This document shows, piece after piece, positions 1 through 64,000 of a stretch of DNA of 64,000 bases. A program made the translations under genes and the position numbers. Below the pieces are notes generated by a model that saw nothing but the letters and a program-made list of their open reading frames with translations, had not been told where the DNA came from and did not search any database. Where the stretch lies: contig CAZZFV010000004.1 of NCBI GenBank assembly GCA_964653855.1, positions 5,899 through 69,898 on the forward strand, written 5' to 3'. Within the stretch, counting starts at the first letter, position 1. The number at the start of each line of letters is the position of its first letter. This DNA comes from an uncultured Lachnospiraceae bacterium. Lineage in GTDB: Bacteria > Bacillota > Clostridia > Lachnospirales > Lachnospiraceae.

Positions 1-1367
1 TCAAACAATGCTTCCTTAATCGTAAGCTTTTGTAATACTTCCGCGTTTTCGGGAATTGTAACACTGCAAAAATCTCTTCCGAGATCCGAAACCGTATATT
101 CGCTTTTTAAAGGATAAAGAAGATACGACGCAACAAGCAAATCGACAAAGTTATCGCGGAATTCATCAAATTTTTCGCTTATTTCCTTTATTCCGTATCC
201 GATTATCTTTTTGTTTGCGGCACAAACCTTTTTTAAATTTTCTTTTAATGCGGTCAAAGCGTTTTTATCGGGATCGTAAAGATAAAAGCCCAAATTCCCG
301 CATGTAAACATTATCGCACCGATCTCATTTGAAAATCCGTCATCCGCTTTATATGCAGAATACGAAAATCCGATATTTTGATCACCCGATTTTAAAATTT
401 TGTCTGCGGCCCCCTCTATATCTTCCGGTGTTTTTAATTTTAAAAACTCCTGCGCCTTAAATTCCGGTACTTTTTTCGTTTCGTTTTCGCAGTTTATGTT
501 TGACTTTTCAAAAAGAGAAAACATCGACTTAAATTCGAGTTCCCTAACAATATCGTATGCCGCACCCGTAAAAATATCTCCGATCTTTGCCTTTGTAAGA
601 TCGAAATCAATATCGCAATCCGTTTTTATCGTTGCAAGCCACTTACAAAAATATGCGTCATCTTTTCCCTTTAAAAGCTTATCGTGCATTGCGCCCTTAA
701 TCTCGTCAAGATGCTCATATATCCCGTCAACCGAACCGTATTCCGTTATAAGTTTTTTTGCGCCTTCTTTTCCTATTCCCTGTACGCCCTTATAGTTATC
801 CGACGCATCTCCCATAATCGCCTTATAATCTATAACCATTTTGGGCTCCGGAAGCTCATACTTTTCCGCAAAATTATCCGCATTAAAATCCAAAATCTCC
901 GTTTTCCCGGATTTCGTTACGGGTACTTTAACAAGAATATTTTTCTTTACAAGTTGCAATAAGTCCTTGTCACCCGAAACAATTACGGCTTCAACGCCGT
1001 TTTTCACCGACATTTCAGCCATTGTTCCTATCAGATCGTCGGCTTCGTAGCCCCCTTTTTCAATCACAAATATACCCATAGCGTGAAGCAGCTTTTTAAG
1101 TACCGGAAATTGTGTATAAAGTGCTTCTTCCATGGGTTTTCTTTGTGCTTTATAATCTTTATATTCTTTGTGTCTGAATGTCGGCTCATGAACATCAAAG
1201 GCGATTGCCGCATACTCGGGCTTTTCCGTATTTATGAGCTTTAAAAAAATATTTAAAAATCCCTTTATCCCGTTTGTATGCATGCCCTTTGACGTGGTAA
1301 GATCGGGTAATCCGAAGTATGCCCTGTTTACAATGCTGTTGCCGTCTATCAAAATAATTTTTTTCAT
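1..1367 (-). CDS. polA: DNA polymerase I, N-terminal part (5'-3' exonuclease domain and beyond); runs off the left edge of the window
   Basis: Not in the ORF track because it has no stop in the window. The reverse complement of 1367 downward reads ATG AAA AAA ATT ATT TTG ATA GAC GGC AAC = MKKIILIDGNSIVNRAYFGLPDLTTSKGMHTNGIKG, the classic Pol I/FEN N-terminus. The codons checked at both ends are stop-free, and no large competing ORF occupies the region. Confidence 0.9.
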   Translation of the reverse strand, partial: MKKIILIDGNSIVNRAYFGLPDLTTSKGMHTNGIKGFLNIFLKLINTEKPEYAAIAFDVHEPTFRHKEYKDYKAQRKPMEEALYTQFPVLKKLLHAMGIFVIEKGGYEADDLIGTMAEMSVKNGVEAVIVSGDKDLLQLVKKNILVKVPVTKSGKTEILDFNADNFAEKYELPEPKMVIDYKAIMGDASDNYKGVQGIGKEGAKKLITEYGSVDGIYEHLDEIKGAMHDKLLKGKDDAYFCKWLATIKTDCDIDFDLTKAKIGDIFTGAAYDIVRELEFKSMFSLFEKSNINCENETKKVPEFKAQEFLKLKTPEDIEGAADKILKSGDQNIGFSYSAYKADDGFSNEIGAIMFTCGNLGFYLYDPDKNALTALKENLKKVCAANKKIIGYGIKEISEKFDEFRDNFVDLLVASYLLYPLKSEYTVSDLGRDFCSVTIPENAEVLQKLTIKEALF

Positions 1368-1377
1368 ATCGGTTCCT

Positions 1378-1764
1378 TTACAATATCCAATCATAATGTA
1401 TGTTGAGCAAAAATGCCGCAATTATAACCACCGCAAAAAAAGAAATCATGAATAAGAAAAATGCTCCCCTTCTTTTCAACACCAAATCCGTTCTTTTCTT
1501 TTCGGTATTTTTTAGGATTTCATCGATATTCGAATAATTCAAAAAATCATATTGGTCATCCATAAAGTGAAATGCCGACGAAAACATAAAATAGGCATTT
1601 AACTCCTTTTTACATTCGGGACATGTGTTTATGTGATCGGCAAACATGATTTCGTCTTTTAAGCTTAATTTGCCGTTGATATAATCCGGATTAAGCCTTC
1701 CGATTTCTTCACACGTAAAATCTTTGATTTTTTTTGTTTTTTCTTTTGTACGTTTTGTTTTCAT
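1378..1764 (-). CDS. zf-HC2 (anti-sigma-factor-like) membrane protein: Lys-rich N-terminus, one C-terminal TM helix, about 8 residues outside
   Basis: H-x3-C-x2-C motif (HINTCPECKKEL), preceded by CEEIGRLNPDYINGKLS as in ZAS-type anti-sigma N-domains. C-terminal TM is AFFLFMISFFAVVIIAAFLL. The track start at 1800 is TTG; the ATG at 1764 (MKTKRT...) sits 7 nt after a TATAAT. The stop is 10 nt from the polA ATG. Confidence 0.7.
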   Translation of the reverse strand: MKTKRTKEKTKKIKDFTCEEIGRLNPDYINGKLSLKDEIMFADHINTCPECKKELNAYFMFSSAFHFMDDQYDFLNYSNIDEILKNTEKKRTDLVLKRRGAFFLFMISFFAVVIIAAFLLNIHYDWIL

Positions 1765-1771
1765 GCCTTTT

Positions 1772-1800
1772 ATTATAATTTTTACGCATTGTAAAAGCAA
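1772..1800 (-). promoter_or_regulatory. Sigma-A-type promoter (TTGCTT-17-TATAAT) upstream of the zf-HC2 gene and polA
   Basis: The minus strand reads TTGCTT TTACAATGCGTAAAAAT TATAAT AAAAGGC ATG. The -35 hexamer lies inside the 43-bp repeat. Confidence 0.5.
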
Positions 1801-1836
1801 GAAAAAGTTACCTTTTCTGTCGTCCGAAGCATTTAA
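1794..1836. repeat. 43-bp perfect repeat, copy A (identical to 6556..6598)
   Basis: aaagcaagaaaaagttaccttttctgtcgtccgaagcatttaa was compared base by base with 6556..6598. It contains the 6-7-6 inverted repeat AGAAAA-AGTTACC-TTTTCT. Confidence 0.95.
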
Positions 1837-1860
1837 GCAAAAGTAGTAAAAATATTTCTT

Positions 1861-3765
1861 TTATCCAAAAACAATACATAAAGTATTCCACAAAAAATGG
1901 TTGACGACACATACAGAGATCGACCCTGATTTTTTATACAAAAAACATAAATAAATTCCGAAAACAAACGTGATAATTTTTGTAACCGATCCGTCATGCA
2001 GCAAAGCAAAAACTGCCGCACTTGTTATTATTGACACAACGTTCCACATTTTGTTTTCATTCCACATTTTATTTATATAATCAAACAGCAATCTCCTGAA
2101 CAGAAATTCTTCTCCGAGAGCCGTCCAAAATCCGTGAGATATTACCGTAAACAACATTGTAACCAAAAACGTTACGGAAAAATATTCCGATATGTTGCTT
2201 TCTTCGACGTAGGCCGGAATATTCAATGCCTTTTCTATAAAATACACAACAAAGTACGCAATACAAACGCATACAATCGAATATATAAAAATTTTTTTCG
2301 TCTCTTTATAGGGAACCCTTTTTATCGTTTCGTCCGAGTTGTTTTTTTTATTTGCATATTTGTTAAATAAGAATATAGCCAAAACACTCGAAATAAAGTA
2401 AATAAATTTGTTTAAAATATTCGAAGTATTACCGTTTATTTCAATTTCAAAATTTGAGAATAATCCTTCACAAGCGTCAGTAACAACTCCTGCAAAAAAA
2501 TATATGCACACAACACCGAGAATCAAAAAAACTCCCTTAAAAAAATCTATAAATTGTATTTTTTTTTTGCAAGTATTTTCCGTTTTTTCTTCATCATAAA
2601 ATTTCTCATCAAAAACAGCAAAATACGAAATAATTCCGCATATAACGGATACAATCACACATATCAAAAAGCTTCCGAATATCGCAGCAACACTTATTTC
2701 AAACGAAAAAGACATCAATTCGAACATATATCCCATTATATATTCAATTACAGAATTCATGAATCCGCGAATTAAGAACACCGAAATCATTCCGAACACA
2801 CACCCGATAAATCCTTGAACACCGGAAATCAATATCGAAAATTCAAGCAAAAATTTTTGAGGACATCCGCAAACATAAATCATTTTGTAAAAATCTCTGT
2901 TACTTGTCATGATTTCAACCGAAACATTTATAAGACCGATTGAAATTATGGCAATCAAAATAATACATATGCCGAATGCAGATGTAGAAAAAAGGCCTCC
3001 GAATTCATTATTGTATCCATATTCCTTATTTAAAAAGGAAACATAATAATTTTCTTCATTAATAATTTCCTGTGCCGTAGGAAAAAATTTTGCATTTGGC
3101 AATTCATAATCAACCACATCAACGTAATAATTCGAATAATCGATATTTTCATACGGAAAATAAATATCGCCAAAAGCTATCGACGTTTCGATTGAACTCG
3201 GAATAATTCCTACTACCTTTCCGGTGTACTCATATTCTTCGAATCCATGTATTGTAACACAAATATATTTACCGACCGCATCTATAGCACTTAAATTCGT
3301 TTTTTTTAAAAAGTTTTCGGATATCCATACGCCCGGGCTTGATATATCATATTCCGTAAAAAAATCTTTTTCGCTATCAAAAATAAAACATTCTTCTTTT
3401 AAATAGCTCAAAACTCTGATTTTATTGTCATAAACCGCTTCATTATAACAAACCGAAAAATCATCATACTCTGATAAAACACGTATATTACAATTTCCGA
3501 TTTTATCACCTATCTCTTTGACCTTTTTGTATGTTAAATTTGGAATAAAAGATTCTGTTCCGGTTGAATACCATTTTAAACCGTTTCCCGTTGAAATAAT
3601 TTTCGTACCGAGTTCATTTTCGTTATCCAAAATATCAGTACTTTTTCCGAAAGATAAAATTATAACGTAAACCATCGACACCAATGCGAAATTAATCCAG
3701 CAAATCAAATATTTTGTTTTGTGATTAATCATCCATTTATATATAAGTCGTAATACGTTAATCAT
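1861..3765 (-). CDS. Fusion protein: MacB/FtsX-type ABC permease (N-terminal ~390 aa) fused to a CPBP/Abi (CAAX-type) intramembrane metalloprotease (C-terminal ~220 aa)
   Basis: The N-terminal part has TM1, a ~230-aa extracytoplasmic domain and an FtsX-like 3-TM block (IISIGLINVSVEIMTSNRDFYKMIYVCGC...EFSILISGVQGFIGCVFG). The C-terminal part has all three CPBP motifs: EEFLFRR (EExxxR), FALLH (FxxxH) and HFLWN (HxxxN). Confidence 0.75.
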   Translation of the reverse strand: MINVLRLIYKWMINHKTKYLICWINFALVSMVYVIILSFGKSTDILDNENELGTKIISTGNGLKWYSTGTESFIPNLTYKKVKEIGDKIGNCNIRVLSEYDDFSVCYNEAVYDNKIRVLSYLKEECFIFDSEKDFFTEYDISSPGVWISENFLKKTNLSAIDAVGKYICVTIHGFEEYEYTGKVVGIIPSSIETSIAFGDIYFPYENIDYSNYYVDVVDYELPNAKFFPTAQEIINEENYYVSFLNKEYGYNNEFGGLFSTSAFGICIILIAIISIGLINVSVEIMTSNRDFYKMIYVCGCPQKFLLEFSILISGVQGFIGCVFGMISVFLIRGFMNSVIEYIMGYMFELMSFSFEISVAAIFGSFLICVIVSVICGIISYFAVFDEKFYDEEKTENTCKKKIQFIDFFKGVFLILGVVCIYFFAGVVTDACEGLFSNFEIEINGNTSNILNKFIYFISSVLAIFLFNKYANKKNNSDETIKRVPYKETKKIFIYSIVCVCIAYFVVYFIEKALNIPAYVEESNISEYFSVTFLVTMLFTVISHGFWTALGEEFLFRRLLFDYINKMWNENKMWNVVSIITSAAVFALLHDGSVTKIITFVFGIYLCFLYKKSGSISVCVVNHFLWNTLCIVFG

Positions 3766-3794
3766 TTTCTCTTTTTTATCCCTTTTAACCCGAT

Positions 3795-4457
3795 TTAAAT
3801 TATTTTTCCGTCCGCAAGTTTAATCGTTCTGGGTGCCAGCCTAGCCATATCCATATCATGAGTAACAAGAATTAAAGTTTTGTTTTCGGATAATTTTAAA
3901 ATATTGTCCATAACTTCTTTTCCAGTTTTTTCGTCAAGATTTCCTGTGGGTTCATCTGCCAAAATAATTTGAGGATTGTTTACAAACGCTCTGGCAATAC
4001 AAACTCTTTGTCTTTCTCCTCCGGAAAGCTCACTCGGTCGATGTTTAATTCTGTTTTCAAGTCCGACAAGTTTTAACATATACTCGGCTCTTTCCGTGTA
4101 CTCTTTTCTTTTTTTTCTGTTAATCATCATAGGTAAAGCAACATTTTCAAGAGCATTTAAAGAATTTTCAAGATAAAAAGATTGAAAAATAAACCCGATT
4201 TGTTTATTACGAAATTCAGAAAGTTCTTTTGATTTTTTTTCGGACATATTTACATCATTTATCAAAACACAGCCCGAAGTGGGCTTACTTACAGTTCCGA
4301 GCACATTAAGCAACGTTGTTTTTCCTGAGCCTGACTTACCGATAATTGATACAAACTCTCCGTCATCAATTTTTAAATTTATATTGTCAAGAGCTTTTAC
4401 AAAATTTTCCGAGCTCAAATTTCCGTAAATTTTACATACATTCTCACATATAATCAT
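3795..4457 (-). CDS. ABC transporter ATP-binding protein (MacB/LolD/FtsE-like)
   Basis: Walker A GKSGSGKTT, signature LSGGERQR, Walker B ILADEPTGNLD. Its start overlaps the upstream permease stop by 4 nt. Confidence 0.9.
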   Translation of the reverse strand: MIICENVCKIYGNLSSENFVKALDNINLKIDDGEFVSIIGKSGSGKTTLLNVLGTVSKPTSGCVLINDVNMSEKKSKELSEFRNKQIGFIFQSFYLENSLNALENVALPMMINRKKRKEYTERAEYMLKLVGLENRIKHRPSELSGGERQRVCIARAFVNNPQIILADEPTGNLDEKTGKEVMDNILKLSENKTLILVTHDMDMARLAPRTIKLADGKII

Positions 4458-5779
4458 AAGTTTCTCCGAGATAAATTTTTCTTCACATTAACAAAAACCG
4501 CCAATATGCCTGTAAAAATCAAAATACAACCCATACCGATTGCCGAAGCATAAACAAAACAGTTAAAAGGCAACAAAATATCTTTTAACGATTTAAATTC
4601 CGGCGTTCCGTACAACATCAAATATCCCATAACAAAACATATAAAAAAAGAAAAAAAGCTGCCGCTGATCCAACCGATTATTCCGTATTCGACACCTTCA
4701 CACATCATAATTCCCGCCACAGAATTTTTTTTCGACCCAAGCTTTTCCAATATGTCCCATGTTTCAATTTGTTCTTCATAATTTCTGTATAATGTCGAAA
4801 AAAGCATGAAAAGCGTCACAAAAACAGTCAATATTCCCACACACTTTAACATGCGCTGTAAAAAAAGTATCAAAATCTGTTCGGAAATAAGTCGTTCTCC
4901 GTCTGCTGACGCTATAATACTGAATCCGCACCTTATATCATCAAGCAAAGGCTCAAGAGAAGAATTATCGTTTGCATAAACTCTTATAAAACTTCCGTTG
5001 GCATTTTTTAAGTCGGGTATTAATTTTTTTACAATATCCGAAGATACAAGCATATCATTGCTTAAAGCAGTCATCATTCCTTGCTTTTTAAACATATCTT
5101 CATCAACATTCCAAAAACGATCCGATAATTCTTCGTTATAAATTCCGACTATCAAAGCCTCGGCTTCGTTATCGGCATAAGTAAACTTTATTTTTTCACC
5201 CACCGCCTGCTCAGCGGTTACATCGTAATACTCAAGCATACAGTTGCTTACAATGGCGACATTTTCTTCCCCCTTATACGGCAATCTTCCCGCAACCATA
5301 ATTTCTTTGTTTTCGGAGATAAGTTTATCTGTAAGTGATCCGGAAAAAAAATCAAAATTTGTATCAAATCCGCGCATCTTCGGAATCATTTTTTCTTTTT
5401 TTCCAAACATTTCGAATGAATAATTAAAAAAAAGAGTATCATATTCAATAACAATATTTTTAACTCTTTTATCATTTTGCAAATATGATATCAGCACCGT
5501 TGGTTCTTTTGCAAATTCATTTTGTGCTTCATCAATACTTGAATAATCATATGACGAGTCAATATTTATATATATTTCCGTAATATCAACTCTTTGTTCT
5601 TCATTGCGCGATGTTACATAAACGATGCTGTTTTCGGATGTGGCTTTGAATTTTCTATATGCAAAATCAAAATAAAATGAAATTGTGATTACAACAAAAG
5701 AAAGTGCAATTCCAATCACGACACTGATTGTTCTGCCTTTCCTTTCTTTTATTTTTTTTAAGGCAAACCATGCTTCCAT
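4454..5779 (-). CDS. FtsX-family ABC permease (MacB-type: TM1, large extracytoplasmic domain, 3 C-terminal TMs)
   Basis: N-terminal TM is TISVVIGIALSFVVITISFYF. The C-terminal FtsX-like block is VGILTVFVTLFMLFSTLYRNYEEQIETWDILEKLGSKKNSVAGIMMCEGVEYGIIGWISG. Confidence 0.8.
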   Translation of the reverse strand: MEAWFALKKIKERKGRTISVVIGIALSFVVITISFYFDFAYRKFKATSENSIVYVTSRNEEQRVDITEIYINIDSSYDYSSIDEAQNEFAKEPTVLISYLQNDKRVKNIVIEYDTLFFNYSFEMFGKKEKMIPKMRGFDTNFDFFSGSLTDKLISENKEIMVAGRLPYKGEENVAIVSNCMLEYYDVTAEQAVGEKIKFTYADNEAEALIVGIYNEELSDRFWNVDEDMFKKQGMMTALSNDMLVSSDIVKKLIPDLKNANGSFIRVYANDNSSLEPLLDDIRCGFSIIASADGERLISEQILILFLQRMLKCVGILTVFVTLFMLFSTLYRNYEEQIETWDILEKLGSKKNSVAGIMMCEGVEYGIIGWISGSFFSFFICFVMGYLMLYGTPEFKSLKDILLPFNCFVYASAIGMGCILIFTGILAVFVNVKKNLSRRNL

Positions 5780-5798
5780 TTATCAATACCGTCAAAAA

Positions 5799-6494
5799 TT
5801 AATTTTTATAAGGATTGGTATCACTTGTATCAACAAAAACTCCGAAACACTCAGAAATTATTTCATATATTTGTTCTTTTGGAGAAAAACTTGTTACTCC
5901 AACACTCAAATTCTTTTTTGCCTCCGCTTCGGTACAATGAATTCCGGAAACTTGGCGTACCTTTTCAACGTCACATTGATAACCGGTTATCGTTTCCTTT
6001 TCGTATGTTTGATATAACTTATACCATATCCCCGGCACCGGTGAATATGTATAAGAAGTTTTAACAGTTGTTTCATCAGAGTTTTCCCATTCATGAGAAA
6101 ATGCCGACTTCAAATCACCGATTCCCACATTACTTTTTAAAGATAAATCAACCGTTGTTTTTCTTCCTTCCGTATGACTTGCTGAATGTTCAACGGCATG
6201 TGTAACACTTCCCTTCGGAAAATATGACCATGCGGTCATTGCACTGTAAAATTGATTACTGAAGTTGTCAATATCTTCGTACACATCACTATACGATTCA
6301 ACATATGCATCATACCAAATTAAAGTCTTTTCCCAATAAGAATCATGATAAAAAGTTTCCGCCATTTTTTTATTATCAACATGGAAATCGTAAAAATCAT
6401 AGCAAAGAAATGTCAAAGTCAAAAAAGAAGTCAAAAAAGAAACACATACAACAAGAAATAATTTTTTATTTTTCATTTTCCCCGTCCCCCCCAT
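5799..6494 (-). CDS. Signal-anchored/secreted protein of unknown family; first gene of the ABC/CPBP operon
   Basis: N-terminal KNKKLFLVVCVSFLTSFLTLTFLCYDF is followed by a ~195-aa Tyr/Trp/Ser/Thr/Glu-rich domain with no motif I recognise. An alternative ATG lies at 6476. Confidence 0.6.
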   Translation of the reverse strand: MGGTGKMKNKKLFLVVCVSFLTSFLTLTFLCYDFYDFHVDNKKMAETFYHDSYWEKTLIWYDAYVESYSDVYEDIDNFSNQFYSAMTAWSYFPKGSVTHAVEHSASHTEGRKTTVDLSLKSNVGIGDLKSAFSHEWENSDETTVKTSYTYSPVPGIWYKLYQTYEKETITGYQCDVEKVRQVSGIHCTEAEAKKNLSVGVTSFSPKEQIYEIISECFGVFVDTSDTNPYKN

Positions 6495-6522
6495 AAATTT
6501 TCTTTAAATAAAACACGACTTC

Positions 6523-6551
6523 ATTATACGATTACATATATATGATGTCAA
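6523..6551 (-). promoter_or_regulatory. Consensus sigma-A promoter (TTGACA-17-TATAAT) for the anchored-protein/FtsX/ABC/FtsX-CPBP operon
   Basis: The minus strand reads TTGACA TCATATATATGTAATCG TATAAT. The 43-bp repeat ends 4 nt upstream of the -35. Confidence 0.75.
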
Positions 6552-6555
6552 TCGC

Positions 6556-6598
6556 AAAGCAAGAAAAAGTTACCTTTTCTGTCGTCCGAAGCATTTAA
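6556..6598. repeat. 43-bp perfect repeat, copy B (identical to 1794..1836)
   Basis: Same 43-mer in the same orientation. Weaker, gapped similarity continues about 20 nt past each end. Confidence 0.95.
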
Positions 6599-6615
6599 AA
6601 AAGTAAAAAAACATA

Positions 6616-6644
6616 TTGAAATTAAATTTCTTATGTGGTAAAAT
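6616..6644 (+). promoter_or_regulatory. Sigma-A promoter with extended -10 (TTGAAA-17-TGgTAAAAT) for tRNA-Leu
   Basis: TTGAAA TTAAATTTCTTATGTGG TAAAAT; the tRNA starts about 10 nt downstream. Confidence 0.75.
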
Positions 6645-6653
6645 CTGACAGTC

Positions 6654-6736
6654 GCTGGTGTGGTGGAATGGCAGACACAACAGACTCAAAATCTGTCGGG
6701 GGCAACTTCGTGCGGGTTCAAGTCCCGCCACCAGCA
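6654..6736 (+). tRNA. tRNA-Leu (anticodon CAA), class II with long variable arm, no encoded CCA
   Basis: Acceptor stem GCTGGTG/CACCAGC, D-arm GTGGAATGGCAGACAC, anticodon loop CT-CAA-AA, T-arm GGGTTCAAGTCCC, discriminator A followed by T8. Confidence 0.9.
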
Positions 6737-6765
6737 TTTTTTTTATAAAAAAAGAGGAGGATGCC

Positions 6766-7050
6766 ATGGAAATTGTATTGCGTAATCTTACCGAAGACTA
6801 TGTTATGCTTGTCTACAACCAAATTGCGGACACACTCGACTGTTGCAAATGCGATCAATGCCGACTTGACATTCTTTCCTATACTCTGAACCGCGTAAAG
6901 CCGAGATACGTTGTTTCTTCGGAAGGCGCACTCATGACCAAGCTTTGCGAATTTGATTATCAATTTGAAACTCTTGTTATATCGGAGCTTACAAAAGCCG
7001 CAGAGGTTGTAAAGAAAAATCCGAGACATAAAAACCCGCTTAATAATTAA
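6766..7050 (+). CDS. ComFB-family protein (late competence development protein ComFB domain)
   Basis: MEIVLRNLTEDYV...DCCKCDQCRLDILSYTLNRVKPRYVV matches the ComFB Cys-cluster pattern. SD AGAGGAGG lies 5 nt before the ATG. The upstream part of the track ORF (6658..) overlaps the tRNA and is spurious. Confidence 0.7.
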   Translation: MEIVLRNLTEDYVMLVYNQIADTLDCCKCDQCRLDILSYTLNRVKPRYVVSSEGALMTKLCEFDYQFETLVISELTKAAEVVKKNPRHKNPLNN

Positions 7051-7100
7051 ACACACATAAAAATCCTTGTATTACATGTTACATACTGAAAATTGATCAT

Positions 7101-7130
7101 AAAAAAATCCCGATTTCTTCGGGATTTTTT
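7101..7130. terminator. Bidirectional intrinsic terminator between the ComFB-like and NUDIX genes
   Basis: AAAAAAA TCCCGA tttct TCGGGA TTTTTT. Confidence 0.8.
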
Positions 7131-7152
7131 CTTACTTAAATTTCTTAATTTG

Positions 7153-7608
7153 TCATGTGTTCTCTCTTACCTTGTCCCACATGCCCTTCTTTTTGAAAGC
7201 AATATAATCGTTGTATGCTTTCTCCAAAATTTGCTTTTCGTTTGTAAATTTCAGAAGATGATACGCTTCGTGATACTTATAATATCCCGAATCCGTAAAA
7301 AATTCTTCTCTTTGCGGTTTGCTATAATAGCTGTCGGATGACATCAAATACCAATGAACATCCTTTGATACGATATCAGTTTGCGTGGAAAAAGTATACG
7401 AACTCTTTCCCACATAAGAAACAATTATTCCGTCAGCGCCCGTTTCCTCCTTTACTTCCCTGACTGCCGTCTGTTCATGTTCCTCGCCCGGTTCCACTGT
7501 ACCTTTCGGAAGGACCCATCCTTCGTACTTGTTTTTGTAATTTTTGTACAGCAAAAGTATCTTTCCTCTAAATATAACAACACCGCCGCAGCTCGTTGCT
7601 TCAATCAT
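7153..7608 (-). CDS. NUDIX hydrolase
   Basis: Nudix box GTVEPGEEHEQTAVREVKEETGA. The ATG at 7608 has a GGAGG SD 6 nt upstream; the track start at 7623 is TTG. Confidence 0.85.
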   Translation of the reverse strand: MIEATSCGGVVIFRGKILLLYKNYKNKYEGWVLPKGTVEPGEEHEQTAVREVKEETGADGIIVSYVGKSSYTFSTQTDIVSKDVHWYLMSSDSYYSKPQREEFFTDSGYYKYHEAYHLLKFTNEKQILEKAYNDYIAFKKKGMWDKVRENT

Positions 7609-7765
7609 CGCCGGCCTCCACAAGTGTTATTAAAAACTTGTGTAAAGTATACAACATTTGAAATAGGCTTGCAACATAAACATAAAAATCGTTTATACAA
7701 AACCGGATCCAAATTTCAAGAGCTTATACTTTTAAGTCATATAAACGCCGCAAATCATCTGTACC

Positions 7766-10177
7766 TCATTCAACGCCCCGTCTTATATGCCCTCTCGTAA
7801 ATTTTCCTTTGGGCTCCGTATGATTTAAGTAAGCTTTTATTATTTCTTTTGTTTCCGCGTAGCTTTCTGTCGTAAAGGAAAGCATATGGCTTTTTGCGTA
7901 ACTTAATTCCTGTTCTTCCTTAAGCCCGATTATCGAATAAATTTCGGAATTATATATAATGTTTACGCAGGTCGTGCAGCATGTTTTAACGGGGAACACC
8001 GCTCCCGTCTTATCGGTAATACTTATTTCCTTTACCGTTCCCTTTAAATTTTTGGAGCAGTTAAGAAAATTATCCCGCACACACCCTGCAGTCACCATAA
8101 GAGGCACACGCCCGTATATCGGCATATTTAACTCCGTAAAATCAAGTTCCTTTAATTCCGGTAAATTAAGTTCAAGAGATGCGGTAATAGTCTTTGCTCC
8201 CGTGATTTTCTTTAAAAATGCACCCGCCTCGTTATTCATAACATAAAGGAACTCGGAACAGATTATATTCTTACATTCCTTATGCTTTTTTAAAAATGCG
8301 ATTTCGTCAAGCGAATGCACCATAACTCCGTCCGGAATCGCAAAATCCGCTTCCTTATCAAGTCTGTCCGCATCCCTGTATCTTAAAATTCTCGGGAGAC
8401 ACAAAACAGCCTTTATATTTTTTTCTTTTATTTGTTTTATATAATCAATTTGAGCGGAAATACTTATGTCTTGCATATCAAGTATAATCAAATCCGGTGT
8501 AAAAGTGTCCAAAACGGCATCAAGTTCGGCTTTATCGGAAACCCTGCAAACAATTTCCGGGATTGATTTTATTCCGCATTCATCGTTTGATTTTGCTTCA
8601 TTTTCGTATTCAAAGCACTTTTCCGATTTTCTTTTATATGAATCGAGTATTGTGTTTTTTAGTCCGAGAAATGCCGCTCTTCTGAGTTCTTTTAATTTTC
8701 CTACGGGTACAAAAATATTGTCTCCCATATCCACGGTCAGGTAAGAAAAATCAAATTCGCTTTCACCCGTTTTATTTAAAACTTTTTTTATGTCATCCGC
8801 AGACATCGGCACATTTTTTGCTTTTTCCGCAATATCACCCGTAACGGTGAACGAAAAATTATCTGAAGAAACGTTTAAGCGTATTTTTTCGTTTTCATAT
8901 AAAACAATATGTCCGCTTACACTTCTTTTTGCATGCTTAACAAGATAACTTTCGTTTATTTTATCATAAAGCGTTTCATTCTTTGTTCTGTATACCATGT
9001 CCCCCGCTTTACATTTAAAATTTGCGGGAATACATATTTCATAAACCGAGTCACGGCTTTCGTTATACGATTTTAGTCCTTCCGCACCCACGGTAAATTC
9101 AAAAGTATCGTTGTTTCTTATTTCAAGAATGTCACCCTTGTTGATTTTTTCGGTTATGTTTATTATCGCACTTCTTCCGTAAACGTTTTTTAAATTTCCC
9201 ACCAAAATTCCCGAGTGATTCGGGCGCTTATCGCTCATCATATTCTTTCCGTGGTAACAAAAATAATAACCTTTCGAAAAGCCGCCGCGATTAAAAAGTT
9301 CAGAAACCTCTTTTATTTTTTCGGGAAGTTCATTGGGATTTTCTTTTATATATTTTTCAAATCCGTCACGTCCTTTGGTTTCATAAAGACGCGCAATGTA
9401 AGAATACGCGGCCGTAACTCCCGCCGAATATTCGGGGCGCTTCATTCTGCCTTCGATTTTAAAGGAATTAATTCCCGCATCAATCAAATCGGGCAAAAAA
9501 TCAAGCGTGCACATGTCTTTAAGACTAAGCAGGTATCCGTCCCGTACTTTTTTAGATTCTTCAGACAATGTATATTTTTGACGGCATGGCTGAGCACATC
9601 TTCCCCTGTTTCCGCTTCTTCCGCCTATCATGCTCGAAAACAAACATTGTCCCGAATACGAATAGCATAACGCCCCATGCACAAAGCATTCCATTTCGAG
9701 GCCGGTTTCCGATCTGAAACGTTTAATTTCAGTGAGTGACAATTCCCTTGCGGGCACAACACGTGTTACGCACGCATATTTTTTAAGAAAATCCGCACCC
9801 GCTCCCGTACATATTGAGTTTTGGGTGCTAAGGTGAATGGGTAACCCCGGAAAATTCTTTGAAACAAAAGAAAGAACACCCAAATCCTGCACAATAACCG
9901 CATCGATTCCGTGTTCATAATACACTTTCAAAAAATCAAAAAGCTCCTTTTCAAGTTCTTTTTGCTTAAAAAGCGTATTGACGGTCATATATATTTTTTT
10001 TTCGTTTAAATGCACAAAATCGATGGCAGAAAGAAGTTCACTTTCATTTGGGTTATTGGCATACGCTCTTGCCCCAAATTTATTGCCACCGACATAAACT
10101 GCATCCGCACCCGCCGTTATTGCACCGTAAATTGATGCGTACGACCCCGCAGGCGCGAGAATTTCTGTTTTATTCAT
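7766..10177 (-). CDS. Peptidase U32 family protein (long, ~800-aa form)
   Basis: U32 signature ECFVHGALCYSYSGQCLFS and an N-terminus EILAPAGS...AGADAVYVGG. Confidence 0.85.
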   Translation of the reverse strand: MNKTEILAPAGSYASIYGAITAGADAVYVGGNKFGARAYANNPNESELLSAIDFVHLNEKKIYMTVNTLFKQKELEKELFDFLKVYYEHGIDAVIVQDLGVLSFVSKNFPGLPIHLSTQNSICTGAGADFLKKYACVTRVVPARELSLTEIKRFRSETGLEMECFVHGALCYSYSGQCLFSSMIGGRSGNRGRCAQPCRQKYTLSEESKKVRDGYLLSLKDMCTLDFLPDLIDAGINSFKIEGRMKRPEYSAGVTAAYSYIARLYETKGRDGFEKYIKENPNELPEKIKEVSELFNRGGFSKGYYFCYHGKNMMSDKRPNHSGILVGNLKNVYGRSAIINITEKINKGDILEIRNNDTFEFTVGAEGLKSYNESRDSVYEICIPANFKCKAGDMVYRTKNETLYDKINESYLVKHAKRSVSGHIVLYENEKIRLNVSSDNFSFTVTGDIAEKAKNVPMSADDIKKVLNKTGESEFDFSYLTVDMGDNIFVPVGKLKELRRAAFLGLKNTILDSYKRKSEKCFEYENEAKSNDECGIKSIPEIVCRVSDKAELDAVLDTFTPDLIILDMQDISISAQIDYIKQIKEKNIKAVLCLPRILRYRDADRLDKEADFAIPDGVMVHSLDEIAFLKKHKECKNIICSEFLYVMNNEAGAFLKKITGAKTITASLELNLPELKELDFTELNMPIYGRVPLMVTAGCVRDNFLNCSKNLKGTVKEISITDKTGAVFPVKTCCTTCVNIIYNSEIYSIIGLKEEQELSYAKSHMLSFTTESYAETKEIIKAYLNHTEPKGKFTRGHIRRGVE

Positions 10178-10188
10178 ATTTTTTCCCG

Positions 10189-10539
10189 TTATAATTTTAT
10201 TATCTTTCTTTGCTGATCGAAATCGGGATTCTTAACCTTTTCTTTTAAAAGATTCAAATCTCTCCTCACAAAATCAACTTCTTTTTGCTTTATGTCATAG
10301 GCTGCTTTCAGCTTATCGTATTTATCGCACATTTTGATGTAGTCGTCCGCAAGATTTATCATCATAAGAATATTCTTTTCGGAATCGTTTATGATATTGT
10401 TGCTGCTTTTTTTGTTGACTTCCGTTTGTTTTGCTTCAAGGTAATCGGCAACCCTCTTTAGGTATTCGACACCTTCTTCACCCTGAATATTGAATCTTCT
10501 TCCGTTTATTACAACTTCAACATCGCACTTCTTAGCCAT
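10189..10539 (-). CDS. zapA: Cell division protein ZapA-like
   Basis: VEVVINGRRFNIQGEEGVEYLKRVADYLE followed by a coiled-coil tail, located downstream of ruvAB. Confidence 0.6.
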   Translation of the reverse strand: MAKKCDVEVVINGRRFNIQGEEGVEYLKRVADYLEAKQTEVNKKSSNNIINDSEKNILMMINLADDYIKMCDKYDKLKAAYDIKQKEVDFVRRDLNLLKEKVKNPDFDQQRKIIKL

Positions 10540-10606
10540 ATGACGCTCCTAAAGCATAACCCAATTTAAAAATATTGCCAAAAAATTTGCAAATTAAACC
10601 TTAATA

Positions 10607-11608
10607 TCACCCGGGCATATTTAATCCCAAATGTTTATATGCGAGTTCACCCGGAACTCTTCCCCGCATCGTTCTTAAAATAAATCCGTTTTGCACCAAA
10701 AAAGGCTCATAAACTTCTTCAAGAGTTCCCGGATCTTCTCCGATTGTTGTCGCAATCGCATCAATTCCTACGGGACGACCGTTAAATGTCAATATCATGG
10801 CATTTAAAATCGCTCTGTCGGTATTGTCAAGCCCGAATGCGTCAACCTCAAGAAAATCAAGTGCACTCTTTGCCGCATCTATATCGATCACACTTTCAAA
10901 TTTAACTTCGGCAAAATCACGTACTCTTTTTAAAAGTCTGTTTGCGAGTCTCGGCGTTCCACGCGATCTTTTTGCGATTTCCGTAGCCGCATCCTCTTCA
11001 ATTTTTACGTTTAATACATCCGCGCTTCTTTTTATTATTTCCGTAAGCTCCGATGTGTTGTAATATTCAAGACGGCTTACTATTCCGAATCTGTCGCGTA
11101 ACGGTGCCGTAAGCATTCCGGCCCTTGTTGTCGCACCCACAAGCGTAAAATGAGGCAAATCAAGTCTTATTGATTTTGCACCCGCGCCTTTTCCTATAAC
11201 TATATCGATAACAAAGTCTTCCATTGCGGGATACAATAATTCTTCCACCTGGCGGTTGAGTCTGTGAATTTCATCGATAAAAAGGACATCGCCCTCGCTC
11301 AAATTGTTTAAAATTGCCGCCATATCACCGGGCTTTTCAATTGCGGGTCCCGCAGTCACCTTTAAATTTACGCCCATCTCATTTGCGATAATTCCCGCAA
11401 GAGTTGTTTTTCCGAGTCCCGGCGGTCCGAAAAAAAGCACATGGTCAAGTGTCTCTTTACGCTTTTTTGCGGCATCCATATAAATACGCAAATTTTCTTT
11501 TGCCTTTGTCTGCCCGATATATTCGGACAATTTTTTGGGGCGAAGCGACCCTTCTATTTTTTTGTCTTCTTCCGTAATTTCTGTTGTAATAAGTCTTTTT
11601 TCCTGCAT
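10607..11608 (-). CDS. ruvB: Holliday junction branch migration helicase RuvB
   Basis: [18 protein letters not shown], full-length family match. Confidence 0.97.
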
Positions 11609-11609
11609 A

Positions 11610-12236
11610 CTACATCTTCTTTAAAGCCTGCTTTATAACGTCTTCCGCTGTAGTCCCATCATTTATTTCAATTGATTTTACCGTTTTCATTGCTTCCGCA
11701 TAAGAATACCCGAGTGTACATAAAGCATTTATCGCATCGGTTTTGATTTCGTTCGCATTTTTATCGGAAATACTACCGGAATCAATATTATCTACGCTTG
11801 TAGTTAAGGGACCTGTTTCCTTAGTTTCAAACTCGCCGACGGAATCCTTAAGGAAAATTATTATTTTTTCCGCCATTTTTTTACCGACGCCTTGCGCCAA
11901 TTGAAACGCTTTTGTATCACCGGAATATATCGCATAAACAATGTCCGTAATATCAAGCACTGACAGAATCGCAAGTGCCGCTTTCGGCCCAACACCCGTC
12001 ACCGTTATCAATTTTTTAAACATCTCAAGCTCTGCGGCAGTCAAAAATCCGTACAAAAACATCCCGTCTTCACGAACGGACATATACGTATTTAATGAGA
12101 TCTCCGCTCCCGTTACATTATATTGTCCGAGCACCTTCGACGTAACATATATTTTAAATCCGATTCCGGCAGCAGTCAAAACAACCAAAGAATCATCTTC
12201 AACCTTTAAAACCTTGCCTTCTATATAAGAAATCAA
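11610..12236 (-). CDS. ruvA: Holliday junction DNA helicase RuvA
   Basis: MISYIEGKV... with HhH region [12 protein letters not shown]; adjacent to ruvB. Confidence 0.95.
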
Positions 12237-12237
12237 T

Positions 12238-12498
12238 TTATTTGCCCTCTTTTAATTGTTTAAACTCCCCTTTGCTTACCGTAAGCCTTCCCTCGTCGAT
12301 AAATCTGACCACATCAAGCGGTGAAATATCAAGTCCTTCCGCTATTTGGATGGCATTGCTGTTGGGAAATTTTTTAAGATAATCCGCAATTTTTTTAAAT
12401 TCCGCTTCTTCAATTTCGGCACAATCCTTGCATACGGACTTTTTATTCCATGAAACAAAGGGTTTTCCGCAATATCTGCAAACATTTGCTGTATTCAT
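12238..12498 (-). CDS. YvyF-like (TIGR03826-type) zinc-ribbon plus helix-turn-helix small protein, paralog 1
   Basis: CxxC...CxxC (CRYCGKPF...VCKDCAEIEEAEF), then ADYLKKFPNSNAIQIAEGLDISPLDVVRFIDEGRL. Confidence 0.55.
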   Translation of the reverse strand: MNTANVCRYCGKPFVSWNKKSVCKDCAEIEEAEFKKIADYLKKFPNSNAIQIAEGLDISPLDVVRFIDEGRLTVSKGEFKQLKEGK

Positions 12499-13586
12499 TT
12501 ATTATCCTTATCTTCCGATTCATCCGAATCTTTTTTCTTATCGGAATTTACATGTTTCTTGATGTCTTCGATAACGCCCGCCTTAATTCCCGTAAATTTC
12601 ATTGTTGGGAAAGCAAGCGAGAATCTTCCGGCAGTATACTTATTGTATCCCTTAAAGCCTTCGCCGATTTTATTTAAGCCTTCCTTAATATGGGATGCAA
12701 GAAGTGTATATTTGTCTTTACCCGAATCTTTAAGCGTATCGATATGCACCTTGTTTGATGCGAGCACCTTGTCGACTTTCGCAATTTTATCGTCGATTTT
12801 ATCCGAAAAATCGTCTTTTCTTTCTTCGTATCCTTGCATCATAAAGGCAATGGTCGCATCGATTCTGTCCATTCCGTGCTCGATAACGTCACCGACTTTA
12901 GTCTCACCGTACTTTTCCTTAAACAAAGTCTTCTTTTCGACTTCCGTTTGACGTGCAAAATCCGCAAAATCCGATAATTCCGCTTTGATCTTTGCAATAG
13001 CCGTAATCTTATGATCGAGGCTGACGGTCGCAATGACGGTTGAAACAAGATCCGCAAGGAATATTACGATAATAACGTAACCGATTATTTCAAACACGTC
13101 CCTGTTCATGGAAGATATTATGTTTAAAACCATGGGATGCAACACTTTTACGAGGAAAATCGAAAGTAGCCCCCAAAATGCGGACACCGGCAAACAAATT
13201 CTTCCCTTTATATTTAACGGAACATGCGAATAATCCCACCACTTCGCATGGAACAGTTTTTCCATCGTAAAACTTGTAACATACTCAAGTAACGATGCCA
13301 CAACGGCACCGATCAGGAATATCGATAAAAAAGCCTTGGGCGTATTTTCCGTTGTTAGCGCGATCATTTTGTCGTTAAAAAAAGCGAGGAAAATTCCCGT
13401 AGCCGCACATCCGTATATCGGAATGACAGGGCCGTTAAGAAATCCGCGGTTTATAAGCTTTCCTTCAACCGTCGAACAATAACAGCATTCCCAAATCCAT
13501 CCGCAAAAACAATACATGAAAAAGCAATAAAACAATTCAAAAAAATCAATTCCGGCAAAACTTAATTCCCACATGTTATCCGTCAT
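12495..13586 (-). CDS. Membrane protein of the 'putative ABC-transporter type IV' family (PF06541-like) with a ~190-aa coiled-coil/acidic C-terminal extension
   Basis: CFCGWIWECCY...NRGFLNGPVIPIYG matches the family core. The start is uncertain: ATG at 13586 or 13574, and the track start at 13634 is TTG. The stop overlaps the next gene's ATG (ATGA). Confidence 0.6.
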   Translation of the reverse strand: MTDNMWELSFAGIDFFELFYCFFMYCFCGWIWECCYCSTVEGKLINRGFLNGPVIPIYGCAATGIFLAFFNDKMIALTTENTPKAFLSIFLIGAVVASLLEYVTSFTMEKLFHAKWWDYSHVPLNIKGRICLPVSAFWGLLSIFLVKVLHPMVLNIISSMNRDVFEIIGYVIIVIFLADLVSTVIATVSLDHKITAIAKIKAELSDFADFARQTEVEKKTLFKEKYGETKVGDVIEHGMDRIDATIAFMMQGYEERKDDFSDKIDDKIAKVDKVLASNKVHIDTLKDSGKDKYTLLASHIKEGLNKIGEGFKGYNKYTAGRFSLAFPTMKFTGIKAGVIEDIKKHVNSDKKKDSDESEDKDNK

Positions 13587-13779
13587 CCTTTTTATGAAAA
13601 TGGTGTACAAAAAAATCTCTTTATATCTTACCAAATTTCCGAATAAATTTAAAGCATAAAATGCTTTTCATAAATATTTAATGATGTCCCCAAAAAGAAA
13701 TTTGCAAGGCATTTATTAATCACTCGACAGTTTGAAATTTTATTGTATCTGTGATATAAATCTTTTTGCGAGGTGCCTT

Positions 13780-14865
13780 ATGAAAGAAATAAAGACAAAA
13801 AAAAATTACAGAATACCCGACAACTTATTGTTTTTTGATATCGAAACAACGGGCTTAAGCGCAAGAACATCTTATGTTTATCTTATAGGTTTTATGACAA
13901 ACGAAAACGGAACATGTTTTCTTAACTTACTCTTGTGTGAGGATTTTAACGAAGAAAAAGAGCTTTTGATTAAGTTTTCGGATATTCTTAAAAAAAGTCG
14001 GAAAACGCCCGTAACATATAACGGAAATACCTTTGATATTCCCTATTTAAACGAAAAATTTAAGCGTCACCAAATCAATTTTTTTATCGATACTATGAAC
14101 ACAATCGATTGCTACAAAACACTTATCGGTTACAAAAAGCTGTTTGATATAAGCGACTTAAAGCTTGTTACCGTCGAAAAAAAAGCGGGATATACGCGTG
14201 AAAACTTCATCTCGGGCGAAGATTTGATAAATGTGTACGCTGAGCTTACGGGGCTCATTCGCTTATATGAAATAACAAAAAGAGAGGATGTAAAAGAAAA
14301 AATAAACGCACTCGAATTTACGCTTCTCTCTCACAATTCGGATGACATAGAGGGGCTTTTTTGTATTTACGAAAAAACAAATATTTTAAGCGCAAAAGAG
14401 TTTTTGATTAAACCGGAAATAAGCGTTTCGGAAACCGAAATCACGCTTACTTATCCTGTTCCGCTTTTCCCGTGCGAAACCGAATTTAATTTTTCGAATT
14501 TTTATTTATTTAACGGGAAAACAGCCTCCGAAATCGTTATTCCCATAATAAATACTGAGTTCAAGTACTTCTTTAAGGATTACAAAAATTACACATACAT
14601 CGCATCAAAAGACATGTGTATGCACAACTCCGTCGTAACCGGATTGCCGAAAGAAGAAAAAATAAAATGCACGCGTGAAAACGCATACATAAAAAAACAG
14701 GACATGTTTTTGTTTGTCCCGAAAAATTTTATTGATTACGCAAGCGAAAATCGCATTCCGCTTTTTAAAGCAAATTACGATTCCAAAGAATTTTATATGC
14801 AAAAAAACAATTTTGAAAATCATTCCGACGAATATATAAAATCGATACTGAGCGAAATAAAGTAG
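13780..14865 (+). CDS. RNase H-like/DEDD 3'-5' exonuclease-fold protein (YprB-like)
   Basis: FFDIETTGL (Exo I motif) and YNGNTFDIPYL. The ATG at 13780 follows a GAGG SD. Confidence 0.65.
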   Translation: MKEIKTKKNYRIPDNLLFFDIETTGLSARTSYVYLIGFMTNENGTCFLNLLLCEDFNEEKELLIKFSDILKKSRKTPVTYNGNTFDIPYLNEKFKRHQINFFIDTMNTIDCYKTLIGYKKLFDISDLKLVTVEKKAGYTRENFISGEDLINVYAELTGLIRLYEITKREDVKEKINALEFTLLSHNSDDIEGLFCIYEKTNILSAKEFLIKPEISVSETEITLTYPVPLFPCETEFNFSNFYLFNGKTASEIVIPIINTEFKYFFKDYKNYTYIASKDMCMHNSVVTGLPKEEKIKCTRENAYIKKQDMFLFVPKNFIDYASENRIPLFKANYDSKEFYMQKNNFENHSDEYIKSILSEIK

Positions 14866-14902
14866 AATGTCGTTACGGCTTTTTATATGAAGCCCTTTTG
14901 CC

Positions 14903-14933
14903 AAAAAGAAAAAGGCGGGTTTAAAAACCCGCC
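14903..14933 (-). terminator. Intrinsic terminator after rpmF
   Basis: GGCGGGT ttaaaa ACCCGCC, followed on the minus strand by TTTTTCTTTTT. Confidence 0.8.
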
Positions 14934-14945
14934 TTTATAAGACTC

Positions 14946-15128
14946 TTATGCCTGAGCAATGATCTCTTTCTTGTTGTAAGAACCGCAGCTCTTGCAAACT
15001 CTGTGAGGCATCATTAACGCACCGCACTTGCTGCATTTAACAAGGTTCGGAGCAGTCATCTTCCAATTTGCTCTGCGACTGTCTCTTCTTGCCTTGGAAT
15101 GCTTATTCTTCGGACAAATAGCTCCCAT
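14946..15128 (-). CDS. rpmF: 50S ribosomal protein L32
   Basis: KNKHSKARRDSRRANWK plus CxxC...CxxC zinc ribbon; 60 aa. Confidence 0.95.
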   Translation of the reverse strand: MGAICPKNKHSKARRDSRRANWKMTAPNLVKCSKCGALMMPHRVCKSCGSYNKKEIIAQA

Positions 15129-15141
15129 GATCTACACCTCC

Positions 15142-15660
15142 TTACTTGGTTTTGAAAATATCCCGGATAACAGACATTCTTGGATCCGACTCTATGCGAT
15201 CACAACCGCATTCACCTACGTTCAGATTGTGCCCGCATATCTTGCAAAGTCCTTTGCAATCTTCGGAACACAGAACCTTCATCGGAAACCCAAGCAAGAT
15301 TTCTTCATAAATCAATCGATCCACGTCTAAATCGTATCCGCTAATGTACTCTGTATCATCTAGTTCAAGTGCACGTTCTTCCGATGTCAAATTCATGTCA
15401 ACATCACCCGCAAAATCAATCGGAACACTTACCTTTTGCAAAGAAAGACACCTGTCGCACGGAACAAGAAATTCAAAAAAACCTTTTACCTTAATACGAA
15501 GCTTTTTGTTACCCTTGTTTGTAACCGTAATCAAAATGTCGTCTTTTTTTGTGATTTCATATTCCTTCCCCGTGATACAGAGGACATCGGGCTCATATTT
15601 ATATGTGAACTCGTTGTCTCCGCGCGGAAGATTCATGATTTCCGAAAGTGAAATTAACAT
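15142..15660 (-). CDS. yceD: YceD/DUF177 family protein (L32-associated)
   Basis: C-terminal CSEDCKGLCKICGHNLNVGECGC, immediately upstream of rpmF. The ATG at 15660 follows an AGGTG SD. Confidence 0.85.
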   Translation of the reverse strand: MLISLSEIMNLPRGDNEFTYKYEPDVLCITGKEYEITKKDDILITVTNKGNKKLRIKVKGFFEFLVPCDRCLSLQKVSVPIDFAGDVDMNLTSEERALELDDTEYISGYDLDVDRLIYEEILLGFPMKVLCSEDCKGLCKICGHNLNVGECGCDRIESDPRMSVIRDIFKTK

Positions 15661-15696
15661 AACAAACACCTATGTGCACAAATGTCACATTTGTAT

Positions 15697-15725
15697 ATTA
15701 TACGAACGTGACAGGGTTTTGTCAA
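15697..15725 (-). promoter_or_regulatory. Consensus sigma-A promoter (TTGACA-17-TATAAT) for yceD-rpmF
   Basis: The minus strand reads TTGACA AAACCCTGTCACGTTCG TATAAT. Confidence 0.75.
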
Positions 15726-15777
15726 CAAAAACTTTAAAGTTTCTCATATGTGAGAAGTAAAAAAGACTTCCGATAAG

Positions 15778-16971
15778 TTATATGAGCGCAACCGTTTCTC
15801 TTGCAATCGCAAGCTCTTCGTTTGTGGGTATTACCATAATCTTGACGCGTGAATCGGATGCCGACACAACGGTTTCCTTTCCGCGAACCGAATTCTTCTC
15901 GGGATCGAGCTTAACGCCCAAAAATCCGAGATAAGAACAAATTCTTTCACGCATCTTGCCGTCGTTTTCACCGAGTCCTGCGGTAAACACAATCGCATCG
16001 ACACCGTTCATTGCGGCAACATAGCTTCCGATATATTTTGCGACTCTGTATACGAATGCTTCGACGGCATCCTTTGCTCTCTCGTTACCGGAATTTGCTG
16101 CGGCTTCAAGATCTCTGAAATCGCTCGATACGCCGGAAAGTCCGAAAACACCCGACTTCTTGTTTAAAATATTCAAAACGTCGTCAACTGTTCTGTTTTC
16201 CTTGTTTGCAATATATTGAACAACCGCGGGATCAACATCACCGCTTCTTGTTCCCATAATAAGGCCTTCAAGAGGAGTAAGTCCCATTGAAGTATCAACG
16301 CATTTTCCGTTTACGACAGCCGAAAGCGAAGCACCGTTTCCGAGGTGGCAAACGATAACCTTGGAATTATCGGGATCAAGACCACCAAATTCGATTGCTC
16401 TCTTTGAAACAAACGAATGACTTGTTCCGTGGAAGCCGTACTTGCGGATTGCATACTTATCGTAATATTCGTAAGGAATCGCATATGTATATGCTTTTTT
16501 GGGCATTGTCTGGTGGAAAGCCGTATCGAATACTGCAACCTGAGGAGTGCCGGGCATAAGTGCTTCACATGCTTCAATTCCGATAAGGTTTGCGGGATTG
16601 TGAAGAGGGCCAAGATCAAAGCACTCACGTATAACACGCTTTACGTCTTCGTTTACGACGATCGATGCGGAATAATATTTTCCGCCGTGAAGCACACGGT
16701 GACCTACCGCATCAATTTCAGACATATCCGAAATCACACCGTAATCCTTGTTTAAAAGGGCATCGATTACAAGCTTAACAGCAGCCTTATGATCGGGCAT
16801 CGATTCCTTTCTGTCCTTAAAGCCTTCCTTGTCGGCGGGCTTATGTGTGATCATGGAGCCTTCCATGCCGATTTTTTCGCAAATACCTTTTGCGAGAACG
16901 GACTCGTTTTCCATATCGATAAGCTGATATTTAAGCGATGAACTTCCGCAATTCAAAACCAAAACTTTCAT
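15778..16971 (-). CDS. ackA: Acetate kinase
   Basis: [17 protein letters not shown]; full-length match. Confidence 0.97.
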
Positions 16972-16990
16972 TTGATATAATCTCCAATCT

Positions 16991-17986
16991 TTACTTTTGT
17001 GCTGCCTGAACAGCCGTAATTGCGATAACGCCGACGATATCCTCCGTGAAGCATCCTCTCGAAAGATCGTTTACGGGAGCGGCAATTCCCTGTGTCATAG
17101 GGCCGTAAGCTTCTGCCTTTGCAAGTCTTTGAACAAGCTTATAACCTATATTTCCGGCATCGAGATCGGGGAAAATAAGTGTGTTTGCGTGACCTGCGAC
17201 CGCACTTCCCGGAGCCTTTGAAGCGCCGACCGACGGAACGATTGCGGCATCAAGCTGAAGCTCGCCGTCTATCATGAATTCCGGATAATCCTTCTTTGCG
17301 ATTTCAACGGCAGCCGTAACCTTGTCAACGTCTGCGTGTTTAGCTGAACCTTTTGATGAGTGTGAAAGAAGTGCAACCTTCGCTTTTTTACCCACAAGTG
17401 CCTCAAAGCTCTTTGCACTGCTGCCTGCGATTGCCGCAAGCTCTTCGGACGAAGGATTCTGTACAAGTCCGCAATCCGCAAATACGAATGTTCCTTCCTC
17501 GCCGTATTCGCAATTCGGAACAACCATGATGAAGAAAGCCGAAACAAGCTTTGTGCCGGGAGCAGTCTTGAGGATCTGGAGGCAGGGACGAAGGGTGTTC
17601 GCGGTCGAATGGCAAGCGCCCGAAACAACGCCGTCTGCGTCACCCATCTTAACCATCATAACGGCAAATGTCGTATAATCCGTTGTGAGAGTCTCTCTTG
17701 CCTTTTCGGGTGTCATTCCCTTTGCCTGACGTAACTCAACAAGCTTATCGATATAGCTCTGAAGCTTGTCGGTCTTATTGGGATCGATTCTTGCGGCCTT
17801 ACTTATGTCAAGTCCCTCCGCCGTCTTTTCGATCTGTTCGTCGGAGCCGACCAAGATGATCTTTGCGGTGCCTTCCTTTAAGGTAATCGCTGCGGCTTCC
17901 ATAACTCTTCTGTCTTCGGTTTCCGGGAGAACGATTGTCTTAATGTTCTCTTTTGCTCTTGCTTTAATTCCTTCAATAAAGCTCAT
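16991..17986 (-). CDS. pta: Phosphate acetyltransferase
   Basis: [40 protein letters not shown] lies 8 nt before the ATG at 17986. Confidence 0.95.
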
Positions 17987-18091
17987 ATTAAAATCTCCTT
18001 TCGATTTTGACGCAAAAATCTTCGAATGTCTTACCTTTAAATCACGCAAGTCCGTTCGGATGTTTTTTTTGCGATACTTTTAAAGTATTTA

Positions 18092-18121
18092 TTTACACAT
18101 TTGGATTTATTATATTATAAT
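18092..18121 (+). promoter_or_regulatory. Sigma-A promoter (TTTACA-18-TATAAT) for tmcAL
   Basis: TTTACA CATTTGGATTTATTATAT TATAAT. Confidence 0.55.
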
Positions 18122-18166
18122 CTCTTTCGATAAACAAGATTTTTTTTTCGAAAGTCGGTAAAAACA

Positions 18167-19414
18167 ATGGCAAAAACAATTGCGGCAATCATTGCCGAAT
18201 TTAATCCTTTTCACAACGGTCACAAATTCCTTGTCGAAAAAATAAAACTGGAACTGAATCCGGATTACATAATCGCAATCATGAGCGGCGATTTCGTTGA
18301 ACGCGGCGAGCCCGCAATATGCGATAAATTTTTGCGTGCGGAAAATGCAATATGTAACGGCATTGACGCGGTTTTTGAATTGCCTGCGGTTTATTCTTCC
18401 TCCGCAGCGCCCGACTTTGCATTCGGCAGCGTATCTGTGATACACCGCATGCACGCGGTAAGATACTTATGTTTCGGAAGCGAATGCGGTGATACGGATA
18501 TTCTCCGTAATACGGCAATATATTCGCAAAACGAAACGGACGAATTTAAAAAATTATTTTCGGAATATAAAACCAAGGGGCTCTCATACCCTCTTGCGCA
18601 CTCAAAGGCTTTTGATAAGCTTTACCCGGAATACGGAGACGTTTTAAAAAGTCCGAATAATACACTCGGTGTTGAGTACATAAAAGCATTAATGAAATTT
18701 AATTCTTTCGTTACTCCCGTTACGTTTAAGCGTTTCGGCGTCAATCACGATTCCGATAAAATCTGCAACGATTCGGATTCAAATATTTCCTATTTAAGTG
18801 CAAGCGCAATAAGAAATTTGATGTGTGACGGTACTCCCGAAAATCTGAAAACACTTAAAAAAGTTTTACCTTCTCAAGAAAACAACAATCCGGATATTTT
18901 AAGCCTTTTAAACAAAGCTTATCCTGTTTTAGCGAACGATTTTTCCGCTCTTCTCATGCAAAAAATCGATATGATGAGTGTGGATGAATTGTCTTGTCTT
19001 CCCGGTGCAAACAAAGACATTGCGTTGCGACTTAAAAAGAAATCGGTTACAAACAATTATTTTACTTGTCTCGCAAATGCCGTTTCAAACAAATCCGTTA
19101 CGCGTGCAAATGTAAACAGGTTTCTCATTCACACACTTCTCGGAATTTTTGATTCGGATATAGACAGAACGAAGGGTGTCCCTTATTTACGGCTTCTCGC
19201 AATGAATAAGAATAAATCCGGCCTTATCAATATAATAAAAGAAAATTCCGAAATTCCCGTAATAACAAAGATGGCGGATTTTGATTACGATTCGGTTCCG
19301 ATGCTTAAAAAAGACATATATGCTGCAAATCTCTACAATCGCACGATATTATACAAATTTAACCGGGAATATATTAACGACATCACAAACTCACCGAGAA
19401 TAAAAGATATATGA
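18167..19414 (+). CDS. tmcAL: tRNA(Met) cytidine acetate ligase (YlbM/UPF0348 nucleotidyltransferase)
   Basis: AIIAEFNPFHNGHKFLV at the N-terminus, about 415 aa, next to the rsmD-coaD neighbourhood seen in other Firmicutes. Confidence 0.85.
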   Translation: MAKTIAAIIAEFNPFHNGHKFLVEKIKLELNPDYIIAIMSGDFVERGEPAICDKFLRAENAICNGIDAVFELPAVYSSSAAPDFAFGSVSVIHRMHAVRYLCFGSECGDTDILRNTAIYSQNETDEFKKLFSEYKTKGLSYPLAHSKAFDKLYPEYGDVLKSPNNTLGVEYIKALMKFNSFVTPVTFKRFGVNHDSDKICNDSDSNISYLSASAIRNLMCDGTPENLKTLKKVLPSQENNNPDILSLLNKAYPVLANDFSALLMQKIDMMSVDELSCLPGANKDIALRLKKKSVTNNYFTCLANAVSNKSVTRANVNRFLIHTLLGIFDSDIDRTKGVPYLRLLAMNKNKSGLINIIKENSEIPVITKMADFDYDSVPMLKKDIYAANLYNRTILYKFNREYINDITNSPRIKDI

Positions 19415-19475
19415 ACATATGCCGCAAAAAATGTCTTTTAAATCAAATATAAAGATTCCCATATATCAAAAAAGC

Positions 19476-19511
19476 AAAAAAGCTTCGTCTTAAACAAACG
19501 AAGCTTTTTTT
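19476..19511. terminator. Bidirectional intrinsic terminator
   Basis: AAAAA AGCTTCGT cttaaacaa ACGAAGCT TTTTTT. Confidence 0.85.
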
Positions 19512-19565
19512 ACTTTGTAACACATAAATTATTATTTATTTTTTGCTCCCGCAATGCTGAAATTA

Positions 19566-20261
19566 TTATTCACCGTCATCGATAATATTTTCGACATTTA
19601 TATTGTAATCGTCTGCATTTTCGTCGTCACCGAAAATCTCATTGTCCGTAGGATAAGTATTCTCGTTTTGTCCGTCGATTTCCGCTTGCAAATCGGAATC
19701 AAGTCCGTTTTCGGGAGCAATCTCCTCGCAAAGCTCACGACGGTTTTCCGTAACTATTTCAAGGTTACGGGACAGTGATTCGATAAACGAATCCGCACGC
19801 TTCTGTGTTTCGCTTAAGGTTTGCGAAAGAACGTTTTCTATTTGCAAAAGCATATCTTTTGTGTATTCGAACGCTCCGTTTCTCACCTGATTTGCTTCAT
19901 ACGCGGCAATGCTCATTGTTTCGTCGGCCTGCTGATTTGCGCGCGAAATAAATTCATTTGCCTGAAGATATGCCTGACGCATTATCTCGCTGTCATGAAC
20001 CATTGCTTCCGCTTTTACGCTTGCGTCGTCTATGATTTTTTGAGCGCGGATTTCGGCTTCACGCAAAATTTCGTCCCTTCTCTCAAGAAGCTTTGCGCAT
20101 CTTGCGATTTCCTCCGGAACTTTAAGTCTCATTTCGTCTATTTTATCAAGCAATTCGCTTTTTTGCACTTCTATCTTTGTTCCCGAAAAGCCCTTTGTTT
20201 TGCAAGAATCAACATACTCATAAAGCTCATCGATTGCCTGTTCAATCTTCTTCTGTCCCAT
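19566..20261 (-). CDS. Coiled-coil protein of unknown function with a strongly acidic C-terminal tail
   Basis: GGAGGG SD lies 7 nt before the ATG at 20261 (MGQKKIEQAIDELYEYV). It has heptad-like E/K/R/A-rich regions and the tail DDENADDYNINVENIIDDGE. Confidence 0.6.
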   Translation of the reverse strand: MGQKKIEQAIDELYEYVDSCKTKGFSGTKIEVQKSELLDKIDEMRLKVPEEIARCAKLLERRDEILREAEIRAQKIIDDASVKAEAMVHDSEIMRQAYLQANEFISRANQQADETMSIAAYEANQVRNGAFEYTKDMLLQIENVLSQTLSETQKRADSFIESLSRNLEIVTENRRELCEEIAPENGLDSDLQAEIDGQNENTYPTDNEIFGDDENADDYNINVENIIDDGE

Positions 20262-20274
20262 AATAATCCCTCCG

Positions 20275-20754
20275 TTATCTGTTGTACTTGTCATAAATAT
20301 CTTTAATTATGCATTTCGGAACAAATGCACTGATGTCTCCGTTATATGATGCAATCTCACGCACAAGGCTTGAGCTTACATAAGAATAATCAATACTTGT
20401 CGTGAAAAAAACGGTATCGACTCCCGAATAAAGCTTGTGGTTTGTTTGCGCAATCTGAATTTCGTATTCAAAGTCCGTAACCGCCCTTAAGCCTCTCACA
20501 AGAAAATCGGCGTTTTCTTTTTTTGCGAAATCGACAAGAAGTCCGTCATACTTTTTAACCGTAACATTCGGTATGTCGATTGTTGCGCGCCTGATAAGTT
20601 CCATACGCTCGTCCGCACTAAACAAAGGCTTTTTCGAAATGTTTTTTAAAACGGCAATCACAAGCTCATCGGAGAGCTTTGACGCCCTTTTTATGATATC
20701 CAGATGTCCGAGCGTAATCGGATCGAAGCTCCCGGGATAAATTCCTTTTCTCAT
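20275..20754 (-). CDS. coaD: Phosphopantetheine adenylyltransferase
   Basis: GIYPGSFDPITLGHLDII. Confidence 0.96.
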   Translation of the reverse strand: MRKGIYPGSFDPITLGHLDIIKRASKLSDELVIAVLKNISKKPLFSADERMELIRRATIDIPNVTVKKYDGLLVDFAKKENADFLVRGLRAVTDFEYEIQIAQTNHKLYSGVDTVFFTTSIDYSYVSSSLVREIASYNGDISAFVPKCIIKDIYDKYNR

Positions 20755-20770
20755 TTGTTTTCCTGTCTTT

Positions 20771-21328
20771 TCATCTCATTTTGCGGATGAAAACATGCTT
20801 ATTTGTTTTATATATTTTTTCTTTGAAAATTTCAAACCCGAGTTCCGGTAAATAATCGAAATCCGTTTGATTTGACGCTTCAACGATAATCCACGTGTCG
20901 GGCTTTACAATCCCCGAATCCGCAAGCTTATATAAAACACGCTTTTCGTGAAGGTTGTTGTACGGCGGATCCATGAAAATAAAGTCAAAAGACAAGTTTT
21001 CGTTTTCAAGCACCGAAATCGCATTTACGGCATCCGAAAAAATCACCCTTGCTTCTTCCGTAAGCCCGGTTGTCCGTAAATTTTCTTTCATGCACGAAAT
21101 CGATTTTTCGCTTACGTCAACCATTACGACGGGACTTGCGCCACGGCTCAACGCTTCTATTCCTATTGCTCCCGTTCCCGAAAAAAGATCCAAAAACGAA
21201 CTTCCCGCAATATAAGGATTGATGCAATTAAAAAGTGTTTCCTTTGTAATGTCCTGTGTTGGTCTTACCGAATCTCCCGGTACCGACTTTAACAACAAAT
21301 GTCTTTTTTTTCCGGCAATAACTCTCAT
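20771..21328 (-). CDS. rsmD: 16S rRNA (guanine966-N2)-methyltransferase RsmD
   Basis: MRVIAGKKR...VRPT, DLFSGTGAIGIEALSRGA, FMDPPY. Confidence 0.9.
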   Translation of the reverse strand: MRVIAGKKRHLLLKSVPGDSVRPTQDITKETLFNCINPYIAGSSFLDLFSGTGAIGIEALSRGASPVVMVDVSEKSISCMKENLRTTGLTEEARVIFSDAVNAISVLENENLSFDFIFMDPPYNNLHEKRVLYKLADSGIVKPDTWIIVEASNQTDFDYLPELGFEIFKEKIYKTNKHVFIRKMR

Positions 21329-21392
21329 AATTCTAATCTATTTATTTTGAATATTCAACAAGTTTTACAATAAAAAATATTAAAACGTCTAC

Positions 21393-22109
21393 TTACATGC
21401 TCTTCTTGATTATCTTGTTTATTTGCGAAAAATCATGAAGCGCTTTTTTGCCTATCTTAAATATCTTCTTCATGTTGATCGAATTTACGCCGCCCTGGCG
21501 GGGTCTGAACGTAATCGGAATAAACTTGACCTTATATCCCTTTTTGATAAAAAGAACCGAAATTATAACGTTTGAAAGGTTGTAATTTTCGGGAATAAGT
21601 CCGATTTCCTTCTTTAAGCTCTCCGCCTTCATAAGTCTGAAAGGCGTGTTTGCGTCGACAATCGTGACATGGAAGCAGATTTTACAAACGAGCTTAAGCG
21701 TTTTTGTAACAAAGATTCTCGAGAATCCGTCCTGTCTGCCTTTTCTGTGACCGATTACCATGTCAAAATTATTTCTTTCTTCCCAAAAGCTTTCGAATTC
21801 GGAAGGCAAAGTCTGTCCGTCGGAATCCGTTTGGAATATGAAATCGGCGCCTTCTTTAATCGCATAATTGTATCCGAAAAGAATCGTCGAACCGTGTCCG
21901 CCGTTAGGCTTTGTGAGCGCAATCATTTTGGGTCTCGATTCCGCAAGTTTTTTAAGAATCTCGTATGTGTCATCCTTTGAGCCGTCGTTTATGACGACAA
22001 GTCTTGAATCATCCCCGTGCTTATCGACAACAGGATACCAGTCGTTTACAACGTTTTCGATATTGTCCCTTTCATTGTATGCGGGAATAACAATATATAA
22101 CTTATCCAT
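21393..22109 (-). CDS. Glycosyltransferase family 2 (soluble form)
   Basis: YIVIPAYNERDNI...VVINDGSKDDT...QTDSDGQ. GGAGGA SD lies 5 nt before the ATG at 22109. It overlaps the upstream stop by 8 nt. Confidence 0.85.
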   Translation of the reverse strand: MDKLYIVIPAYNERDNIENVVNDWYPVVDKHGDDSRLVVINDGSKDDTYEILKKLAESRPKMIALTKPNGGHGSTILFGYNYAIKEGADFIFQTDSDGQTLPSEFESFWEERNNFDMVIGHRKGRQDGFSRIFVTKTLKLVCKICFHVTIVDANTPFRLMKAESLKKEIGLIPENYNLSNVIISVLFIKKGYKVKFIPITFRPRQGGVNSINMKKIFKIGKKALHDFSQINKIIKKSM

Positions 22110-24210
22110 TTGTTCCTCCGTTTTTGTAAATTTTTTCGCTTGTGTCAAAAATTCTTATTTCCCACTCGCCTTCGCCCGACGAATATACTTCTTTGTAGGT
22201 TGCGGCGATATTGTCTTCGTTAAGCTCATAATCGGTGCATTGTCTTACCGTTATGTTCACTATTATATAATCTATGTCGGATTTGTATACGTAATAATCA
22301 AGTTCCGTGGGCGTTGACGCTTCAAATATTTTTTTGACCGTTGCAGCGCGTTCCGCGGTGTCATACCCCGCCGACCATGCGCAATAAGGATACGCATAAT
22401 AGCTCATGATTCCGCCGAGCACGATATTCGTGAGCGGATAGGAATCCGTAAGCACAAGGTCGTCGCATGTGACATTTTCTTTAAGCCAAAGTGTCGTTTC
22501 GTCACTTAATGAAAACTCAAGATGACCGTCATCTTCTCTTGCCTGAATATAAAGCTCCGTAACACCCGTAAACGTAAGCACAAATATGAGTGCCCCCGCA
22601 ACAAGATAATTTATCACTTTTCTTTCTTTTATTATCCATGTAAGGAAATATGCCGTATACATCGACAAAAACATAAGGGAAATGATTATCCACTTATGGT
22701 TTACACCGATATCGGGTGTAAGAGACAGGAAAAACGACATTATAAAAGGCACGGCAGACACAAGGAACATATATCTTTCGGCGCCCTTTGTGCGAAGCAT
22801 TCCGAACACGGCAACCAAAAGCGTGATTCCCGTGAGTGCGACAATGTACGAAAGCACACCGAACACCGTTCTGTTTTCCGCCAAAAATCCGAAATAATAT
22901 GACGGTGAAACCGCCGCTCCGTTTATGAAAAACTTTGTTTGCGCGAACGACAAAACAACAGCTATTACCGCGGCAATAAGGTAATCGAGTCTGCATACCG
23001 AAAACGCAGCCATGAAGAAAAGCATCGCAAGTGCCGCAATTTCGCATGAACCGTGCCAAAAAGCAAGCATTCCGAGAAATAACCCGGAGCCTATCGCAAT
23101 CTTCGGATTTTTAATTGCAAACGAATCGTGTGAAAAGAAGCATACTTTGATGAAATCATACCATCTTGCTTTTCTTATCGTATATTCGTCACCGTCTTTC
23201 ACGAGCATGCCTTCGCTCTTTAACGCAACCATGTTATCTCCCATTTCACGCAAATACGGAAGAAAAATGATAATCGAGAGCAAAATTGCGGTCATACCGA
23301 ACGCCAAATGCCTTTGGTTACAAAAAACTCTTGTGCACCAAAAGCCCCAGCCTTCATGATACTCGGAATATGTGAAATATTTTCTGTTTTCGAGTAAAGC
23401 CTTTAACGGATTTCCCGATGTGTCGTTTGCAAGAAAATCAAATGCCGAAAACGAACTTCTGAATGTAAACAGAAGTCCGCCGAGGCACGCCGTAAGCCTT
23501 GAATAAAAAAGATGCACCGTAAGCGTAAACAAAAGCATGTAAACCGAAAAGAGGTTGAAAATGCTCGGAATATTGAACGCATGATCAATTCTGAGACCCA
23601 AAAATTCAAGGTTTCCGACCAAAAATTCATGCATAAAATGATAACGTATATCCGCCCCGCCATAATAAGTGTAACCCGTCGGAAAATTGTTGCTGTAAGA
23701 AAACGATCTTATCATTCCGAGGTGGGCACCGAAATCACCCCACACGGAAAGCCCAACATTCATCGTGTCATCGGTGACATTGAAACTTCTGTACATGATA
23801 ATCGTGCAAAAACAAAGTACAATTATCGAATAAAAGGCATATAAAGGATCGCCGTTCCAAAAAAATTCGCGAAGAAGATTAAAATCAAGCTTTCGTATTT
23901 TTCTGTGATAAATATTCATTCCGTAAAAGAACGCAAAGCACGCGAGCAGCATTCCGAGAACTATCACATTTCCGAAAATAAGGGGCTTGGGTTCGTTTTT
24001 ACAAATGTATGAAACTATATACACGAGCCACGTTACAATAAGCGTACCCGTCAGATACCATGCGGGCAAAAGCACATAATATGACGGTAACGAAATTGTG
24101 GTGCCGTCACTCTTTTTGATATATGCATTTTCGATCAAACGAGGAAAGAAAATCTTGCAAAACATATATCCCGTAACTATGCATATAAATATATAAAAAA
24201 TACCAAGCAT
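22102..24210 (-). CDS. Large polytopic membrane protein, candidate GT-C-type glycosyltransferase
   Basis: 702 aa with many hydrophobic segments. It sits between two GT2 genes with a 7-nt gap and an 8-nt overlap. I did not recognise a diagnostic family motif with certainty. Confidence 0.5.
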   Translation of the reverse strand: MLGIFYIFICIVTGYMFCKIFFPRLIENAYIKKSDGTTISLPSYYVLLPAWYLTGTLIVTWLVYIVSYICKNEPKPLIFGNVIVLGMLLACFAFFYGMNIYHRKIRKLDFNLLREFFWNGDPLYAFYSIIVLCFCTIIMYRSFNVTDDTMNVGLSVWGDFGAHLGMIRSFSYSNNFPTGYTYYGGADIRYHFMHEFLVGNLEFLGLRIDHAFNIPSIFNLFSVYMLLFTLTVHLFYSRLTACLGGLLFTFRSSFSAFDFLANDTSGNPLKALLENRKYFTYSEYHEGWGFWCTRVFCNQRHLAFGMTAILLSIIIFLPYLREMGDNMVALKSEGMLVKDGDEYTIRKARWYDFIKVCFFSHDSFAIKNPKIAIGSGLFLGMLAFWHGSCEIAALAMLFFMAAFSVCRLDYLIAAVIAVVLSFAQTKFFINGAAVSPSYYFGFLAENRTVFGVLSYIVALTGITLLVAVFGMLRTKGAERYMFLVSAVPFIMSFFLSLTPDIGVNHKWIIISLMFLSMYTAYFLTWIIKERKVINYLVAGALIFVLTFTGVTELYIQAREDDGHLEFSLSDETTLWLKENVTCDDLVLTDSYPLTNIVLGGIMSYYAYPYCAWSAGYDTAERAATVKKIFEASTPTELDYYVYKSDIDYIIVNITVRQCTDYELNEDNIAATYKEVYSSGEGEWEIRIFDTSEKIYKNGGTNG

Positions 24211-24217
24211 AAAAACC

Positions 24218-25153
24218 TCAATTATTTCTTTTTGAAATTATATAACGCGGACGTCCTTTAATTTCATGATAAATCCTGTCAAGATAAAGTCCTATGATTC
24301 CGAGACAAATCATAAGCGCGCTTCCGATAAACAATATAAGCAAAATCACCGTCGTAAATCCTTGCAAAGAAGCACCCATAAAATAACGTACGAGCGTTTG
24401 CACGGAAAATATTATCGATATAAAAAGAAGCAAAAATCCGAGGAAACATATAAGCTTAAGGGGTGCCGACGCATATGACGTGATCGACGTAAGCGCAAGA
24501 TTCGTAAGTGCCTTGAAGCTCCATTTTGAAGTCCCCGCCACTCTGTCTTTAACCTTAAATTCGATTACGCGCCTTTCAAATCCCACCCATGCGGACATTC
24601 CGCGATAAAAGGTGATTTTTTCGGGCATTTCCTTTATCGCTTCGACAACGCTTCTGTCAAGCAATTTAAAATCGGACGCATTTTTTAAATTTATCGAAGT
24701 AAGCTTATACAAAATCTTATAAAAAAGATTTGCTGTAAAACGATAAAATTTGTTTTCGTGGCCTCTGTCGGACTTTATGCCCTCAATTATGTCAACGCCT
24801 TCCTCAAGCCATATCTTCACAAATTCGGGAATGAGTTCCGGCGGATGCTGAAGATCCGAATCGAGTGTGACGACCGCATCTCCTTTTGCCGTGTCGAGTC
24901 CAGCCATAAGTGCGGCTTCCTTACCGAAATTGCGGCTGAAGCACACGGAACGGATTCTTTTGTCTTCACAAGAAAGCTCCGTAAGCGCTTTCCACGTATT
25001 GTCCTTTGAGCCGTCGTTGATCAGCACGAATTCGTAATTTATTCCCGCATTTTCGAGAATTTCCTGCACCGTCTTTACGGAATTTTTAATATGCGTGCCT
25101 TCGTTGTAAACCGGCATAATTATTGAAATCAATGAGTTTTTGTCTCTCACCAC
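24218..25153 (-). CDS. GT2 polyprenyl-phosphate sugar synthase (GtrB/CsbB/ArnC-like, two C-terminal TMs)
   Basis: SIIMPVYNEG...LINDGSKDNT...SRNFGKEAA...LDSDLQHPP with two C-terminal TM helices. The likely start is GTG at 25153 (AGAGGA SD 6 nt upstream), overlapping the stop of the AAA+ gene. Confidence 0.85.
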   Translation of the reverse strand: MVRDKNSLISIIMPVYNEGTHIKNSVKTVQEILENAGINYEFVLINDGSKDNTWKALTELSCEDKRIRSVCFSRNFGKEAALMAGLDTAKGDAVVTLDSDLQHPPELIPEFVKIWLEEGVDIIEGIKSDRGHENKFYRFTANLFYKILYKLTSINLKNASDFKLLDRSVVEAIKEMPEKITFYRGMSAWVGFERRVIEFKVKDRVAGTSKWSFKALTNLALTSITSYASAPLKLICFLGFLLLFISIIFSVQTLVRYFMGASLQGFTTVILLILFIGSALMICLGIIGLYLDRIYHEIKGRPRYIISKRNN

Positions 25154-26766
25154 GAAATATCCTCTTGTTTTAACTCTGTAAGCTGTTCCATCGAACAAAC
25201 TTCGCTTTTTACAACCCTGTTTGCCTGATTCACTATCATGCTTTCGAATAAGTTTCTGATTCCTCTTGCGTTTCCGAAATCGTACTTTTTGTTTTCCGGC
25301 ATATTTTTTAGGTAATCAAGCAATTTTTCCTTGATGCCCGGATCCAAAACAAATCCGTTTTTCTTTGCCATCTTTTCCATGATTTCGGTGAGCTCTGTGT
25401 CACTGTAATCAGGGAATTCTATAAACCTGTTGAACCGTGAAACAAGGCCGGAATTGCTCTTTAAGAAATTCTTCATTTCCTTTGTATATCCGCAAACTAT
25501 CACAACAAGGTCGTTACGGTTGTCTTCCATGAGCTTTACGAGAGTGTCGAGCGCCTCTTTTCCGAAATCGTTTGACGACTCGCTTACAAGGGCATACGCT
25601 TCATCGATAAACAATACGCCGCCGAGGCTCTTTTCAACTACTTCCTTTACCTTTAACGCCGTTTGCCCGACATATCCCGCAACGAGCCCCGAGCGGTCCG
25701 TCTCCGTGAGCGTTCCTTTTGAAAGAATACCGAGTTCCTTGTAAACACGCGCAACAATTCTTGCAACCGTTGTTTTTCCCGTACCGGGATTTCCCGTAAA
25801 AACCATATGGTAAGAAATTTCCGGCTGCGGAAGCTTGAATTCGTCGCGCATCTTTCTGACTTTAATAAGATTGATTAAAGACCTTATTTCTTTTTTTACT
25901 TCTTCCATTCCGACAAGGGAATTAAGTTCATCCAAAACTTCGTCAAGCTTTGAATCGTGAACCGCATTCAGAATTTTGGATTCTGTTTGATTTTTCTGTT
26001 CCGCTTTATTGTCATTTTTTTCCGTCGGGTCTATCGTATCCTTTAAAATTCCGTTTTCGTCGCGCTCCGCATATTTTGAAACGGTTGTGCTCGCGACGGG
26101 CTTTAATTGATCGGGCGAATAAAAGAGATGCTTAATCTTATAAGCTTCAAAATCGCAATCGGCTTCTTCTATCTCTTTTGCGCTGTTAATAAGTTCCCCT
26201 CGGCACAGCTTCTTAAAAATATATTTACTGTCGACGGATTGCTTTTGATTCTTATTATTTGTAAGAAACGTACCCACCTTGTCAAAATAAATTCCCAAAT
26301 ACTTTGTCGCCGCAGCCATATGCGCTTCGTCTTTTGCATGATAAATGAGGCTTAACATCAAATTTACTATTGCGTCAAAAAACAACGCCGCCGTACCGGA
26401 ATTTTTTTCCATATCGCGAAGAGAGAGAAGCTGAAAAAGTATCGGCGGAGTACGCTGAAAACGGGTGGCGTCGGCAAGTAATTTTGCCCCGTCTTTTTCG
26501 TCCGTTATGATTTTTTTGATATTTTCCGAAAGCGTTGCTATATAATTCTTTTCGGTATCGTTTAAAATATTACAGAAATCCGAAAAGCATACAAGAAGCG
26601 ATTCCACATATATATCAAGAATTTGCTCCGCAGACATATTTAAAACCTTTTCGGCGGTTTCCCAATATCCTTCCATGCAAAGCAAATCACAAAATTTTTT
26701 TAGAATCCTGTAATTGTCATGTGCAATCTTATAAAGTTGTTCTTCGGAATATTTGGTTTTTGGCAT
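25147..26766 (-). CDS. SpoVK/CbxX-type AAA+ ATPase with an uncharacterised ~300-aa N-terminal domain
   Basis: FTGNPGTGKTTVARIVA, GVLFIDEAYAL, GYTKEM...SRF. ATG at 26766; the track start is TTG. Confidence 0.8.
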   Translation of the reverse strand: MPKTKYSEEQLYKIAHDNYRILKKFCDLLCMEGYWETAEKVLNMSAEQILDIYVESLLVCFSDFCNILNDTEKNYIATLSENIKKIITDEKDGAKLLADATRFQRTPPILFQLLSLRDMEKNSGTAALFFDAIVNLMLSLIYHAKDEAHMAAATKYLGIYFDKVGTFLTNNKNQKQSVDSKYIFKKLCRGELINSAKEIEEADCDFEAYKIKHLFYSPDQLKPVASTTVSKYAERDENGILKDTIDPTEKNDNKAEQKNQTESKILNAVHDSKLDEVLDELNSLVGMEEVKKEIRSLINLIKVRKMRDEFKLPQPEISYHMVFTGNPGTGKTTVARIVARVYKELGILSKGTLTETDRSGLVAGYVGQTALKVKEVVEKSLGGVLFIDEAYALVSESSNDFGKEALDTLVKLMEDNRNDLVVIVCGYTKEMKNFLKSNSGLVSRFNRFIEFPDYSDTELTEIMEKMAKKNGFVLDPGIKEKLLDYLKNMPENKKYDFGNARGIRNLFESMIVNQANRVVKSEVCSMEQLTELKQEDISW

Positions 26767-26847
26767 AATGTTTTGTCCGCGTTTTTTTGTATTTAAAATT
26801 CGTCTGTTTTTTATCAACCGGTACTTAAATCCGTAACTTACACATCT

Positions 26848-28893
26848 TTATATCGTACCATAATTATCAAAAAAAGGAAATATGTCTTTCGCACCGCTTT
26901 CATACATTTTTTGCAAAATATTTTCGGTTTCTTTATCGTTTATTTTGTCTGCGGCATCGGATGCATTTTTTAAAATATCCGCATCGTTATAAATATCGGC
27001 AATTTTAAAGTACATTTCACCGCTTTGACGGGATCCGAATATGTCTCCGGGACCGCGTAGCCGCAAATCCTCTTCGGCGATAAAAAATCCGTCGTTTGAT
27101 TTGACAAGTGTGTTTAAGCGCTCTTTTCCCTCTTCCGTTACGTTGTCGTACATAAAAACGCAATAAGACTGCTTATCGCCTCTTCCCACTCTTCCCCGCA
27201 ATTGATGAAGTTCCGCAAGTCCGAATCTGTTTGCGTTTTCTATAAGCATGGTTGTGGCATTCGGGACATTTACCCCCACTTCGACAACTGTAGTGGAAAC
27301 AAGCACATCTATATTACCGCTTGCGAATTCGCTCATTATCTTATTTTTTTCCTGCGGCTTCATTTTTCCGTGAAGCATTTCAACCTTTATTTCGTTTTTG
27401 TATCTTTCACGTAATTTTTCCGAATAATCGGTTACGTTTTGAAGCGATGAATCCTCGTCCGAATCAACCATAGGACAGATAACGTAAGCCTGCCCTCCTT
27501 TTTTTACTTCGTCATAAATAAACTTGTACGCAGCCTCCCTGTATGATGTACCCACAACGCAGTTTTTTATGGGGAGCCTGGTGCTCGGAACCGTGCTTAT
27601 TTTTGAAATATCCATGTCTCCGTATACCATCATCGCGAGCGTTCTCGGAATCGGCGTTGCACTCATGACAAGGACATGCGGATTTTCGCCTTTTTTTAAG
27701 AAATTCTCGCGTTGTTTCACGCCGAACCTGTGCTGCTCATCGGTAATGCACAAGGAAAGCGAATGAAATTCCAAATTTTCCTGGAAAAGCGTATGTGTTC
27801 CTATCACTATATCCGTATTTTTTTCTTTTATGTCTTTATATGCTTTTCTTTTTTCAGCCTGAGTCATCGATCCCGTGAGAAGCGTGCATCTGATTCCGAA
27901 AGCCGAAAAATCTTTCGAAAGAAGCTTGTAGTGCTGTGCCGCAAGCACCTCGGTCGGTGCCATAATCGCACCCTGATATCCGTTTGATGCGGCAATAAGT
28001 AAGGCGGTTTCGGCAATTACCGTTTTTCCGCTTCCCACGTCTCCCATTACGAGACGTGCCATGACGTGTCCCGACATAAAGTCTTTTTTTATATCGTCGA
28101 TTACCGTTTGCTGGTCTATAGTCAATCTAAACGGAAGATTTTTGATAAACTCATCGACCGCACCAAAATCTTTAAATTCATACGCCGATTTAACGAGATT
28201 TTTGCTTTTCCCCATGTTCTTTAAGAACAATTTAAACAAAAAGAATTCTTCAAACACAAGACTTTTTCTTGCTTCGATAAGTGAATCCTTGCGCTTCGGA
28301 AAATGCATTTCATTGATTGCCGCGCTTTTTTTTATGAGTCCGTGTTCTTTTCTTACAGCCAACGGAATAAATTCCGGGAAATCTCCCGCATTTGTAAGCA
28401 CGCTTTTTACGGCTTTTGTGACAATTTTGTTTGAAAGCCCGTGCGTTAACGGATACACAGGCTGCAAGGCACTTTGAAGGCGGTAATAATCCTCTCTTTT
28501 ATATACCTTTGCCTGTTCAAGCTGTAATTTTTTTCCTTTTCTTTTAACCGTTCCTCTGAAAATAAAATGATATCCGGATTTTAATTCATATTTTATATAA
28601 GGCTCATTAAACCAAATAAGCTCGATTTCGTTGTTTCCGTCGGACACAACGCATGTCAATACTTTTACGCGCGAGTTAAATTTTGGCTCCGTAACACGGC
28701 TCACAAGTCCCAAAATTACGCCGGTTTCGTTTTCCTTTAAATCCTTTATCGGTGTGGGATCAAGATACGACTCATATCTTCTCGGATAAAAAGTAAGAAG
28801 TTCCCCGACACTTTTTATTCCGAGCTTATTAAACAATTTTTCTGTTTTTTCGCCTATTCCCTTTATAAGAGAAATGCTGTCCGTAAGTTCCAT
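26848..28893 (-). CDS. recG: ATP-dependent DNA helicase RecG
   Basis: GDVGSGKT, DEQHRFGV, wedge domain at the N-terminus. Confidence 0.96.
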   Translation of the reverse strand: MELTDSISLIKGIGEKTEKLFNKLGIKSVGELLTFYPRRYESYLDPTPIKDLKENETGVILGLVSRVTEPKFNSRVKVLTCVVSDGNNEIELIWFNEPYIKYELKSGYHFIFRGTVKRKGKKLQLEQAKVYKREDYYRLQSALQPVYPLTHGLSNKIVTKAVKSVLTNAGDFPEFIPLAVRKEHGLIKKSAAINEMHFPKRKDSLIEARKSLVFEEFFLFKLFLKNMGKSKNLVKSAYEFKDFGAVDEFIKNLPFRLTIDQQTVIDDIKKDFMSGHVMARLVMGDVGSGKTVIAETALLIAASNGYQGAIMAPTEVLAAQHYKLLSKDFSAFGIRCTLLTGSMTQAEKRKAYKDIKEKNTDIVIGTHTLFQENLEFHSLSLCITDEQHRFGVKQRENFLKKGENPHVLVMSATPIPRTLAMMVYGDMDISKISTVPSTRLPIKNCVVGTSYREAAYKFIYDEVKKGGQAYVICPMVDSDEDSSLQNVTDYSEKLRERYKNEIKVEMLHGKMKPQEKNKIMSEFASGNIDVLVSTTVVEVGVNVPNATTMLIENANRFGLAELHQLRGRVGRGDKQSYCVFMYDNVTEEGKERLNTLVKSNDGFFIAEEDLRLRGPGDIFGSRQSGEMYFKIADIYNDADILKNASDAADKINDKETENILQKMYESGAKDIFPFFDNYGTI

Positions 28894-28937
28894 ATATTGA
28901 CCCGTTTTCTTCTTTTTGATACTAAATATTGTATCTG

Positions 28938-28966
28938 ATTATAGCAAGTTAGAGCGTACGGTTCAA
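28938..28966 (-). promoter_or_regulatory. Sigma-A promoter (TTGAAC-17-TATAAT) for recG
   Basis: The minus strand reads TTGAAC CGTACGCTCTAACTTGC TATAAT. Confidence 0.65.
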
Positions 28967-28979
28967 GGAGTTTATTAAA

Positions 28980-29012
28980 TAAAAAATGCGTATGCCACAA
29001 TAACATACGCAT
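28980..29012 (-). terminator. Intrinsic terminator after the DAK2 (yloV-like) gene
   Basis: ATGCGTATG ttattgtgg CATACGCAT TTTTTT on the minus strand. Confidence 0.85.
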
Positions 29013-29025
29013 CAATAATTCTTAA

Positions 29026-30732
29026 TTATTCAACGGAAACAATATAATAGTATACGGGCTGATTTCCCGCATGAACATCAACTTCGACATTTCGGAAAGC
29101 GTCGGAAATCCTGTCCGAAAGCGCAAGTGCGTCGCTTTCGTCTTTTCCGGCACCGTAGTATACGGAAACAAGCTCCGAATTGTCGTCGATCATTTGAGAT
29201 ACAAGCTCAAACGCAACCTCTTCGACATCGTTTCCGACCGCCAAAATTTTCTTGTCGTCAAGTCCCATTATGTCATTTTGCTTGATATCAAAGCCGTCTA
29301 TCGAAGTGTCACGTACCGCATACGTTATCTGTCCCGTTTTAACCGACGAAAGCGATGCCGTCATTACGGCTTCGTTGTCTTCCGGCGAGTTGTCATACAT
29401 ATAATTTATCATTGCGGTAATTCCCTGCGGAACGGTCTTTGAAGGAATCACGATTATATTCTTGTCTTCCGTCAGCATTTTTGCCTGTTCGGCGGCAAGG
29501 ATAATATTTGAGTTGTTCGGAAGAATATAAATATTGTCGGCATTGATTTCTTCGATGGCATTCATAAAGTCATCCGTCGAAGGATTCATCGTCTGACCGC
29601 CTTCGATTATTTTATCGATTCCGAGACCGGAAAAGATTTCACTTAAGCCGCTTCCCGAAGAAACCGCGATAAATCCGTCCTTCTTGCGGGGTTCCGTAGC
29701 CTTCTTTGCGGGCTCCGTAACTTTTTCTTCTTCCTTTTCCTTTTCCTTCTTTAAAATCTCGTTAACACCCGAAATAACACGTTCGTTGTGTTCTTCTCTC
29801 ATATTGTCGATTTTCATACGTGTAAGCTGACCGTATGTAATCGCCCTTGAAAATGCGGCACCGGGATCGTTTGTGTGAACATGCACCTTGCAAACTCCGT
29901 CATCCGCAACAAGAACTATCGAATCGCCGATCGATTCCAAAAATTCCTTGAAATTTCTTTCTTCGCTTTCGGGGAAATCTTTTTCGAGAAGGATAATAAA
30001 TTCCGTGCAATAACCGAACTTGATGTCGGCCGTTGAAATATCGTTTGATGCGGCGCCTTTTGCTTTACCCGTGCCGGCACTTGTTGTAGCCGTAACCGTA
30101 TCAAAATCGATCGTATTTCCGTTTAATGCGGCAAACGCACCGCGCATCACTTCAAGGAGTCCCTGACCGCCCGAATCCACAACGCCCGCTTCTTTAAGCA
30201 CGGGAAGAAGCTCGGGTGTATAATCGAGAGTTTCCTGCATCTTGTCAAGAATTTCGGTAAAATACTGTTCCATGTTCTCGGCAGTGTCGCAAAGCTCTCT
30301 TGCCTTTTCGGCTCCGCTTCTCGCAACCGTCAAAATTGTGCCTTCCTTCGGCTTCATAACAGCCTTGTATGCCGTTTCAACGGCTCTTTCAAAGGATTCG
30401 GCAATTATTTCAATCGTAAGCTCGTTGTAATTCGTAATTGTCTTTGTAAATCCGCGAAGGAGCTGCGAAAGAATAACTCCGGAGTTTCCTCTTGCGCCGC
30501 GGAGCGATCCCGACGAAATTGCCTTTGAAAGCTCCTGCATCGTGGGATTTTGAAGTGCCGCCACTTCTTTTGCGGCAGACATAATGGTAAGTGTCATGTT
30601 CGTGCCCGTATCGCCGTCCGGAACCGGGAACACGTTTAATTCGTTGATATATTCCTTTTTTGCTTCCAATGTTTTTGCCGCGGTAAGAAATGCGGTCTTG
30701 AGCATCGAAGCGTCGATTGTATTTGAAGTCAC
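29026..30732 (-). CDS. DAK2 domain fusion protein (YloV family)
   Basis: DGDTGTNM Dak2 motif. The likely start is GTG at 30732, with an AAGGAGG SD 8 nt upstream. Downstream of the Asp23 gene, as in other Firmicutes. Confidence 0.9.
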   Translation of the reverse strand: MTSNTIDASMLKTAFLTAAKTLEAKKEYINELNVFPVPDGDTGTNMTLTIMSAAKEVAALQNPTMQELSKAISSGSLRGARGNSGVILSQLLRGFTKTITNYNELTIEIIAESFERAVETAYKAVMKPKEGTILTVARSGAEKARELCDTAENMEQYFTEILDKMQETLDYTPELLPVLKEAGVVDSGGQGLLEVMRGAFAALNGNTIDFDTVTATTSAGTGKAKGAASNDISTADIKFGYCTEFIILLEKDFPESEERNFKEFLESIGDSIVLVADDGVCKVHVHTNDPGAAFSRAITYGQLTRMKIDNMREEHNERVISGVNEILKKEKEKEEEKVTEPAKKATEPRKKDGFIAVSSGSGLSEIFSGLGIDKIIEGGQTMNPSTDDFMNAIEEINADNIYILPNNSNIILAAEQAKMLTEDKNIIVIPSKTVPQGITAMINYMYDNSPEDNEAVMTASLSSVKTGQITYAVRDTSIDGFDIKQNDIMGLDDKKILAVGNDVEEVAFELVSQMIDDNSELVSVYYGAGKDESDALALSDRISDAFRNVEVDVHAGNQPVYYYIVSVE

Positions 30733-30758
30733 AAGAATTTCCTCCTTAACGCCCACGC

Positions 30759-31127
30759 CTAATCAATGGCACGGACACCTTCCACCAAAACGTTTATTTT
30801 TTCTATCTTAAGCCCCGAAAATTCTTCGACCTTGTATTTTACGTTGCTAATAAGATTGTTTGCCACAGACGCAATATTCACACCGTATGAAACTATGATA
30901 TGCAAATCAATGATTATTTTATTGTCAGAAGTTACGGTAATGTTAACACCGTGCTTCAAGCTTTCTTTTTTTAAGAGTCTGGCAAGTCCGTCTTTGACAC
31001 TGTATGTTGCCATTCCGACAATTCCGAAACAGGAAGCCGCGGAAGAACCGGCATACTTTGCGATTACATCGCTGTCTACAAGAACATCACCGAGATTCGT
31101 ATTCAATGAACCTGTGTTTGAACTCAT
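30759..31127 (-). CDS. Asp23/Gls24 family envelope stress protein (YloU-like)
   Basis: 122 aa with typical Asp23 length and pattern (VIAKYAG...GV.KI.V.VEG). Confidence 0.85.
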   Translation of the reverse strand: MSSNTGSLNTNLGDVLVDSDVIAKYAGSSAASCFGIVGMATYSVKDGLARLLKKESLKHGVNITVTSDNKIIIDLHIIVSYGVNIASVANNLISNVKYKVEEFSGLKIEKINVLVEGVRAID

Positions 31128-31235
31128 ACTTTACCTCCGTAGAAAAAAATATACATGCATTCTTTAATATACTACAAATTGCGTAAAAATAAAACCCTTT
31201 TTACGAAAAGACGTAAAATCTTTTGTTTTTCATGT

Positions 31236-31268
31236 GAAAAAGAAAAAGGACGTCTAACCGACGTCCTT
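31236..31268 (-). terminator. Intrinsic terminator after rpmB
   Basis: AAGGACGTC ggtta GACGTCCTT TTTCTTTTTC on the minus strand. Confidence 0.85.
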
Positions 31269-31284
31269 CATAAGCGTACAATAT

Positions 31285-31482
31285 TTAAGCGCGCTCTACT
31301 TTGCCCGATCTTAAGCAGGAAGTGCATACATACATCTTCTTATTACCCTTGTCTGTTTTAACGCGAACCGACTTCACGTTAGACTTCCACATCTTATTCT
31401 CTCTGGCAGATACATGGCTTCTGGAGAAGCTGAGCTGCTTTCCGAAAAGACCACCTTTGTTGCAAATTGCACATTTAGCCAT
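31285..31482 (-). CDS. rpmB: 50S ribosomal protein L28
   Basis: MAKCAICNKGGLFGKQLSFSRSHVSARENKMWKSNV. Confidence 0.95.
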   Translation of the reverse strand: MAKCAICNKGGLFGKQLSFSRSHVSARENKMWKSNVKSVRVKTDKGNKKMYVCTSCLRSGKVERA

Positions 31483-31514
31483 GATATTTACCTCCTATGG
31501 TCACAAGTTTAAAA

Positions 31515-31781
31515 TTACTTTCTGAGTCCAAGCTTATCGATCAATGCACGATAGCCTTCAAGATCCGTCTTCTTGAGATATTCAAGTAAACCGCGTCTCT
31601 GTCCTACCATCTTCAAAAGACCTCTTCTTGAGTGATGATCCTTCAAGTTGTTCTGAAGATGAGCGGTAAGCTCGTTGATTCTCTCAGTAAGAAGTGCGAT
31701 CTGAACCTCGGGTGAACCTGTGTCATTGGGGGTTCTGCCGTATGCGGCAATGATTTCTGCCTTCTTTTCCTTTGTAATCAT
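31515..31781 (-). CDS. rpsO: 30S ribosomal protein S15
   Basis: [50 protein letters not shown] lies before the ATG at 31781. Confidence 0.95.
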
Positions 31782-31890
31782 GATTTTTCCTCCTATCAAA
31801 CTGTATTTGCCAAAAGCCAAAGAAGCGGTCGGAGTTTAGTCCGTCTTCTGAGCCTCGGTCATATAACGTCTGTCTTACGCAGACTTTGGA

Positions 31891-31919
31891 AGTATACCAC
31901 ATAATTTTGCGATTGTAAA
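31891..31919 (-). promoter_or_regulatory. Sigma-A promoter with extended -10 (TTTACA-17-TGgTATACT) for rpsO, followed by a ~105-nt leader
   Basis: The minus strand reads TTTACA ATCGCAAAATTATGTGG TATACT. Confidence 0.7.
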
Positions 31920-31953
31920 TATATTTTTTTGTAATGTAAGGCAATTATGCTCT

Positions 31954-33198
31954 CTATATCTTATGCATAAAGAGTCCCGACCTTAATTTCGGTTCAAACC
32001 ACGTTGATTTGGGAGGCATAAGAAGTCCCGCATCCGCAACCGTGAAAAGTTCAGAAATCGACGTCGGATACATCGAAAAAGCGACCTTCATGTCTTTTTT
32101 GCAACGCTTTTCAAGTTCCGTAAGTCCTCTTATTCCGCCCACAAAATCAATGCGCTTGTCGGTCTTCGGATCTTTTATCCCCAAAATTTCGTCAAGAACA
32201 TTTTCCTGTAAAACTGAAACATCAAGGCTTTTAACGGGATCCGTCATGTCGCAAATCCCGTTTTTCGCTTTTAAAAGATACCAATTGTCCGAAAGATACA
32301 TTCCGAATTCAAGTTTTTTCATGGGGCTCACCGGAACATCACTTTTTGAAACTTCAAATTTTTTGCTTAATTTATCAAGGAATTCCGTTTCACTAAGTCC
32401 GTTTAAATCACGCACAACCCTGTTGTAAGGCATTATCATAAGCTCGGAATCCGGAAACAAAACGGACAAAAAGAAATTGTATTCGGCGTTTTTGTTTTCA
32501 ATGCCTTTTAGTTTATCCTCTTCTCTTTTCTTAAGTCCCACGTTTACCGCGGAAGCCGCCCTGTGATGTCCGTCCGCGATATAAATATTTGAAATGCATG
32601 AAAATCTCTCATGGATTTTTGCTATATATTCGTCGTTATCGATAACCCACACCCTGTGCGTAATGTTGTCGTCTGAGGTAAACGAGACTTCAGGCGCGTT
32701 TTGCTTAACTTTACCGACAACGTCACGAATTTCTTTATCTTCCCTGTAGGCAAGAAAAATCGGGCCCGTTTGAGCGGACACTGTATACACATGATTTATT
32801 CTGTCGATTTCTTTTTCTTTTCTTGTATTCTCATGCTTTTTGATAACGTTGTTTAAATAATCGTCAACAGCCGCACATGCGACAATCCCGGTCTGTGTGC
32901 GATTATTCATAGTAAGCTCATAAATATAATAGCATGCTTTTTTGTCGGTTACATAAATTCCGTCTTCGATATTTTTATTAAACATTTCGGCCGCACGCGC
33001 ATAAACTTCCGGAGCATACATGTCATAATCCTCGGGAAACTGTGTTTCCGGTCTGTCAATATTTAAAAAAGAAAGAGGATCTTTTGATGCCGCTACACGC
33101 GCTTCTTCTCGCGAATAAACGTCATAAGGAAGAGCAGCAACACGTCGCGCCAACTCCGTACGCGGTCTTATTCCGTTAAAAGGTCTAATTTCAGCCAT
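31954..33198 (-). CDS. DUF1015 family protein
   Basis: MAEIRPFNGIRPR... N-terminus, 414 aa, typical of DUF1015. Confidence 0.8.
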   Translation of the reverse strand: MAEIRPFNGIRPRTELARRVAALPYDVYSREEARVAASKDPLSFLNIDRPETQFPEDYDMYAPEVYARAAEMFNKNIEDGIYVTDKKACYYIYELTMNNRTQTGIVACAAVDDYLNNVIKKHENTRKEKEIDRINHVYTVSAQTGPIFLAYREDKEIRDVVGKVKQNAPEVSFTSDDNITHRVWVIDNDEYIAKIHERFSCISNIYIADGHHRAASAVNVGLKKREEDKLKGIENKNAEYNFFLSVLFPDSELMIMPYNRVVRDLNGLSETEFLDKLSKKFEVSKSDVPVSPMKKLEFGMYLSDNWYLLKAKNGICDMTDPVKSLDVSVLQENVLDEILGIKDPKTDKRIDFVGGIRGLTELEKRCKKDMKVAFSMYPTSISELFTVADAGLLMPPKSTWFEPKLRSGLFMHKI

Positions 33199-33239
33199 AA
33201 TCGATCTCCTTTAAAAGATACATACTTTTTTTATTTAAT

Positions 33240-33261
33240 GAACACATTTAGAACACATTTA
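33240..33261. repeat. Perfect tandem duplication of an 11-mer (GAACACATTTA x2), 42-63 nt upstream of the DUF1015 start
   Basis: Read directly from the sequence: atg GAACACATTTA GAACACATTTA tttttt. Confidence 0.9.
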
Positions 33262-33379
33262 TTTTTTAATATATGCGTGTCGGGTTGATAAAACACGACA
33301 GAGAAGAAAGCCAACCCCCTAAAGGCTTTCCTTCCTCACTTATTTATTTTTTATATTTTTTCATAACTCCCCATAAGAT

Positions 33380-33414
33380 ACGGCAGTCACCCCTGACTGC
33401 CGTAATCTTTTTTT
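33380..33414 (+). terminator. Strong intrinsic terminator oriented for the plus strand, with no annotated plus-strand gene
   Basis: ACGGCAGTCA cccc TGACTGCCGT aatc TTTTTTT. On the minus strand the hairpin is followed by AUCUUAUGGGG, which is not a U-tract. Confidence 0.7.
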
Positions 33415-33468
33415 ACCGTATCGGAAACTTCATTCCCATACATACCCTTGTAAAAAGTCATGAAAAAA

Positions 33469-34011
33469 TCATTTTTCTTCAGAAATTTCTTTAACGACAT
33501 TCTTTAAATATATCAAAAATTTTTTTCTTGTGAGAATCAAAAATATCACTTCGATCACAAACATCGTAACGCATTGCGCAAGCCGTGTCACAAGCGACTG
33601 CACGCTAAAAGGCACACCGCCGAACAAGAATAACGCGCCCGTCGTAATCACAAAACTTCCCACAAATTGGTCGAGTATCGCCGCGATCAGAATTCTTAAA
33701 TTCGATTGCTTATTGTACAAAAGAAGTCCGAAACATACATTTTTAAACATCGAAGAAAATGTAATACCGAGATTTATCGTATATCCCTTGTAAAGACACC
33801 CGAGAATATCGGATATTATCCCGATTATTCCGGCATATACGGGTCCGAGGCACGTTCCCGAAACCGCACGTGCGGCAAACGTAAAACTTACCCTTGTGAC
33901 CGCTGTATCCACGGCCAGCATTCTCTCGAATATTATTTCAAGCGCAACCATCAAGCCGCAAATCGCGATGATTCGCGCGTTAAATTTTGGAATAAACTTA
34001 AATTTATGCAT
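33469..34011 (-). CDS. folT: ECF transporter S component, folate-family-like
   Basis: 180 aa with about 5-6 TMs and the pattern RVSFTFAARAVSG..LGPVYAGIIGIISDILG. The specific substrate assignment is tentative. Confidence 0.6.
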   Translation of the reverse strand: MHKFKFIPKFNARIIAICGLMVALEIIFERMLAVDTAVTRVSFTFAARAVSGTCLGPVYAGIIGIISDILGCLYKGYTINLGITFSSMFKNVCFGLLLYNKQSNLRILIAAILDQFVGSFVITTGALFLFGGVPFSVQSLVTRLAQCVTMFVIEVIFLILTRKKFLIYLKNVVKEISEEK

Positions 34012-34046
34012 GCATGTCTTCTTTTCTGAATGTTATAAATGAGAAA

Positions 34047-34640
34047 TCATATGTTGTATGTCGGTTTTTTGTATATTTTAAAAGACGGATAAAATCTGAA
34101 AATCACCTTCGCAACGATATCTTCTTCCTTAAGATATTGATTTACTTCCCAATATCTTGCGTCTTTGGATGCGTTTCTGTTGTCACCGAGCGCAAAGTAA
34201 CAGTTATCCGGAACAACATACGGGCCGAAGTCCCCGTTTATTTCTTCCAAAATATAGTCTTCTTCAAGTTTAACCGAATCGATATAGACGGCTCCGTCAT
34301 GGATTTCAACCGTTTCACCCGGAAGCCCTATGATTCTTTTAACATAATAACAGTCTTCTCCCGAATAATTGAGCGCCGGAAAAATCACGATGTCTCCTCT
34401 TTCGATCTCCGAAAAAAGCCGCCATCCGATAACCCTGTCGTCAACCATTATCGTGTTCATCATGGATCCCGACGGAATTTCCGCTTTAAATATCACGAAG
34501 CGTGTCACAAGTAAAGCCACCACTATCGCAAGCGCTATCGAAACAAACCAGTCAACGGCTTCCTTTAAAACTCTCTTTGATTTTGTGAGAGATGTGTCAC
34601 CTTTTGTTTTGTTTTTGTCTTCGTTTAAATCGTCGTTCAT
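34047..34640 (-). CDS. lepB: Signal peptidase I
   Basis: SGSMMNT (catalytic Ser box), GDIVIF, YVKRIIGLPGE, GDNRNASKDARYW. Confidence 0.93.
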   Translation of the reverse strand: MNDDLNEDKNKTKGDTSLTKSKRVLKEAVDWFVSIALAIVVALLVTRFVIFKAEIPSGSMMNTIMVDDRVIGWRLFSEIERGDIVIFPALNYSGEDCYYVKRIIGLPGETVEIHDGAVYIDSVKLEEDYILEEINGDFGPYVVPDNCYFALGDNRNASKDARYWEVNQYLKEEDIVAKVIFRFYPSFKIYKKPTYNI

Positions 34641-34738
34641 CTTATCTTCGCCCTTTTATATTTAAATTCCGATGTGTTTTTACATCTTACATGTTTTTTC
34701 GCTTTAAGAATTTTACCGTTTTCAAAATCCGTACCACA

Positions 34739-34767
34739 AGTATACTTATTTATCGATTATTTTGCAA
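34739..34767 (-). promoter_or_regulatory. Sigma-A promoter (TTGCAA-17-TATACT) for lepB and the ECF S-component gene
   Basis: The minus strand reads TTGCAA AATAATCGATAAATAAG TATACT. Confidence 0.6.
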
Positions 34768-34875
34768 GAAAAATACCGACCGCAAACCACCAAATTTTAA
34801 GTAATCCGGGGTCACGAGTCGGTATCTTTATATTTTTTAATGAGTGTCAAAACGTACGCTTCAATAACTTATCGT

Positions 34876-34935
34876 AAATCAAAGCCTGCTCTTACAAATC
34901 AAAGCTTGTCCTTATTAATCAAAGCTCATTCACAT
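34876..34935. repeat. Three tandem, diverged copies of a 20-bp unit (core AATCAAAGC) straddling the galT stop codon
   Basis: aaatcaaagcctgctcttac / aaatcaaagcttgtccttat / taatcaaagctcattcacat. By hand alignment, 16/20 and 13/20 positions are identical between neighbouring copies. Confidence 0.8.
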
Positions 34936-36433
34936 GATCGATAAATTTTAAAAATGCTTTTCTTCCATTTTCGTCGCACTTATAAACGCCTGCGTCTTTG
35001 AGCACTTCGACAAATACGCTGCCAACTTCATTCTTTATGATGTCGTCCGTATTTTCTTCGGTAAAGGAATCATACTTATTTTTAAGCATATCAAACCAAT
35101 CTTTATGCTGCTGCAGTTCAGGCACGTCGTCGATGCTTTTTCCGCTTATGAGTGCTTCCTTGATAAGCGTAAGCTCCTTCTTAAGTCTTGCAGGCAAAAT
35201 CGCATATCCCATAACTTCGATGAGACCGATGTTTTCCTTTTTGATATGGTGAAGTTCGGCATGCGGATGATATACGCCGAGCGGATGTTCGGGAGTCGTT
35301 ATATTGTTTCTGAGTACCAAATCGATTTGGAACAACTCTCCTCTTTTTCTTGCGATCGGTGTGATCGTGTTGTGCTTTTCGCCGTCGGTTTCCGCAAATA
35401 TAAAGCTGTCCTTATCGGAATATTTTCTCCATGCGTTAAGTATTTTATCGGAAAGCTCAATAAGTTTTTCCTTGTTTTTGCACGTAAGTCTTATAACTGA
35501 CATCGGCCACTTAACTATTTCGGCGTCAACATCGTTAAATCCTTCAAACGAAATTTTGATTTCCGTTCCCGCCTTTGCCATCGGGAACTCATAATTACCG
35601 CCCTGGAAATGATCGTGCGTGAGTATCGAACCGCCCACAATCGGAAGATCCGCATTCGATCCCAAAATATAGTGAGGGAACAAATCCACAAAGTCGAGAA
35701 GCTTCACAAATGTTGCACGGTTTATCTTCATCGGCGTATGCTCGTGATTTAATACAATACAATGCTCATTGTAATAAACATAAGGCGAATATTGCATTCC
35801 CCATGCCTCGTTGTTTATCGTAAAAGGAATAATTCTTAAATTTTGACGTGCGGGATGATTTGTTCTGCCCGCATATCCTTCGTTTTCGACACAAAGCTGG
35901 CACTTGGGATATGACGCCTGTTTCATCTTTAAAGCTGCGGCAATCGCCTTCGGATCCTTTTCCGGCTTCGACAGATTTATCGTGATATCCATGTCGCCGA
36001 ATTCGGAAGAAGTTTTCCACTTTATGTCCTTTTTAACTCGATTTGTTCTTATGTAGTTTGTGACTCTCGAAAGGTTGTAAAAATAATCCGTTGCCTTTTT
36101 TACGTCTTCTTTTTCAAGCTTGTTGAATTCTCTTATCACAACCGACGGACGGGGCGTAATGAGTCCCATAATTTTTGTGTCAAACAGGTCCCTGTATGTA
36201 ACCGTATTTTCGGGAATCAATTTTTGTTCTGCGGCGTAATCCAGGATAACCCCCAAAACATCGTCAAGATTATCCGTTGAAACAGTTATTTCACCTGTTT
36301 CCTCACACGTGAGTTCGTCAAGAGAAAGTGCCTCAAGCAACGTATTTTTTGTAAAAACAACATCTTCTTTTTCGATAAGGGAATATTTTATTCCGTATTC
36401 GACAAGCCAATTTACACATTCGGAAATATTCAT
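34919..36433 (-). CDS. galT: UDP-glucose--hexose-1-phosphate uridylyltransferase (GalT, ~500-aa Firmicute type)
   Basis: 504 aa, with ...LNHEHTPMKI... and ILTHDHFQGG; adjacent to galK. Confidence 0.9.
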   Translation of the reverse strand: MNISECVNWLVEYGIKYSLIEKEDVVFTKNTLLEALSLDELTCEETGEITVSTDNLDDVLGVILDYAAEQKLIPENTVTYRDLFDTKIMGLITPRPSVVIREFNKLEKEDVKKATDYFYNLSRVTNYIRTNRVKKDIKWKTSSEFGDMDITINLSKPEKDPKAIAAALKMKQASYPKCQLCVENEGYAGRTNHPARQNLRIIPFTINNEAWGMQYSPYVYYNEHCIVLNHEHTPMKINRATFVKLLDFVDLFPHYILGSNADLPIVGGSILTHDHFQGGNYEFPMAKAGTEIKISFEGFNDVDAEIVKWPMSVIRLTCKNKEKLIELSDKILNAWRKYSDKDSFIFAETDGEKHNTITPIARKRGELFQIDLVLRNNITTPEHPLGVYHPHAELHHIKKENIGLIEVMGYAILPARLKKELTLIKEALISGKSIDDVPELQQHKDWFDMLKNKYDSFTEENTDDIIKNEVGSVFVEVLKDAGVYKCDENGRKAFLKFIDHVNEL

Positions 36434-36553
36434 ATAATCACTCTTTTTTTAATTTATGATATTTAGAGCAAAGGTTCAAAATTTCTCTTTACAAAGAAAT
36501 TCGCACTGAAATCCGATCCTTTTTGCCCCGTGTTTTAATATATTTAATGCAAG

Positions 36554-37729
36554 TTAAATTTCTGCCGGGCCGCCGCCGATTTCGACAACATAAAAATCAG
36601 CCGCATATCCTATTTTTTCAAGGTATTTCTTTCCGACGGTGTCGATGTATTCGTTTACGTTTTCGTCTTTTACTATCGCAACCGTACATCCGCCGAAGCC
36701 CGCTCCCGTCATTCTTGCGCCTATTACTCCCGGCACTTTCCATGATGCTTCGACAATCGTGTCAAGCTCGATTCCGGTAACCTCGTAGTCAGCGGCAAGC
36801 GACTTATGCGATTCGTTCATAAGACGCCCAAAAAGCTCTATGTCACCCTTTTTAAGTGCTTCCACAGCTCTCACCGTACGCATGTTTTCATAAACCGCAT
36901 GACGTGCACGGCGAATTTTAACGGGATCTCCGATTACGTCCTTTACTTCTTCAAACTCGCTTTCCGTAAGCTCTCCGAGCGACTTTACGTTCTTAACTGT
37001 TTGGATACGCTTTAATGCTTCTTCGCACTCGCTTCTTCTTTCGTTATACTTTGAATCTCCGAGTCCGCGCTTTTTGTTTGAGCAAGTTATCACAATCTTA
37101 GCGTTGTCAAGCACAACGGGTGCATATTCATACTTAAGTGTTGCCGTATCAAGGAAAATCGCATTGTCTTTCTTGCCCATGGCAATCGCAAACTGATCCA
37201 TGATTCCGCAATTGACATGAATAAACTCGTTTTCTGCCTTTTGCGAAATAAGAGCCATATCGACAAGGCTCATTTGGAAGCCGAAAAGCTCACGGCAGAG
37301 GAAACACGTCAAAACTTCAAGAGATGCCGACGAAGAAAGCCCCGATGCATTCGGAATATTTCCGAACACAAGCATGTCTATTCCCGAATCTACACGTGTC
37401 TCATGCTCGTTTAGCATCTTTATTACACCCATGGGATAATTTGCCCAATCGTACTCTTCCTTGTCGTATTCAAGTTCATCAAGGTTTACCGCATGAATTC
37501 CCTGAGCCTCAAAATTCATCGAATAAAATCTGCATGTGTTCATATAATTTTTTCTTGCGACGGCATACGTGCCTATCGTAAGTGCGCACGGGAAAACGTG
37601 TCCGCCGTTGTAGTCCGTGTGCTCTCCGATTAAGTTTACGCGTCCCGGCGCAAAAAATGTACGGCACTCGTCCGTTCCGCCGAAAACTCTTTCAAATTCA
37701 TCCAAAAGTTTTTCTTTGATGTTATCCAT
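36554..37729 (-). CDS. galK: Galactokinase
   Basis: GRVNLIGEHTDYNGG and GLSSSASLEV; GHMP kinase. Confidence 0.96.
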   Translation of the reverse strand: MDNIKEKLLDEFERVFGGTDECRTFFAPGRVNLIGEHTDYNGGHVFPCALTIGTYAVARKNYMNTCRFYSMNFEAQGIHAVNLDELEYDKEEYDWANYPMGVIKMLNEHETRVDSGIDMLVFGNIPNASGLSSSASLEVLTCFLCRELFGFQMSLVDMALISQKAENEFIHVNCGIMDQFAIAMGKKDNAIFLDTATLKYEYAPVVLDNAKIVITCSNKKRGLGDSKYNERRSECEEALKRIQTVKNVKSLGELTESEFEEVKDVIGDPVKIRRARHAVYENMRTVRAVEALKKGDIELFGRLMNESHKSLAADYEVTGIELDTIVEASWKVPGVIGARMTGAGFGGCTVAIVKDENVNEYIDTVGKKYLEKIGYAADFYVVEIGGGPAEI

Positions 37730-37784
37730 GATTTGTCCTTTCGTTTATTTTAATATTTTTGTTTTAAACCATAATTTTTGTATC

Positions 37785-37813
37785 ATTATATCAAAGCTCT
37801 CTTTCTTTGTAAA
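37785..37813 (-). promoter_or_regulatory. Sigma-A promoter with extended -10 (TTTACA-17-TGaTATAAT) for galK-galT
   Basis: The minus strand reads TTTACA AAGAAAGAGAGCTTTGA TATAAT. Confidence 0.7.
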
Positions 37814-37866
37814 GAAAAAATAAGTAAAAAGATATCGATTTATATTTTCCGATGTTCCTTAAACTT

Positions 37867-37904
37867 AAAAAAATACCCGCGGCAAAAACCGCAGGTACTT
37901 TTTT
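37867..37904. terminator. Bidirectional intrinsic terminator downstream of the 29-codon ORF
   Basis: AAAAAAA TACCCGCGG caaaaa CCGCAGGTA CTTTTTT, with one mismatch in the stem. Confidence 0.8.
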
Positions 37905-37948
37905 AAGCAAAACAACCAATCGTTATAAACATTTTCCTGTGACACTTT

Positions 37949-38038
37949 TTAAATAAAAGCCAAAAGGCAAAGTGTCATGATGTAAACGCACAAATATGTG
38001 ATTTGAAATTTTAATTTTTTTAAAAGATAGTTATTCAT
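37949..38038 (-). CDS. 29-aa hydrophobic peptide (MNNYLLKKLKFQITYLCVYIMTLCLLAFI) in its own promoter-to-terminator unit
   Basis: Too short for the ORF track; translated by hand codon by codon. GGGAGG SD lies 5 nt before the ATG. Its own TTGACA-17-TATAAA promoter and a terminator flank it. Confidence 0.55.
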   Translation of the reverse strand: MNNYLLKKLKFQITYLCVYIMTLCLLAFI

Positions 38039-38096
38039 AAATGCCTCCCGTGACTTCAGATTTTGTTTTCGGCTCTTTCGGTTAGCCTCTGCTAAC

Positions 38097-38125
38097 TTTA
38101 TAACACCGCTAAAAAAATTTGTCAA
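38097..38125 (-). promoter_or_regulatory. Near-consensus sigma-A promoter with extended -10 (TTGACA-17-TGtTATAAA) for the 29-codon ORF
   Basis: The minus strand reads TTGACA AATTTTTTTAGCGGTGT TATAAA. The predicted 5' UTR begins with the hairpin GTTAGC agag GCTAAC. Confidence 0.7.
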
Positions 38126-38145
38126 CAGATTTTTGAAACTTTTTT

Positions 38146-38173
38146 AAAAAAGGACAAAACTTTCGTTTTGTCC
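38146..38173 (-). terminator. Intrinsic terminator after the GPH transporter gene
   Basis: GGACAAAAC gaaa GTTTTGTCC TTTTTT on the minus strand. Confidence 0.85.
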
Positions 38174-38196
38174 TTTCCCCAATGACCTGCTTTTAT

Positions 38197-39639
38197 TTAT
38201 TTTTTCCTTGAATTTATTTCGTCAACAAGCTCTTTATACTTTTTCTCGTCGATAATGTACTTTTTCTTAATCAAAACATATGCCGCACCTATCGTAACAA
38301 TCGGAACAAGCACAATCCCGAGTCTCAAGAGGAATCTCTGCCCCGAAGTCGCAAGGCTTATATAATCGTCAGCCGCCGCTATAACCTCATCCGATGACAT
38401 TTCTCCCGTTCCCGCTTTGATTTCAAGCCCCGAAATATTCTGGCTTATCGCATAAATATTGCTGATTATGAGGATTAAAGCCACAACCGCCTGATCGACC
38501 GCACTCGCAAGCTTTGCGGAAAACGATCTCACCGCAGATATTATGCTGTCGTGACGCTCGTTAAATCTCACTTCGTCATACTCGATCGTATTGTTGAGCA
38601 TGACAATCATTGTCATGTTAAAGACTCCTTGCGAGAAGAAAATGATAAATCCGATAAAATTAAGCAATATCGTATTTTTCGGCAAAACATAGCCTACACT
38701 CATAAACATCAAATATCCGACAATCGTGACTATTGTCGATATAGTGATAATTTGAATACGTGTGAGTTTTGACGATACCCACGCAAAGCTCGCTTCAGAA
38801 ACAAGTGTTCCGAGCCCGTACATTACGGTAAACCAAAACACAAGGCTTCCGCCGACCGAGTAACCGAATTCAAAATAAAAGAAATTCATTCCGATCATTA
38901 TAAGGAGGTTATTTCCGATTTGAAAAAGAAGAGCCGCAATTCCGATTACCATAAGCTGGTCGTTTCTTATAAAAATCTTAAACATATCCTTTAAGGAAAG
39001 CGTTTTCTTGTTTTCCGTACGTTCTCTTTCTTTAACACCGAAAAGCGTGATAAGCTGAAAGAAAATAAAACACGACGCAATCACAATCGCAGCTATTCTG
39101 TAAGCCGTTATCGCATTTCCGGCAACCATGTCCGGTAAAAGCCCCGCAACCGAAAATTGTCCGACACATATAAAAATTCCCTGTACGGTAACAAGCCAGT
39201 TTCTTTCTTTGGGATCCGACGTAAGACTCGGAAGCATTCCCCAATATGCTATGTCATTCATCGTATAAGTCATTCCCCAAAGTAAATACCCCACTCCGAA
39301 AAACGCCACAAATCCCCAGCCTTCCGGTCTTACCGTAAACAGGCAAATTATTACGATCGAATTTAATATTACACCGAGCAAAATCCACGGCTTAAACTTT
39401 CCCGATTTAAAATGCGTATTTTCTATGATAATTCCCATCATTGGATCATTTATTGCGTCCCACAATAAGCACACAACCATTATCGCGGATATTACGGCAT
39501 ATTGCGCAACCGACAGTTTCATCGTGTATTGAATGTATGTGAGCAAAAACATCGAAACAAGTGCATACGCCATGTCGCGCCCCGTTGCGCCGATGCAATA
39601 GCTCCACTTTGTGCGTTTGTCAAGTTTCTTCTCTTCCAT
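38197..39639 (-). CDS. Glycoside-pentoside-hexuronide (GPH):cation symporter family MFS transporter
   Basis: 480 aa, 12-TM pattern, N-terminus KWSYCIGATGRDMAYALVSMFLLTYIQY typical of the MelB/XylP/YicJ family. Confidence 0.85.
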   Translation of the reverse strand: MEEKKLDKRTKWSYCIGATGRDMAYALVSMFLLTYIQYTMKLSVAQYAVISAIMVVCLLWDAINDPMMGIIIENTHFKSGKFKPWILLGVILNSIVIICLFTVRPEGWGFVAFFGVGYLLWGMTYTMNDIAYWGMLPSLTSDPKERNWLVTVQGIFICVGQFSVAGLLPDMVAGNAITAYRIAAIVIASCFIFFQLITLFGVKERERTENKKTLSLKDMFKIFIRNDQLMVIGIAALLFQIGNNLLIMIGMNFFYFEFGYSVGGSLVFWFTVMYGLGTLVSEASFAWVSSKLTRIQIITISTIVTIVGYLMFMSVGYVLPKNTILLNFIGFIIFFSQGVFNMTMIVMLNNTIEYDEVRFNERHDSIISAVRSFSAKLASAVDQAVVALILIISNIYAISQNISGLEIKAGTGEMSSDEVIAAADDYISLATSGQRFLLRLGIVLVPIVTIGAAYVLIKKKYIIDEKKYKELVDEINSRKK

Positions 39640-39653
39640 TATATTAACTCCTC

Positions 39654-42068
39654 CTATTTATGAAACATCCTGAAAAAAGCCTTTAGGTATTTTTTATTCG
39701 CGTTTAAAACAAGCATATCGATAAGTTTTGCCGAAGCGATCCCTCCGCTTGTCGCAATAAGTCCTTCAAGGCATCCTTCCTCAACGCCTTTTTTTACCAT
39801 TAAGTATGCGGGATCGTCTTTTTCCTTTCCTTTTAACATAACTTTTAATCCGGCATTTATGATCCCGTTGACCGCTTTTCCGAATAAAGACATCTTTACG
39901 ACATCCTTGTACGAATCGTATACGGTAAATTCACCGCGTTTTTTTTCTTTTCCCGAAATTTCTTTCCCGTAAAGCCTCTTCCACACATTAAAATCGATAT
40001 CCATTCCGTGCGGCTGAGGATTAAAGTAATCGGGATAAAGTTCCTTTTCATTTATACCGTATTTTTCACCGATCACGTGTACCGCAGCCGTAAGCCTTGT
40101 GTCTTTAACAGACGCCGAAACACATATATCGTACATCCCTTCGATAACGGAAAAACGTTTTTTTGAAATGTCAAACACGGAAAAGCTTCTTTCGTCAAGT
40201 TCAATCTCTACTTCCTTTTCTTCGCCGGGCTTAAGATAAACCTTTTTAAAGCCTTTTAGTTCCGTTTTGCTTCTGATAAAGCCGATTTCCTTGGGATTTA
40301 CATAAACTTCCGCAATTTCCGCTCCGGGAACCGTTCCCACATTTTTGATTTTGAATTTAACGGTAAGTTTTCCGCTTTTATACTCATTTTCTGCTTCCAA
40401 ATCGGAATATTCGAATTTTGTGTAGGAAAGCCCGTATCCGAAAGGATATTTAACGGGAACGTCATAAGTTTCGTAATACCTGTATCCGACAAATATCGTT
40501 TCCCTGTATTCGACCGTGTCCGTGTCATGCCCAAAATAACGATAAGCGGGAGTATCGGTAAGTTTATAAGGTATTGTTTCCGCAAGCTTTCCCGAAGGAT
40601 TTACATGCCCGCTTATCAAATCCGCAACCGCTTCCCCGACCGCCTGACCGCCGAGATACATGTGAAGAGCAGCACCCGCATATTCGTCAAACGAAAAATC
40701 CATGGGTGCACCGCCGAAACTTATGCATGCTATATTTTCACTCCCAAATTCTCTTGAAATATTTTTAAGAAGCAAAAGCTCATTTTCCGGTATGTCAAGC
40801 GTTGTTCTGTCGTAGCCTTCCCCTTCAAACTTATCCGTAAGTCCGATAAAATATAAAATCACCGTGTTGTCTTTTATAAAGTCCTTTTTGATTTCGGAAA
40901 TTGTGTCCGAAATTTCTTTATCGCTTATTTCCGTCCGGTTATTGTCATATCCTTTAACATATTTTACGGAGTATCCTTTTTCTTTAATCGCATCAATCGC
41001 GTTCTTTGTTTTGAATGCGTTTATGTGACTGCTTCCGCCGCCCTGAAAACGCATTTTTTTTGCAAGTTCTCCAACAATTATTACTTGTTTCTCATGAGAA
41101 ACCGGAAGCACACCCGTGTTTTTTAAGAGCACCGCACTTTCGTCTTCAATTTCACGTGCGATTTCGTTTTGTGAATCAAAATCCGCTTGATAATTTTCTT
41201 CGACGTTTTCATAAAGACTTACTATTTTTGTAAGAACATTTTTTACCCACAAATCAAGCTCCGCGTCAGTTATTTCACCTTTTTCGTAAGCTTTTTTTAA
41301 GACTCGCGTGTGAAATCCGTGAGGGTCCGGCATTTCAAGTGTGAGCCCCGATTTAAAGCACTCTGTAACGTTATTTACCGCACCCCAATCGGAAATCACG
41401 GCACCTTCATATCCCCATTCGTTTTTTAAAATATCGGTTAGGAGATATTTGTTCCTTGCACCGAATTCACCGTTTATTTGGTTATATGATGCCATAACGG
41501 ACGTGGGATGAGCATTCTTTACAACATATTCAAATGCGGATAAGTAAATTTCCCTCATTGTCCGCTCATCCGCAAGACTGTTCTCAGTCATTCTTCTTGT
41601 TTCCTGCGAATTTAGCGCAAAATGTTTTAAAGATGTACCGACCCCCAACGACTGCACCCCGTCAATATAATTTTTTGCAAGTCTCCCGGTAAGAAAAGGG
41701 TCTTCGCTCAAATATTCAAAGTTTCTTCCGCAAAGCGGCGAACGCTTTATGTTTATCCCGCACCCGAGCACCATCGAAATTTTGTAGCTTTTTGCTTCAC
41801 GTGCTATCGCTTCCCCCATTTTTTTTAAAACTTCCGGGTTCCAGCTGCATGCAACCGCAGAAGCGGTCGGAAAGCATGTTGCGGGAAGACTTGTTTCTAT
41901 GTCACCCACCTTTTCATTTTCAAGCTTCCTTATTCCGTGCGGCCCGTCGGTCATCATAACAACGGGAATTTTACCGTTACACGAATACGTATGCCAGTCG
42001 CCGTCCCCTCCGAGCAAACGTATCTTTTCGTCGGTTGTGAGACTTTTTATTGTTTTTTCGATGTCCAT
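39654..42068 (-). CDS. Glycoside hydrolase family 3 (beta-glucosidase/beta-xylosidase-like)
   Basis: DGPHGIRK, KHFALNSQETRR, VISDWGA (nucleophile region). GGGAG SD lies before the ATG at 42068. Confidence 0.9.
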   Translation of the reverse strand: MDIEKTIKSLTTDEKIRLLGGDGDWHTYSCNGKIPVVMMTDGPHGIRKLENEKVGDIETSLPATCFPTASAVACSWNPEVLKKMGEAIAREAKSYKISMVLGCGINIKRSPLCGRNFEYLSEDPFLTGRLAKNYIDGVQSLGVGTSLKHFALNSQETRRMTENSLADERTMREIYLSAFEYVVKNAHPTSVMASYNQINGEFGARNKYLLTDILKNEWGYEGAVISDWGAVNNVTECFKSGLTLEMPDPHGFHTRVLKKAYEKGEITDAELDLWVKNVLTKIVSLYENVEENYQADFDSQNEIAREIEDESAVLLKNTGVLPVSHEKQVIIVGELAKKMRFQGGGSSHINAFKTKNAIDAIKEKGYSVKYVKGYDNNRTEISDKEISDTISEIKKDFIKDNTVILYFIGLTDKFEGEGYDRTTLDIPENELLLLKNISREFGSENIACISFGGAPMDFSFDEYAGAALHMYLGGQAVGEAVADLISGHVNPSGKLAETIPYKLTDTPAYRYFGHDTDTVEYRETIFVGYRYYETYDVPVKYPFGYGLSYTKFEYSDLEAENEYKSGKLTVKFKIKNVGTVPGAEIAEVYVNPKEIGFIRSKTELKGFKKVYLKPGEEKEVEIELDERSFSVFDISKKRFSVIEGMYDICVSASVKDTRLTAAVHVIGEKYGINEKELYPDYFNPQPHGMDIDFNVWKRLYGKEISGKEKKRGEFTVYDSYKDVVKMSLFGKAVNGIINAGLKVMLKGKEKDDPAYLMVKKGVEEGCLEGLIATSGGIASAKLIDMLVLNANKKYLKAFFRMFHK

Positions 42069-42181
42069 GATTTGACTCCCGTATTGTTTAATTTTAACCC
42101 CCAAAACTTTCTGCTCCGATACCAAAATGTCAAAATTTCTCTCGCAAATAACTTTGCATCAAAATTTTGAACTTTTTGAAC

Positions 42182-42201
42182 CTTGTATCATTTTATACAA
42201 G
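42182..42201. promoter_or_regulatory. Perfect 7-6-7 palindrome (CTTGTAT cattt t ATACAAG) in the GH3/AraC divergent control region
   Basis: Read directly from the sequence. It is followed by TGATATAAT (extended -10) at 42206..42214 on the plus strand. Confidence 0.5.
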
Positions 42202-42305
42202 AACATGATATAATTATATTGTTTAATCGTGTTTTTTATCAAAATTTCGTGATTGATTTTAACAAAAATTTAATTTTTAAATTCAACAAAATCGGGGAGC
42301 AAAAA

Positions 42306-43079
42306 ATGCATAAAAAAAAGCAGGAAATCGATACCCTACTCACAAAAGAACTTTTAAATAATTCCGAAAACTCGCTTTTTCACACATCCTATGCAGAAGA
42401 AAAAGCGATACTCACTTGTGTTTCAAAAGGTGACGTTAACGCACTTGAATCCGCATATTATTCGCTTCCCGAAACGGTTTACGGAAAAATGACCGAATCA
42501 AAATCGGAACTGAAACTCCTGTTTTACGCAAGCATATCAAACACGACGCTTGTAACGCGATACGCAATCGAAGGCGGGCTTGACGAAGAAACCGCGTTTT
42601 CGTTAAGCGACATTTATATACGAAAAATGGAAAAATGCACAACGGTGGAATCTCTTGTTTCTCTCAACGAGCAAATGGCGACGGAATTTACGTTAAGAGT
42701 TCATGAGACAAAAAAAGCGGGCGATTTTTATTCGCCCGCAGTTACGTATGTTTTAAACTCGATTTGTCACGGAAAAACCGCCGCCGTTGATTTAAACGCG
42801 CTCGCGCTTTCCGTAAACTTAACGCCCAAATATCTTTCCGCACTTTTTCACAAGGAAACCGGTCACACGCTCACCGATTACAGAAATCAAGTCTTAATCG
42901 AAAAAGCAAAAAACATGCTTTCCTACTCCGATTATTCGCTCGGAGAAATCAGCAATTACCTGAATTTTGCAACTCAGAGCTACTTTTCTTACATATTTAA
43001 AAAGTATACCGGCGTGACTCCGGGCGTGTACAGAAAATCAAATAAGATTTTTTATTCCATTTCAAATGCGCCGGTGTAG
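42306..43079 (+). CDS. AraC family transcriptional regulator
   Basis: C-terminal double HTH (LSVNLTPKYLSALFHKETGHTLTDYRNQVLIEKAKNML...FATQSYFSYIFKKYTGVTPGVYR). GGGGAG SD lies before the ATG at 42306. Confidence 0.9.
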   Translation: MHKKKQEIDTLLTKELLNNSENSLFHTSYAEEKAILTCVSKGDVNALESAYYSLPETVYGKMTESKSELKLLFYASISNTTLVTRYAIEGGLDEETAFSLSDIYIRKMEKCTTVESLVSLNEQMATEFTLRVHETKKAGDFYSPAVTYVLNSICHGKTAAVDLNALALSVNLTPKYLSALFHKETGHTLTDYRNQVLIEKAKNMLSYSDYSLGEISNYLNFATQSYFSYIFKKYTGVTPGVYRKSNKIFYSISNAPV

Positions 43080-44971
43080 AGCTGGTAGTAAACTCCCTTT
43101 TTCTCGAGGAGCTCCTCGTGTGAGCCTCTTTCGATAATCTGACCATGATCGAGAACAATTATCGAATTTGAGTTTCTGACGGTTGAAAGTCTGTGAGCGA
43201 TTACGAATACCGTTCTGCCCTCCATAAGCTTATCCATGCCGTCCTGTACAAGAGCTTCCGTACGCGTATCGATTGAGCTTGTCGCCTCGTCAAGTATCAT
43301 TGCGGGAGTATTTGCGACAGCCGCACGTGCGATTGAAAGCAGCTGCCTCTGTCCCTGCGAAAGAGACGCGCCGTTACCCGTAAGCATTGTATTGTAGCCT
43401 TCGGGAAGTCTTGTGATAAAGTCGTCCGCATTCGCAAGCTTTGCTGCGGCAATACATTCTTCATCGGTCGCATCGAGTCTTCCGTAACGGATATTATCCA
43501 TAACCGTTCCCGTAAAGAGGTTTACATCCTGAAGCACAAGCCCGAGCGAACGTCTCAAATCAGGCTTTTTGATTTTATTGATATTTATTCCGTCAAAACG
43601 GATTTTTCCGTCGGGAATATCGTAAAATCTGTTGATGAGGTTTGTAATCGTGGTTTTTCCGGCACCGGTCGCTCCGACAAACGCAAACTTTTCGCCTGCC
43701 TTCGCATGGAGCGAAACATCCTTTAACACAAGTTTTCCGGGTACATATCCGAAATCAACGTGTTCAAGCTCGATTTCACCTTTGAGAAGCGTATATGTGA
43801 CTTCTCCCGTATCCTGGTGGGGATGCTTCCACGCCCAGATGTTTGTGTGCTTATCGGTTTCCTTAAGATTTCCTTTTTCGTCGTATTCGCAATTTACGAG
43901 TTCGCAATATCCGTCGTCCTTTTCGGGCTCTTCGTCAATTATCTCGAATATTCTTCCCGCTCCCGCAACACCCATCATTACCGTTGTTATCTGCTGCGAA
44001 ATCTGTCCGACCATTTGGGAAAGCTGTCTGAACATTCCGAGGAACGTAACGATGATACCGAGTGTGAGCGGTTCAACACCTTTAAGGCAAACATTCGTCG
44101 CACCCAATGAAACAAGCGTTGCACCGAATATTGCTATTATAACATAAAAAATATTTCCGACGTTGTTTGTGATAGGTCCGAGTACGTTACCGTATTTGTC
44201 GGCAAGAGCAGAATCCTCATAAAGCTTTTCGTTTAAACGGTCAAAGTCCTTCTTTGATTCTTCCTCGTGAGTAAACACCTTTACAACCTTGAGTCCCGTC
44301 ATCATCTCTTCGATGTAGCCTTCTTCCGTTGCAAGCGACTTTTGACGTCCGACCATGTATTCACCGGATTTTCCGCCGAAATGCTTGCCCGCAAAAGCAA
44401 TTATTACGAGAGCAACAACAACAAGCAAAAACATCCAAAGACTGTAATAAAGCATGACCGCAACAAGCGCAACAATCGAAATGATCGAAGAGAAAAGGTT
44501 CGGCATACTTTGACCAATAACCTGTCTCGCGGCATCCGTATCGTTTGTGTATGTACTCATTATGTCGCCGTGAGCATGCGTATCAAAAAACTTTATCGGA
44601 AGCGTTTGCATCTTGTCAAACATATCGTCACGGAGATGCTTTAATGTGCCTTGCGTTACAACGGCCATGATTCTGTTGTATGCAAAATTACACATTATTC
44701 CGATTAAATAAATACCCGCAAGCAAAAGTATTATCTTTAATGTTTGCGCGGCAACGGCATCCCAGCCCGACTTGATTCCCGGCGTAATGCAATCGTCGAT
44801 GAGCTTTTGCATAAACACGCTCATCGCAATCGACGAAACCGACGAAACAAGGAGGCAAATCATTACTACTATAAGCTCAAAACCGTAGTATCCGAATACG
44901 GTTTTCATGAGTCTTTTAAAGGTTCCCTTTTTAACTTTGGGACGAGGTCCCATTCTTCTTGGTCCCGGCAT
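43052..44971 (-). CDS. ABC exporter, fused permease/ATPase (type I exporter half-transporter, partner B)
   Basis: Six-TM domain plus GATGAGKTT, LSQGQRQLLSIARA, ILDEATS. Confidence 0.92.
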   Translation of the reverse strand: MPGPRRMGPRPKVKKGTFKRLMKTVFGYYGFELIVVMICLLVSSVSSIAMSVFMQKLIDDCITPGIKSGWDAVAAQTLKIILLLAGIYLIGIMCNFAYNRIMAVVTQGTLKHLRDDMFDKMQTLPIKFFDTHAHGDIMSTYTNDTDAARQVIGQSMPNLFSSIISIVALVAVMLYYSLWMFLLVVVALVIIAFAGKHFGGKSGEYMVGRQKSLATEEGYIEEMMTGLKVVKVFTHEEESKKDFDRLNEKLYEDSALADKYGNVLGPITNNVGNIFYVIIAIFGATLVSLGATNVCLKGVEPLTLGIIVTFLGMFRQLSQMVGQISQQITTVMMGVAGAGRIFEIIDEEPEKDDGYCELVNCEYDEKGNLKETDKHTNIWAWKHPHQDTGEVTYTLLKGEIELEHVDFGYVPGKLVLKDVSLHAKAGEKFAFVGATGAGKTTITNLINRFYDIPDGKIRFDGININKIKKPDLRRSLGLVLQDVNLFTGTVMDNIRYGRLDATDEECIAAAKLANADDFITRLPEGYNTMLTGNGASLSQGQRQLLSIARAAVANTPAMILDEATSSIDTRTEALVQDGMDKLMEGRTVFVIAHRLSTVRNSNSIIVLDHGQIIERGSHEELLEKKGVYYQLYTGAFEME

Positions 44972-44973
44972 AA

Positions 44974-46716
44974 TTATTCCTCCTTTCCTTTCGTCTGCGT
45001 TCTGTAAATCTCGGCATAAATGCCGTTTGCCTGAATTAGCTCGGCACTTGTGCCCTGTTCAACTATTTTACCGCCGTCAAGCACGATTATCTTGTCGGCA
45101 TCCTCAACCGACGATACACGCTGTGCAATAATAATCTTTGTCGTTCCGGGGATTTGTTCCTTAAAGCTCTTACGGATTAAAGCATCCGTCTTTGTGTCGA
45201 CCGCGGATGTCGAATCGTCCATGATAAGGATTTTGGGTTTCTTAAGAAGCGCTCTCGCAATGCAAAGACGCTGTTTCTGTCCGCCCGAAACGTTTGTGCC
45301 GCCCTGCTCTATGTATGTGTCATACTTATCGGGCATTGCGGAAACAAACTCATCCGCACATGCAGCCTTGCATGCTGCGACGATTTCTTCATCCGTGGCA
45401 TTTTTGTTGCCCCATCTCATGTTTTCTTTTATTGTGCCCGCAAAAAGAATATTTTTTTGTAACACAACCGCAACCTGGTCACGGAGTGCCTTTAAGTTAT
45501 ATTCCTTAACGTCTTTATCGCCCACAAGCACGCGTCCGCACGTCGTATCGTAAAGACGCGATATAAGCTGGATAAGAGTTGTCTTTGAAGAGCCCGTGCC
45601 GCCGATGATACCGACGGTTTCTCCCGACTTTATGTCAAGATTGATGTTTTCAAGTGAATATCTCTTGGCATCCTCGCTATATTTAAACGAAACATTCTCA
45701 AATTTGATATCGCCGTTTTTAACAACCTTTTCGCCGTCATCGTTTCCTGTAAGCGTAGGCTCGTAAGTCAACACTTCCACAATACGGTTTCCGGATTCAC
45801 CCGCCATCGTAATCATGATGAACGCAAAGCCGAGCATCATAAGAGCGGACAATATTTGCACACCGTATGAAGTAAGCGAAGAAAGTTCACCCGTCGTAAG
45901 ATCGGGAACCGGATTTCCTGCCGTTGTAACAATTACCTTGGTACCGAAATAGCAAAGCACAAGCATACCGAGATCGATACAGAAGCTCATTACGGGGCTG
46001 AAAAGCGCAAGTCTCTTTTCGGCAACCGTAAAGTCGTCGCAAACTTCCTTTGAACGCTCGTTAAACTTCTTTATTTCGTAGTCTTCTCTCACAAATCCCT
46101 TTACAACACGGATTGCGGAAACGTTTTCCTGAACGGAGTTGTTGAGAGCATCGTATTTTTTGAATATTCTCTTAAATATTTCATGAACCGAAGACATAAT
46201 AAGAAGAATAACGCATGCGAGAGGCGGAACAATCACAACGAATATCATCGTGAGCTTCCAGTTGATTCTGCATCCGTTGATTATCGAAAAAAGGAACGTA
46301 AGAGGTACTCTTACCGCCATTCTGATAAGCATCGAAAATGCGTTCTGAATGTTTGTTACGTCTGTGGTAAGTCTTGTTACAAGTGAAGAAGGACTGAATT
46401 TGTCGATATCCGAGAACGAAAAATCGACAACCCTGTGAAAAAGATCGTGTCTAAGATTTTTTGCAAAGCCGCAGCTTGCCGTTGCTGCCATTCTTGCGGA
46501 CATTGTTCCGAAGAAAAGGCTCATTAACGCAATTACGACAAGCACGCCGCCGTACATTAAGACATTGTTAAAATGATTTGCTTCCAAAGCGTCTATGAGC
46601 TTTGCCATAATAAGCGGAAGCAGCGTTTCCATGCTTACCTCACCGCACATAAAAAGCGGAGTGAGTATCGTCTGCTTTTTATATTCGCGGATGCTTTTAT
46701 TAAGTGTTTTTACCAT
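44974..46716 (-). CDS. ABC exporter, fused permease/ATPase (half-transporter, partner A)
   Basis: GGTGSSKTT, VSGGQKQRLCIARA, IMDDSTSA. A 2-nt gap separates it from partner B. Confidence 0.92.
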   Translation of the reverse strand: MVKTLNKSIREYKKQTILTPLFMCGEVSMETLLPLIMAKLIDALEANHFNNVLMYGGVLVVIALMSLFFGTMSARMAATASCGFAKNLRHDLFHRVVDFSFSDIDKFSPSSLVTRLTTDVTNIQNAFSMLIRMAVRVPLTFLFSIINGCRINWKLTMIFVVIVPPLACVILLIMSSVHEIFKRIFKKYDALNNSVQENVSAIRVVKGFVREDYEIKKFNERSKEVCDDFTVAEKRLALFSPVMSFCIDLGMLVLCYFGTKVIVTTAGNPVPDLTTGELSSLTSYGVQILSALMMLGFAFIMITMAGESGNRIVEVLTYEPTLTGNDDGEKVVKNGDIKFENVSFKYSEDAKRYSLENINLDIKSGETVGIIGGTGSSKTTLIQLISRLYDTTCGRVLVGDKDVKEYNLKALRDQVAVVLQKNILFAGTIKENMRWGNKNATDEEIVAACKAACADEFVSAMPDKYDTYIEQGGTNVSGGQKQRLCIARALLKKPKILIMDDSTSAVDTKTDALIRKSFKEQIPGTTKIIIAQRVSSVEDADKIIVLDGGKIVEQGTSAELIQANGIYAEIYRTQTKGKEE

Positions 46717-46726
46717 ATTTGCTCCT

Positions 46727-46951
46727 CTACTTTTTTCTGATTTTCCCCGTATTTATAAAGTAACTTACCCTCGAAAGCGGTATGCCCGAAGCCTTCGAGA
46801 GTTCCATGGCATTCATGCCCGGATTTTTGCTCATTGCGTTCGCAAGGGTTTTGAGAGTTTCCGCTTCCTTCACACGGCATGGACCGCATATTGCTTCCTC
46901 TTCTCTTTTTGCTTCAACAAGAATTTTTCCGCACCATCTGCATGAATACAT
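46727..46951 (-). CDS. YvyF-like (TIGR03826-type) zinc-ribbon plus helix-turn-helix small protein, paralog 2
   Basis: CRWCGK...CGPCRVKEAETLKTLANAMSKNPGMNAMELSKASGIPLSRVSYFINTGKI. It ends 10 nt upstream of the ABC exporter pair. Confidence 0.55.
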   Translation of the reverse strand: MYSCRWCGKILVEAKREEEAICGPCRVKEAETLKTLANAMSKNPGMNAMELSKASGIPLSRVSYFINTGKIRKK

Positions 46952-47033
46952 AAAAAATTACCTCACTTAAACATTTTTTAATGAATTTTACTCTTATGTT
47001 TTGCAATATACAAATTATCTTTATATAAAGTTT

Positions 47034-47750
47034 TCAAACAATCAAATCTTTGATTTTTGTTACGTCTCCGTCCAAAATTTTGTATGTAGGATTAAGTGCT
47101 CCGTATTTCCTCGGTGAAATATTTGAGTGAATATAAAGCGAATCCATTCCTGCATTTACCGCTGTCATGATATCGCTTTTTTCATCGTTTCCTATCATAA
47201 TCGTCTTTTTTAAATCGGGAGAATAAGTGTCAATAAGACGCTTCATAAAACGTGCACTCGGTTTTTTAACCCCCTCTTCCGACGAGATAAATATCGCATC
47301 AAAAAAATCAAAAATTCCGAGGGACTTAATCTCAGGGATTGTAAAAGCCGCCTGCGCATTAGAGAGTAAATAAATTTTTTTGTTTTTCTCTTTAAGAATT
47401 TCAAGTAACTCTTTTACCCCCGGATAAAGCTTTATGTATTTTCTTGAAAGCACACGGAAAGTTATCGCCGTATGATATATAAGTTCCTTTGACGCTTTCA
47501 CATTCTTTTCTTTAAAAAGCCCGTCAAAAATTTTAAGGATATCGGGCTCATAACACTCGATATTTTTATGTTTTTCGGTGTCTTTAAAAATAAGTTCCTT
47601 ATATTTTCTTTTTAATTCCGTTCCCGAATAATTTGCTCCGTAGCTTGAATAAATTTCCGCGAGTTTTTTCCAAAATCCATAAGTTTCTTCGTTCGTATTT
47701 ATGTCAACAAGCGTTCCGTAGAGGTCAAAAATGTAATTTTCATATTCCAT
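47034..47750 (-). CDS. HAD-superfamily hydrolase
   Basis: Motif I FDLYGTLVD, plus LSNAQ and GNDEKSDI motifs. Confidence 0.85.
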   Translation of the reverse strand: MEYENYIFDLYGTLVDINTNEETYGFWKKLAEIYSSYGANYSGTELKRKYKELIFKDTEKHKNIECYEPDILKIFDGLFKEKNVKASKELIYHTAITFRVLSRKYIKLYPGVKELLEILKEKNKKIYLLSNAQAAFTIPEIKSLGIFDFFDAIFISSEEGVKKPSARFMKRLIDTYSPDLKKTIMIGNDEKSDIMTAVNAGMDSLYIHSNISPRKYGALNPTYKILDGDVTKIKDLIV

Positions 47751-47753
47751 ACA

Positions 47754-48947
47754 CTAATGCCTCCGGTATTTTCTCATAAAAGGAAGAATTTCCTTGATGC
47801 AAGATAACGCATAGTCAACTTCTTCTATGGTCGTATACTTTGAAAAACTGAAACGAAGCGTCGATTGCAAATATTTTTTATCCGTTCCTATTGCGTTTAA
47901 AGTACCCGAAATATCCGGATGATTCGACGAACATGCGGATCCCGACGACACATAAACTTCTCTTTCCGAAAGCGCATTTAAAAAAGATTCCGCTTTTTCG
48001 ATACCTCCGAAACCGCAGCTCACAATATGCGGAGCCGTTTTATATATATTTTCCCTGATTTCGTTTTCGTCCGTATCGTTTCCGCCGATTGTGTGAATAT
48101 ATACGTCATCGTTTTCAAGAAGCCCGAAAATAAGTCTTTCCTTTAATTCATAAAGGTGCTTTCGGTTAATTTCAAGATTATCGTACATTTCTTTTGCGGC
48201 GACACCGAGTCCCGCAATCGCAGGCACGTTTTCCGTACCCGACCTCATTCCTTTTTCCTGACCGCCGCCGTAAATGATGGGCTGAATTTTCGTACCCTTT
48301 TTTATATACAAAAAGCCGCTTCCCTTGGGAGCATGGATTTTGTGCCCTGAAACCGAAAGTAAATCGATTCCGTCGTTTTTCGGCACAATTAAAATTTTCC
48401 CGAATGCCTGAATTGCGTCAACATGGAAAATCGTCTTCGGATTTACACTTTTTATAATCTTTGAAATTTCGGGAATATTGTTTACGCTTCCGATTTCGTT
48501 GTTCACATACATAACGGAAACAAGAATCGTGTCGGGTCTTATTGCATTTTTTAGTTTTTCGGCATCAACATGCCCCATATTGTCAACATCGATAAAAGTC
48601 ACGTCAAATCCCATATTTTGTAAGAAAAGCACGGGATTATAGACGGACGCGTGTTCCATTTTTGTTGTTATGATGTGGTTTCCGTTTCTTTTGTTTGCGA
48701 GTGCGGTTCCGATGAGCGCGAGATTATTTGACTCCGTTCCGCCCGATGTAAACACGATTTCGTTTTCTTCGCATTTTAAAATTTTTGCGATTGCACCTTT
48801 TGATTCCTTTATATATTTTTCGGCTTCCACGCCCATATGGTGCCTTGACGACGGATTTCCGAAATCGTCAAGATAAACCGTTTTAATCTTTTTTAACACT
48901 TCATCGGAAACAACCGTTGTTGCCGCATTGTCAAGATATGCTGTCAT
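47754..48947 (-). CDS. Cysteine desulfurase (NifS/IscS-like class V aminotransferase)
   Basis: SGHKIHAPKGSGFLY (PLP Lys) and SSGSACSS (active-site Cys). Confidence 0.9.
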   Translation of the reverse strand: MTAYLDNAATTVVSDEVLKKIKTVYLDDFGNPSSRHHMGVEAEKYIKESKGAIAKILKCEENEIVFTSGGTESNNLALIGTALANKRNGNHIITTKMEHASVYNPVLFLQNMGFDVTFIDVDNMGHVDAEKLKNAIRPDTILVSVMYVNNEIGSVNNIPEISKIIKSVNPKTIFHVDAIQAFGKILIVPKNDGIDLLSVSGHKIHAPKGSGFLYIKKGTKIQPIIYGGGQEKGMRSGTENVPAIAGLGVAAKEMYDNLEINRKHLYELKERLIFGLLENDDVYIHTIGGNDTDENEIRENIYKTAPHIVSCGFGGIEKAESFLNALSEREVYVSSGSACSSNHPDISGTLNAIGTDKKYLQSTLRFSFSKYTTIEEVDYALSCIKEILPFMRKYRRH

Positions 48948-49719
48948 TCATGCACTCCAATTCATACATAATTATTGAGGATATTACAAATCCCGCGGTT
49001 TCCGTTCTCAAAATTCGTTTACCGAGTGAAACGGTGGTTCCGTTTGATTCCTTTAAAAATTCTATTTCGCTTATATCAAATCCGCCCTCGGGTCCGATAA
49101 ATACAGAAACAACCGGGACGTTTTCCTGATCCTTTAAAACCTCAGCTTTTACGTTATCCACAAATTCCTTAAGGCTTTTCATGCCATTTGCGTTTTCGTA
49201 GGGCACCGCAATAAATCCGGAATCTTTCTTTGCTCGTGTTACGGCTTCCTTAAGTGTCACCGCTTTTCCGATTTTTGGAATAATGCCTCTCCCCGATTGC
49301 ATTGCGGCGGCTCTTGCGATTTCGGACCACCGTAGTGCTTTTTTTAATTCCGCTTTTTCGTCTTCGATCTTTGCTATCGACCGCTTCATTTTTACGGGCA
49401 CGATTTCCGATACTCCGAGCTCCGTACACTTTTGAACTATAAGCTCAAACTTATCTTTTTTCGGAATCCCCTGGTACAAAATTATTTTTACGGGAAGCTC
49501 GGTTAGGGAATTTTCTTTCTTTAAAATATTGCAAACGCATTCCTTATTGTCCGTGAAACCTTCTATTTCACATATATAATCCGTTCCGCACGTATTGCAT
49601 AAAACGATATTGTCATGGGGTTTGAGACGCAAAACATTTTTGATATGATTTACGTCTTCTCCCGTAACAATAAATTGATTTCCGGTATGCTTATTTTCGT
49701 CAACATAAAATCTGTACAT
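48931..49719 (-). CDS. rsmE: 16S rRNA (uracil1498-N3)-methyltransferase RsmE
   Basis: MYRFYV...GEDVNHIKNVLRLK and IGPEGGF...E; about 260 aa. Confidence 0.88.
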   Translation of the reverse strand: MYRFYVDENKHTGNQFIVTGEDVNHIKNVLRLKPHDNIVLCNTCGTDYICEIEGFTDNKECVCNILKKENSLTELPVKIILYQGIPKKDKFELIVQKCTELGVSEIVPVKMKRSIAKIEDEKAELKKALRWSEIARAAAMQSGRGIIPKIGKAVTLKEAVTRAKKDSGFIAVPYENANGMKSLKEFVDNVKAEVLKDQENVPVVSVFIGPEGGFDISEIEFLKESNGTTVSLGKRILRTETAGFVISSIIMYELECMNDSIS

Positions 49720-49760
49720 TGCGATTCCTTTTTATTTGATAAGAAGTACTTACTTAACCC

Positions 49761-49796
49761 AAAAAAGGACCTTTGGAAAATAATCCCAAAAAGTCC
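49761..49796 (-). terminator. Intrinsic terminator after dnaJ
   Basis: GGACTTTTTGG gattatttt CCAAAGGTCC TTTTTT on the minus strand, with an imperfect stem. Confidence 0.7.
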
Positions 49797-49839
49797 GATA
49801 TTTGCCTAATTTAAGCCGTGAACAAAACTCCCGCTTAAA

Positions 49840-50982
49840 TTAAAATCTCTTGCGTTTTCTTGTGCTCCCCGTATCCGCATTGTCATCACCGAACGTACGC
49901 TCGTATGCTTCAAGAAGCTCCTTTTGCTCTTTTGTAAGCTTTGTCGGTACCTGTACGATAAGCGTTATGTAAAGATCGCCCTTCGAATCGTTGTTTCTTA
50001 CCGACGGAACGCCCTTACCGCGAAGTCTTACTCTTGTGTCCGTTTGAGTTCCGGGAGCAACCGTATACATCACGTCGCCGTAAATCGTATTGATCTTTAT
50101 TTCTCCGCCGAGAGCCGCTTTTGTAAACGGAAGAGGCACATTCGCATAAAGGTCCATGCCGTCTCGCTGGAAAATCGGATGATCTTTAACTCTTACTTCT
50201 ACAAGAACATCGCCTTTCGGTCCGCCGTTAACGCCCGGTTCACCGAGTCCCGACATTCTTACCATCTGTCCGTTATCGATACCTGCGGGAATCGACACTT
50301 CCACGGTTTTCTTTTTCGAAATATATCCTTCGCCGTAGCATGCCGGACACTTGTCTTTTATAATCTTACCGGTTCCCCTGCATTGAGGACATGCCTGAAC
50401 GCTTTGCGTAACGCCGAAAAGTGACTGGCGCTGGAAAACAACCTGTCCCTTACCGCCACATTTGGGACATGTTTCGGGTGTGGTTCCTCGCCTTGCTCCC
50501 GTACCGTTACATTCCGTACATGTGTCTTTTACATTTATGTTAAGTTCCTTCTTTGTGCCGAAAACGGCCTCATCAAAGGTAATCGTAATTCCGACTCTTA
50601 AATCCGCACCCTTTTGCGGTCCCGAATAACCGCTTCTTCTTGAACTTCCGCCGCCCATTCCGAAAAAGTCGCCGAAAATATCGCCGAAGCCCGAGAAAAT
50701 ATCTCCCATATTCGAGAAATCAAATCCACCGCCGGCACCGCCGCCTCCGTTTTCAAACGCGGCATGTCCGAACTGATCGTATTTTTGTCTTTTTTCTTCA
50801 TCAGAGAGCACGGCATAAGCCTCGGAAGCTTCCTTAAACTTAGCCTCGGCGTTCGCATCTCCGGGGTTCATGTCCGGATGATACTTTTTTGCAAGCACTC
50901 TGTATGCTTTTTTTATTTCATCCTGCGTGGCGTTTTTTGTAACACCAAGCACTTCATAATAGTCGCGTTTTGTTTCTGCCAT
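49840..50982 (-). CDS. dnaJ: Molecular chaperone DnaJ
   Basis: DYYEVLGV...[16 protein letters not shown] region, four CxxCxGxG repeats. AGAGGAA SD lies before the ATG at 50982. Confidence 0.97.
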
Positions 50983-51055
50983 ATGTGTTCCTCTTATTAA
51001 AGCCTTTAGGGGCGTCACAAGACGCCCCGCAAGGATTGATTATAATTTACTTATA

Positions 51056-53669
<2,614 letters not shown>

Positions 53670-54686
53670 CTATTTTTTAATCAGCTCATCGATTTGATTT
53701 CTTATCGTGGTGAGCGCCGAAACAACCTTTTCATAGTCCATTCTCTTCGGACCCACTATTCCGAACTTTCCGTACATTCCGTCCGCAAGCTCATACGTTG
53801 CGGTAACAACCGAACAATCCTTCATCGAATCAACCGTAACCTCATCGCCTATGTAAACCTGGATTCCGTCTTTTTCCTCATCCTTCTTCATAAGCTCGGT
53901 AAGCTCTTTTTTGTCTTCAATCTCATAAAGAATATCAGATGCATTGTTACCGTCAAAAAGCTCCGGATATTTCAAAATGTTTGTCGCACCGCTCGTATAA
54001 ACCTTTATCTTTTCTTCTTCGCCGAGCGCCGCCGCAACCGCATCAAGAACGTTGTTCACGATCGAATCCATGCCTTCCGACTGCTTTTTCATATTTTGGA
54101 TGATTTCCAAATTAATTTCGGTAAGGTCAAGTCCCTGCAAATAGGTGTTAAGCATCAGGTTAAGCTTAAGAAGTGTTTCTTTGTCAATCGGATGATCGAT
54201 ATCGATTACCTTGTTCTTTACTATGTTTCCTTCAATCAGGATAACCACAAGAATTGAAGTTTCGTTTATATCGGTAAGCTGTACAAATTTGATTTTTTTG
54301 CTTCTGAGCATCGGCGTCGTAACCATCGCCGTGTAATTTGTACAAGCCGCAAGAAGCTTCGTTGCCTGTTCGAGAAGAGTTTCCATCTTGTCCGCTTTTT
54401 CAAGGAAAATGTTTTTGACTTCCTTAATTTCGGCATCCTTGCTTTCCATCATCTTGTCAACGTAAAGCCTGTAGGCCTTGTCCGTCGGAATACGTCCGGA
54501 AGAAGTATGGGGAGATGTGATATAACCCATTTCCTCAAGGTCGCTCATCTCATTTCTTATCGTTGCCGAAGAAAGATTAAGGTCCGTAAACTTTGATATC
54601 GTACGTGAACCGACCGGCTCACCCGTTTCAAGGTAGTTACTGATTATTGCCTTTAGTATCGTCCATTTTCTGTCATCAAGTTCCAC
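53670..54686 (-). CDS. hrcA: Heat-inducible transcription repressor HrcA
   Basis: VELDDRKWTILKAIISNYLETGEPVGSRTISKF. The likely start is GTG at 54686. The TTG at 54737 in the track lies inside CIRCE-1. Confidence 0.93.
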   Translation of the reverse strand: MELDDRKWTILKAIISNYLETGEPVGSRTISKFTDLNLSSATIRNEMSDLEEMGYITSPHTSSGRIPTDKAYRLYVDKMMESKDAEIKEVKNIFLEKADKMETLLEQATKLLAACTNYTAMVTTPMLRSKKIKFVQLTDINETSILVVILIEGNIVKNKVIDIDHPIDKETLLKLNLMLNTYLQGLDLTEINLEIIQNMKKQSEGMDSIVNNVLDAVAAALGEEEKIKVYTSGATNILKYPELFDGNNASDILYEIEDKKELTELMKKDEEKDGIQVYIGDEVTVDSMKDCSVVTATYELADGMYGKFGIVGPKRMDYEKVVSALTTIRNQIDELIKK

Positions 54687-54726
54687 CTTTTCACTTCCTT
54701 TCCGCAATTGTACGAATTTTTGATTG

Positions 54727-54753
54727 TTAGCACTCAAATATCAAGAGTGCTAA
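54727..54753. promoter_or_regulatory. CIRCE operator 1 (perfect consensus)
   Basis: TTAGCACTC aaatatcaa GAGTGCTAA. Confidence 0.95.
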
Positions 54754-54764
54754 ATCATGAATAC

Positions 54765-54793
54765 AAGATACCATTAGCACTCTCTTTTGTCAA
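54765..54793 (-). promoter_or_regulatory. Sigma-A promoter (TTGACA-17-TATCTT) of the hrcA-grpE-dnaK-dnaJ operon
   Basis: The minus strand reads TTGACA AAAGAGAGTGCTAATGG TATCTT, between and overlapping the CIRCE elements. Confidence 0.65.
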
Positions 54794-54800
54794 GTGCTAA
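54774..54800. promoter_or_regulatory. CIRCE operator 2 (one mismatch)
   Basis: TTAGCACTC tcttttgtc AAGTGCTAA. It overlaps the -35 of the hrcA promoter. Confidence 0.9.
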
Positions 54801-54843
54801 TATTAATTTTTTTCAATAAAATTTAAATAAAAAAAATCGGCTA

Positions 54844-54872
54844 TTTACTTTAGTATTTCAAAGTGTTAAAAT
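54844..54872 (+). promoter_or_regulatory. Sigma-A promoter with extended -10 (TTTACT-17-TGtTAAAAT) for the YerC-like gene
   Basis: TTTACT TTAGTATTTCAAAGTGT TAAAAT. Confidence 0.65.
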
Positions 54873-54915
54873 ACAAAAGCGTTAGATTATTATTCCTTTA
54901 AGGAGGATTTAAAAA

Positions 54916-55260
54916 ATGAGTATCAATCTGAAAACACCCGCCGTAGATTATTTCTTTGACGCGGTTTTAAGCCTCAGCAATCGCGAAGAATGTTACAAAT
55001 TCTTTGAAGACATATGCACCGTAAACGAAATTCTTTCATTTGCCCAGCGTTTTGAAGTTGCATCGATGTTGCGTGCAAAAAAGACATATCTTGAAATTGC
55101 CGAAGAAACGGGAGCTTCAACCGCAACAATAAGCCGTGTGAACCGTTCCTTAAATTACGGAAACGACGGATACGATATGGCATTTTCGAGACTCCCAGAA
55201 CCTCCCTACAACCATTCGAAAGAATCGAAGGAATCGGAAGAGCCGGGCGAAAGCAAATAA
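54916..55260 (+). CDS. yerC: YerC/YecD family TrpR-like protein
   Basis: ...ECYKFFEDICTVNEILSFAQRFEVASML...YLEIAEETGASTATISRVNRSL.YG. Confidence 0.85.
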   Translation: MSINLKTPAVDYFFDAVLSLSNREECYKFFEDICTVNEILSFAQRFEVASMLRAKKTYLEIAEETGASTATISRVNRSLNYGNDGYDMAFSRLPEPPYNHSKESKESEEPGESK

Positions 55261-55268
55261 TAATGTAC

Positions 55269-55302
55269 AAAAAAGCGGAGTGATTTTCACTCCGCTTTTT
55301 TT
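55269..55302. terminator. Bidirectional intrinsic terminator (YerC-like gene / pcrA)
   Basis: AAAAAA GCGGAGTG atttt CACTCCGC TTTTTTT. Confidence 0.88.
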
Positions 55303-55346
55303 CACAATTTCACATTTTTGCAATAACCGATTTAAATTTTAACCGA

Positions 55347-57650
55347 TCAATCGACTTTTTTGAGATTTGCAAACTGCGAAAGCATCTTCTTTACGCCGAA
55401 TTTTTCGAATTCAACGGTAACTTCATAGTCCTTACCGCCCTTCACAATCGACTGAACGATACCTTTACCGAACTTAATATGTTTTACCGTATCTCCTTCC
55501 GCATAAGCAAGATTTGCATCACCTACGGATTGATTTATGATCTTACCGTAATTTAAAGAATAAGGCTCTACAGCCAGATCATCTCCGTCATGACGCTTGT
55601 ATCCGTCGTCTCCGTTTGCCTTTGTGTAAGCCGGTGTCGCTTTTTTGATTTCGTTATCCATATCTCTTCTCCTCCCAAAATTATTTACTTTGTCGGCTCC
55701 GATATCGAGCATATATCTCGGTATCTCGTCTATAAACCTTGACTGTTTGTTGTATTGTGATTCTCCGTAAAGACGGCGTGTCCTTGCGGATGACAAAAAA
55801 AGTTCTTTTCTCGCTCTTGTTATGCCCACATAACAAAGGCGTCTTTCTTCTTCGATTTCTTCCCGTGAATCGCTCGCATAAATCGACATTGAGCTTGGGA
55901 ACAGGCCTTCTTCCATTCCCACAAGAAAAACATAAGGAAACTCAAGTCCCTTGGCATTGTGAAGAGTCATGAGGGAAACATAATTCTTTTCGTCCTCTTC
56001 TTCACCTGATGCCGCTTCCTCGGAATTGAGTCCGCAATATTCCAAAAATCCCGTGAGATCCGCCGAATCCTCTTCCGCTTCGTATTTGGCGGCATAAGAT
56101 ACAAGAGCCTCAATATTTTGAACTCTTTCGTCCGCGGTTTCCGGATCGTCTTCTTTTAAGTATTCGATATAGCCCGTCTCATCAAGAATTCTCTTTATGA
56201 GATTCTTTATGAGGATTCCCGTTTGTTCTTTTTCGTGTCTCAGGCTTTCAATCAAAGCGACAAAAGATTTTATTTTGACACCCGCACGTTCCGCACCCGG
56301 AATAAAATCTGCACGCGCAAGACCTTCGTAGAACGAAATCTCATTGCTTACGGAATATGCCGAAATCTTTTCTATCGTTGTGGTTCCGATTCCTCGCTTC
56401 GGCACATTTAATATTCTTTTTGTCGCAATATCGTCTTTTGCGTTGTCGATTGTCTTAAGATAAGCGATTACGTCTTTAATTTCGCGTCTTTCAAAGAAGC
56501 TTACGGTACCTATAGTCTTCGCTTTAATATCGTTACTTCTCATTGCTTTTTCAAAAGAAAGCGACTGAGCATTCGTTCTGTAAAGAACGGCAAAATCCTT
56601 ATATTCGGCATTTTCCGTTCTCATCAATTCTTTAATTTTTCCGGCGACCCTATCCGCTTCCGCACTTTCGTCTTCGTACATATTATAATGTACGTTTTTG
56701 CCGGACGGATTGGAAGTCCAAAGCTTTTTTTCTTTTCTTTCCGTATTGTTCTTTATAACTTCGTTTGCGACACTCAAGATTTCGGGCGTCGAACGGTAAT
56801 TTTGTTCAAGCTTTATGACACGTGCGTCCTTGTAAACCGCATCAAAATTTATGATGTTTTTGATGTTTGCGCCGCGGAATTTGTAAATCGACTGGTCGTC
56901 ATCACCCACAACGCAAATGTTTCTTTCCGTTACGCCCTCATCGTTTACATGACACGCAAGAAGCCTTATAAGCTCGAATTGAGCCGTATTGGTGTCCTGG
57001 TACTCGTCAACCATGATATAGCAGAATCTGTTTCGGTAATATTTAAGTACGTCGGGATTCGTCTTAAAAAGTTCGACGGTTTTGCAAATCAAATCGTCAA
57101 AATCAAACGCATTGCTTTGTTTTAATTGCTTTTCGTATTCGGCATACAATGACGCAATCCTTTTTTCGTTGTAATCGTAAGCCGTTTTGGCAAATTCTTC
57201 GGGGCCCACAAGTTCATCCTTCGCGTGGGAAATCGCATTTAAAACCGTTTTTTCCTTTAATTGCTTGGGATCGATGTTTTGCCTCTTCAAAATGTTTTTC
57301 ATGAGCGACTTTTGATCGTCGGAATCATAAATCGTAAAGCTTCTTTCATATCCTATATATTCGCAAAAGCGTCTCAAAATCTTTACGCACGTAGAGTGGA
57401 ATGTGGATACCCAAATGTACTCACTTCCTTCTCCGACCGTCTGCGCCACTCTTTCCTTCATTTCCTTTGCGGCCTTGTTTGTAAACGTTATTGCGAGAAT
57501 TTGATACGGAGAAACGTTTCGTTCTTTTATGAGCCATCCTATACGTTCCGTCAAAACTCTCGTTTTTCCGCTCCCCGCTCCCGCAAGTATAAGAAGCGGT
57601 CCCTTGTCGTGATGAACCGCAAGCTGTTGTTCCGTATTAAGTGTCAGCAT
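55347..57650 (-). CDS. pcrA: ATP-dependent DNA helicase PcrA (UvrD family)
   Basis: LNTEQQLAV...LILAGAGSGKTRVLTERI, VDEYQDTN, and a C-terminal Tudor-like tail. GGGAG SD lies before the ATG at 57650. Confidence 0.95.
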   Translation of the reverse strand: MLTLNTEQQLAVHHDKGPLLILAGAGSGKTRVLTERIGWLIKERNVSPYQILAITFTNKAAKEMKERVAQTVGEGSEYIWVSTFHSTCVKILRRFCEYIGYERSFTIYDSDDQKSLMKNILKRQNIDPKQLKEKTVLNAISHAKDELVGPEEFAKTAYDYNEKRIASLYAEYEKQLKQSNAFDFDDLICKTVELFKTNPDVLKYYRNRFCYIMVDEYQDTNTAQFELIRLLACHVNDEGVTERNICVVGDDDQSIYKFRGANIKNIINFDAVYKDARVIKLEQNYRSTPEILSVANEVIKNNTERKEKKLWTSNPSGKNVHYNMYEDESAEADRVAGKIKELMRTENAEYKDFAVLYRTNAQSLSFEKAMRSNDIKAKTIGTVSFFERREIKDVIAYLKTIDNAKDDIATKRILNVPKRGIGTTTIEKISAYSVSNEISFYEGLARADFIPGAERAGVKIKSFVALIESLRHEKEQTGILIKNLIKRILDETGYIEYLKEDDPETADERVQNIEALVSYAAKYEAEEDSADLTGFLEYCGLNSEEAASGEEEDEKNYVSLMTLHNAKGLEFPYVFLVGMEEGLFPSSMSIYASDSREEIEEERRLCYVGITRARKELFLSSARTRRLYGESQYNKQSRFIDEIPRYMLDIGADKVNNFGRRRDMDNEIKKATPAYTKANGDDGYKRHDGDDLAVEPYSLNYGKIINQSVGDANLAYAEGDTVKHIKFGKGIVQSIVKGGKDYEVTVEFEKFGVKKMLSQFANLKKVD

Positions 57651-57768
57651 CAAAACTCCCCTTTATCTTTCCCGTATAAAAATTGCCGATCGTATAAAAC
57701 GACCAGCATTTTTAATTATAATCGGATTTCATTTTTGTTCATGGCGCATAAACGCACCTTAAAATCAA

Positions 57769-57990
57769 TTATTCCTCAAACTCATCCTGTGTAACTTCGA
57801 TGTCTTTGTATTTTTCTCTTACAAGCAATCTGTAAACGGTATAACAAATCGTAAAAACAATCGTTGAAAATCCCACAAACGCGAGTGCAACCTCGAGCGG
57901 ATTTTTCTTTTCTTTTTTCACAACTTTGTTTCCTTTAAGTGCATTAACAAGATCGGTATTGGTTTTAATAAGCTCATCCATACCCGTCAT
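57769..57990 (-). CDS. Small single-pass membrane protein, unknown function
   Basis: One TM (LEVALAFVGFSTIVFTICYTVY). AGAGGTG SD lies 6 nt before the ATG at 57990. Confidence 0.5.
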   Translation of the reverse strand: MTGMDELIKTNTDLVNALKGNKVVKKEKKNPLEVALAFVGFSTIVFTICYTVYRLLVREKYKDIEVTQDEFEE

Positions 57991-58081
57991 AATTGTCACC
58001 TCTGTCTTAAGTCAAATCCGAAACCTTATGTTTGATTTTAATATCTAAACCCGAAACTGTCAATCACGAACTTACTTCAAA

Positions 58082-59227
58082 TCATGATTTTTTCGGTTCC
58101 AAAATATTCAAAACCGGATTCTTTAATTTTCCTTCCTTTTTTATGCTTTGCTGTGCTTCTTTAAAGAAAGAATCGGCACATTTCTTGAGTGTTGCCTTTT
58201 CCTCTTTGTCAAGCTCCAGGTATTTTTTAAACATTCCTTTAAATGTCTTAAAAAGATTTGCGTTTATTTCATCGACGGTAAAAGCGTCATTTGCGGAAAG
58301 CATCTTAAAAAGCGTTTCCGTAAATTGTTCACGATCCGCTTGCGAAAGTTCCCTAAGCCAGTTTCTCATCGTCTCGTCAAAAATTTTTCCGACCGACTTA
58401 AGTTCATTCGCCGTAACAAAATCTTTTCCCAAAACCCGCCATGTGCCCGCATCATGCTGCAGCACACCTTTGGCGGAACTTTTTACTATTGTGAATCTGC
58501 TGAGATCGTTCATTATGGCACCGACTATCGATTCGTCGGGCGTAAACCATTCGGTTTTCGGAAAAATATCGTTTCTGCCGTCCCCAAGGACATTTTCGTC
58601 CATAAAGCCGGGGCCGTCAAAATTATATACCTTTTGAATTCTCGCACGCACGTTCTTTTTTGCCTTACATGCCGCATAAACGGCCAGATTACCGCCCTTT
58701 GAATGACCGGCGATATAAATTTTCCCTCTGACTTTCGACGCGATTTCGTTTAAATAATTGAGAGCTTTTTCCTGAGCCGGAACCGCATTCATGAACGACA
58801 TGTTAAAGTCTTCCTTCCAGCCGATAAGATGCTCGTCCGTACCGCGATATGCGATAATATATGTTTTCGGAGCCGCTTCAACGGTAACGGCCGAAAATTG
58901 GGAATCTATCTTCGTAACGATCTCGTTTCTGTGGCAAAACATGCGCATCAAGGAAAATCTTTCCGATGCGGCACATTCTTTTAACAAGAGTCCCGCCGTC
59001 TTCGTAAACGAATTGGATTCTTTCATTATCTTTTCGATGTCATTGTTTTTTAAAAAGACATCCGCCGTCTTTTTGACCGTCGCGAAAGCAGAATTGTCGG
59101 ACGGAACTATTCCTTGCATGTCAATATAGGAAAGCCACGAAAAAATCAGGCAATCAATCTTGTTTACGGGATCAACACTCACCTTTATGTCCCCGCGCCA
59201 TTTGACATAGTCAAAAAAATCCGCCAT
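58082..59227 (-). CDS. DUF2974 (Mbeg1-like) alpha/beta-hydrolase-fold protein
   Basis: Nucleophile elbow IAGHSKGGNLAVYAA. AAGGAG SD lies 7 nt before the ATG. Confidence 0.7.
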   Translation of the reverse strand: MADFFDYVKWRGDIKVSVDPVNKIDCLIFSWLSYIDMQGIVPSDNSAFATVKKTADVFLKNNDIEKIMKESNSFTKTAGLLLKECAASERFSLMRMFCHRNEIVTKIDSQFSAVTVEAAPKTYIIAYRGTDEHLIGWKEDFNMSFMNAVPAQEKALNYLNEIASKVRGKIYIAGHSKGGNLAVYAACKAKKNVRARIQKVYNFDGPGFMDENVLGDGRNDIFPKTEWFTPDESIVGAIMNDLSRFTIVKSSAKGVLQHDAGTWRVLGKDFVTANELKSVGKIFDETMRNWLRELSQADREQFTETLFKMLSANDAFTVDEINANLFKTFKGMFKKYLELDKEEKATLKKCADSFFKEAQQSIKKEGKLKNPVLNILEPKKS

Positions 59228-59253
59228 TCAATTACTCCTTTCAAATGAAAAAA

Positions 59254-60423
59254 TCAATTTTTTGTTCCGAAAGTAATATCAAATGTTTTCTCGACATAAG
59301 TGCCCTCAGTCCTGATTTTTACGGTAACCGTGCCTTCGGTGTTTCCTCTCGTACACGAAATTATCTTTTCGTATCCTTCCTGACTGTTTATCGTTATGCC
59401 GTTAATTTTTGTGATAATCATGCCTTCCGTAAGCCCTGCTTTTTCGGCGGGCGAATCGGACTTGATTTCTTTAATGTATATACCTCTCGGCATATTGTAT
59501 GCCGTTGCGTAATCTTTTGTTATAACCTGCCCCACAATACCTATGTAAGCCTGCTCGCTTTCCGGGATTTCCGTCATATTCATGAGGCTCTCGATAATCG
59601 GAATTGCGGTCGAACACGGTATCGCATAACATATGCCTTCAACGCTCTCATCCGCAATTTTTGCGTTATTTATTCCTATAAATTCGCCTCTCGAATTTAA
59701 AAGCGCACCGCCGGAGTTACCGGGATTTATCGCAACATCTGTCTGAATAAGCGACATCGTGTATTCGTCAACCGTAACCTCGCGATTTACGGCGCTTACA
59801 TAGCCGACCGTCACCGACTGTCCGTATCCGAGTGCGTTTCCTATCGCAATAACCATTTCGCCGGGGCAAAGGCTCTCAGAATCACCGAATGTCGCAACCT
59901 TAATCGCCGCAAGGGTTTCTATCGACAAATCCGAAACCTTGACGGAAACCACAGCCAAATCCTCCGACTCGTCGCTTGCCTTAACTTCAGCCTCTGCGGT
60001 CGATTCGTCGATAAAATTTACGGAAACCGAAACCGCGTCTTCGACAACGTGATAATTGGTTGCAATAAGTATTTCGCCGTTGTTTTGCGCCGCAATGATA
60101 CCCGACGCGTTTGACGTTGTTTCATAAGCATATGTTCTTCCGAACATGTCGTACTTGTATGTCACGCCCGAAACGTTTATCGCAACAAGTGCGGGCATTG
60201 CGTCACTTGCGATCTTTGAAACGCCGTTCCCGTTTTCTTGTGTCGATACTTTGCTTTCGCTTGCCGCAGAACTATATTGCTCCTGCAATTTTTCATATTT
60301 TTTTACTACAGCGTCAATTTCTTTTTTGTACTTTGCGTATTTGATTCCCGCAAATGCCATACCGCATACGGCACCGGTAGCAATCGCACATATTATATAT
60401 TTCCAAACAGATTTCATATTCAT
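59254..60423 (-). CDS. htrA: HtrA/DegP-family serine protease with N-terminal TM anchor and C-terminal PDZ domain
   Basis: TNYHVV (His), D in the DLAVV motif, GNSGGALLN (Ser). The ATG at 60417 has better SD spacing than the one at 60423. Confidence 0.9.
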   Translation of the reverse strand: MNMKSVWKYIICAIATGAVCGMAFAGIKYAKYKKEIDAVVKKYEKLQEQYSSAASESKVSTQENGNGVSKIASDAMPALVAINVSGVTYKYDMFGRTYAYETTSNASGIIAAQNNGEILIATNYHVVEDAVSVSVNFIDESTAEAEVKASDESEDLAVVSVKVSDLSIETLAAIKVATFGDSESLCPGEMVIAIGNALGYGQSVTVGYVSAVNREVTVDEYTMSLIQTDVAINPGNSGGALLNSRGEFIGINNAKIADESVEGICYAIPCSTAIPIIESLMNMTEIPESEQAYIGIVGQVITKDYATAYNMPRGIYIKEIKSDSPAEKAGLTEGMIITKINGITINSQEGYEKIISCTRGNTEGTVTVKIRTEGTYVEKTFDITFGTKN

Positions 60424-60476
60424 ATCACCTTCCGTTTCGTTTAAACATTAACACGAAAGTATGAAAGAAATGTGTA

Positions 60477-61817
60477 TTAATTATTTTGCTTTTCAAAAAA
60501 TTCCCGGACTTCGGATGCCATATAAAGAGAGCCGAGACAAAGCAAAATATCGTTTTCTTTTGCGTCGGAAATTGCGAGCTTTATGCCGGAAGAAACATCT
60601 CCGCCCGATTTAATCGTATTTACGCTGTCACCGCAAACTTTTTTGGTGAGCGAAAACAAATCCTCACACTTCATTGCCCTGTTGTAAACGGGTTCGACGC
60701 ATATTATTTCGTTTGCGATTTCCGATAAGATTTTTAGAATTCCCTCTACGTCTTTATCCGCCATAACACCGAATACGCATATTACGTTGGGCCTATTTTC
60801 CTTATATTCCTTTAAGCACGAAATTATTGTGTCAACGGTTGCACGCATTCCTTGCGGATTATGTGATCCGTCCACAAATGTAAGCGGATGCTCGTTTATT
60901 TTTTCGAGTCTCGCAATCCATTTGAATTCTTTAAGACCCATGTAGACTGCCGAGTCCGGAATATCATATCCGCGTCTTCTGAGTGCTTTAATGCCTTCTG
61001 TAACAACGGCCGCATTTTTTCTTTGATAGCTCCCTATCATATTCATTTGAATATCGTTAAATCCGCCGTACGAAAAAATCTGACACGACAAATCGGCGCG
61101 TTTTACCGCAATATCGTTAAAATCGGGGACTGTAAGACTTGAGCCTGTTTCTTCACATTTCTTTTTAATTTCCGGTAAAGCGTCATGCTCTTCACCGTAA
61201 AATACTACTTCGGAGCCTTTTTTAATTATTCCGGACTTTGTTCTTGCGATTTCACCGACCGTATTTCCCAGATATTGCATATGGTCAAGGCCGATATTTG
61301 TGAGGATCGTGAGTTCGTTTTTTAGGATCACATTTGTCGCGTCAAACTCACCGCCCATGCCCACTTCAAGTACCACGATATCGCAATTTGTTTCAAGAAA
61401 ATACAAAAACCCGATTACCGTGACAACCTCAAACTCGGACGGCGGCTCTTCCATTAAATCAATCGCACTTTTTACTTTCTCCGTAAGTCTTGCGAGACTT
61501 TCATCGGGAATTTCCCTAAATCCGGGGAGTGTCTCCGATTCCGCATTTTCATCGCTCACCATAATGCGTTCGTTAAAACGCATTATAAAGGGCGACGTAA
61601 AAAGTCCAACCTTATATCCCGCAAACTTCAGAATTTCCGCAGTCATTGCGGACACGGAACCTTTTCCGTTTGTGCCGCCGATATGAATAAATTTGAGGCT
61701 TTTTTCCGGATTTCCGGTTAAATTTAACAACTCGCGGGTTTTTGTAAGTCCGAGTTTTTTGCTCATCCAGCGAAGCCCGTGTATATATTCCAAAGCTTCT
61801 TTGACATTCATTTTCAT
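60477..61817 (-). CDS. folC: Folylpolyglutamate synthase/dihydrofolate synthase
   Basis: IHIGGTNGKGS; Mur-ligase pattern. Its start overlaps the upstream stop (ATGA). Confidence 0.92.
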   Translation of the reverse strand: MKMNVKEALEYIHGLRWMSKKLGLTKTRELLNLTGNPEKSLKFIHIGGTNGKGSVSAMTAEILKFAGYKVGLFTSPFIMRFNERIMVSDENAESETLPGFREIPDESLARLTEKVKSAIDLMEEPPSEFEVVTVIGFLYFLETNCDIVVLEVGMGGEFDATNVILKNELTILTNIGLDHMQYLGNTVGEIARTKSGIIKKGSEVVFYGEEHDALPEIKKKCEETGSSLTVPDFNDIAVKRADLSCQIFSYGGFNDIQMNMIGSYQRKNAAVVTEGIKALRRRGYDIPDSAVYMGLKEFKWIARLEKINEHPLTFVDGSHNPQGMRATVDTIISCLKEYKENRPNVICVFGVMADKDVEGILKILSEIANEIICVEPVYNRAMKCEDLFSLTKKVCGDSVNTIKSGGDVSSGIKLAISDAKENDILLCLGSLYMASEVREFFEKQNN

Positions 61818-64000
61818 TGCTCCCGTTTTTCCATATTTTCAAACGCCGTCGCAAGCATAAGCTTGATACGGTTAAGCTGGTTTACCTCGGATGCACCCGG
61901 GTCATAGTCAACCGCAACAATGTTTGCTTCCTTAAATGTGTTTCTGATTTCCTTGATTACACCTTTTCCGACAATATGATTCGGTAAGCATGCAAAAGGC
62001 TGGCAGCAAACAATATTCGTTACTCCCGAATGAATAAGCTCAATCATTTCGCCCGTCAAAAACCATCCTTCACCCGTCTGGTTACCCATCGAAACTATGG
62101 GAGAAGCATATTCCGCAAGTGTCGAAATCGGAACGGGCGCACTGAATCTCTTGCTGTTTTTGAATGCTTTTACGGCATCCTTACGCATAAATTCATAAAA
62201 CTTCACAATCATATTGTTGATTCGCATCGACTTCTTGGACTTGCCGAGCGCTTCATACTTAAAATTCGAGTTATACGAGCAATAAGACAAAAAGTCCATG
62301 AGATCCGGCATAACTGCTTCGGCGCCTTCTTTTTCAAGCAAATCGACAAGATAATTGTTTGCCGCCGGCAGGAATTTTACAAGAATTTCGCCCACAATTC
62401 CCACTCTCGGCTTCTTTATGTCCTTAAGCGGAATTTCATCAAATTCCTTAATGATTTGCCGAACATTTCTTCTAAAATCCCTAAAATGACCCGTTTGAAC
62501 CTGTTCTATGCATATCCTCTTCCATTTTTCATGAAGCCTGTTGACGCTTCCCTTTTCCAGTTCATACGGTCTTGTCCTGTAAACGACTCGCATAAATATG
62601 TCGCCGTAAACAAGCGCCTGCATAGCCCGGATAATCATTTTGGGTTCCAAACTGAATCCCGGATTCTTTTCTATACCGGAAGTGCTAAGCGATATAACCG
62701 GCACCTGTTCCATTCCGGCTTTTTTGAGTGCTCTTCTTATAAACGCAATGTAGTTTGTCGCTCTGCATCCGCCGCCCGTTTGGGTTATGATTACGGCGGT
62801 TTTGTTTAAGTCATATTTTCCCGATTGCAAAGCTTCTATCATTTCTCCGACGATAAGAAGCGACGGATAACATGCATCGTTGTTTACATATTTAAGTCCG
62901 ATATTTATCGTGTCACGCGTGGGCTGCGGAAGCTCAACAATATTAAGTCCGCACGACTTCATTGCGGGTGCGATTATGTCAAAATGAATAGGAGTCATTT
63001 GAGGAATAAGAACGTTGTAGGTTTTTCTCATTTCCTCCGTAAAAATAACTCTGTGGTAAGCCGCATCGTTTACTTTGTTTGTGATGCCCTTTTGCTTTCT
63101 GTCGTTGATTGCGGAAAGCAATGACCTGATTCTTATCCTTGCCGCACCTAAGTTACTTACTTCGTCGATTTTAAGCATCGTGTAAATCTTACCCGATCCC
63201 GTAAGTATATCCGCAACCTGGTCGGTCGTAACGGCATCCAGTCCGCATCCGAACGAGAAAAGCTGTATAAGGTTAAGATTCGGATTTTCGCGAACATACG
63301 AAGCCGCAGCATAAAGTCTTGAGTGATACATCCACTGGTCTACAACGATAGTAGGCCTGTCCGTCTTTGCAAGATGCGAAACCGAATCTTCCGTAAGCAC
63401 GGCTACACCGTAAGAATTGATAAGTTCCGGTATTCCGTGGTTGATTTCGGGATCTATATGATAAGGACGTCCGGCAAGAACTATTCCCTCGCACTTATGT
63501 TCCTCAATATACTTAATCGTGGCTTCTCCGGCCTTTTTCATGTCATTTCTGGCATTTTGAAGCTCTGCCCAAGCCGCATGCGCCGCTTCCGTAACTTCGT
63601 CTTTCGGAATATTGTTTTCGGTTCCGAAAAATTTCACAAGACGGTTTGTGATGATTTCTTCCGACTCAAGCGAAACAAAAGGATTTTGATACTTAATCCC
63701 AAGCGTTTTTATCTCTTCGACATTATTCTTAATGTTTTCGCCGTATCCCGCAACCATAGGACAGTTGTAGTGGTCACCGGCTTCCGGAAACTCGATTCTT
63801 TCGTAGCTTACACAAGGGTAGAATATATATTTGACGCCTTCCTTTATAAGCCAGCTCACATGTCCGTGAGCAAGCTTTGCGGGATAACATTCCGATTCCG
63901 ACGGAATCGACTCAATTCCCATCTCGTATATCTTTTTTGAAGAAAGAGGCGACAAAACAACCCTGTATCCGAGATGCGTAAAAAACGTAAACCAGAAAGG
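61814..64000 (-). CDS. C-terminal part of a large acyl-CoA dehydratase activase-related protein (BadF/BcrA/HgdC-type ATPase plus DUF2229 architecture); the N-terminus lies beyond the right edge
   Basis: The frame stays open through 64000: the codons before the TTG at 63955 read PFWFTFFTHLGYRVVLSPLSSKKIY. ECYPAKLAHGHV is typical of this family. Confidence 0.75.
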   Translation of the reverse strand, partial: PFWFTFFTHLGYRVVLSPLSSKKIYEMGIESIPSESECYPAKLAHGHVSWLIKEGVKYIFYPCVSYERIEFPEAGDHYNCPMVAGYGENIKNNVEEIKTLGIKYQNPFVSLESEEIITNRLVKFFGTENNIPKDEVTEAAHAAWAELQNARNDMKKAGEATIKYIEEHKCEGIVLAGRPYHIDPEINHGIPELINSYGVAVLTEDSVSHLAKTDRPTIVVDQWMYHSRLYAAASYVRENPNLNLIQLFSFGCGLDAVTTDQVADILTGSGKIYTMLKIDEVSNLGAARIRIRSLLSAINDRKQKGITNKVNDAAYHRVIFTEEMRKTYNVLIPQMTPIHFDIIAPAMKSCGLNIVELPQPTRDTINIGLKYVNNDACYPSLLIVGEMIEALQSGKYDLNKTAVIITQTGGGCRATNYIAFIRRALKKAGMEQVPVISLSTSGIEKNPGFSLEPKMIIRAMQALVYGDIFMRVVYRTRPYELEKGSVNRLHEKWKRICIEQVQTGHFRDFRRNVRQIIKEFDEIPLKDIKKPRVGIVGEILVKFLPAANNYLVDLLEKEGAEAVMPDLMDFLSYCSYNSNFKYEALGKSKKSMRINNMIVKFYEFMRKDAVKAFKNSKRFSAPVPISTLAEYASPIVSMGNQTGEGWFLTGEMIELIHSGVTNIVCCQPFACLPNHIVGKGVIKEIRNTFKEANIVAVDYDPGASEVNQLNRIKLMLATAFENMEKREQ

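Follow-up and report, generated by a model that had tools for sequence, protein, structure and literature searches.

Five genes, here termed g1 to g5, are found on the minus strand between polA and a tRNA-Leu(CAA) gene in the 64-kb window (the whole stretch of DNA analysed here). In the direction of transcription they begin with g1, an open reading frame at 5799–6494 in which translation probably starts at ATG 6476 (5799..6476, 225 aa). This is followed by g2 (4454–5779), an FtsX-type permease of 441 aa, and by g3 (3795–4457), the ABC ATPase gene. The fourth gene, g4 (1861–3765, stop codon at 1861–1863), is an FtsX::CPBP fusion. Residues 1–385 (2611..3765) form a second FtsX-type permease and the C-terminal part (1861..2610) consists of a charged linker and then a CPBP (Rce1-like) domain. 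The last gene, g5, has a mechanical open reading frame at 1378–1800 and a likely start at ATG 1764 (1378..1764, 128 aa, zf-HC2). Gaps of 19, 29 and 96 nt separate g1 from g2, g3 from g4 and g4 from g5, and g2 and g3 overlap by 4 nt. On the left-hand side lies polA (3..1367, minus strand), of which the segment coding for the 5′-3′ exonuclease domains is present before the gene runs past the window end; PolA has a full length of 899 aa in same-species contigs. On the right-hand side tRNA-Leu(CAA) is found at 6654–6736 on the plus strand, with transcription directed away from the block. The coordinates agree with the five-gene arrangement, the spacings and the tRNA adjacency described in the initial annotation of this DNA.

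The product of g3 is predicted to be an ABC ATPase of the LolD/MacB/FtsE clade. It scores 120.7 bits with the Pfam ABC_tran model, and NCBIfam models give 256.5 bits for LolD, 206 for FtsE and 204 for a lactococcin-972-type ABC protein. Walker A, signature and Walker B motifs can all be read from the translation. The ABC ATPase, CPBP and zf-HC2 assignments in the block are all above Pfam thresholds, in agreement with the initial annotation. The FtsX assignments of g2 and g4 do not reach this level (20.6 and 21.4 bits respectively, cut-off 25.5) and stand on other evidence: homologues score above the cut-off (28.9 bits), the N-terminal part of g4 matches the solved YtrF permease (9o9x) by sequence, and Foldseek yields matches with E-values of about 1e-9 to MacB 5gko, LolCDE 7mdx, 5xu1, YtrEF 9o9x and FtsX. 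The Foldseek matches also include Spr0694/5, HrtBA, YbbAP, FtsEX and BceAB.

In g2 the transmembrane segments are arranged 1+3, and ~270 aa form an extracytoplasmic domain. The N-terminal part of g4 displays TM1, an extracytoplasmic domain of ~224 aa and TM2–4, and past the FtsX part hydropathy indicates at least five further transmembrane segments. Similarity of the extracytoplasmic domains to the MacB_PCD model is marginal (E = 0.038). The structural model of g4 is of moderate quality (pLDDT 62, pTM 0.38), and the packing of CPBP against FtsX is not reliable from this model.

The C-terminal part of g4 is predicted to be a glutamic-type intramembrane protease domain. It scores 58.5 bits against the CPBP/Rce1-like family (PF02517, cut-off 22.4), and the three motifs are intact, i.e. 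E552-E553-x3-R557 (EExxxR), F586-x3-H590 (FxxxH) and H623-x3-N627 (HxxxN). NCBIfam scores against the named CPBP subfamilies are all far under their cut-offs. Alignments show that all three catalytic motifs are strictly kept across the fusion proteins, which argues for catalysis as opposed to a mere scaffold. The FtsX::CPBP arrangement is rare among the sequences searched; only three other clusters of full-length fusions are found among 1.84 billion representative proteins.

The g1 sequence has one N-terminal hydrophobic segment (residues 6–24) and, by hydropathy, no C-terminal sorting signal. It matches no Pfam or NCBIfam family and has one homologue (33% identity, E-value = 2e-29), situated in a related locus, L003. 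The AlphaFold model is unusable (pLDDT 43). We infer that g1 is a membrane-anchored extracytoplasmic accessory or cargo protein. The g5 sequence shows an anti-sigma-like zf-HC2 domain (23.8 bits, Pfam cut-off 22.2) with the motif C18...H44-x3-C48-x2-C51, and one C-terminal transmembrane segment (residues 102–120). The tail that remains outside is ~8 residues long and therefore offers no site-1-type ectodomain. The g5 stop codon lies 10 nt ahead of the polA ATG, and g5 and polA are probably co-transcribed.

Genes g1–g4 belong to a rare family of cassettes in which a single ATPase is combined with two distinct FtsX permeases, a CPBP protease, either fused or supplied by a gene just downstream, and between one and three membrane-anchored proteins. 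Seven other loci carry the cassette (L003, L004-7, L008-9, L024, L025-28, L087-88 and L089). The fusion form is found in L003, L004-7 and L008-9, and a stand-alone CPBP gene directly follows the FtsX pair in L025-28, L087-88 and L089; L024, on a short contig, shows no CPBP gene beside its FtsX-ATPase-FtsX trio. Because CPBP is fused or adjacent in 7/8 cassette loci, the proposed functional link between an FtsX-type ABC transporter and a CPBP protease is supported. Orthologues of the g2-type and g4-type permeases recur in every cassette as two non-identical classes, and the ATPases of the other cassettes share 52–66% identity with g3. Wherever the contig reaches past the ATPase on its upstream side, the cassette contains one to three proteins of 220–300 aa with a single N-terminal anchor. 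No relationship is detectable between the g1-type and the 280-aa-type accessory proteins, and cross-family links among them are weak (E-values of 0.003 and 1e-4).

The block is AT-rich. Its G+C content is 0.321 vs 0.409 in the remainder of the window, the lowest of all 5.2-kb sliding windows within the 64 kb (mean 0.403, sd 0.024), and the six hand counts given in the initial annotation (11, 11, 16, 26, 29 and 32) are all exact. GC3 values of g1–g4 (0.25–0.31) are below the minimum found among 45 other window genes (0.339), and a synonymous-codon likelihood ratio sets these four genes apart from every core gene. Within the 64-kb window the block is a compositional outlier. The g5 gene has a GC3 of 0.372, inside the core range, but its synonymous codon usage is closer to the cassette than to the core. 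Across strains, the block has 2.7 polymorphic sites per kb and its flanks have 19.5 (p = 2e-19), a trough of about seven-fold that includes g5 and, on the g1 side, reaches 250–450 bp past the 43-bp repeat copy described below.

The composition, the codon usage, the polymorphism trough and the presence of homologous cassettes at unrelated sites all point to horizontal acquisition, so that the AT-rich block between polA and tRNA-Leu was probably acquired horizontally, as had been suggested. L003 adjoins tmRNA and L008 adjoins a tyrosine integrase. In all hosts with flanks available for comparison, both G+C and GC3 are lower in the cassette than in the adjoining DNA. Against this reading, no mobility gene is seen in the block. 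An empty polA/tRNA-Leu site was not found; all site-spanning contigs, which are 99.4–99.9% identical, carry the block.

An exact 43-bp direct repeat (minus strand) is present upstream of both g1 and g5, in agreement with the shared element noted before. Copy 1 (6556..6598) is directly upstream of the g1 promoter and copy 2 (1794..1836) starts 24 nt past the g4 stop codon. No such match is expected in shuffles (0 matches), and copy 1 is kept in all same-species contigs. Copy 1 holds a 19-nt imperfect palindrome, AGAAAAGGTAACTTTTTCT, with 16/19 positions self-complementary and its centre at 6571. By consensus match, a sigma-70-type promoter candidate for g1–g4, TTGACA-17-TATAAT (12/12), is found on the minus strand at 6523..6551, starting 4 nt past copy 1. 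The last bases of copy 2 supply a possible −35 hexamer for g5, TTGCTT (1795–1800), which is part of a weaker g5/polA candidate, TTGCTT-17-TATAAT (3/6 + 6/6, also a consensus match), on the minus strand at 1772..1800. This candidate was read from the sequence, as the promoter scan needed at least 4/6 matches in the first hexamer. The g5 ATG lies 7 nt past the −10 hexamer of this candidate, therefore the g5 mRNA would be nearly leaderless. A fold scan of the region between g4 and g5 showed no convincing terminator-like fold.

The repeat may be a scar of recombination instead of a shared regulatory element, an explanation that we consider plausible, with somewhat less than an even chance of being correct. 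The 43 bp would then be target or attachment sequence duplicated when a 4,762-bp segment carrying g1–g4 was inserted upstream of an older g5-polA unit. The similarity is exact and ends abruptly on both sides, the two copies exactly bracket the four genes that are kept as a cassette elsewhere, a tRNA gene adjoins the block, and the GC3 of g5 is core-like. The offset from the repeat to the −35 hexamer also differs by 12 nt between the copies. However, the block contains no integrase, the repeat and the tRNA do not overlap, the codon usage of g5 leans to the cassette, and no empty site is at hand for comparison. In addition, the palindrome would have its centre near −55 relative to one predicted start and −44 relative to the other, a difference of one helical turn that would suit an activator site. 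The same part of the locus bears on the initial annotation's model, in which all five genes form one sensing module and an ABC-driven CPBP protease cleaves the membrane-tethered g5 product, freeing a regulator. PrsW, RsiW and SigW of Bacillus subtilis form such a system of regulated proteolysis, although PrsW belongs to a family different from PF02517. This window likewise brings together genes for a membrane protease and a zf-HC2 membrane protein; g5 directly follows g4 with no convincing terminator between, shares the upstream element with g1, exceeds the zf-HC2 threshold with its HxxxCxxC motif present, resembles the cassette in synonymous codons and lies in the low-polymorphism tract. But a zf-HC2 gene is found within 5 kb in 0/7 other cassette loci, a scan of about 35 window open reading frames showed no sigma-factor gene, the short outside tail of g5 provides no ectodomain, and by its distance to polA g5 resembles the first gene of a g5-polA unit. 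The polymorphism trough is uninformative on membership since it extends past the other repeat copy and therefore does not assign g5 to the cassette. The coupling of CPBP to zf-HC2 is thus not borne out and we regard it as very unlikely; of the expected five-gene set, the g1–g4 type of cassette recurs and the zf-HC2 gene does not. On the loci compared, g5 is a lineage-specific neighbour in or beside the AT-rich block and not a conserved component of the cassette.

As to function, we propose, with an evenly balanced degree of belief, that g1–g4 form a mobile type VII (MacB/LolCDE/FtsEX-like) ABC module of envelope defence that extracts and cleaves its substrate. The FtsX permeases of g2 and g4 would form a heterodimer of the LolC/LolE kind, driven by two copies of the g3 ATPase, with the CPBP glutamic-type intramembrane protease attached at the cytoplasmic C-terminus of g4 and g1 as a membrane-anchored extracytoplasmic accessory. 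ATP-driven mechanotransmission by the FtsX pair would capture or extract a peptide or protein embedded in the outer leaflet of the membrane, and the FtsX pair would pass it on to be cut by the attached protease. This would most likely protect the cell, by immunity or resistance, from a membrane-active peptide toxin, e.g. a bacteriocin. Against a role in defence, no recognisable bacteriocin or toxin gene is found beside any cassette.

The substrate may also be the cassette's own cargo. CPBP would then cut the anchor of the co-encoded single-pass proteins (g1, and those of ~225 aa and 285 aa elsewhere), and the FtsX pair would extract and release them as LolCDE does lipoproteins, a maturation role that appears rather unlikely to us. 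All cassettes with sequence at hand upstream of the ATPase do encode at least one N-terminally anchored protein, and the 233-aa protein of L025 also ends in a hydrophobic segment and a basic tail, an arrangement that resembles C-terminal sorting signals. CPBP relatives process sorting signals and pheromone precursors (NCBIfam matches to MrtJ, MrtS, MrtC and MroQ are present, all far under cut-offs), and LolCDE is among the best fold matches. But the accessory proteins vary by cassette, their two types are linked weakly if at all, g1 lacks a sorting signal, and a cleavage motif could not be defined. The least probable of the readings is a control function like that of FtsEX, with the FtsX pair using ATP to activate an extracytoplasmic envelope-remodelling partner (g1 or the 280-aa protein) and CPBP serving as a regulatory scaffold. 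Some bacterial CPBP proteins, SpdC and Abx1, do work via protein-protein contacts and not proteolysis, the fold search also retrieved FtsEX in complex with EnvC-type partners, and the accessory proteins are held outside the cytoplasm by a membrane anchor. However, these proteins match no hydrolase, coiled-coil or LytM-type family, the strictly kept catalytic motifs favour catalysis, and no other recognisable cell-wall or division gene is found in the block or among the recorded neighbours of the other cassettes.

The proposed extract-and-cleave module shares with type VII ABC transporters (MacB, LolCDE, FtsEX, HrtBA, YtrEF, Spr0694/0695 and BceAB) a four-helix FtsX domain in which a large extracytoplasmic domain separates TM1 from TM2, and a separate ATPase of the LolD/MacB/FtsE clade. 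With LolCDE it also shares the combination of two unlike permeases and a single ATPase gene. Unlike these transporters, the cassette carries a CPBP protease domain on the C-terminus of one permease, and its partners are single-pass proteins in place of a MacA/YknX adaptor, LolA, EnvC or PcsB. Pneumococcal Vex1-Vex2-Vex3 and YknWXYZ of B. subtilis are peptide-resistance ABC modules without a CPBP component. Compared by shared domains, the cassette has the gene order FtsX-ATPase-FtsX in common with Vex123, and both are FtsX-type systems of a kind tied to peptide toxins. Directly after two related cassettes, L087 and L089, come genes for a YknX-like adaptor, an ATPase and a MacB-type permease, a combination like YknWXYZ and a setting in keeping with a role in defence.

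In E. coli, the type VII transporter YbbAP is proposed to extract hydrophobic molecules and pass them to its partner hydrolase, TesA (PMC12646458). The physical coupling of such a transporter to a hydrolytic enzyme follows the same logic of extraction and then hydrolysis, but TesA is a soluble esterase/thioesterase of the periplasm with a gene of its own (PMC12646458), and the cassette has an intramembrane glutamic-type protease domain fused to its permease instead. YbbAP and the cassette are related in sequence only via the FtsX fold and, in contrast to E. coli, the host here is probably monoderm and Clostridia-like. CPBP/Abi proteins are described as bacteriocin immunity proteins thought to degrade the bacteriocin (PMC8538875, citing Kjos 2010). 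The CPBP domain of g4 shares the Rce1-like fold family and three catalytic motifs with SkkI, PlnI and PlnL (PMC8538875, citing Kjos 2010) as well as with MroQ and the myxosortases. The roles given for these proteins lie in peptide handling at the membrane, i.e. immunity, pheromone maturation and removal of sorting signals; they stand alone at ~200–330 aa with no fused ABC partner, unlike g4.

The initial annotation had stated that no characterised system shows this combination. Searches of the literature agree, in that no characterised system with an FtsX-ABC transporter and a CPBP fusion was found, but a curated model for fusions of another permease type exists, NF041647 (‘ABC transporter permease subunit/CPBP intramembrane protease’), which likewise joins an ABC permease and a C-terminal CPBP domain in one polypeptide. 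Its CPBP half is the best NCBIfam match of the CPBP half of g4 and its relatives. The g4 score is 47.9 bits vs a cut-off of 435, aligned only to model positions 413–632 with the N-terminal half unaligned. One protein, P0152, is matched by NF041647 end to end, and its permease domain is of the ABC-2 type (PF12698) and not FtsX; the FtsX-CPBP fusion therefore appears to be a separate event. Thus a different permease is joined to CPBP in the NF041647 family, which points to more than one origin of ABC-CPBP coupling.

The block at 1378–6598 contains five minus-strand open reading frames at the positions claimed in the initial annotation, and the gaps of 19, 29 and about 95 nt and the 4-nt overlap follow from the coordinates. 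The first, g1 (5799–6494), encodes an anchored protein whose translation probably begins at the second ATG (6476), behind a G-rich ribosome-binding stretch. An FtsX permease gene, g2 (4454–5779), an ABC ATPase gene, g3 (3795–4457), and an FtsX::CPBP fusion gene, g4 (1861–3765), complete the four-gene cassette. The zf-HC2 gene, g5, spans 1378–1800 as a mechanical open reading frame, with a probable start at ATG 1764. The tRNA-Leu(CAA) gene (6654–6736) is on the plus strand, opposite to g1–g5, and is the only Rfam match in bases 1–8000. Ahead of the likely g1 start lies a G homopolymer (6484–6493) of strain-variable length; the upstream ATG (6494) is followed by six Gs in the window and in L018, a same-species contig, and by five in another, L011. 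The difference reflects either true variability of the ribosome-binding region or a mistake in assembly. Beyond the tRNA, comFB and a NUDIX gene converge on a 40-nt inverted repeat (7074–7158, 70% complementary, 5-nt loop) that probably terminates transcription in both directions.

The block is AT-rich, as had been proposed from six hand counts of G+C, all of which are exact. Its G+C is 32.1%, vs 40.9% in the remainder of the window, and no other 5.2-kb stretch within the 64 kb is as low (mean 40.3%, sd 2.4%). GC3 of g1–g4 is 0.25–0.31, and the other 45 genes of the window are all higher (minimum 0.339). Amino acid content does not account for this bias, since GC3 is normal in the window's other genes for membrane proteins. 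A synonymous-codon likelihood ratio also sets g1–g4 apart from every core gene of the 64-kb window. The g5 gene is ambiguous: by GC3 (0.372) it is inside the range of the core, but by codon usage it scores +0.026, above all 114 core chunks and at the bottom of the cassette values. Assignment of g5 to the core by GC3 was rejected, as 129 codons are underpowered and the codon-usage test contradicts it. Elsewhere in the window, the lowest G+C among non-block genes (0.332) is that of a plus-strand RNase_H-superfamily/PolB-exonuclease-like gene (13732–14865), with normal GC3 (0.384). A 702-aa open reading frame at 22102–24210, situated between two family-2 glycosyltransferase genes and initially annotated as a GT-C membrane protein, has no Pfam match at E ≤ 1e-5.

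Thirteen same-species contigs, 98.4–99.9% identical to the window, were obtained from ENA and Logan metagenome assemblies. The block is present in every one that spans the site. Pooled over the 13 contigs, there are 14 polymorphic sites in the 5,221 bp of 1378–6598 vs 132 in 6,779 bp of flanks, i.e. 2.7 vs 19.5 per kb (Fisher p = 2e-19). The common ancestor of the block is therefore more recent than that of its surroundings, and this matches the expectation for a recently spread insertion. The low-polymorphism trough (window 1000–7050) overshoots both copies of the 43-bp repeat by a few hundred bases, and on the tRNA side it extends 250–450 bp past copy 1 in most strains. The trough was rejected as proof that g5 belongs to the insertion: g5 reaches 416 bp past copy 2, a reach similar to that beyond copy 1.

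A site lacking the block was sought in two ways. Exact-protein look-ups with g5, ComFB and L32 gave only the same species or contigs that end before the site, and a metagenome scan with PolA gave only distant relatives, whose identity reached no more than 56% in short stretches and no more than 47% in longer matches. Two related MAG contigs end before the polA/tRNA-Leu site.

The 43-bp element that the initial annotation saw upstream of both promoters, those of g1 and g5, is exact, and only two copies are found in the window, with none expected by chance. Copy 1 (6556–6598) is 55 nt from tRNA-Leu, and copy 2 (1794–1836) begins 24 nt after the g4 stop. The similarity stops abruptly at either end of the copies, both positions are kept in all strains, and the repeat has no Rfam family in the search of bases 1–8000. 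A perfect TTGACA-17-TATAAT consensus match lies 4 nt downstream of copy 1. The last bases of copy 2 form a weak −35 hexamer, TTGCTT, which gives TTGCTT-17-TATAAT with the TATAAT only 7 nt from the g5 ATG. The repeat contains a palindrome (16/19 positions) whose centre would fall near −55 relative to one predicted start and near −44 relative to the other, a difference of one helical turn. An ECF-type promoter within the repeat was rejected, since the putative −10 positions are unequal between the copies. The repeat could be a site for a common regulator, or it could be a recombination scar; the copies bracket g1–g4 exactly, as a scar would, but the repeat does not overlap the tRNA. Two independent Logan assemblies of same-species strains, L020 and L021, break exactly inside copy 1 (their position 1 = window 6569), which is the expected outcome when assembler k-mers are shorter than a 43-bp repeat. 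L020 is the most divergent strain (98.35% identity), with SNPs directly beside the repeat.

No integrase or transposase is found among the five block genes with Pfam and NCBIfam, and a plasmid search with g4 gave no match. A tyrosine integrase does abut a related cassette (L008), and the G+C and GC3 of related cassettes are under those of their flanks wherever flanking sequence existed. The cassette, a small AT-rich unit, seems to be passed among Lachnospiraceae-like bacteria of the gut or rumen, and because of this movement it may contribute to competition in those communities.

In the block, g5 lies between g4 upstream and polA (begins at 1367) downstream. The g5 product passes the PF13490 (zf-HC2) cut-off marginally (23.8 bits, cut-off 22.2), carries the C...HxxxCxxC motif as H44-INT-C48-PE-C51, and has one C-terminal membrane segment with about 8 residues outside. 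Its stop is only 10 nt ahead of the polA start codon, a tight coupling (window 1364–1380). Terminator prediction gave nothing from g4 through g5 to polA; the g4–g5 spacer has no terminator-like fold and folds no better than shuffled sequence. On the basis of the 10-nt spacing and the lack of a predicted terminator, polA may be transcribed from the predicted copy-2 promoter or by read-through from the cassette. The initial annotation linked CPBP proteolysis to the zf-HC2 protein, a PrsW/RsiW-like model. No sigma-70-family domain is found in the approximately 35 open reading frames scanned across the window, or adjacent to g5, and we consider this model very unlikely. No zf-HC2 gene occurs within 5 kb of the other cassette loci. 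The zf-HC2/polA pairing is not conserved at distant polA loci from the PolA metagenome scan (1 of approximately 25). We conclude that g5 is a lineage-specific neighbour and not a component of the conserved system, although it may share the regulation of the cassette and may have been acquired along with it.

Pfam bore out the initial domain calls in part: CPBP and ABC_tran pass and zf-HC2 passes marginally, while FtsX is under its cut-off and PF12704 is weak. The g3 ATPase matches ABC_tran with 120.7 bits. Against NCBIfam it scores 256.5 bits with LolD, 206 with FtsE and 204.1 with MacB, each under the equivalog cut-off, and it is therefore a member of the LolD/MacB/FtsE clade and not one of those named proteins. 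For FtsX (PF02687), g2 and g4 fall narrowly under the cut-off of 25.5 bits (20.6 and 21.4), and cassette orthologues exceed it (28.9 bits). The solved YtrF permease structure 9o9x is matched by sequence with phmmer (E = 3e-4). A Foldseek search with the g4 model gives MacB, LolC/E, YtrEF, HrtB and FtsX with probability 1.00 and E-values of 1e-9 to 1e-4, the top of the fold search consisting of MacB, LolCDE, Spr0694/5, YtrEF, HrtBA, YbbAP, FtsEX and BceAB. By orthologue scores, YtrF match and fold search, g2 and g4 are confirmed as FtsX-type permeases.

Hydropathy shows segments at 17–35, 310–328, 366–384 and 401–419 in g2 and at 20–38, 263–281, 305–323 and 361–379 in the FtsX part of g4, i.e. 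a 1+3 transmembrane topology with a large extracytoplasmic domain between TM1 and TM2. In a region where the g4 model is only moderately confident, MacB_PCD (PF12704, Porter/Sabre) matches g4 weakly (14.7 bits, E = 0.038, cut-off 27); g2 has no match to this Pfam family. Behind a charged cytoplasmic linker, g4 carries a CPBP (Rce1-like) domain at residues 537–628 (PF02517, 58.5 bits, cut-off 22.4). It contains the motifs E552-E553-F-L-F-R557 (EExxxR), F586-A-L-L-H590 (FxxxH) and H623-F-L-W-N627 (HxxxN), whose residues are invariant between g4 and the homologous protein P0003 and conserved in two other homologues, P0005 and P0006. The g1 protein shows a single N-terminal hydrophobic segment, belongs to no Pfam or NCBIfam family, and gives nothing in a PDB sequence search; its single-sequence structure model (pLDDT 43) is useless. 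By domain, topology and motif tests, the cassette belongs to the type VII ABC superfamily and includes a CPBP family member, and we hold this architecture with considerable confidence.

Relatives of g4 at the protein level were found only with a full HMMER scan. No near relatives of g4 or g1 are present in a 5.8-billion-cluster index, where word-indexed searches returned essentially the query alone, as did one with a family alignment; low-complexity AT-rich words swamped the candidates. Among 1.84 billion representatives, the HMMER scan revealed just three further full-length FtsX::CPBP proteins (28–34% identity) and a handful of FtsX-only relatives.

A genome scan with a two-sequence alignment gave one locus. 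In a Lachnospiraceae MAG (L003) the order is smpB, tmRNA, HTH regulator, g1 homologue (33% identity, E = 2e-29), g2 homologue (36%), 277-aa anchored protein, ATPase (65%), FtsX::CPBP and hydF, identities being to the window. There (4669–6309) the cassette starts directly after the tmRNA gene with a 370-aa regulator of very low GC3 (0.267); this regulator, which has no counterpart in the window, matches Pfam solely through a C-terminal HTH domain. Flanking repeats were sought at this cassette and none found. In L004-7, a GH127 gene and flagellar rod genes enclose FtsX, a 280-aa protein, ATPase and FtsX::CPBP. MAG GCA_016291655.1 carries two paralogous FtsX::CPBP cassettes (L003 and L005) on different contigs, with fusions about 26% identical. 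L008-9 consist of a 277-aa protein, ATPase and FtsX::CPBP, abutting the tyrosine integrase.

A split version is found in L025-28, L087-88 and L089, where two anchored proteins (about 225 and 285 aa) and the ATPase precede a g4-type and then a g2-type FtsX, and a stand-alone CPBP (about 320 aa) comes last. Downstream of the L025 cassette is a two-component system. A YknX-like adaptor, an ABC ATPase and a MacB-type permease are found directly after the split-type cassette in L087 (6106–9522) and L089 (9148–12488). A short contig, L024, shows FtsX-ATPase-FtsX without CPBP. In L025, a 233-aa accessory protein (4771–5472) has an N-terminal anchor and a C-terminal hydrophobic segment plus basic tail (…KALAVGALYAVAIFACHKLMDRKKNH); this C-terminus resembles a sorting signal, which makes the protein a candidate CPBP substrate.

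Cassette ATPases are 51–71% identical to one another, the two permease classes are orthologous from cassette to cassette, and the recurrent neighbourhood ties FtsX pairs to CPBP. Two gene arrangements, the fusion and the split version with the protease gene behind the permease pair, provide genomic evidence that both activities act as a unit. As judged by sequence comparison, FtsX::CPBP cassettes are a rare, mobile and uncharacterised family.

We suggest that g2 and g4, powered by g3, would form a LolCDE-like heterodimer using mechanotransmission (reviewed in PMC5985334), which would capture a membrane-embedded peptide or protein and present it to the CPBP protease. The function may be peptide-toxin immunity or resistance, a tentative assignment. 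It is favoured by the precedent of YbbAP-TesA, by the role of CPBP/Abi proteins in immunity and by the YknXYZ-like neighbours of two cassettes; CPBP/Abi proteins are described in PMC8538875 (citing Kjos 2010) as bacteriocin immunity factors that are thought to be proteolytic. The main alternative, maturation and release of the cassette's own cargo, i.e. g1-type proteins, is unlikely. A broader proposal holds that FtsX::CPBP is a new type VII ABC class in which ATP-driven mechanotransmission feeds membrane substrates into a covalently attached intramembrane protease, here also wired through the 43-bp element to a zf-HC2 regulator heading a polA unit. Taken whole, this is improbable. Should the feeding class hold, it would be the first mechanistic account of CPBP/Abi peptide immunity, and should the zf-HC2/43-bp wiring hold, a DNA-repair polymerase would have its expression tied to envelope stress. 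Routine peptide resistance would make the finding a useful annotation and not a discovery.

These results bear on the way in which CPBP/Abi proteins shield bacteria against membrane-active peptides and add a sharper testable hypothesis on CPBP function, whose basis is entirely comparative genomics. The system is compact, with four genes, and suited to expression and testing, and the range of jobs for type VII ABC "mechanotransmitters" is still growing.

The initial annotation knew of no characterised system with this combination, and full-text literature searches likewise gave no described FtsX-CPBP system. PADLOC models do not match g1, g2, g4 or g5, and g3 shows only generic ATPase similarity. 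The NCBIfam model NF041647 (ABC_perm_CPBP) gives 47.9 bits with g4 against an equivalog cut-off of 435, and only model positions 413–632 align; P0003, P0005 and P0006 are likewise partial and below the cut-off. The N-terminal half of the model does not align to g4, and the one end-to-end match, the protein P0152, carries an ABC-2-type permease domain. On these alignments g4 is not a member of NF041647. A YknXYZ-like module adjoins the two related cassettes L087 and L089. The nearest functional precedent for the proposed hand-over of substrate to the g4 protease is YbbAP-TesA, added in 2025, where a type VII ABC transporter delivers to a partner hydrolase (PMC12646458).

Follow-up and report, generated by a model that had tools for sequence, protein, structure and literature searches.

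The window analysed in this study, a 64,000-nt stretch of DNA from an uncultured rumen Lachnospiraceae bacterium (contig CAZZFV010000004.1), contains a genuine single gene in which an FtsX/MacB-type permease is fused to a CPBP protease. The gene is the last of four in a 4.76-kb cassette, which is a self-contained accessory unit inserted next to tRNA-Leu. Taken alone, the fusion architecture and the cassette are held with very high confidence. By analogy, the fusion protein probably protects against or processes membrane-active peptides. Gene fusions are a strong hint that two proteins work together, and since this one has been kept through duplication and deep divergence with its active site intact, it is argued that the FtsX-type motor and the CPBP protease form one working unit.

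A permease and a protease in one reading frame

The fusion gene and its modules are listed below, with the evidence in brackets.

1861..3765, minus strand: fusion gene, FtsX/MacB-type permease then CPBP protease, 634 aa (single ORF; identical product in two assemblies; three paralogs)
2596..3765, minus strand: permease module, aa 1-390, with TM1, a ~210-aa extracytoplasmic domain and TM2-4; FtsX domain at aa 266-383 (hydropathy, Pfam, family profile, Foldseek)
2554..2610, minus strand: short, charged, cytoplasmic linker, aa ~386-404 (FDEKFYDEEKTENTCKKKI), from FtsX TM4 to the first CPBP helix (hydropathy)
1864..2553, minus strand: CPBP/Rce1-like module, aa ~405-634, about 8 helices; Pfam core at aa 537-628, i.e., nt 1882-2157 (Pfam, motifs)

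The ORF has zero internal stops across its 634 aa, and its start is placed at the ATG at 3765, as three paralogs start at the same residue in the alignment. The initial annotation had proposed one polypeptide combining both families, and had named a missed stop or frameshift near codon ~400 as what would split it into two genes. The single polypeptide is borne out. Two further, independent ENA assemblies (ERZ27279221 and ERZ27279222) encode the very same product in a matching context (DNA identity 99.9%), and a sister species (MAG Lachnospiraceae Tb.RUG.54) encodes three full-length paralogs, 26-35% identical, which are fused at the same junction, contain no stops, and of which one is identical in two separate MAG records. 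Four separate fused genes in two species, together with unchanged copies in two assemblies, thus argue that the fusion is neither a frameshift nor an assembly error. The idea that such an error joined neighbouring FtsX permease and CPBP genes could draw on the fact that unfused genes of both kinds are the rule elsewhere and on the existence of P0003, an unfused 421-aa relative of the N-terminal half (32% identical); set against these assemblies and paralogs, it is effectively refuted. In the tree, P0003 lies in a three-way split, in which the branching does not separate an ancestral state from secondary loss.

Hydropathy places the transmembrane segments of the N-terminal half at ~20-40 and, after a loop of ~210 aa, at 260-285, 308-335, and 355-385. 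This is the topology of MacB/FtsX (type VII) permeases, namely TM1, a large extracytoplasmic domain, and three further TMs. Profile support for both domains had been named as a point on which the initial reading depended, and here the outcome is divided: the CPBP domain is recovered from the window sequence (58.5 bits), but Pfam FtsX (PF02687) matches residues 266-383 with 21.4 bits, below the gathering cut-off of 25.5, which is exceeded by the three full-length paralogs (28.8, 28.1, and 34.3 bits). The unfused relative P0003 scores 32.8 bits, and MacB_PCD reaches 14.7 bits on the fusion versus a cut-off of 27. A family profile matches Bacillus subtilis YtrF (PDB 9o9x_C) end to end (E 3.3e-6, 10-386 versus 11-417), followed by LolC and LolF. 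Using a low-confidence model of the fusion, the top 49 Foldseek rows are all type VII ABC permeases, e.g., LolC/E, MacB, YtrF, HrtB, FtsX, and, weakly, BceB; the alignments to LolC/E and MacB span ~400 columns with TM-scores of only 0.35-0.42 and a model pLDDT of ~50-75 in the N-half, and this list is therefore used with caution. The FtsX assignment, originally made for residues ~1-390, is secured at the level of the family by the paralog Pfam scores, the family profile, and Foldseek, in agreement with hydropathy.

The CPBP half matches Pfam PF02517 (Rce1-like/CPBP) at residues 537-628 (E 8.3e-16; cut-off 22.4 bits), and its paralogs score 58-74 bits. The three catalytic motifs noted initially are present, namely, EEFLFR at 552, FALLH at 586, and HFLWN at 623, and they are invariant in the four fusions. 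Pairwise identity in this half is 14-48%, and only 17 residues are invariant, including E552, E553, R557, F586, H590, H623, and N627. By family and conserved catalytic residues, the CPBP half belongs with the Rce1-type glutamic intramembrane proteases. The former description of CPBP proteins as intramembrane metalloproteases is corrected here: these enzymes are now classed as glutamic intramembrane proteases, and the structure of an archaeal Rce1 shows no metal site (PMC6588880). Intact motifs do not always entail proteolysis, as the CPBP protein Abx1 has them yet acts without it (PMC9298176). NCBIfam matches of the fusion to MrtJ, MroQ, and Mrt_core are weak and well under the equivalog cut-offs. 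In related genomes, no ABC ATPase gene was found within ±1.5 kb of the closest stand-alone CPBP relatives.

The junction lies at an equal position in all four fusions, and the length of the linker varies in the alignment. The AF2 model of the fusion (pLDDT 49.6, with the CPBP half below 50) gives no usable information on domain packing or on how the active site is oriented; as for p231 (see below), it was built from a shallow alignment of 3-4 sequences, and the Foldseek comparison is the sole use made of the AF2 models.

Gene content, insertion site, and distribution of the cassette

The gene order of the cassette is p231, a 441-aa FtsX permease, one ATPase, and the fusion. The remaining features are as follows.

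3795..4457, minus strand: ABC ATPase, 220 aa, of the MacB/LolD/FtsE type, sole ATPase gene of the cassette (ABC_tran E 9e-35)
4454..5779, minus strand: second, unfused FtsX permease, 441 aa (Pfam FtsX 20.6 bits; 4-nt overlap with the ATPase gene)
5799..6494, minus strand: p231, orphan signal-anchored exported protein, 231 aa, first cassette gene
6523..6551, minus strand: consensus sigma-70-type promoter, TTGACA-17-TATAAT, 12/12 (pattern scan; a consensus match only)
1794..1836, no strand: left copy of a perfect 43-nt direct repeat (repeat search, 100% identity)
6556..6598, no strand: right copy of the repeat (100% identity, spacing 4762 nt)

A neighbouring 441-aa FtsX permease and ATPase had been reported initially; both are confirmed, with a single ATPase gene that ends 29 nt upstream of the fusion gene. 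Its product shares 52-65% identity with its counterparts in the three sister cassettes and scores best in NCBIfam against LolD (256 bits), followed by FtsE (206 bits) and the Lcn972-type/MacB NBD (204 bits), all below equivalog cut-offs. Orthologues of the 441-aa permease in the sister cassettes are 24-36% identical to that of the window and reach 28.8-41.5 bits against Pfam FtsX; BLASTP detects no similarity between the 441-aa protein and the N-half of the fusion. In each of the four cassettes, a single ATPase gene accompanies two FtsX genes that differ from each other.

Every cassette also encodes at least one exported orphan protein that is signal-anchored. For p231, which follows the predicted promoter just inside the cassette, no match was found in Pfam, NCBIfam, PADLOC, or the PDB, and its AF2 model is unusable (pLDDT 35.6). 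Its only relatives found are p261, a protein of 261 aa (31-32% identical) encoded at the corresponding place in the closest sister cassette, and a variant with 97% identity. Proteins of the p231 type are absent from two of the four cassettes, and those of the p300 type are absent from the window; distant homology between the two types was considered and rejected (hhalign probability 0.2%). The accessory exported proteins have no hydrolase or coiled-coil activator signature and no family match. With intergenic gaps of 20-60 nt, no small-peptide gene fits in the cassette of the window, and no bacteriocin gene lies in or beside it.

The 43-nt direct repeats bound the cassette beside tRNA-Leu. In three relatives the site is empty, and a zf-HC2 gene directly adjoins a ComFB-like ORF next to tRNA-Leu. 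The GC content of the cassette is 30-33% versus 36-40% in the flanks, sister cassettes adjoin a tmRNA gene or an integrase, and one genome of the sister species holds three divergent copies. An accessory, mobile, and fast-diverging cassette is as expected for immunity or conflict genes, and rumen Lachnospiraceae may exchange it as a mobile module for immunity or peptide processing. A plasmid or phage origin was rejected, as tblastn gave no match, and so was a known anti-phage defence system, for which PADLOC returned generic ATPase matches only.

The fusion occurs in 2 of the 14 genomes of the genus, and similarity searches with the window protein found none in 400 other genera of the family. 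Word-indexed protein searches returned the self match alone, and an exhaustive phmmer search recovered the fusion relatives and P0003. A metagenome scan added one match, another MAG record from the sister species, and no related loci of the window protein were found in the genome contig collection. Within these searches from the window protein, the FtsX-CPBP fusion is very rare, and this narrow distribution limits its general importance.

Resemblance to known systems

The closest named architecture is NF041647 (ABC_perm_CPBP, NCBIfam), in which a single chain of ~636 aa likewise joins an ABC permease N-half to a CPBP C-half. On the fusion, this model scores 47.9 bits versus a cut-off of 435, and the match (region 398-632, model positions 413-632) covers the CPBP half only. 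NF041647 has an ABC-2-type permease half, which differs from FtsX in transporter fold and mechanism: a protein matching model positions 2-401 has Pfam matches to ABC2_membrane_3 (98 bits), ABC2_membrane_2, and ABC2_membrane. The different permease folds indicate that the two kinds of fusion arose independently. FtsX-CPBP is thus a fresh variant and not a new principle, and no description of an FtsX-type permease fused to CPBP was found. The initial statement that no characterised example of such coupling is known holds in that no functional study of NF041647 was found, its literature trace being a table entry in PMC12598562; it needs amending in that a permease-CPBP fusion, of the ABC-2 type, had already been named.

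Like the cassette, LolCDE has a single ATPase gene and pairs two dissimilar FtsX-type permeases, each with 4 TMs and a large outer domain. LolC/LolE are matched by both the family profile and Foldseek, and LolD is the best NCBIfam match of the ATPase. The substrates of LolCDE are membrane-anchored and are extracted from the outer leaflet. However, all scores are far under the Lol equivalog cut-offs (TIGR02212 lolCE: 15.9 bits versus 362 on the 441-aa FtsX, no score on the fusion), and no Lol protein is known to bear a protease. The Lachnospiraceae host is a single-membrane Firmicute without an outer membrane or the LolA/LolB pathway.

YtrF is the best sequence match with a solved structure and covers the whole N-half, although the similarity is remote. 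YtrF, Streptococcus pneumoniae Spr0694-0695, and BceB are all among the Foldseek matches of the fusion. YtrEF, Spr0694-0695, and BceAB are type VII ABC systems of single-membrane bacteria with links to antimicrobial peptides or envelope stress, but their permeases are homodimeric or internally duplicated and lack a protease. In BceAB, the outer domain of a single 10-TM permease with two FtsX domains is placed between TM7 and TM8, whereas the fusion has one FtsX domain and its outer domain connects TM1 to TM2. The S. pneumoniae MacB-type pump (5xu1, the second Foldseek match) acts against antimicrobial peptides, as do BceAB and YknYZ. The function of YtrEF is still unclear according to PMC13729185, in which the ytr operon is linked to cell-wall phenotypes.

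The CPBP half shares its Pfam family and catalytic motifs with stand-alone CPBP/Abi proteins (PlnI/SkkI-type immunity proteins, SagE, MroQ, SilX, DidK, and myxosortases). These are separate proteins of ~220-350 aa, none of which is covalently joined to an FtsX permease. At the membrane, they target peptides or anchored proteins, in many cases next to ABC transporters (PMC9298176, PMC10811503, PMC11980579), and they serve in bacteriocin immunity or peptide processing (Kjos 2010; SagE, MroQ, and SilX, reviewed in PMC9298176), including the maturation of peptides during export (PMC10811503, PMC9298176).

An ABC transporter polypeptide bearing its own protease is also found in PCATs, in which a C39 peptidase is part of a type IV/I exporter and cleavage is coupled to transport. 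PCATs are not homologous to the fusion: their protease is a soluble cytoplasmic cysteine peptidase on a classical exporter fold, whereas the fusion joins an intramembrane glutamic protease to a mechanotransmission-type permease.

Proposed mechanism and alternative readings

The presence of two unlike FtsX genes and exactly one ATPase gene in all four cassettes, with a 4-nt overlap between the FtsX and ATPase genes of the window, suggests a heterodimeric machine like LolCDE, in which the 441-aa FtsX, the FtsX-CPBP fusion, and two ATPase subunits would assemble. At the outer leaflet, ATP-driven motion of the FtsX helices and outer domains may catch a peptide or protein associated with the membrane; this would be passed sideways to the attached protease and cleaved. 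The role would be self-protection (immunity or resistance) against membrane-active peptides, e.g., bacteriocins. This whole explanation, including the immunity role drawn from what both families do in Firmicutes, is put forward tentatively, at somewhat less than an even chance. It is plausible that the tethered protease is gated or positioned by ATP hydrolysis, and both the short linker and the conservation of the gene set would fit this. A more far-reaching reading, in which the type VII ABC motor would pull membrane-embedded or lipid-anchored substrates from the outer leaflet into the attached Rce1-type glutamic protease, is rather doubtful. If true, intramembrane proteolysis gated by an ABC motor would amount to an energy-coupled intramembrane protease of a new kind; we know of no characterised example in FtsX-type systems. 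A tethered protease would also add a new output of mechanotransmission beside hydrolase activation by FtsEX, lipoprotein extraction by LolCDE, and target protection by BceAB. As most bacterial CPBP proteases have no known substrate, the motor-linked four-gene system is a compact place to seek one.

Against immunity alone stands the finding that the accessory exported proteins differ among cassettes, which fits a role as partner or substrate equally well. Instead, the transporter-protease may act like SagE, MroQ, SilX, and DidK and process a product encoded by its own locus, with the FtsX part releasing this product from the membrane. The substrate would be a signal-anchored protein (p231/p261 or the p300 type) whose anchor is clipped, or a small signalling peptide. 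The promoter-proximal position of p231, with its N-terminal anchor and orphan outer domain, the exported orphan proteins of every cassette, and a 370-aa regulator (XRE-type HTH) encoded immediately ahead of the closest sister cassette all agree with such maturation, as does the peptide-maturing activity of CPBP enzymes cited above. The uneven occurrence of p231- and p300-type proteins and the tight gene spacing in the window speak against it, and no recognisable leader or cleavage motif was seen. Type VII ABC systems are not known to carry substrates across the membrane from the cytoplasm. Overall, processing of an own-locus product is considered unlikely, though less so than the two readings that follow.

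Two further readings are given a low probability, the same for each. In one, the outer domains would dock and activate p231 or a p300-type protein, similar to FtsEX with EnvC, PcsB, or CwlO, and the CPBP half would mainly be a membrane scaffold. Signal-anchored partners are indeed encoded in every cassette, non-catalytic CPBP proteins exist (PMC9298176), and the best solved relative, YtrF, belongs to the operon that PMC13729185 links to cell-wall phenotypes. The strict conservation of catalytic residues in four very divergent copies is difficult to reconcile with a scaffold, the accessory proteins lack the signatures of such partners, and the patchy, mobile distribution is unlike that of housekeeping wall machinery. 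In the other, the FtsX part would detect an envelope-active compound and the protease would cleave a membrane-bound regulator to trigger a response, modelled on flux sensing by BceAB-BceS or on PrsW-RsiW. A BlaI/CopY-family repressor precedes one sister cassette and the XRE-type regulator another, and in the window the fusion is followed after 60 nt by a zf-HC2 gene for a membrane-anchored, anti-sigma-like protein. However, the adjoining regulators differ from cassette to cassette, and no regulator lies inside the repeats of the cassette in the window. The zf-HC2 gene is a core gene present in 14/14 genomes of the genus. It adjoins polA with or without the cassette, and none of the three cassettes of the sister species is on the same contig as its zf-HC2 gene. 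It was accordingly rejected as a cassette member or dedicated substrate.

The fusion gene and its two halves

Window positions 1861-3765 on the minus strand form a single open frame of 634 codons with no internal stop, and this stretch is one genuine gene. An identical protein, flanked by the same genes, is encoded in ERZ27279221 and ERZ27279222, two independent metagenome assemblies from ENA, whose DNA is 99.9% identical to the window locus over 3-5 kb. In the sister species G008 ("MAG: Lachnospiraceae bacterium Tb.RUG.54", same genus), three full-length fusion copies of 674, 679, and 685 aa were found, which contain no stops and share 34, 29, and 28% identity with the window protein, respectively; a second MAG record contains one of these copies unchanged. 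The single polypeptide proposed in the initial annotation was thus upheld, and the assembly-error reading, i.e., two genes joined artificially, is ruled out by the two assemblies, the full-length fused paralogs, and the phmmer search, with four fused proteins found in all.

By hydropathy, the permease half consists of a helix at residues ~20-40, a hydrophilic stretch of ~210 residues, and three helices within residues 260-385. It is joined to the protease half by a short, charged linker (aa 386-404, FDEKFYDEEKTENTCKKKI), after which ~8 further helices follow. The CPBP half is as originally described: the Rce1-like/CPBP domain was detected by Pfam at aa 537-628 (58.5 bits, E 8e-16; cut-off 22.4), and all three motifs were located, namely, EEFLFR at 552, FALLH at 586, and HFLWN at 623. 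For the N-terminal half, the Pfam scores were 21.4 bits for FtsX (aa 266-383), slightly below the 25.5-bit cut-off, and 14.7 bits for MacB_PCD, and its permease identity is only suggestive from the window sequence alone. The FtsX/MacB architecture claimed for this half was secured by the FtsX scores of the three paralogs (28.1-34.3 bits), by a search of the family profile against solved structures, which retrieved the B. subtilis YtrF permease (9o9x_C, residues 10-386, E 3.3e-6) and, after it, LolC and LolF, and by Foldseek. The top 49 Foldseek rows, obtained with a poor AF2 model (pLDDT 49.6), were type VII ABC permeases throughout, with matches including LolE/C, Spr0694/5, YtrF, MacB, HrtB, YbbP, FtsX, and BceB, E-values down to 1.5e-11, and low TM-scores.

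Across the four fusions, the C-terminal halves show 14-48% pairwise identity and 17 invariant residues, including E552, E553, and R557 in motif 1, F586 and H590 in motif 2, and H623 and N627 in motif 3. The retention of the catalytic residues through this much divergence argues for a probable working enzyme. CPBP proteins had been referred to as intramembrane metalloproteases; this wording is corrected here, since CPBP/Rce1 enzymes are currently regarded as glutamic proteases (PMC6588880).

The cassette, its insertion site, and sister cassettes

The fusion gene belongs to a 4.76-kb cassette, in and around which the following features were located:

1378-1800, minus strand, zf-HC2 anti-sigma-like protein, C-terminal anchor with only ~8 residues outside
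1794-1836 and 6556-6598, perfect 43-nt direct repeat (spacing 4762 nt)
3795-4457, minus strand, ATPase of MacB/LolD/FtsE type, 220 aa, 4-nt overlap with the FtsX gene
4454-5779, minus strand, FtsX441, FtsX permease of 441 aa
5799-6494, minus strand, p231, signal-anchored
6551-6523, minus strand, promoter TTGACA-17-TATAAT, perfect consensus match (pattern scan)
6654-6736, tRNA-Leu

The minus-strand order is promoter, p231, FtsX441, ATPase, and fusion. No family match was found for p231 in Pfam, NCBIfam, PADLOC, or PDB, and the fusion permease and FtsX441 show no similarity to each other by BLASTP. The repeat pair encloses exactly the four cassette genes, the cassette has a GC content of 30-33% versus 36-40% in the flanks, and the site is empty in three relatives, where U32 peptidase, Nudix, ComFB-like ORF, zf-HC2, and polA occur with nothing intervening. 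The cassette is therefore an inserted unit adjoining tRNA-Leu and, given the empty site, the repeat marks an insertion or a duplicated junction. No integrase lies inside the repeat-bounded unit. The downstream zf-HC2 gene is a core gene, always in single copy in 14/14 genomes of the genus, and not a cassette member. It sits directly upstream of polA, and the inspected part of the window showed no sigma-factor gene.

The three G008 cassettes have a common core of the fusion, a single 220-aa ATPase, and an FtsX permease of 419-434 aa, and each adds an orphan signal-anchored exported protein of 280-300 aa (p300-type) between the FtsX and ATPase genes:

L016 8644-9546, L017 4624-5481, and L018 4679-5521, p300-type orphan proteins
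L017 (G008:C12 locus) 2795-3181 and 8155-9210, BlaI/MecI/CopY-family repressor and tyrosine integrase
L039 (G008:C46 locus) 2672-3021 and 3200-4312, tmRNA gene (tag ANDNLALAA) and 370-aa regulator gene

The p300-type orphans match no family or solved structure, and no relationship to the p231-type proteins was detectable. The closest sister cassette (L039) also encodes a p231 homologue (31-32% identity) and lies directly after the tmRNA gene, behind the regulator, in which an XRE-type HTH was detected at the C-terminus (aa 315-368). This regulator may be a peptide-sensing, RRNPP-like candidate; its N-terminus also looks HTH-like by eye. The second cassette (L017) lies between the repressor, directly upstream and with no adjoining BlaR1-type sensor, and the integrase, directly downstream of the fusion gene. 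The third has a GH127 glycosidase on one side and flagellar rod genes on the other.

Distribution and origin of the fusion

An exhaustive phmmer search over 1.84 billion representative proteins returned exactly these four fused proteins and one unfused 421-aa relative of the N-terminal half (P0003), all other matches being separate ~400-aa FtsX permeases or ~220-350-aa CPBP proteins. The fusion is present in 2/14 genomes of the genus and in 0/400 sampled genomes of other genera of the family (one per genus), and none was found in plasmid or phage records. The taxonomic spread, for which a survey had been proposed, is thus very narrow among relatives of the window protein; all surveys relied on similarity to this protein, and unrelated FtsX-CPBP fusions could exist elsewhere. 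In the N-half tree, the four fusions and P0003 form one 100/100 clade with an internal three-way split without resolution, which points to a single fusion event. P0003 would then represent either the ancestral state or a secondary loss.

Proposed working and comparison with known systems

Along with the architecture, conserved catalytic residues, short tether, and mobile accessory character established here, the gene set is constant, i.e., two unlike FtsX genes and one ATPase gene. This gene content suggests that FtsX441, FtsX-CPBP, and two ATPase subunits assemble in the manner of LolCDE. Type VII ABC systems act mechanically on substrates located at the outer face or in the outer leaflet; LolCDE, HrtBA, BceAB, FtsEX, and the MacAB-like pump of S. 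pneumoniae are examples. From family knowledge, the most economical reading is that the motor would capture a membrane-associated peptide or protein and hand it sideways to the tethered protease.

Bacterial CPBP proteins act in bacteriocin immunity or peptide maturation (Kjos 2010, SagE, MroQ, SilX, DidK; PMC9298176, PMC10811503). Self-protection against membrane-active peptides is tentatively favored as the role, since the module occurs patchily, is mobile, has multiplied, diverges fast, and lacks genes for biosynthesis. The chief competing reading, in which an exported protein or signal peptide encoded at the locus would be matured or released, is rather unlikely. Regulated proteolysis of a sensor type and surface control resembling that by FtsEX both appear quite improbable, each less likely than self-protection or maturation/release.

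The NCBIfam family NF041647 (ABC_perm_CPBP) has a permease half of ABC-2 type, whereas that of the window protein is of FtsX type. Because of this difference, and because the match is confined to the CPBP half (47.9 bits; cut-off 435), the window protein is an independent, analogous fusion and not a member of NF041647. P0151 is an example of the ABC-2-type permease-CPBP fusion. Peptidase-containing ABC exporters (PCATs) likewise carry their own protease, but their fold is unrelated. No description of an FtsX-CPBP fusion was found in literature on CPBP or CAAX with FtsX or MacB. ABC permeases fused to CPBP are already known, and the FtsX version is a new, lineage-restricted form, whose function we infer. 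The fusion described in the initial annotation is thus confirmed, and the interpretation offered there is supported in part.

Two distant CPBP matches, P0146 (554 aa) and P0150 (483 aa), combine an N-terminal HAD-family hydrolase with a C-terminal CPBP domain; in P0139 (806 aa) and P0149 (501 aa), CPBP is preceded by a long N-terminal region with no assigned domain. In a same-order genome (L007, G052:C39:16147-16797), an 830-aa open frame matches query residues 146-378 (outer-domain and FtsX part), and the same 3.6-kb locus contains ATPase-like sequence with 48% identity to the cassette ATPase; this frame may be a MacB-like fused ATPase-permease.
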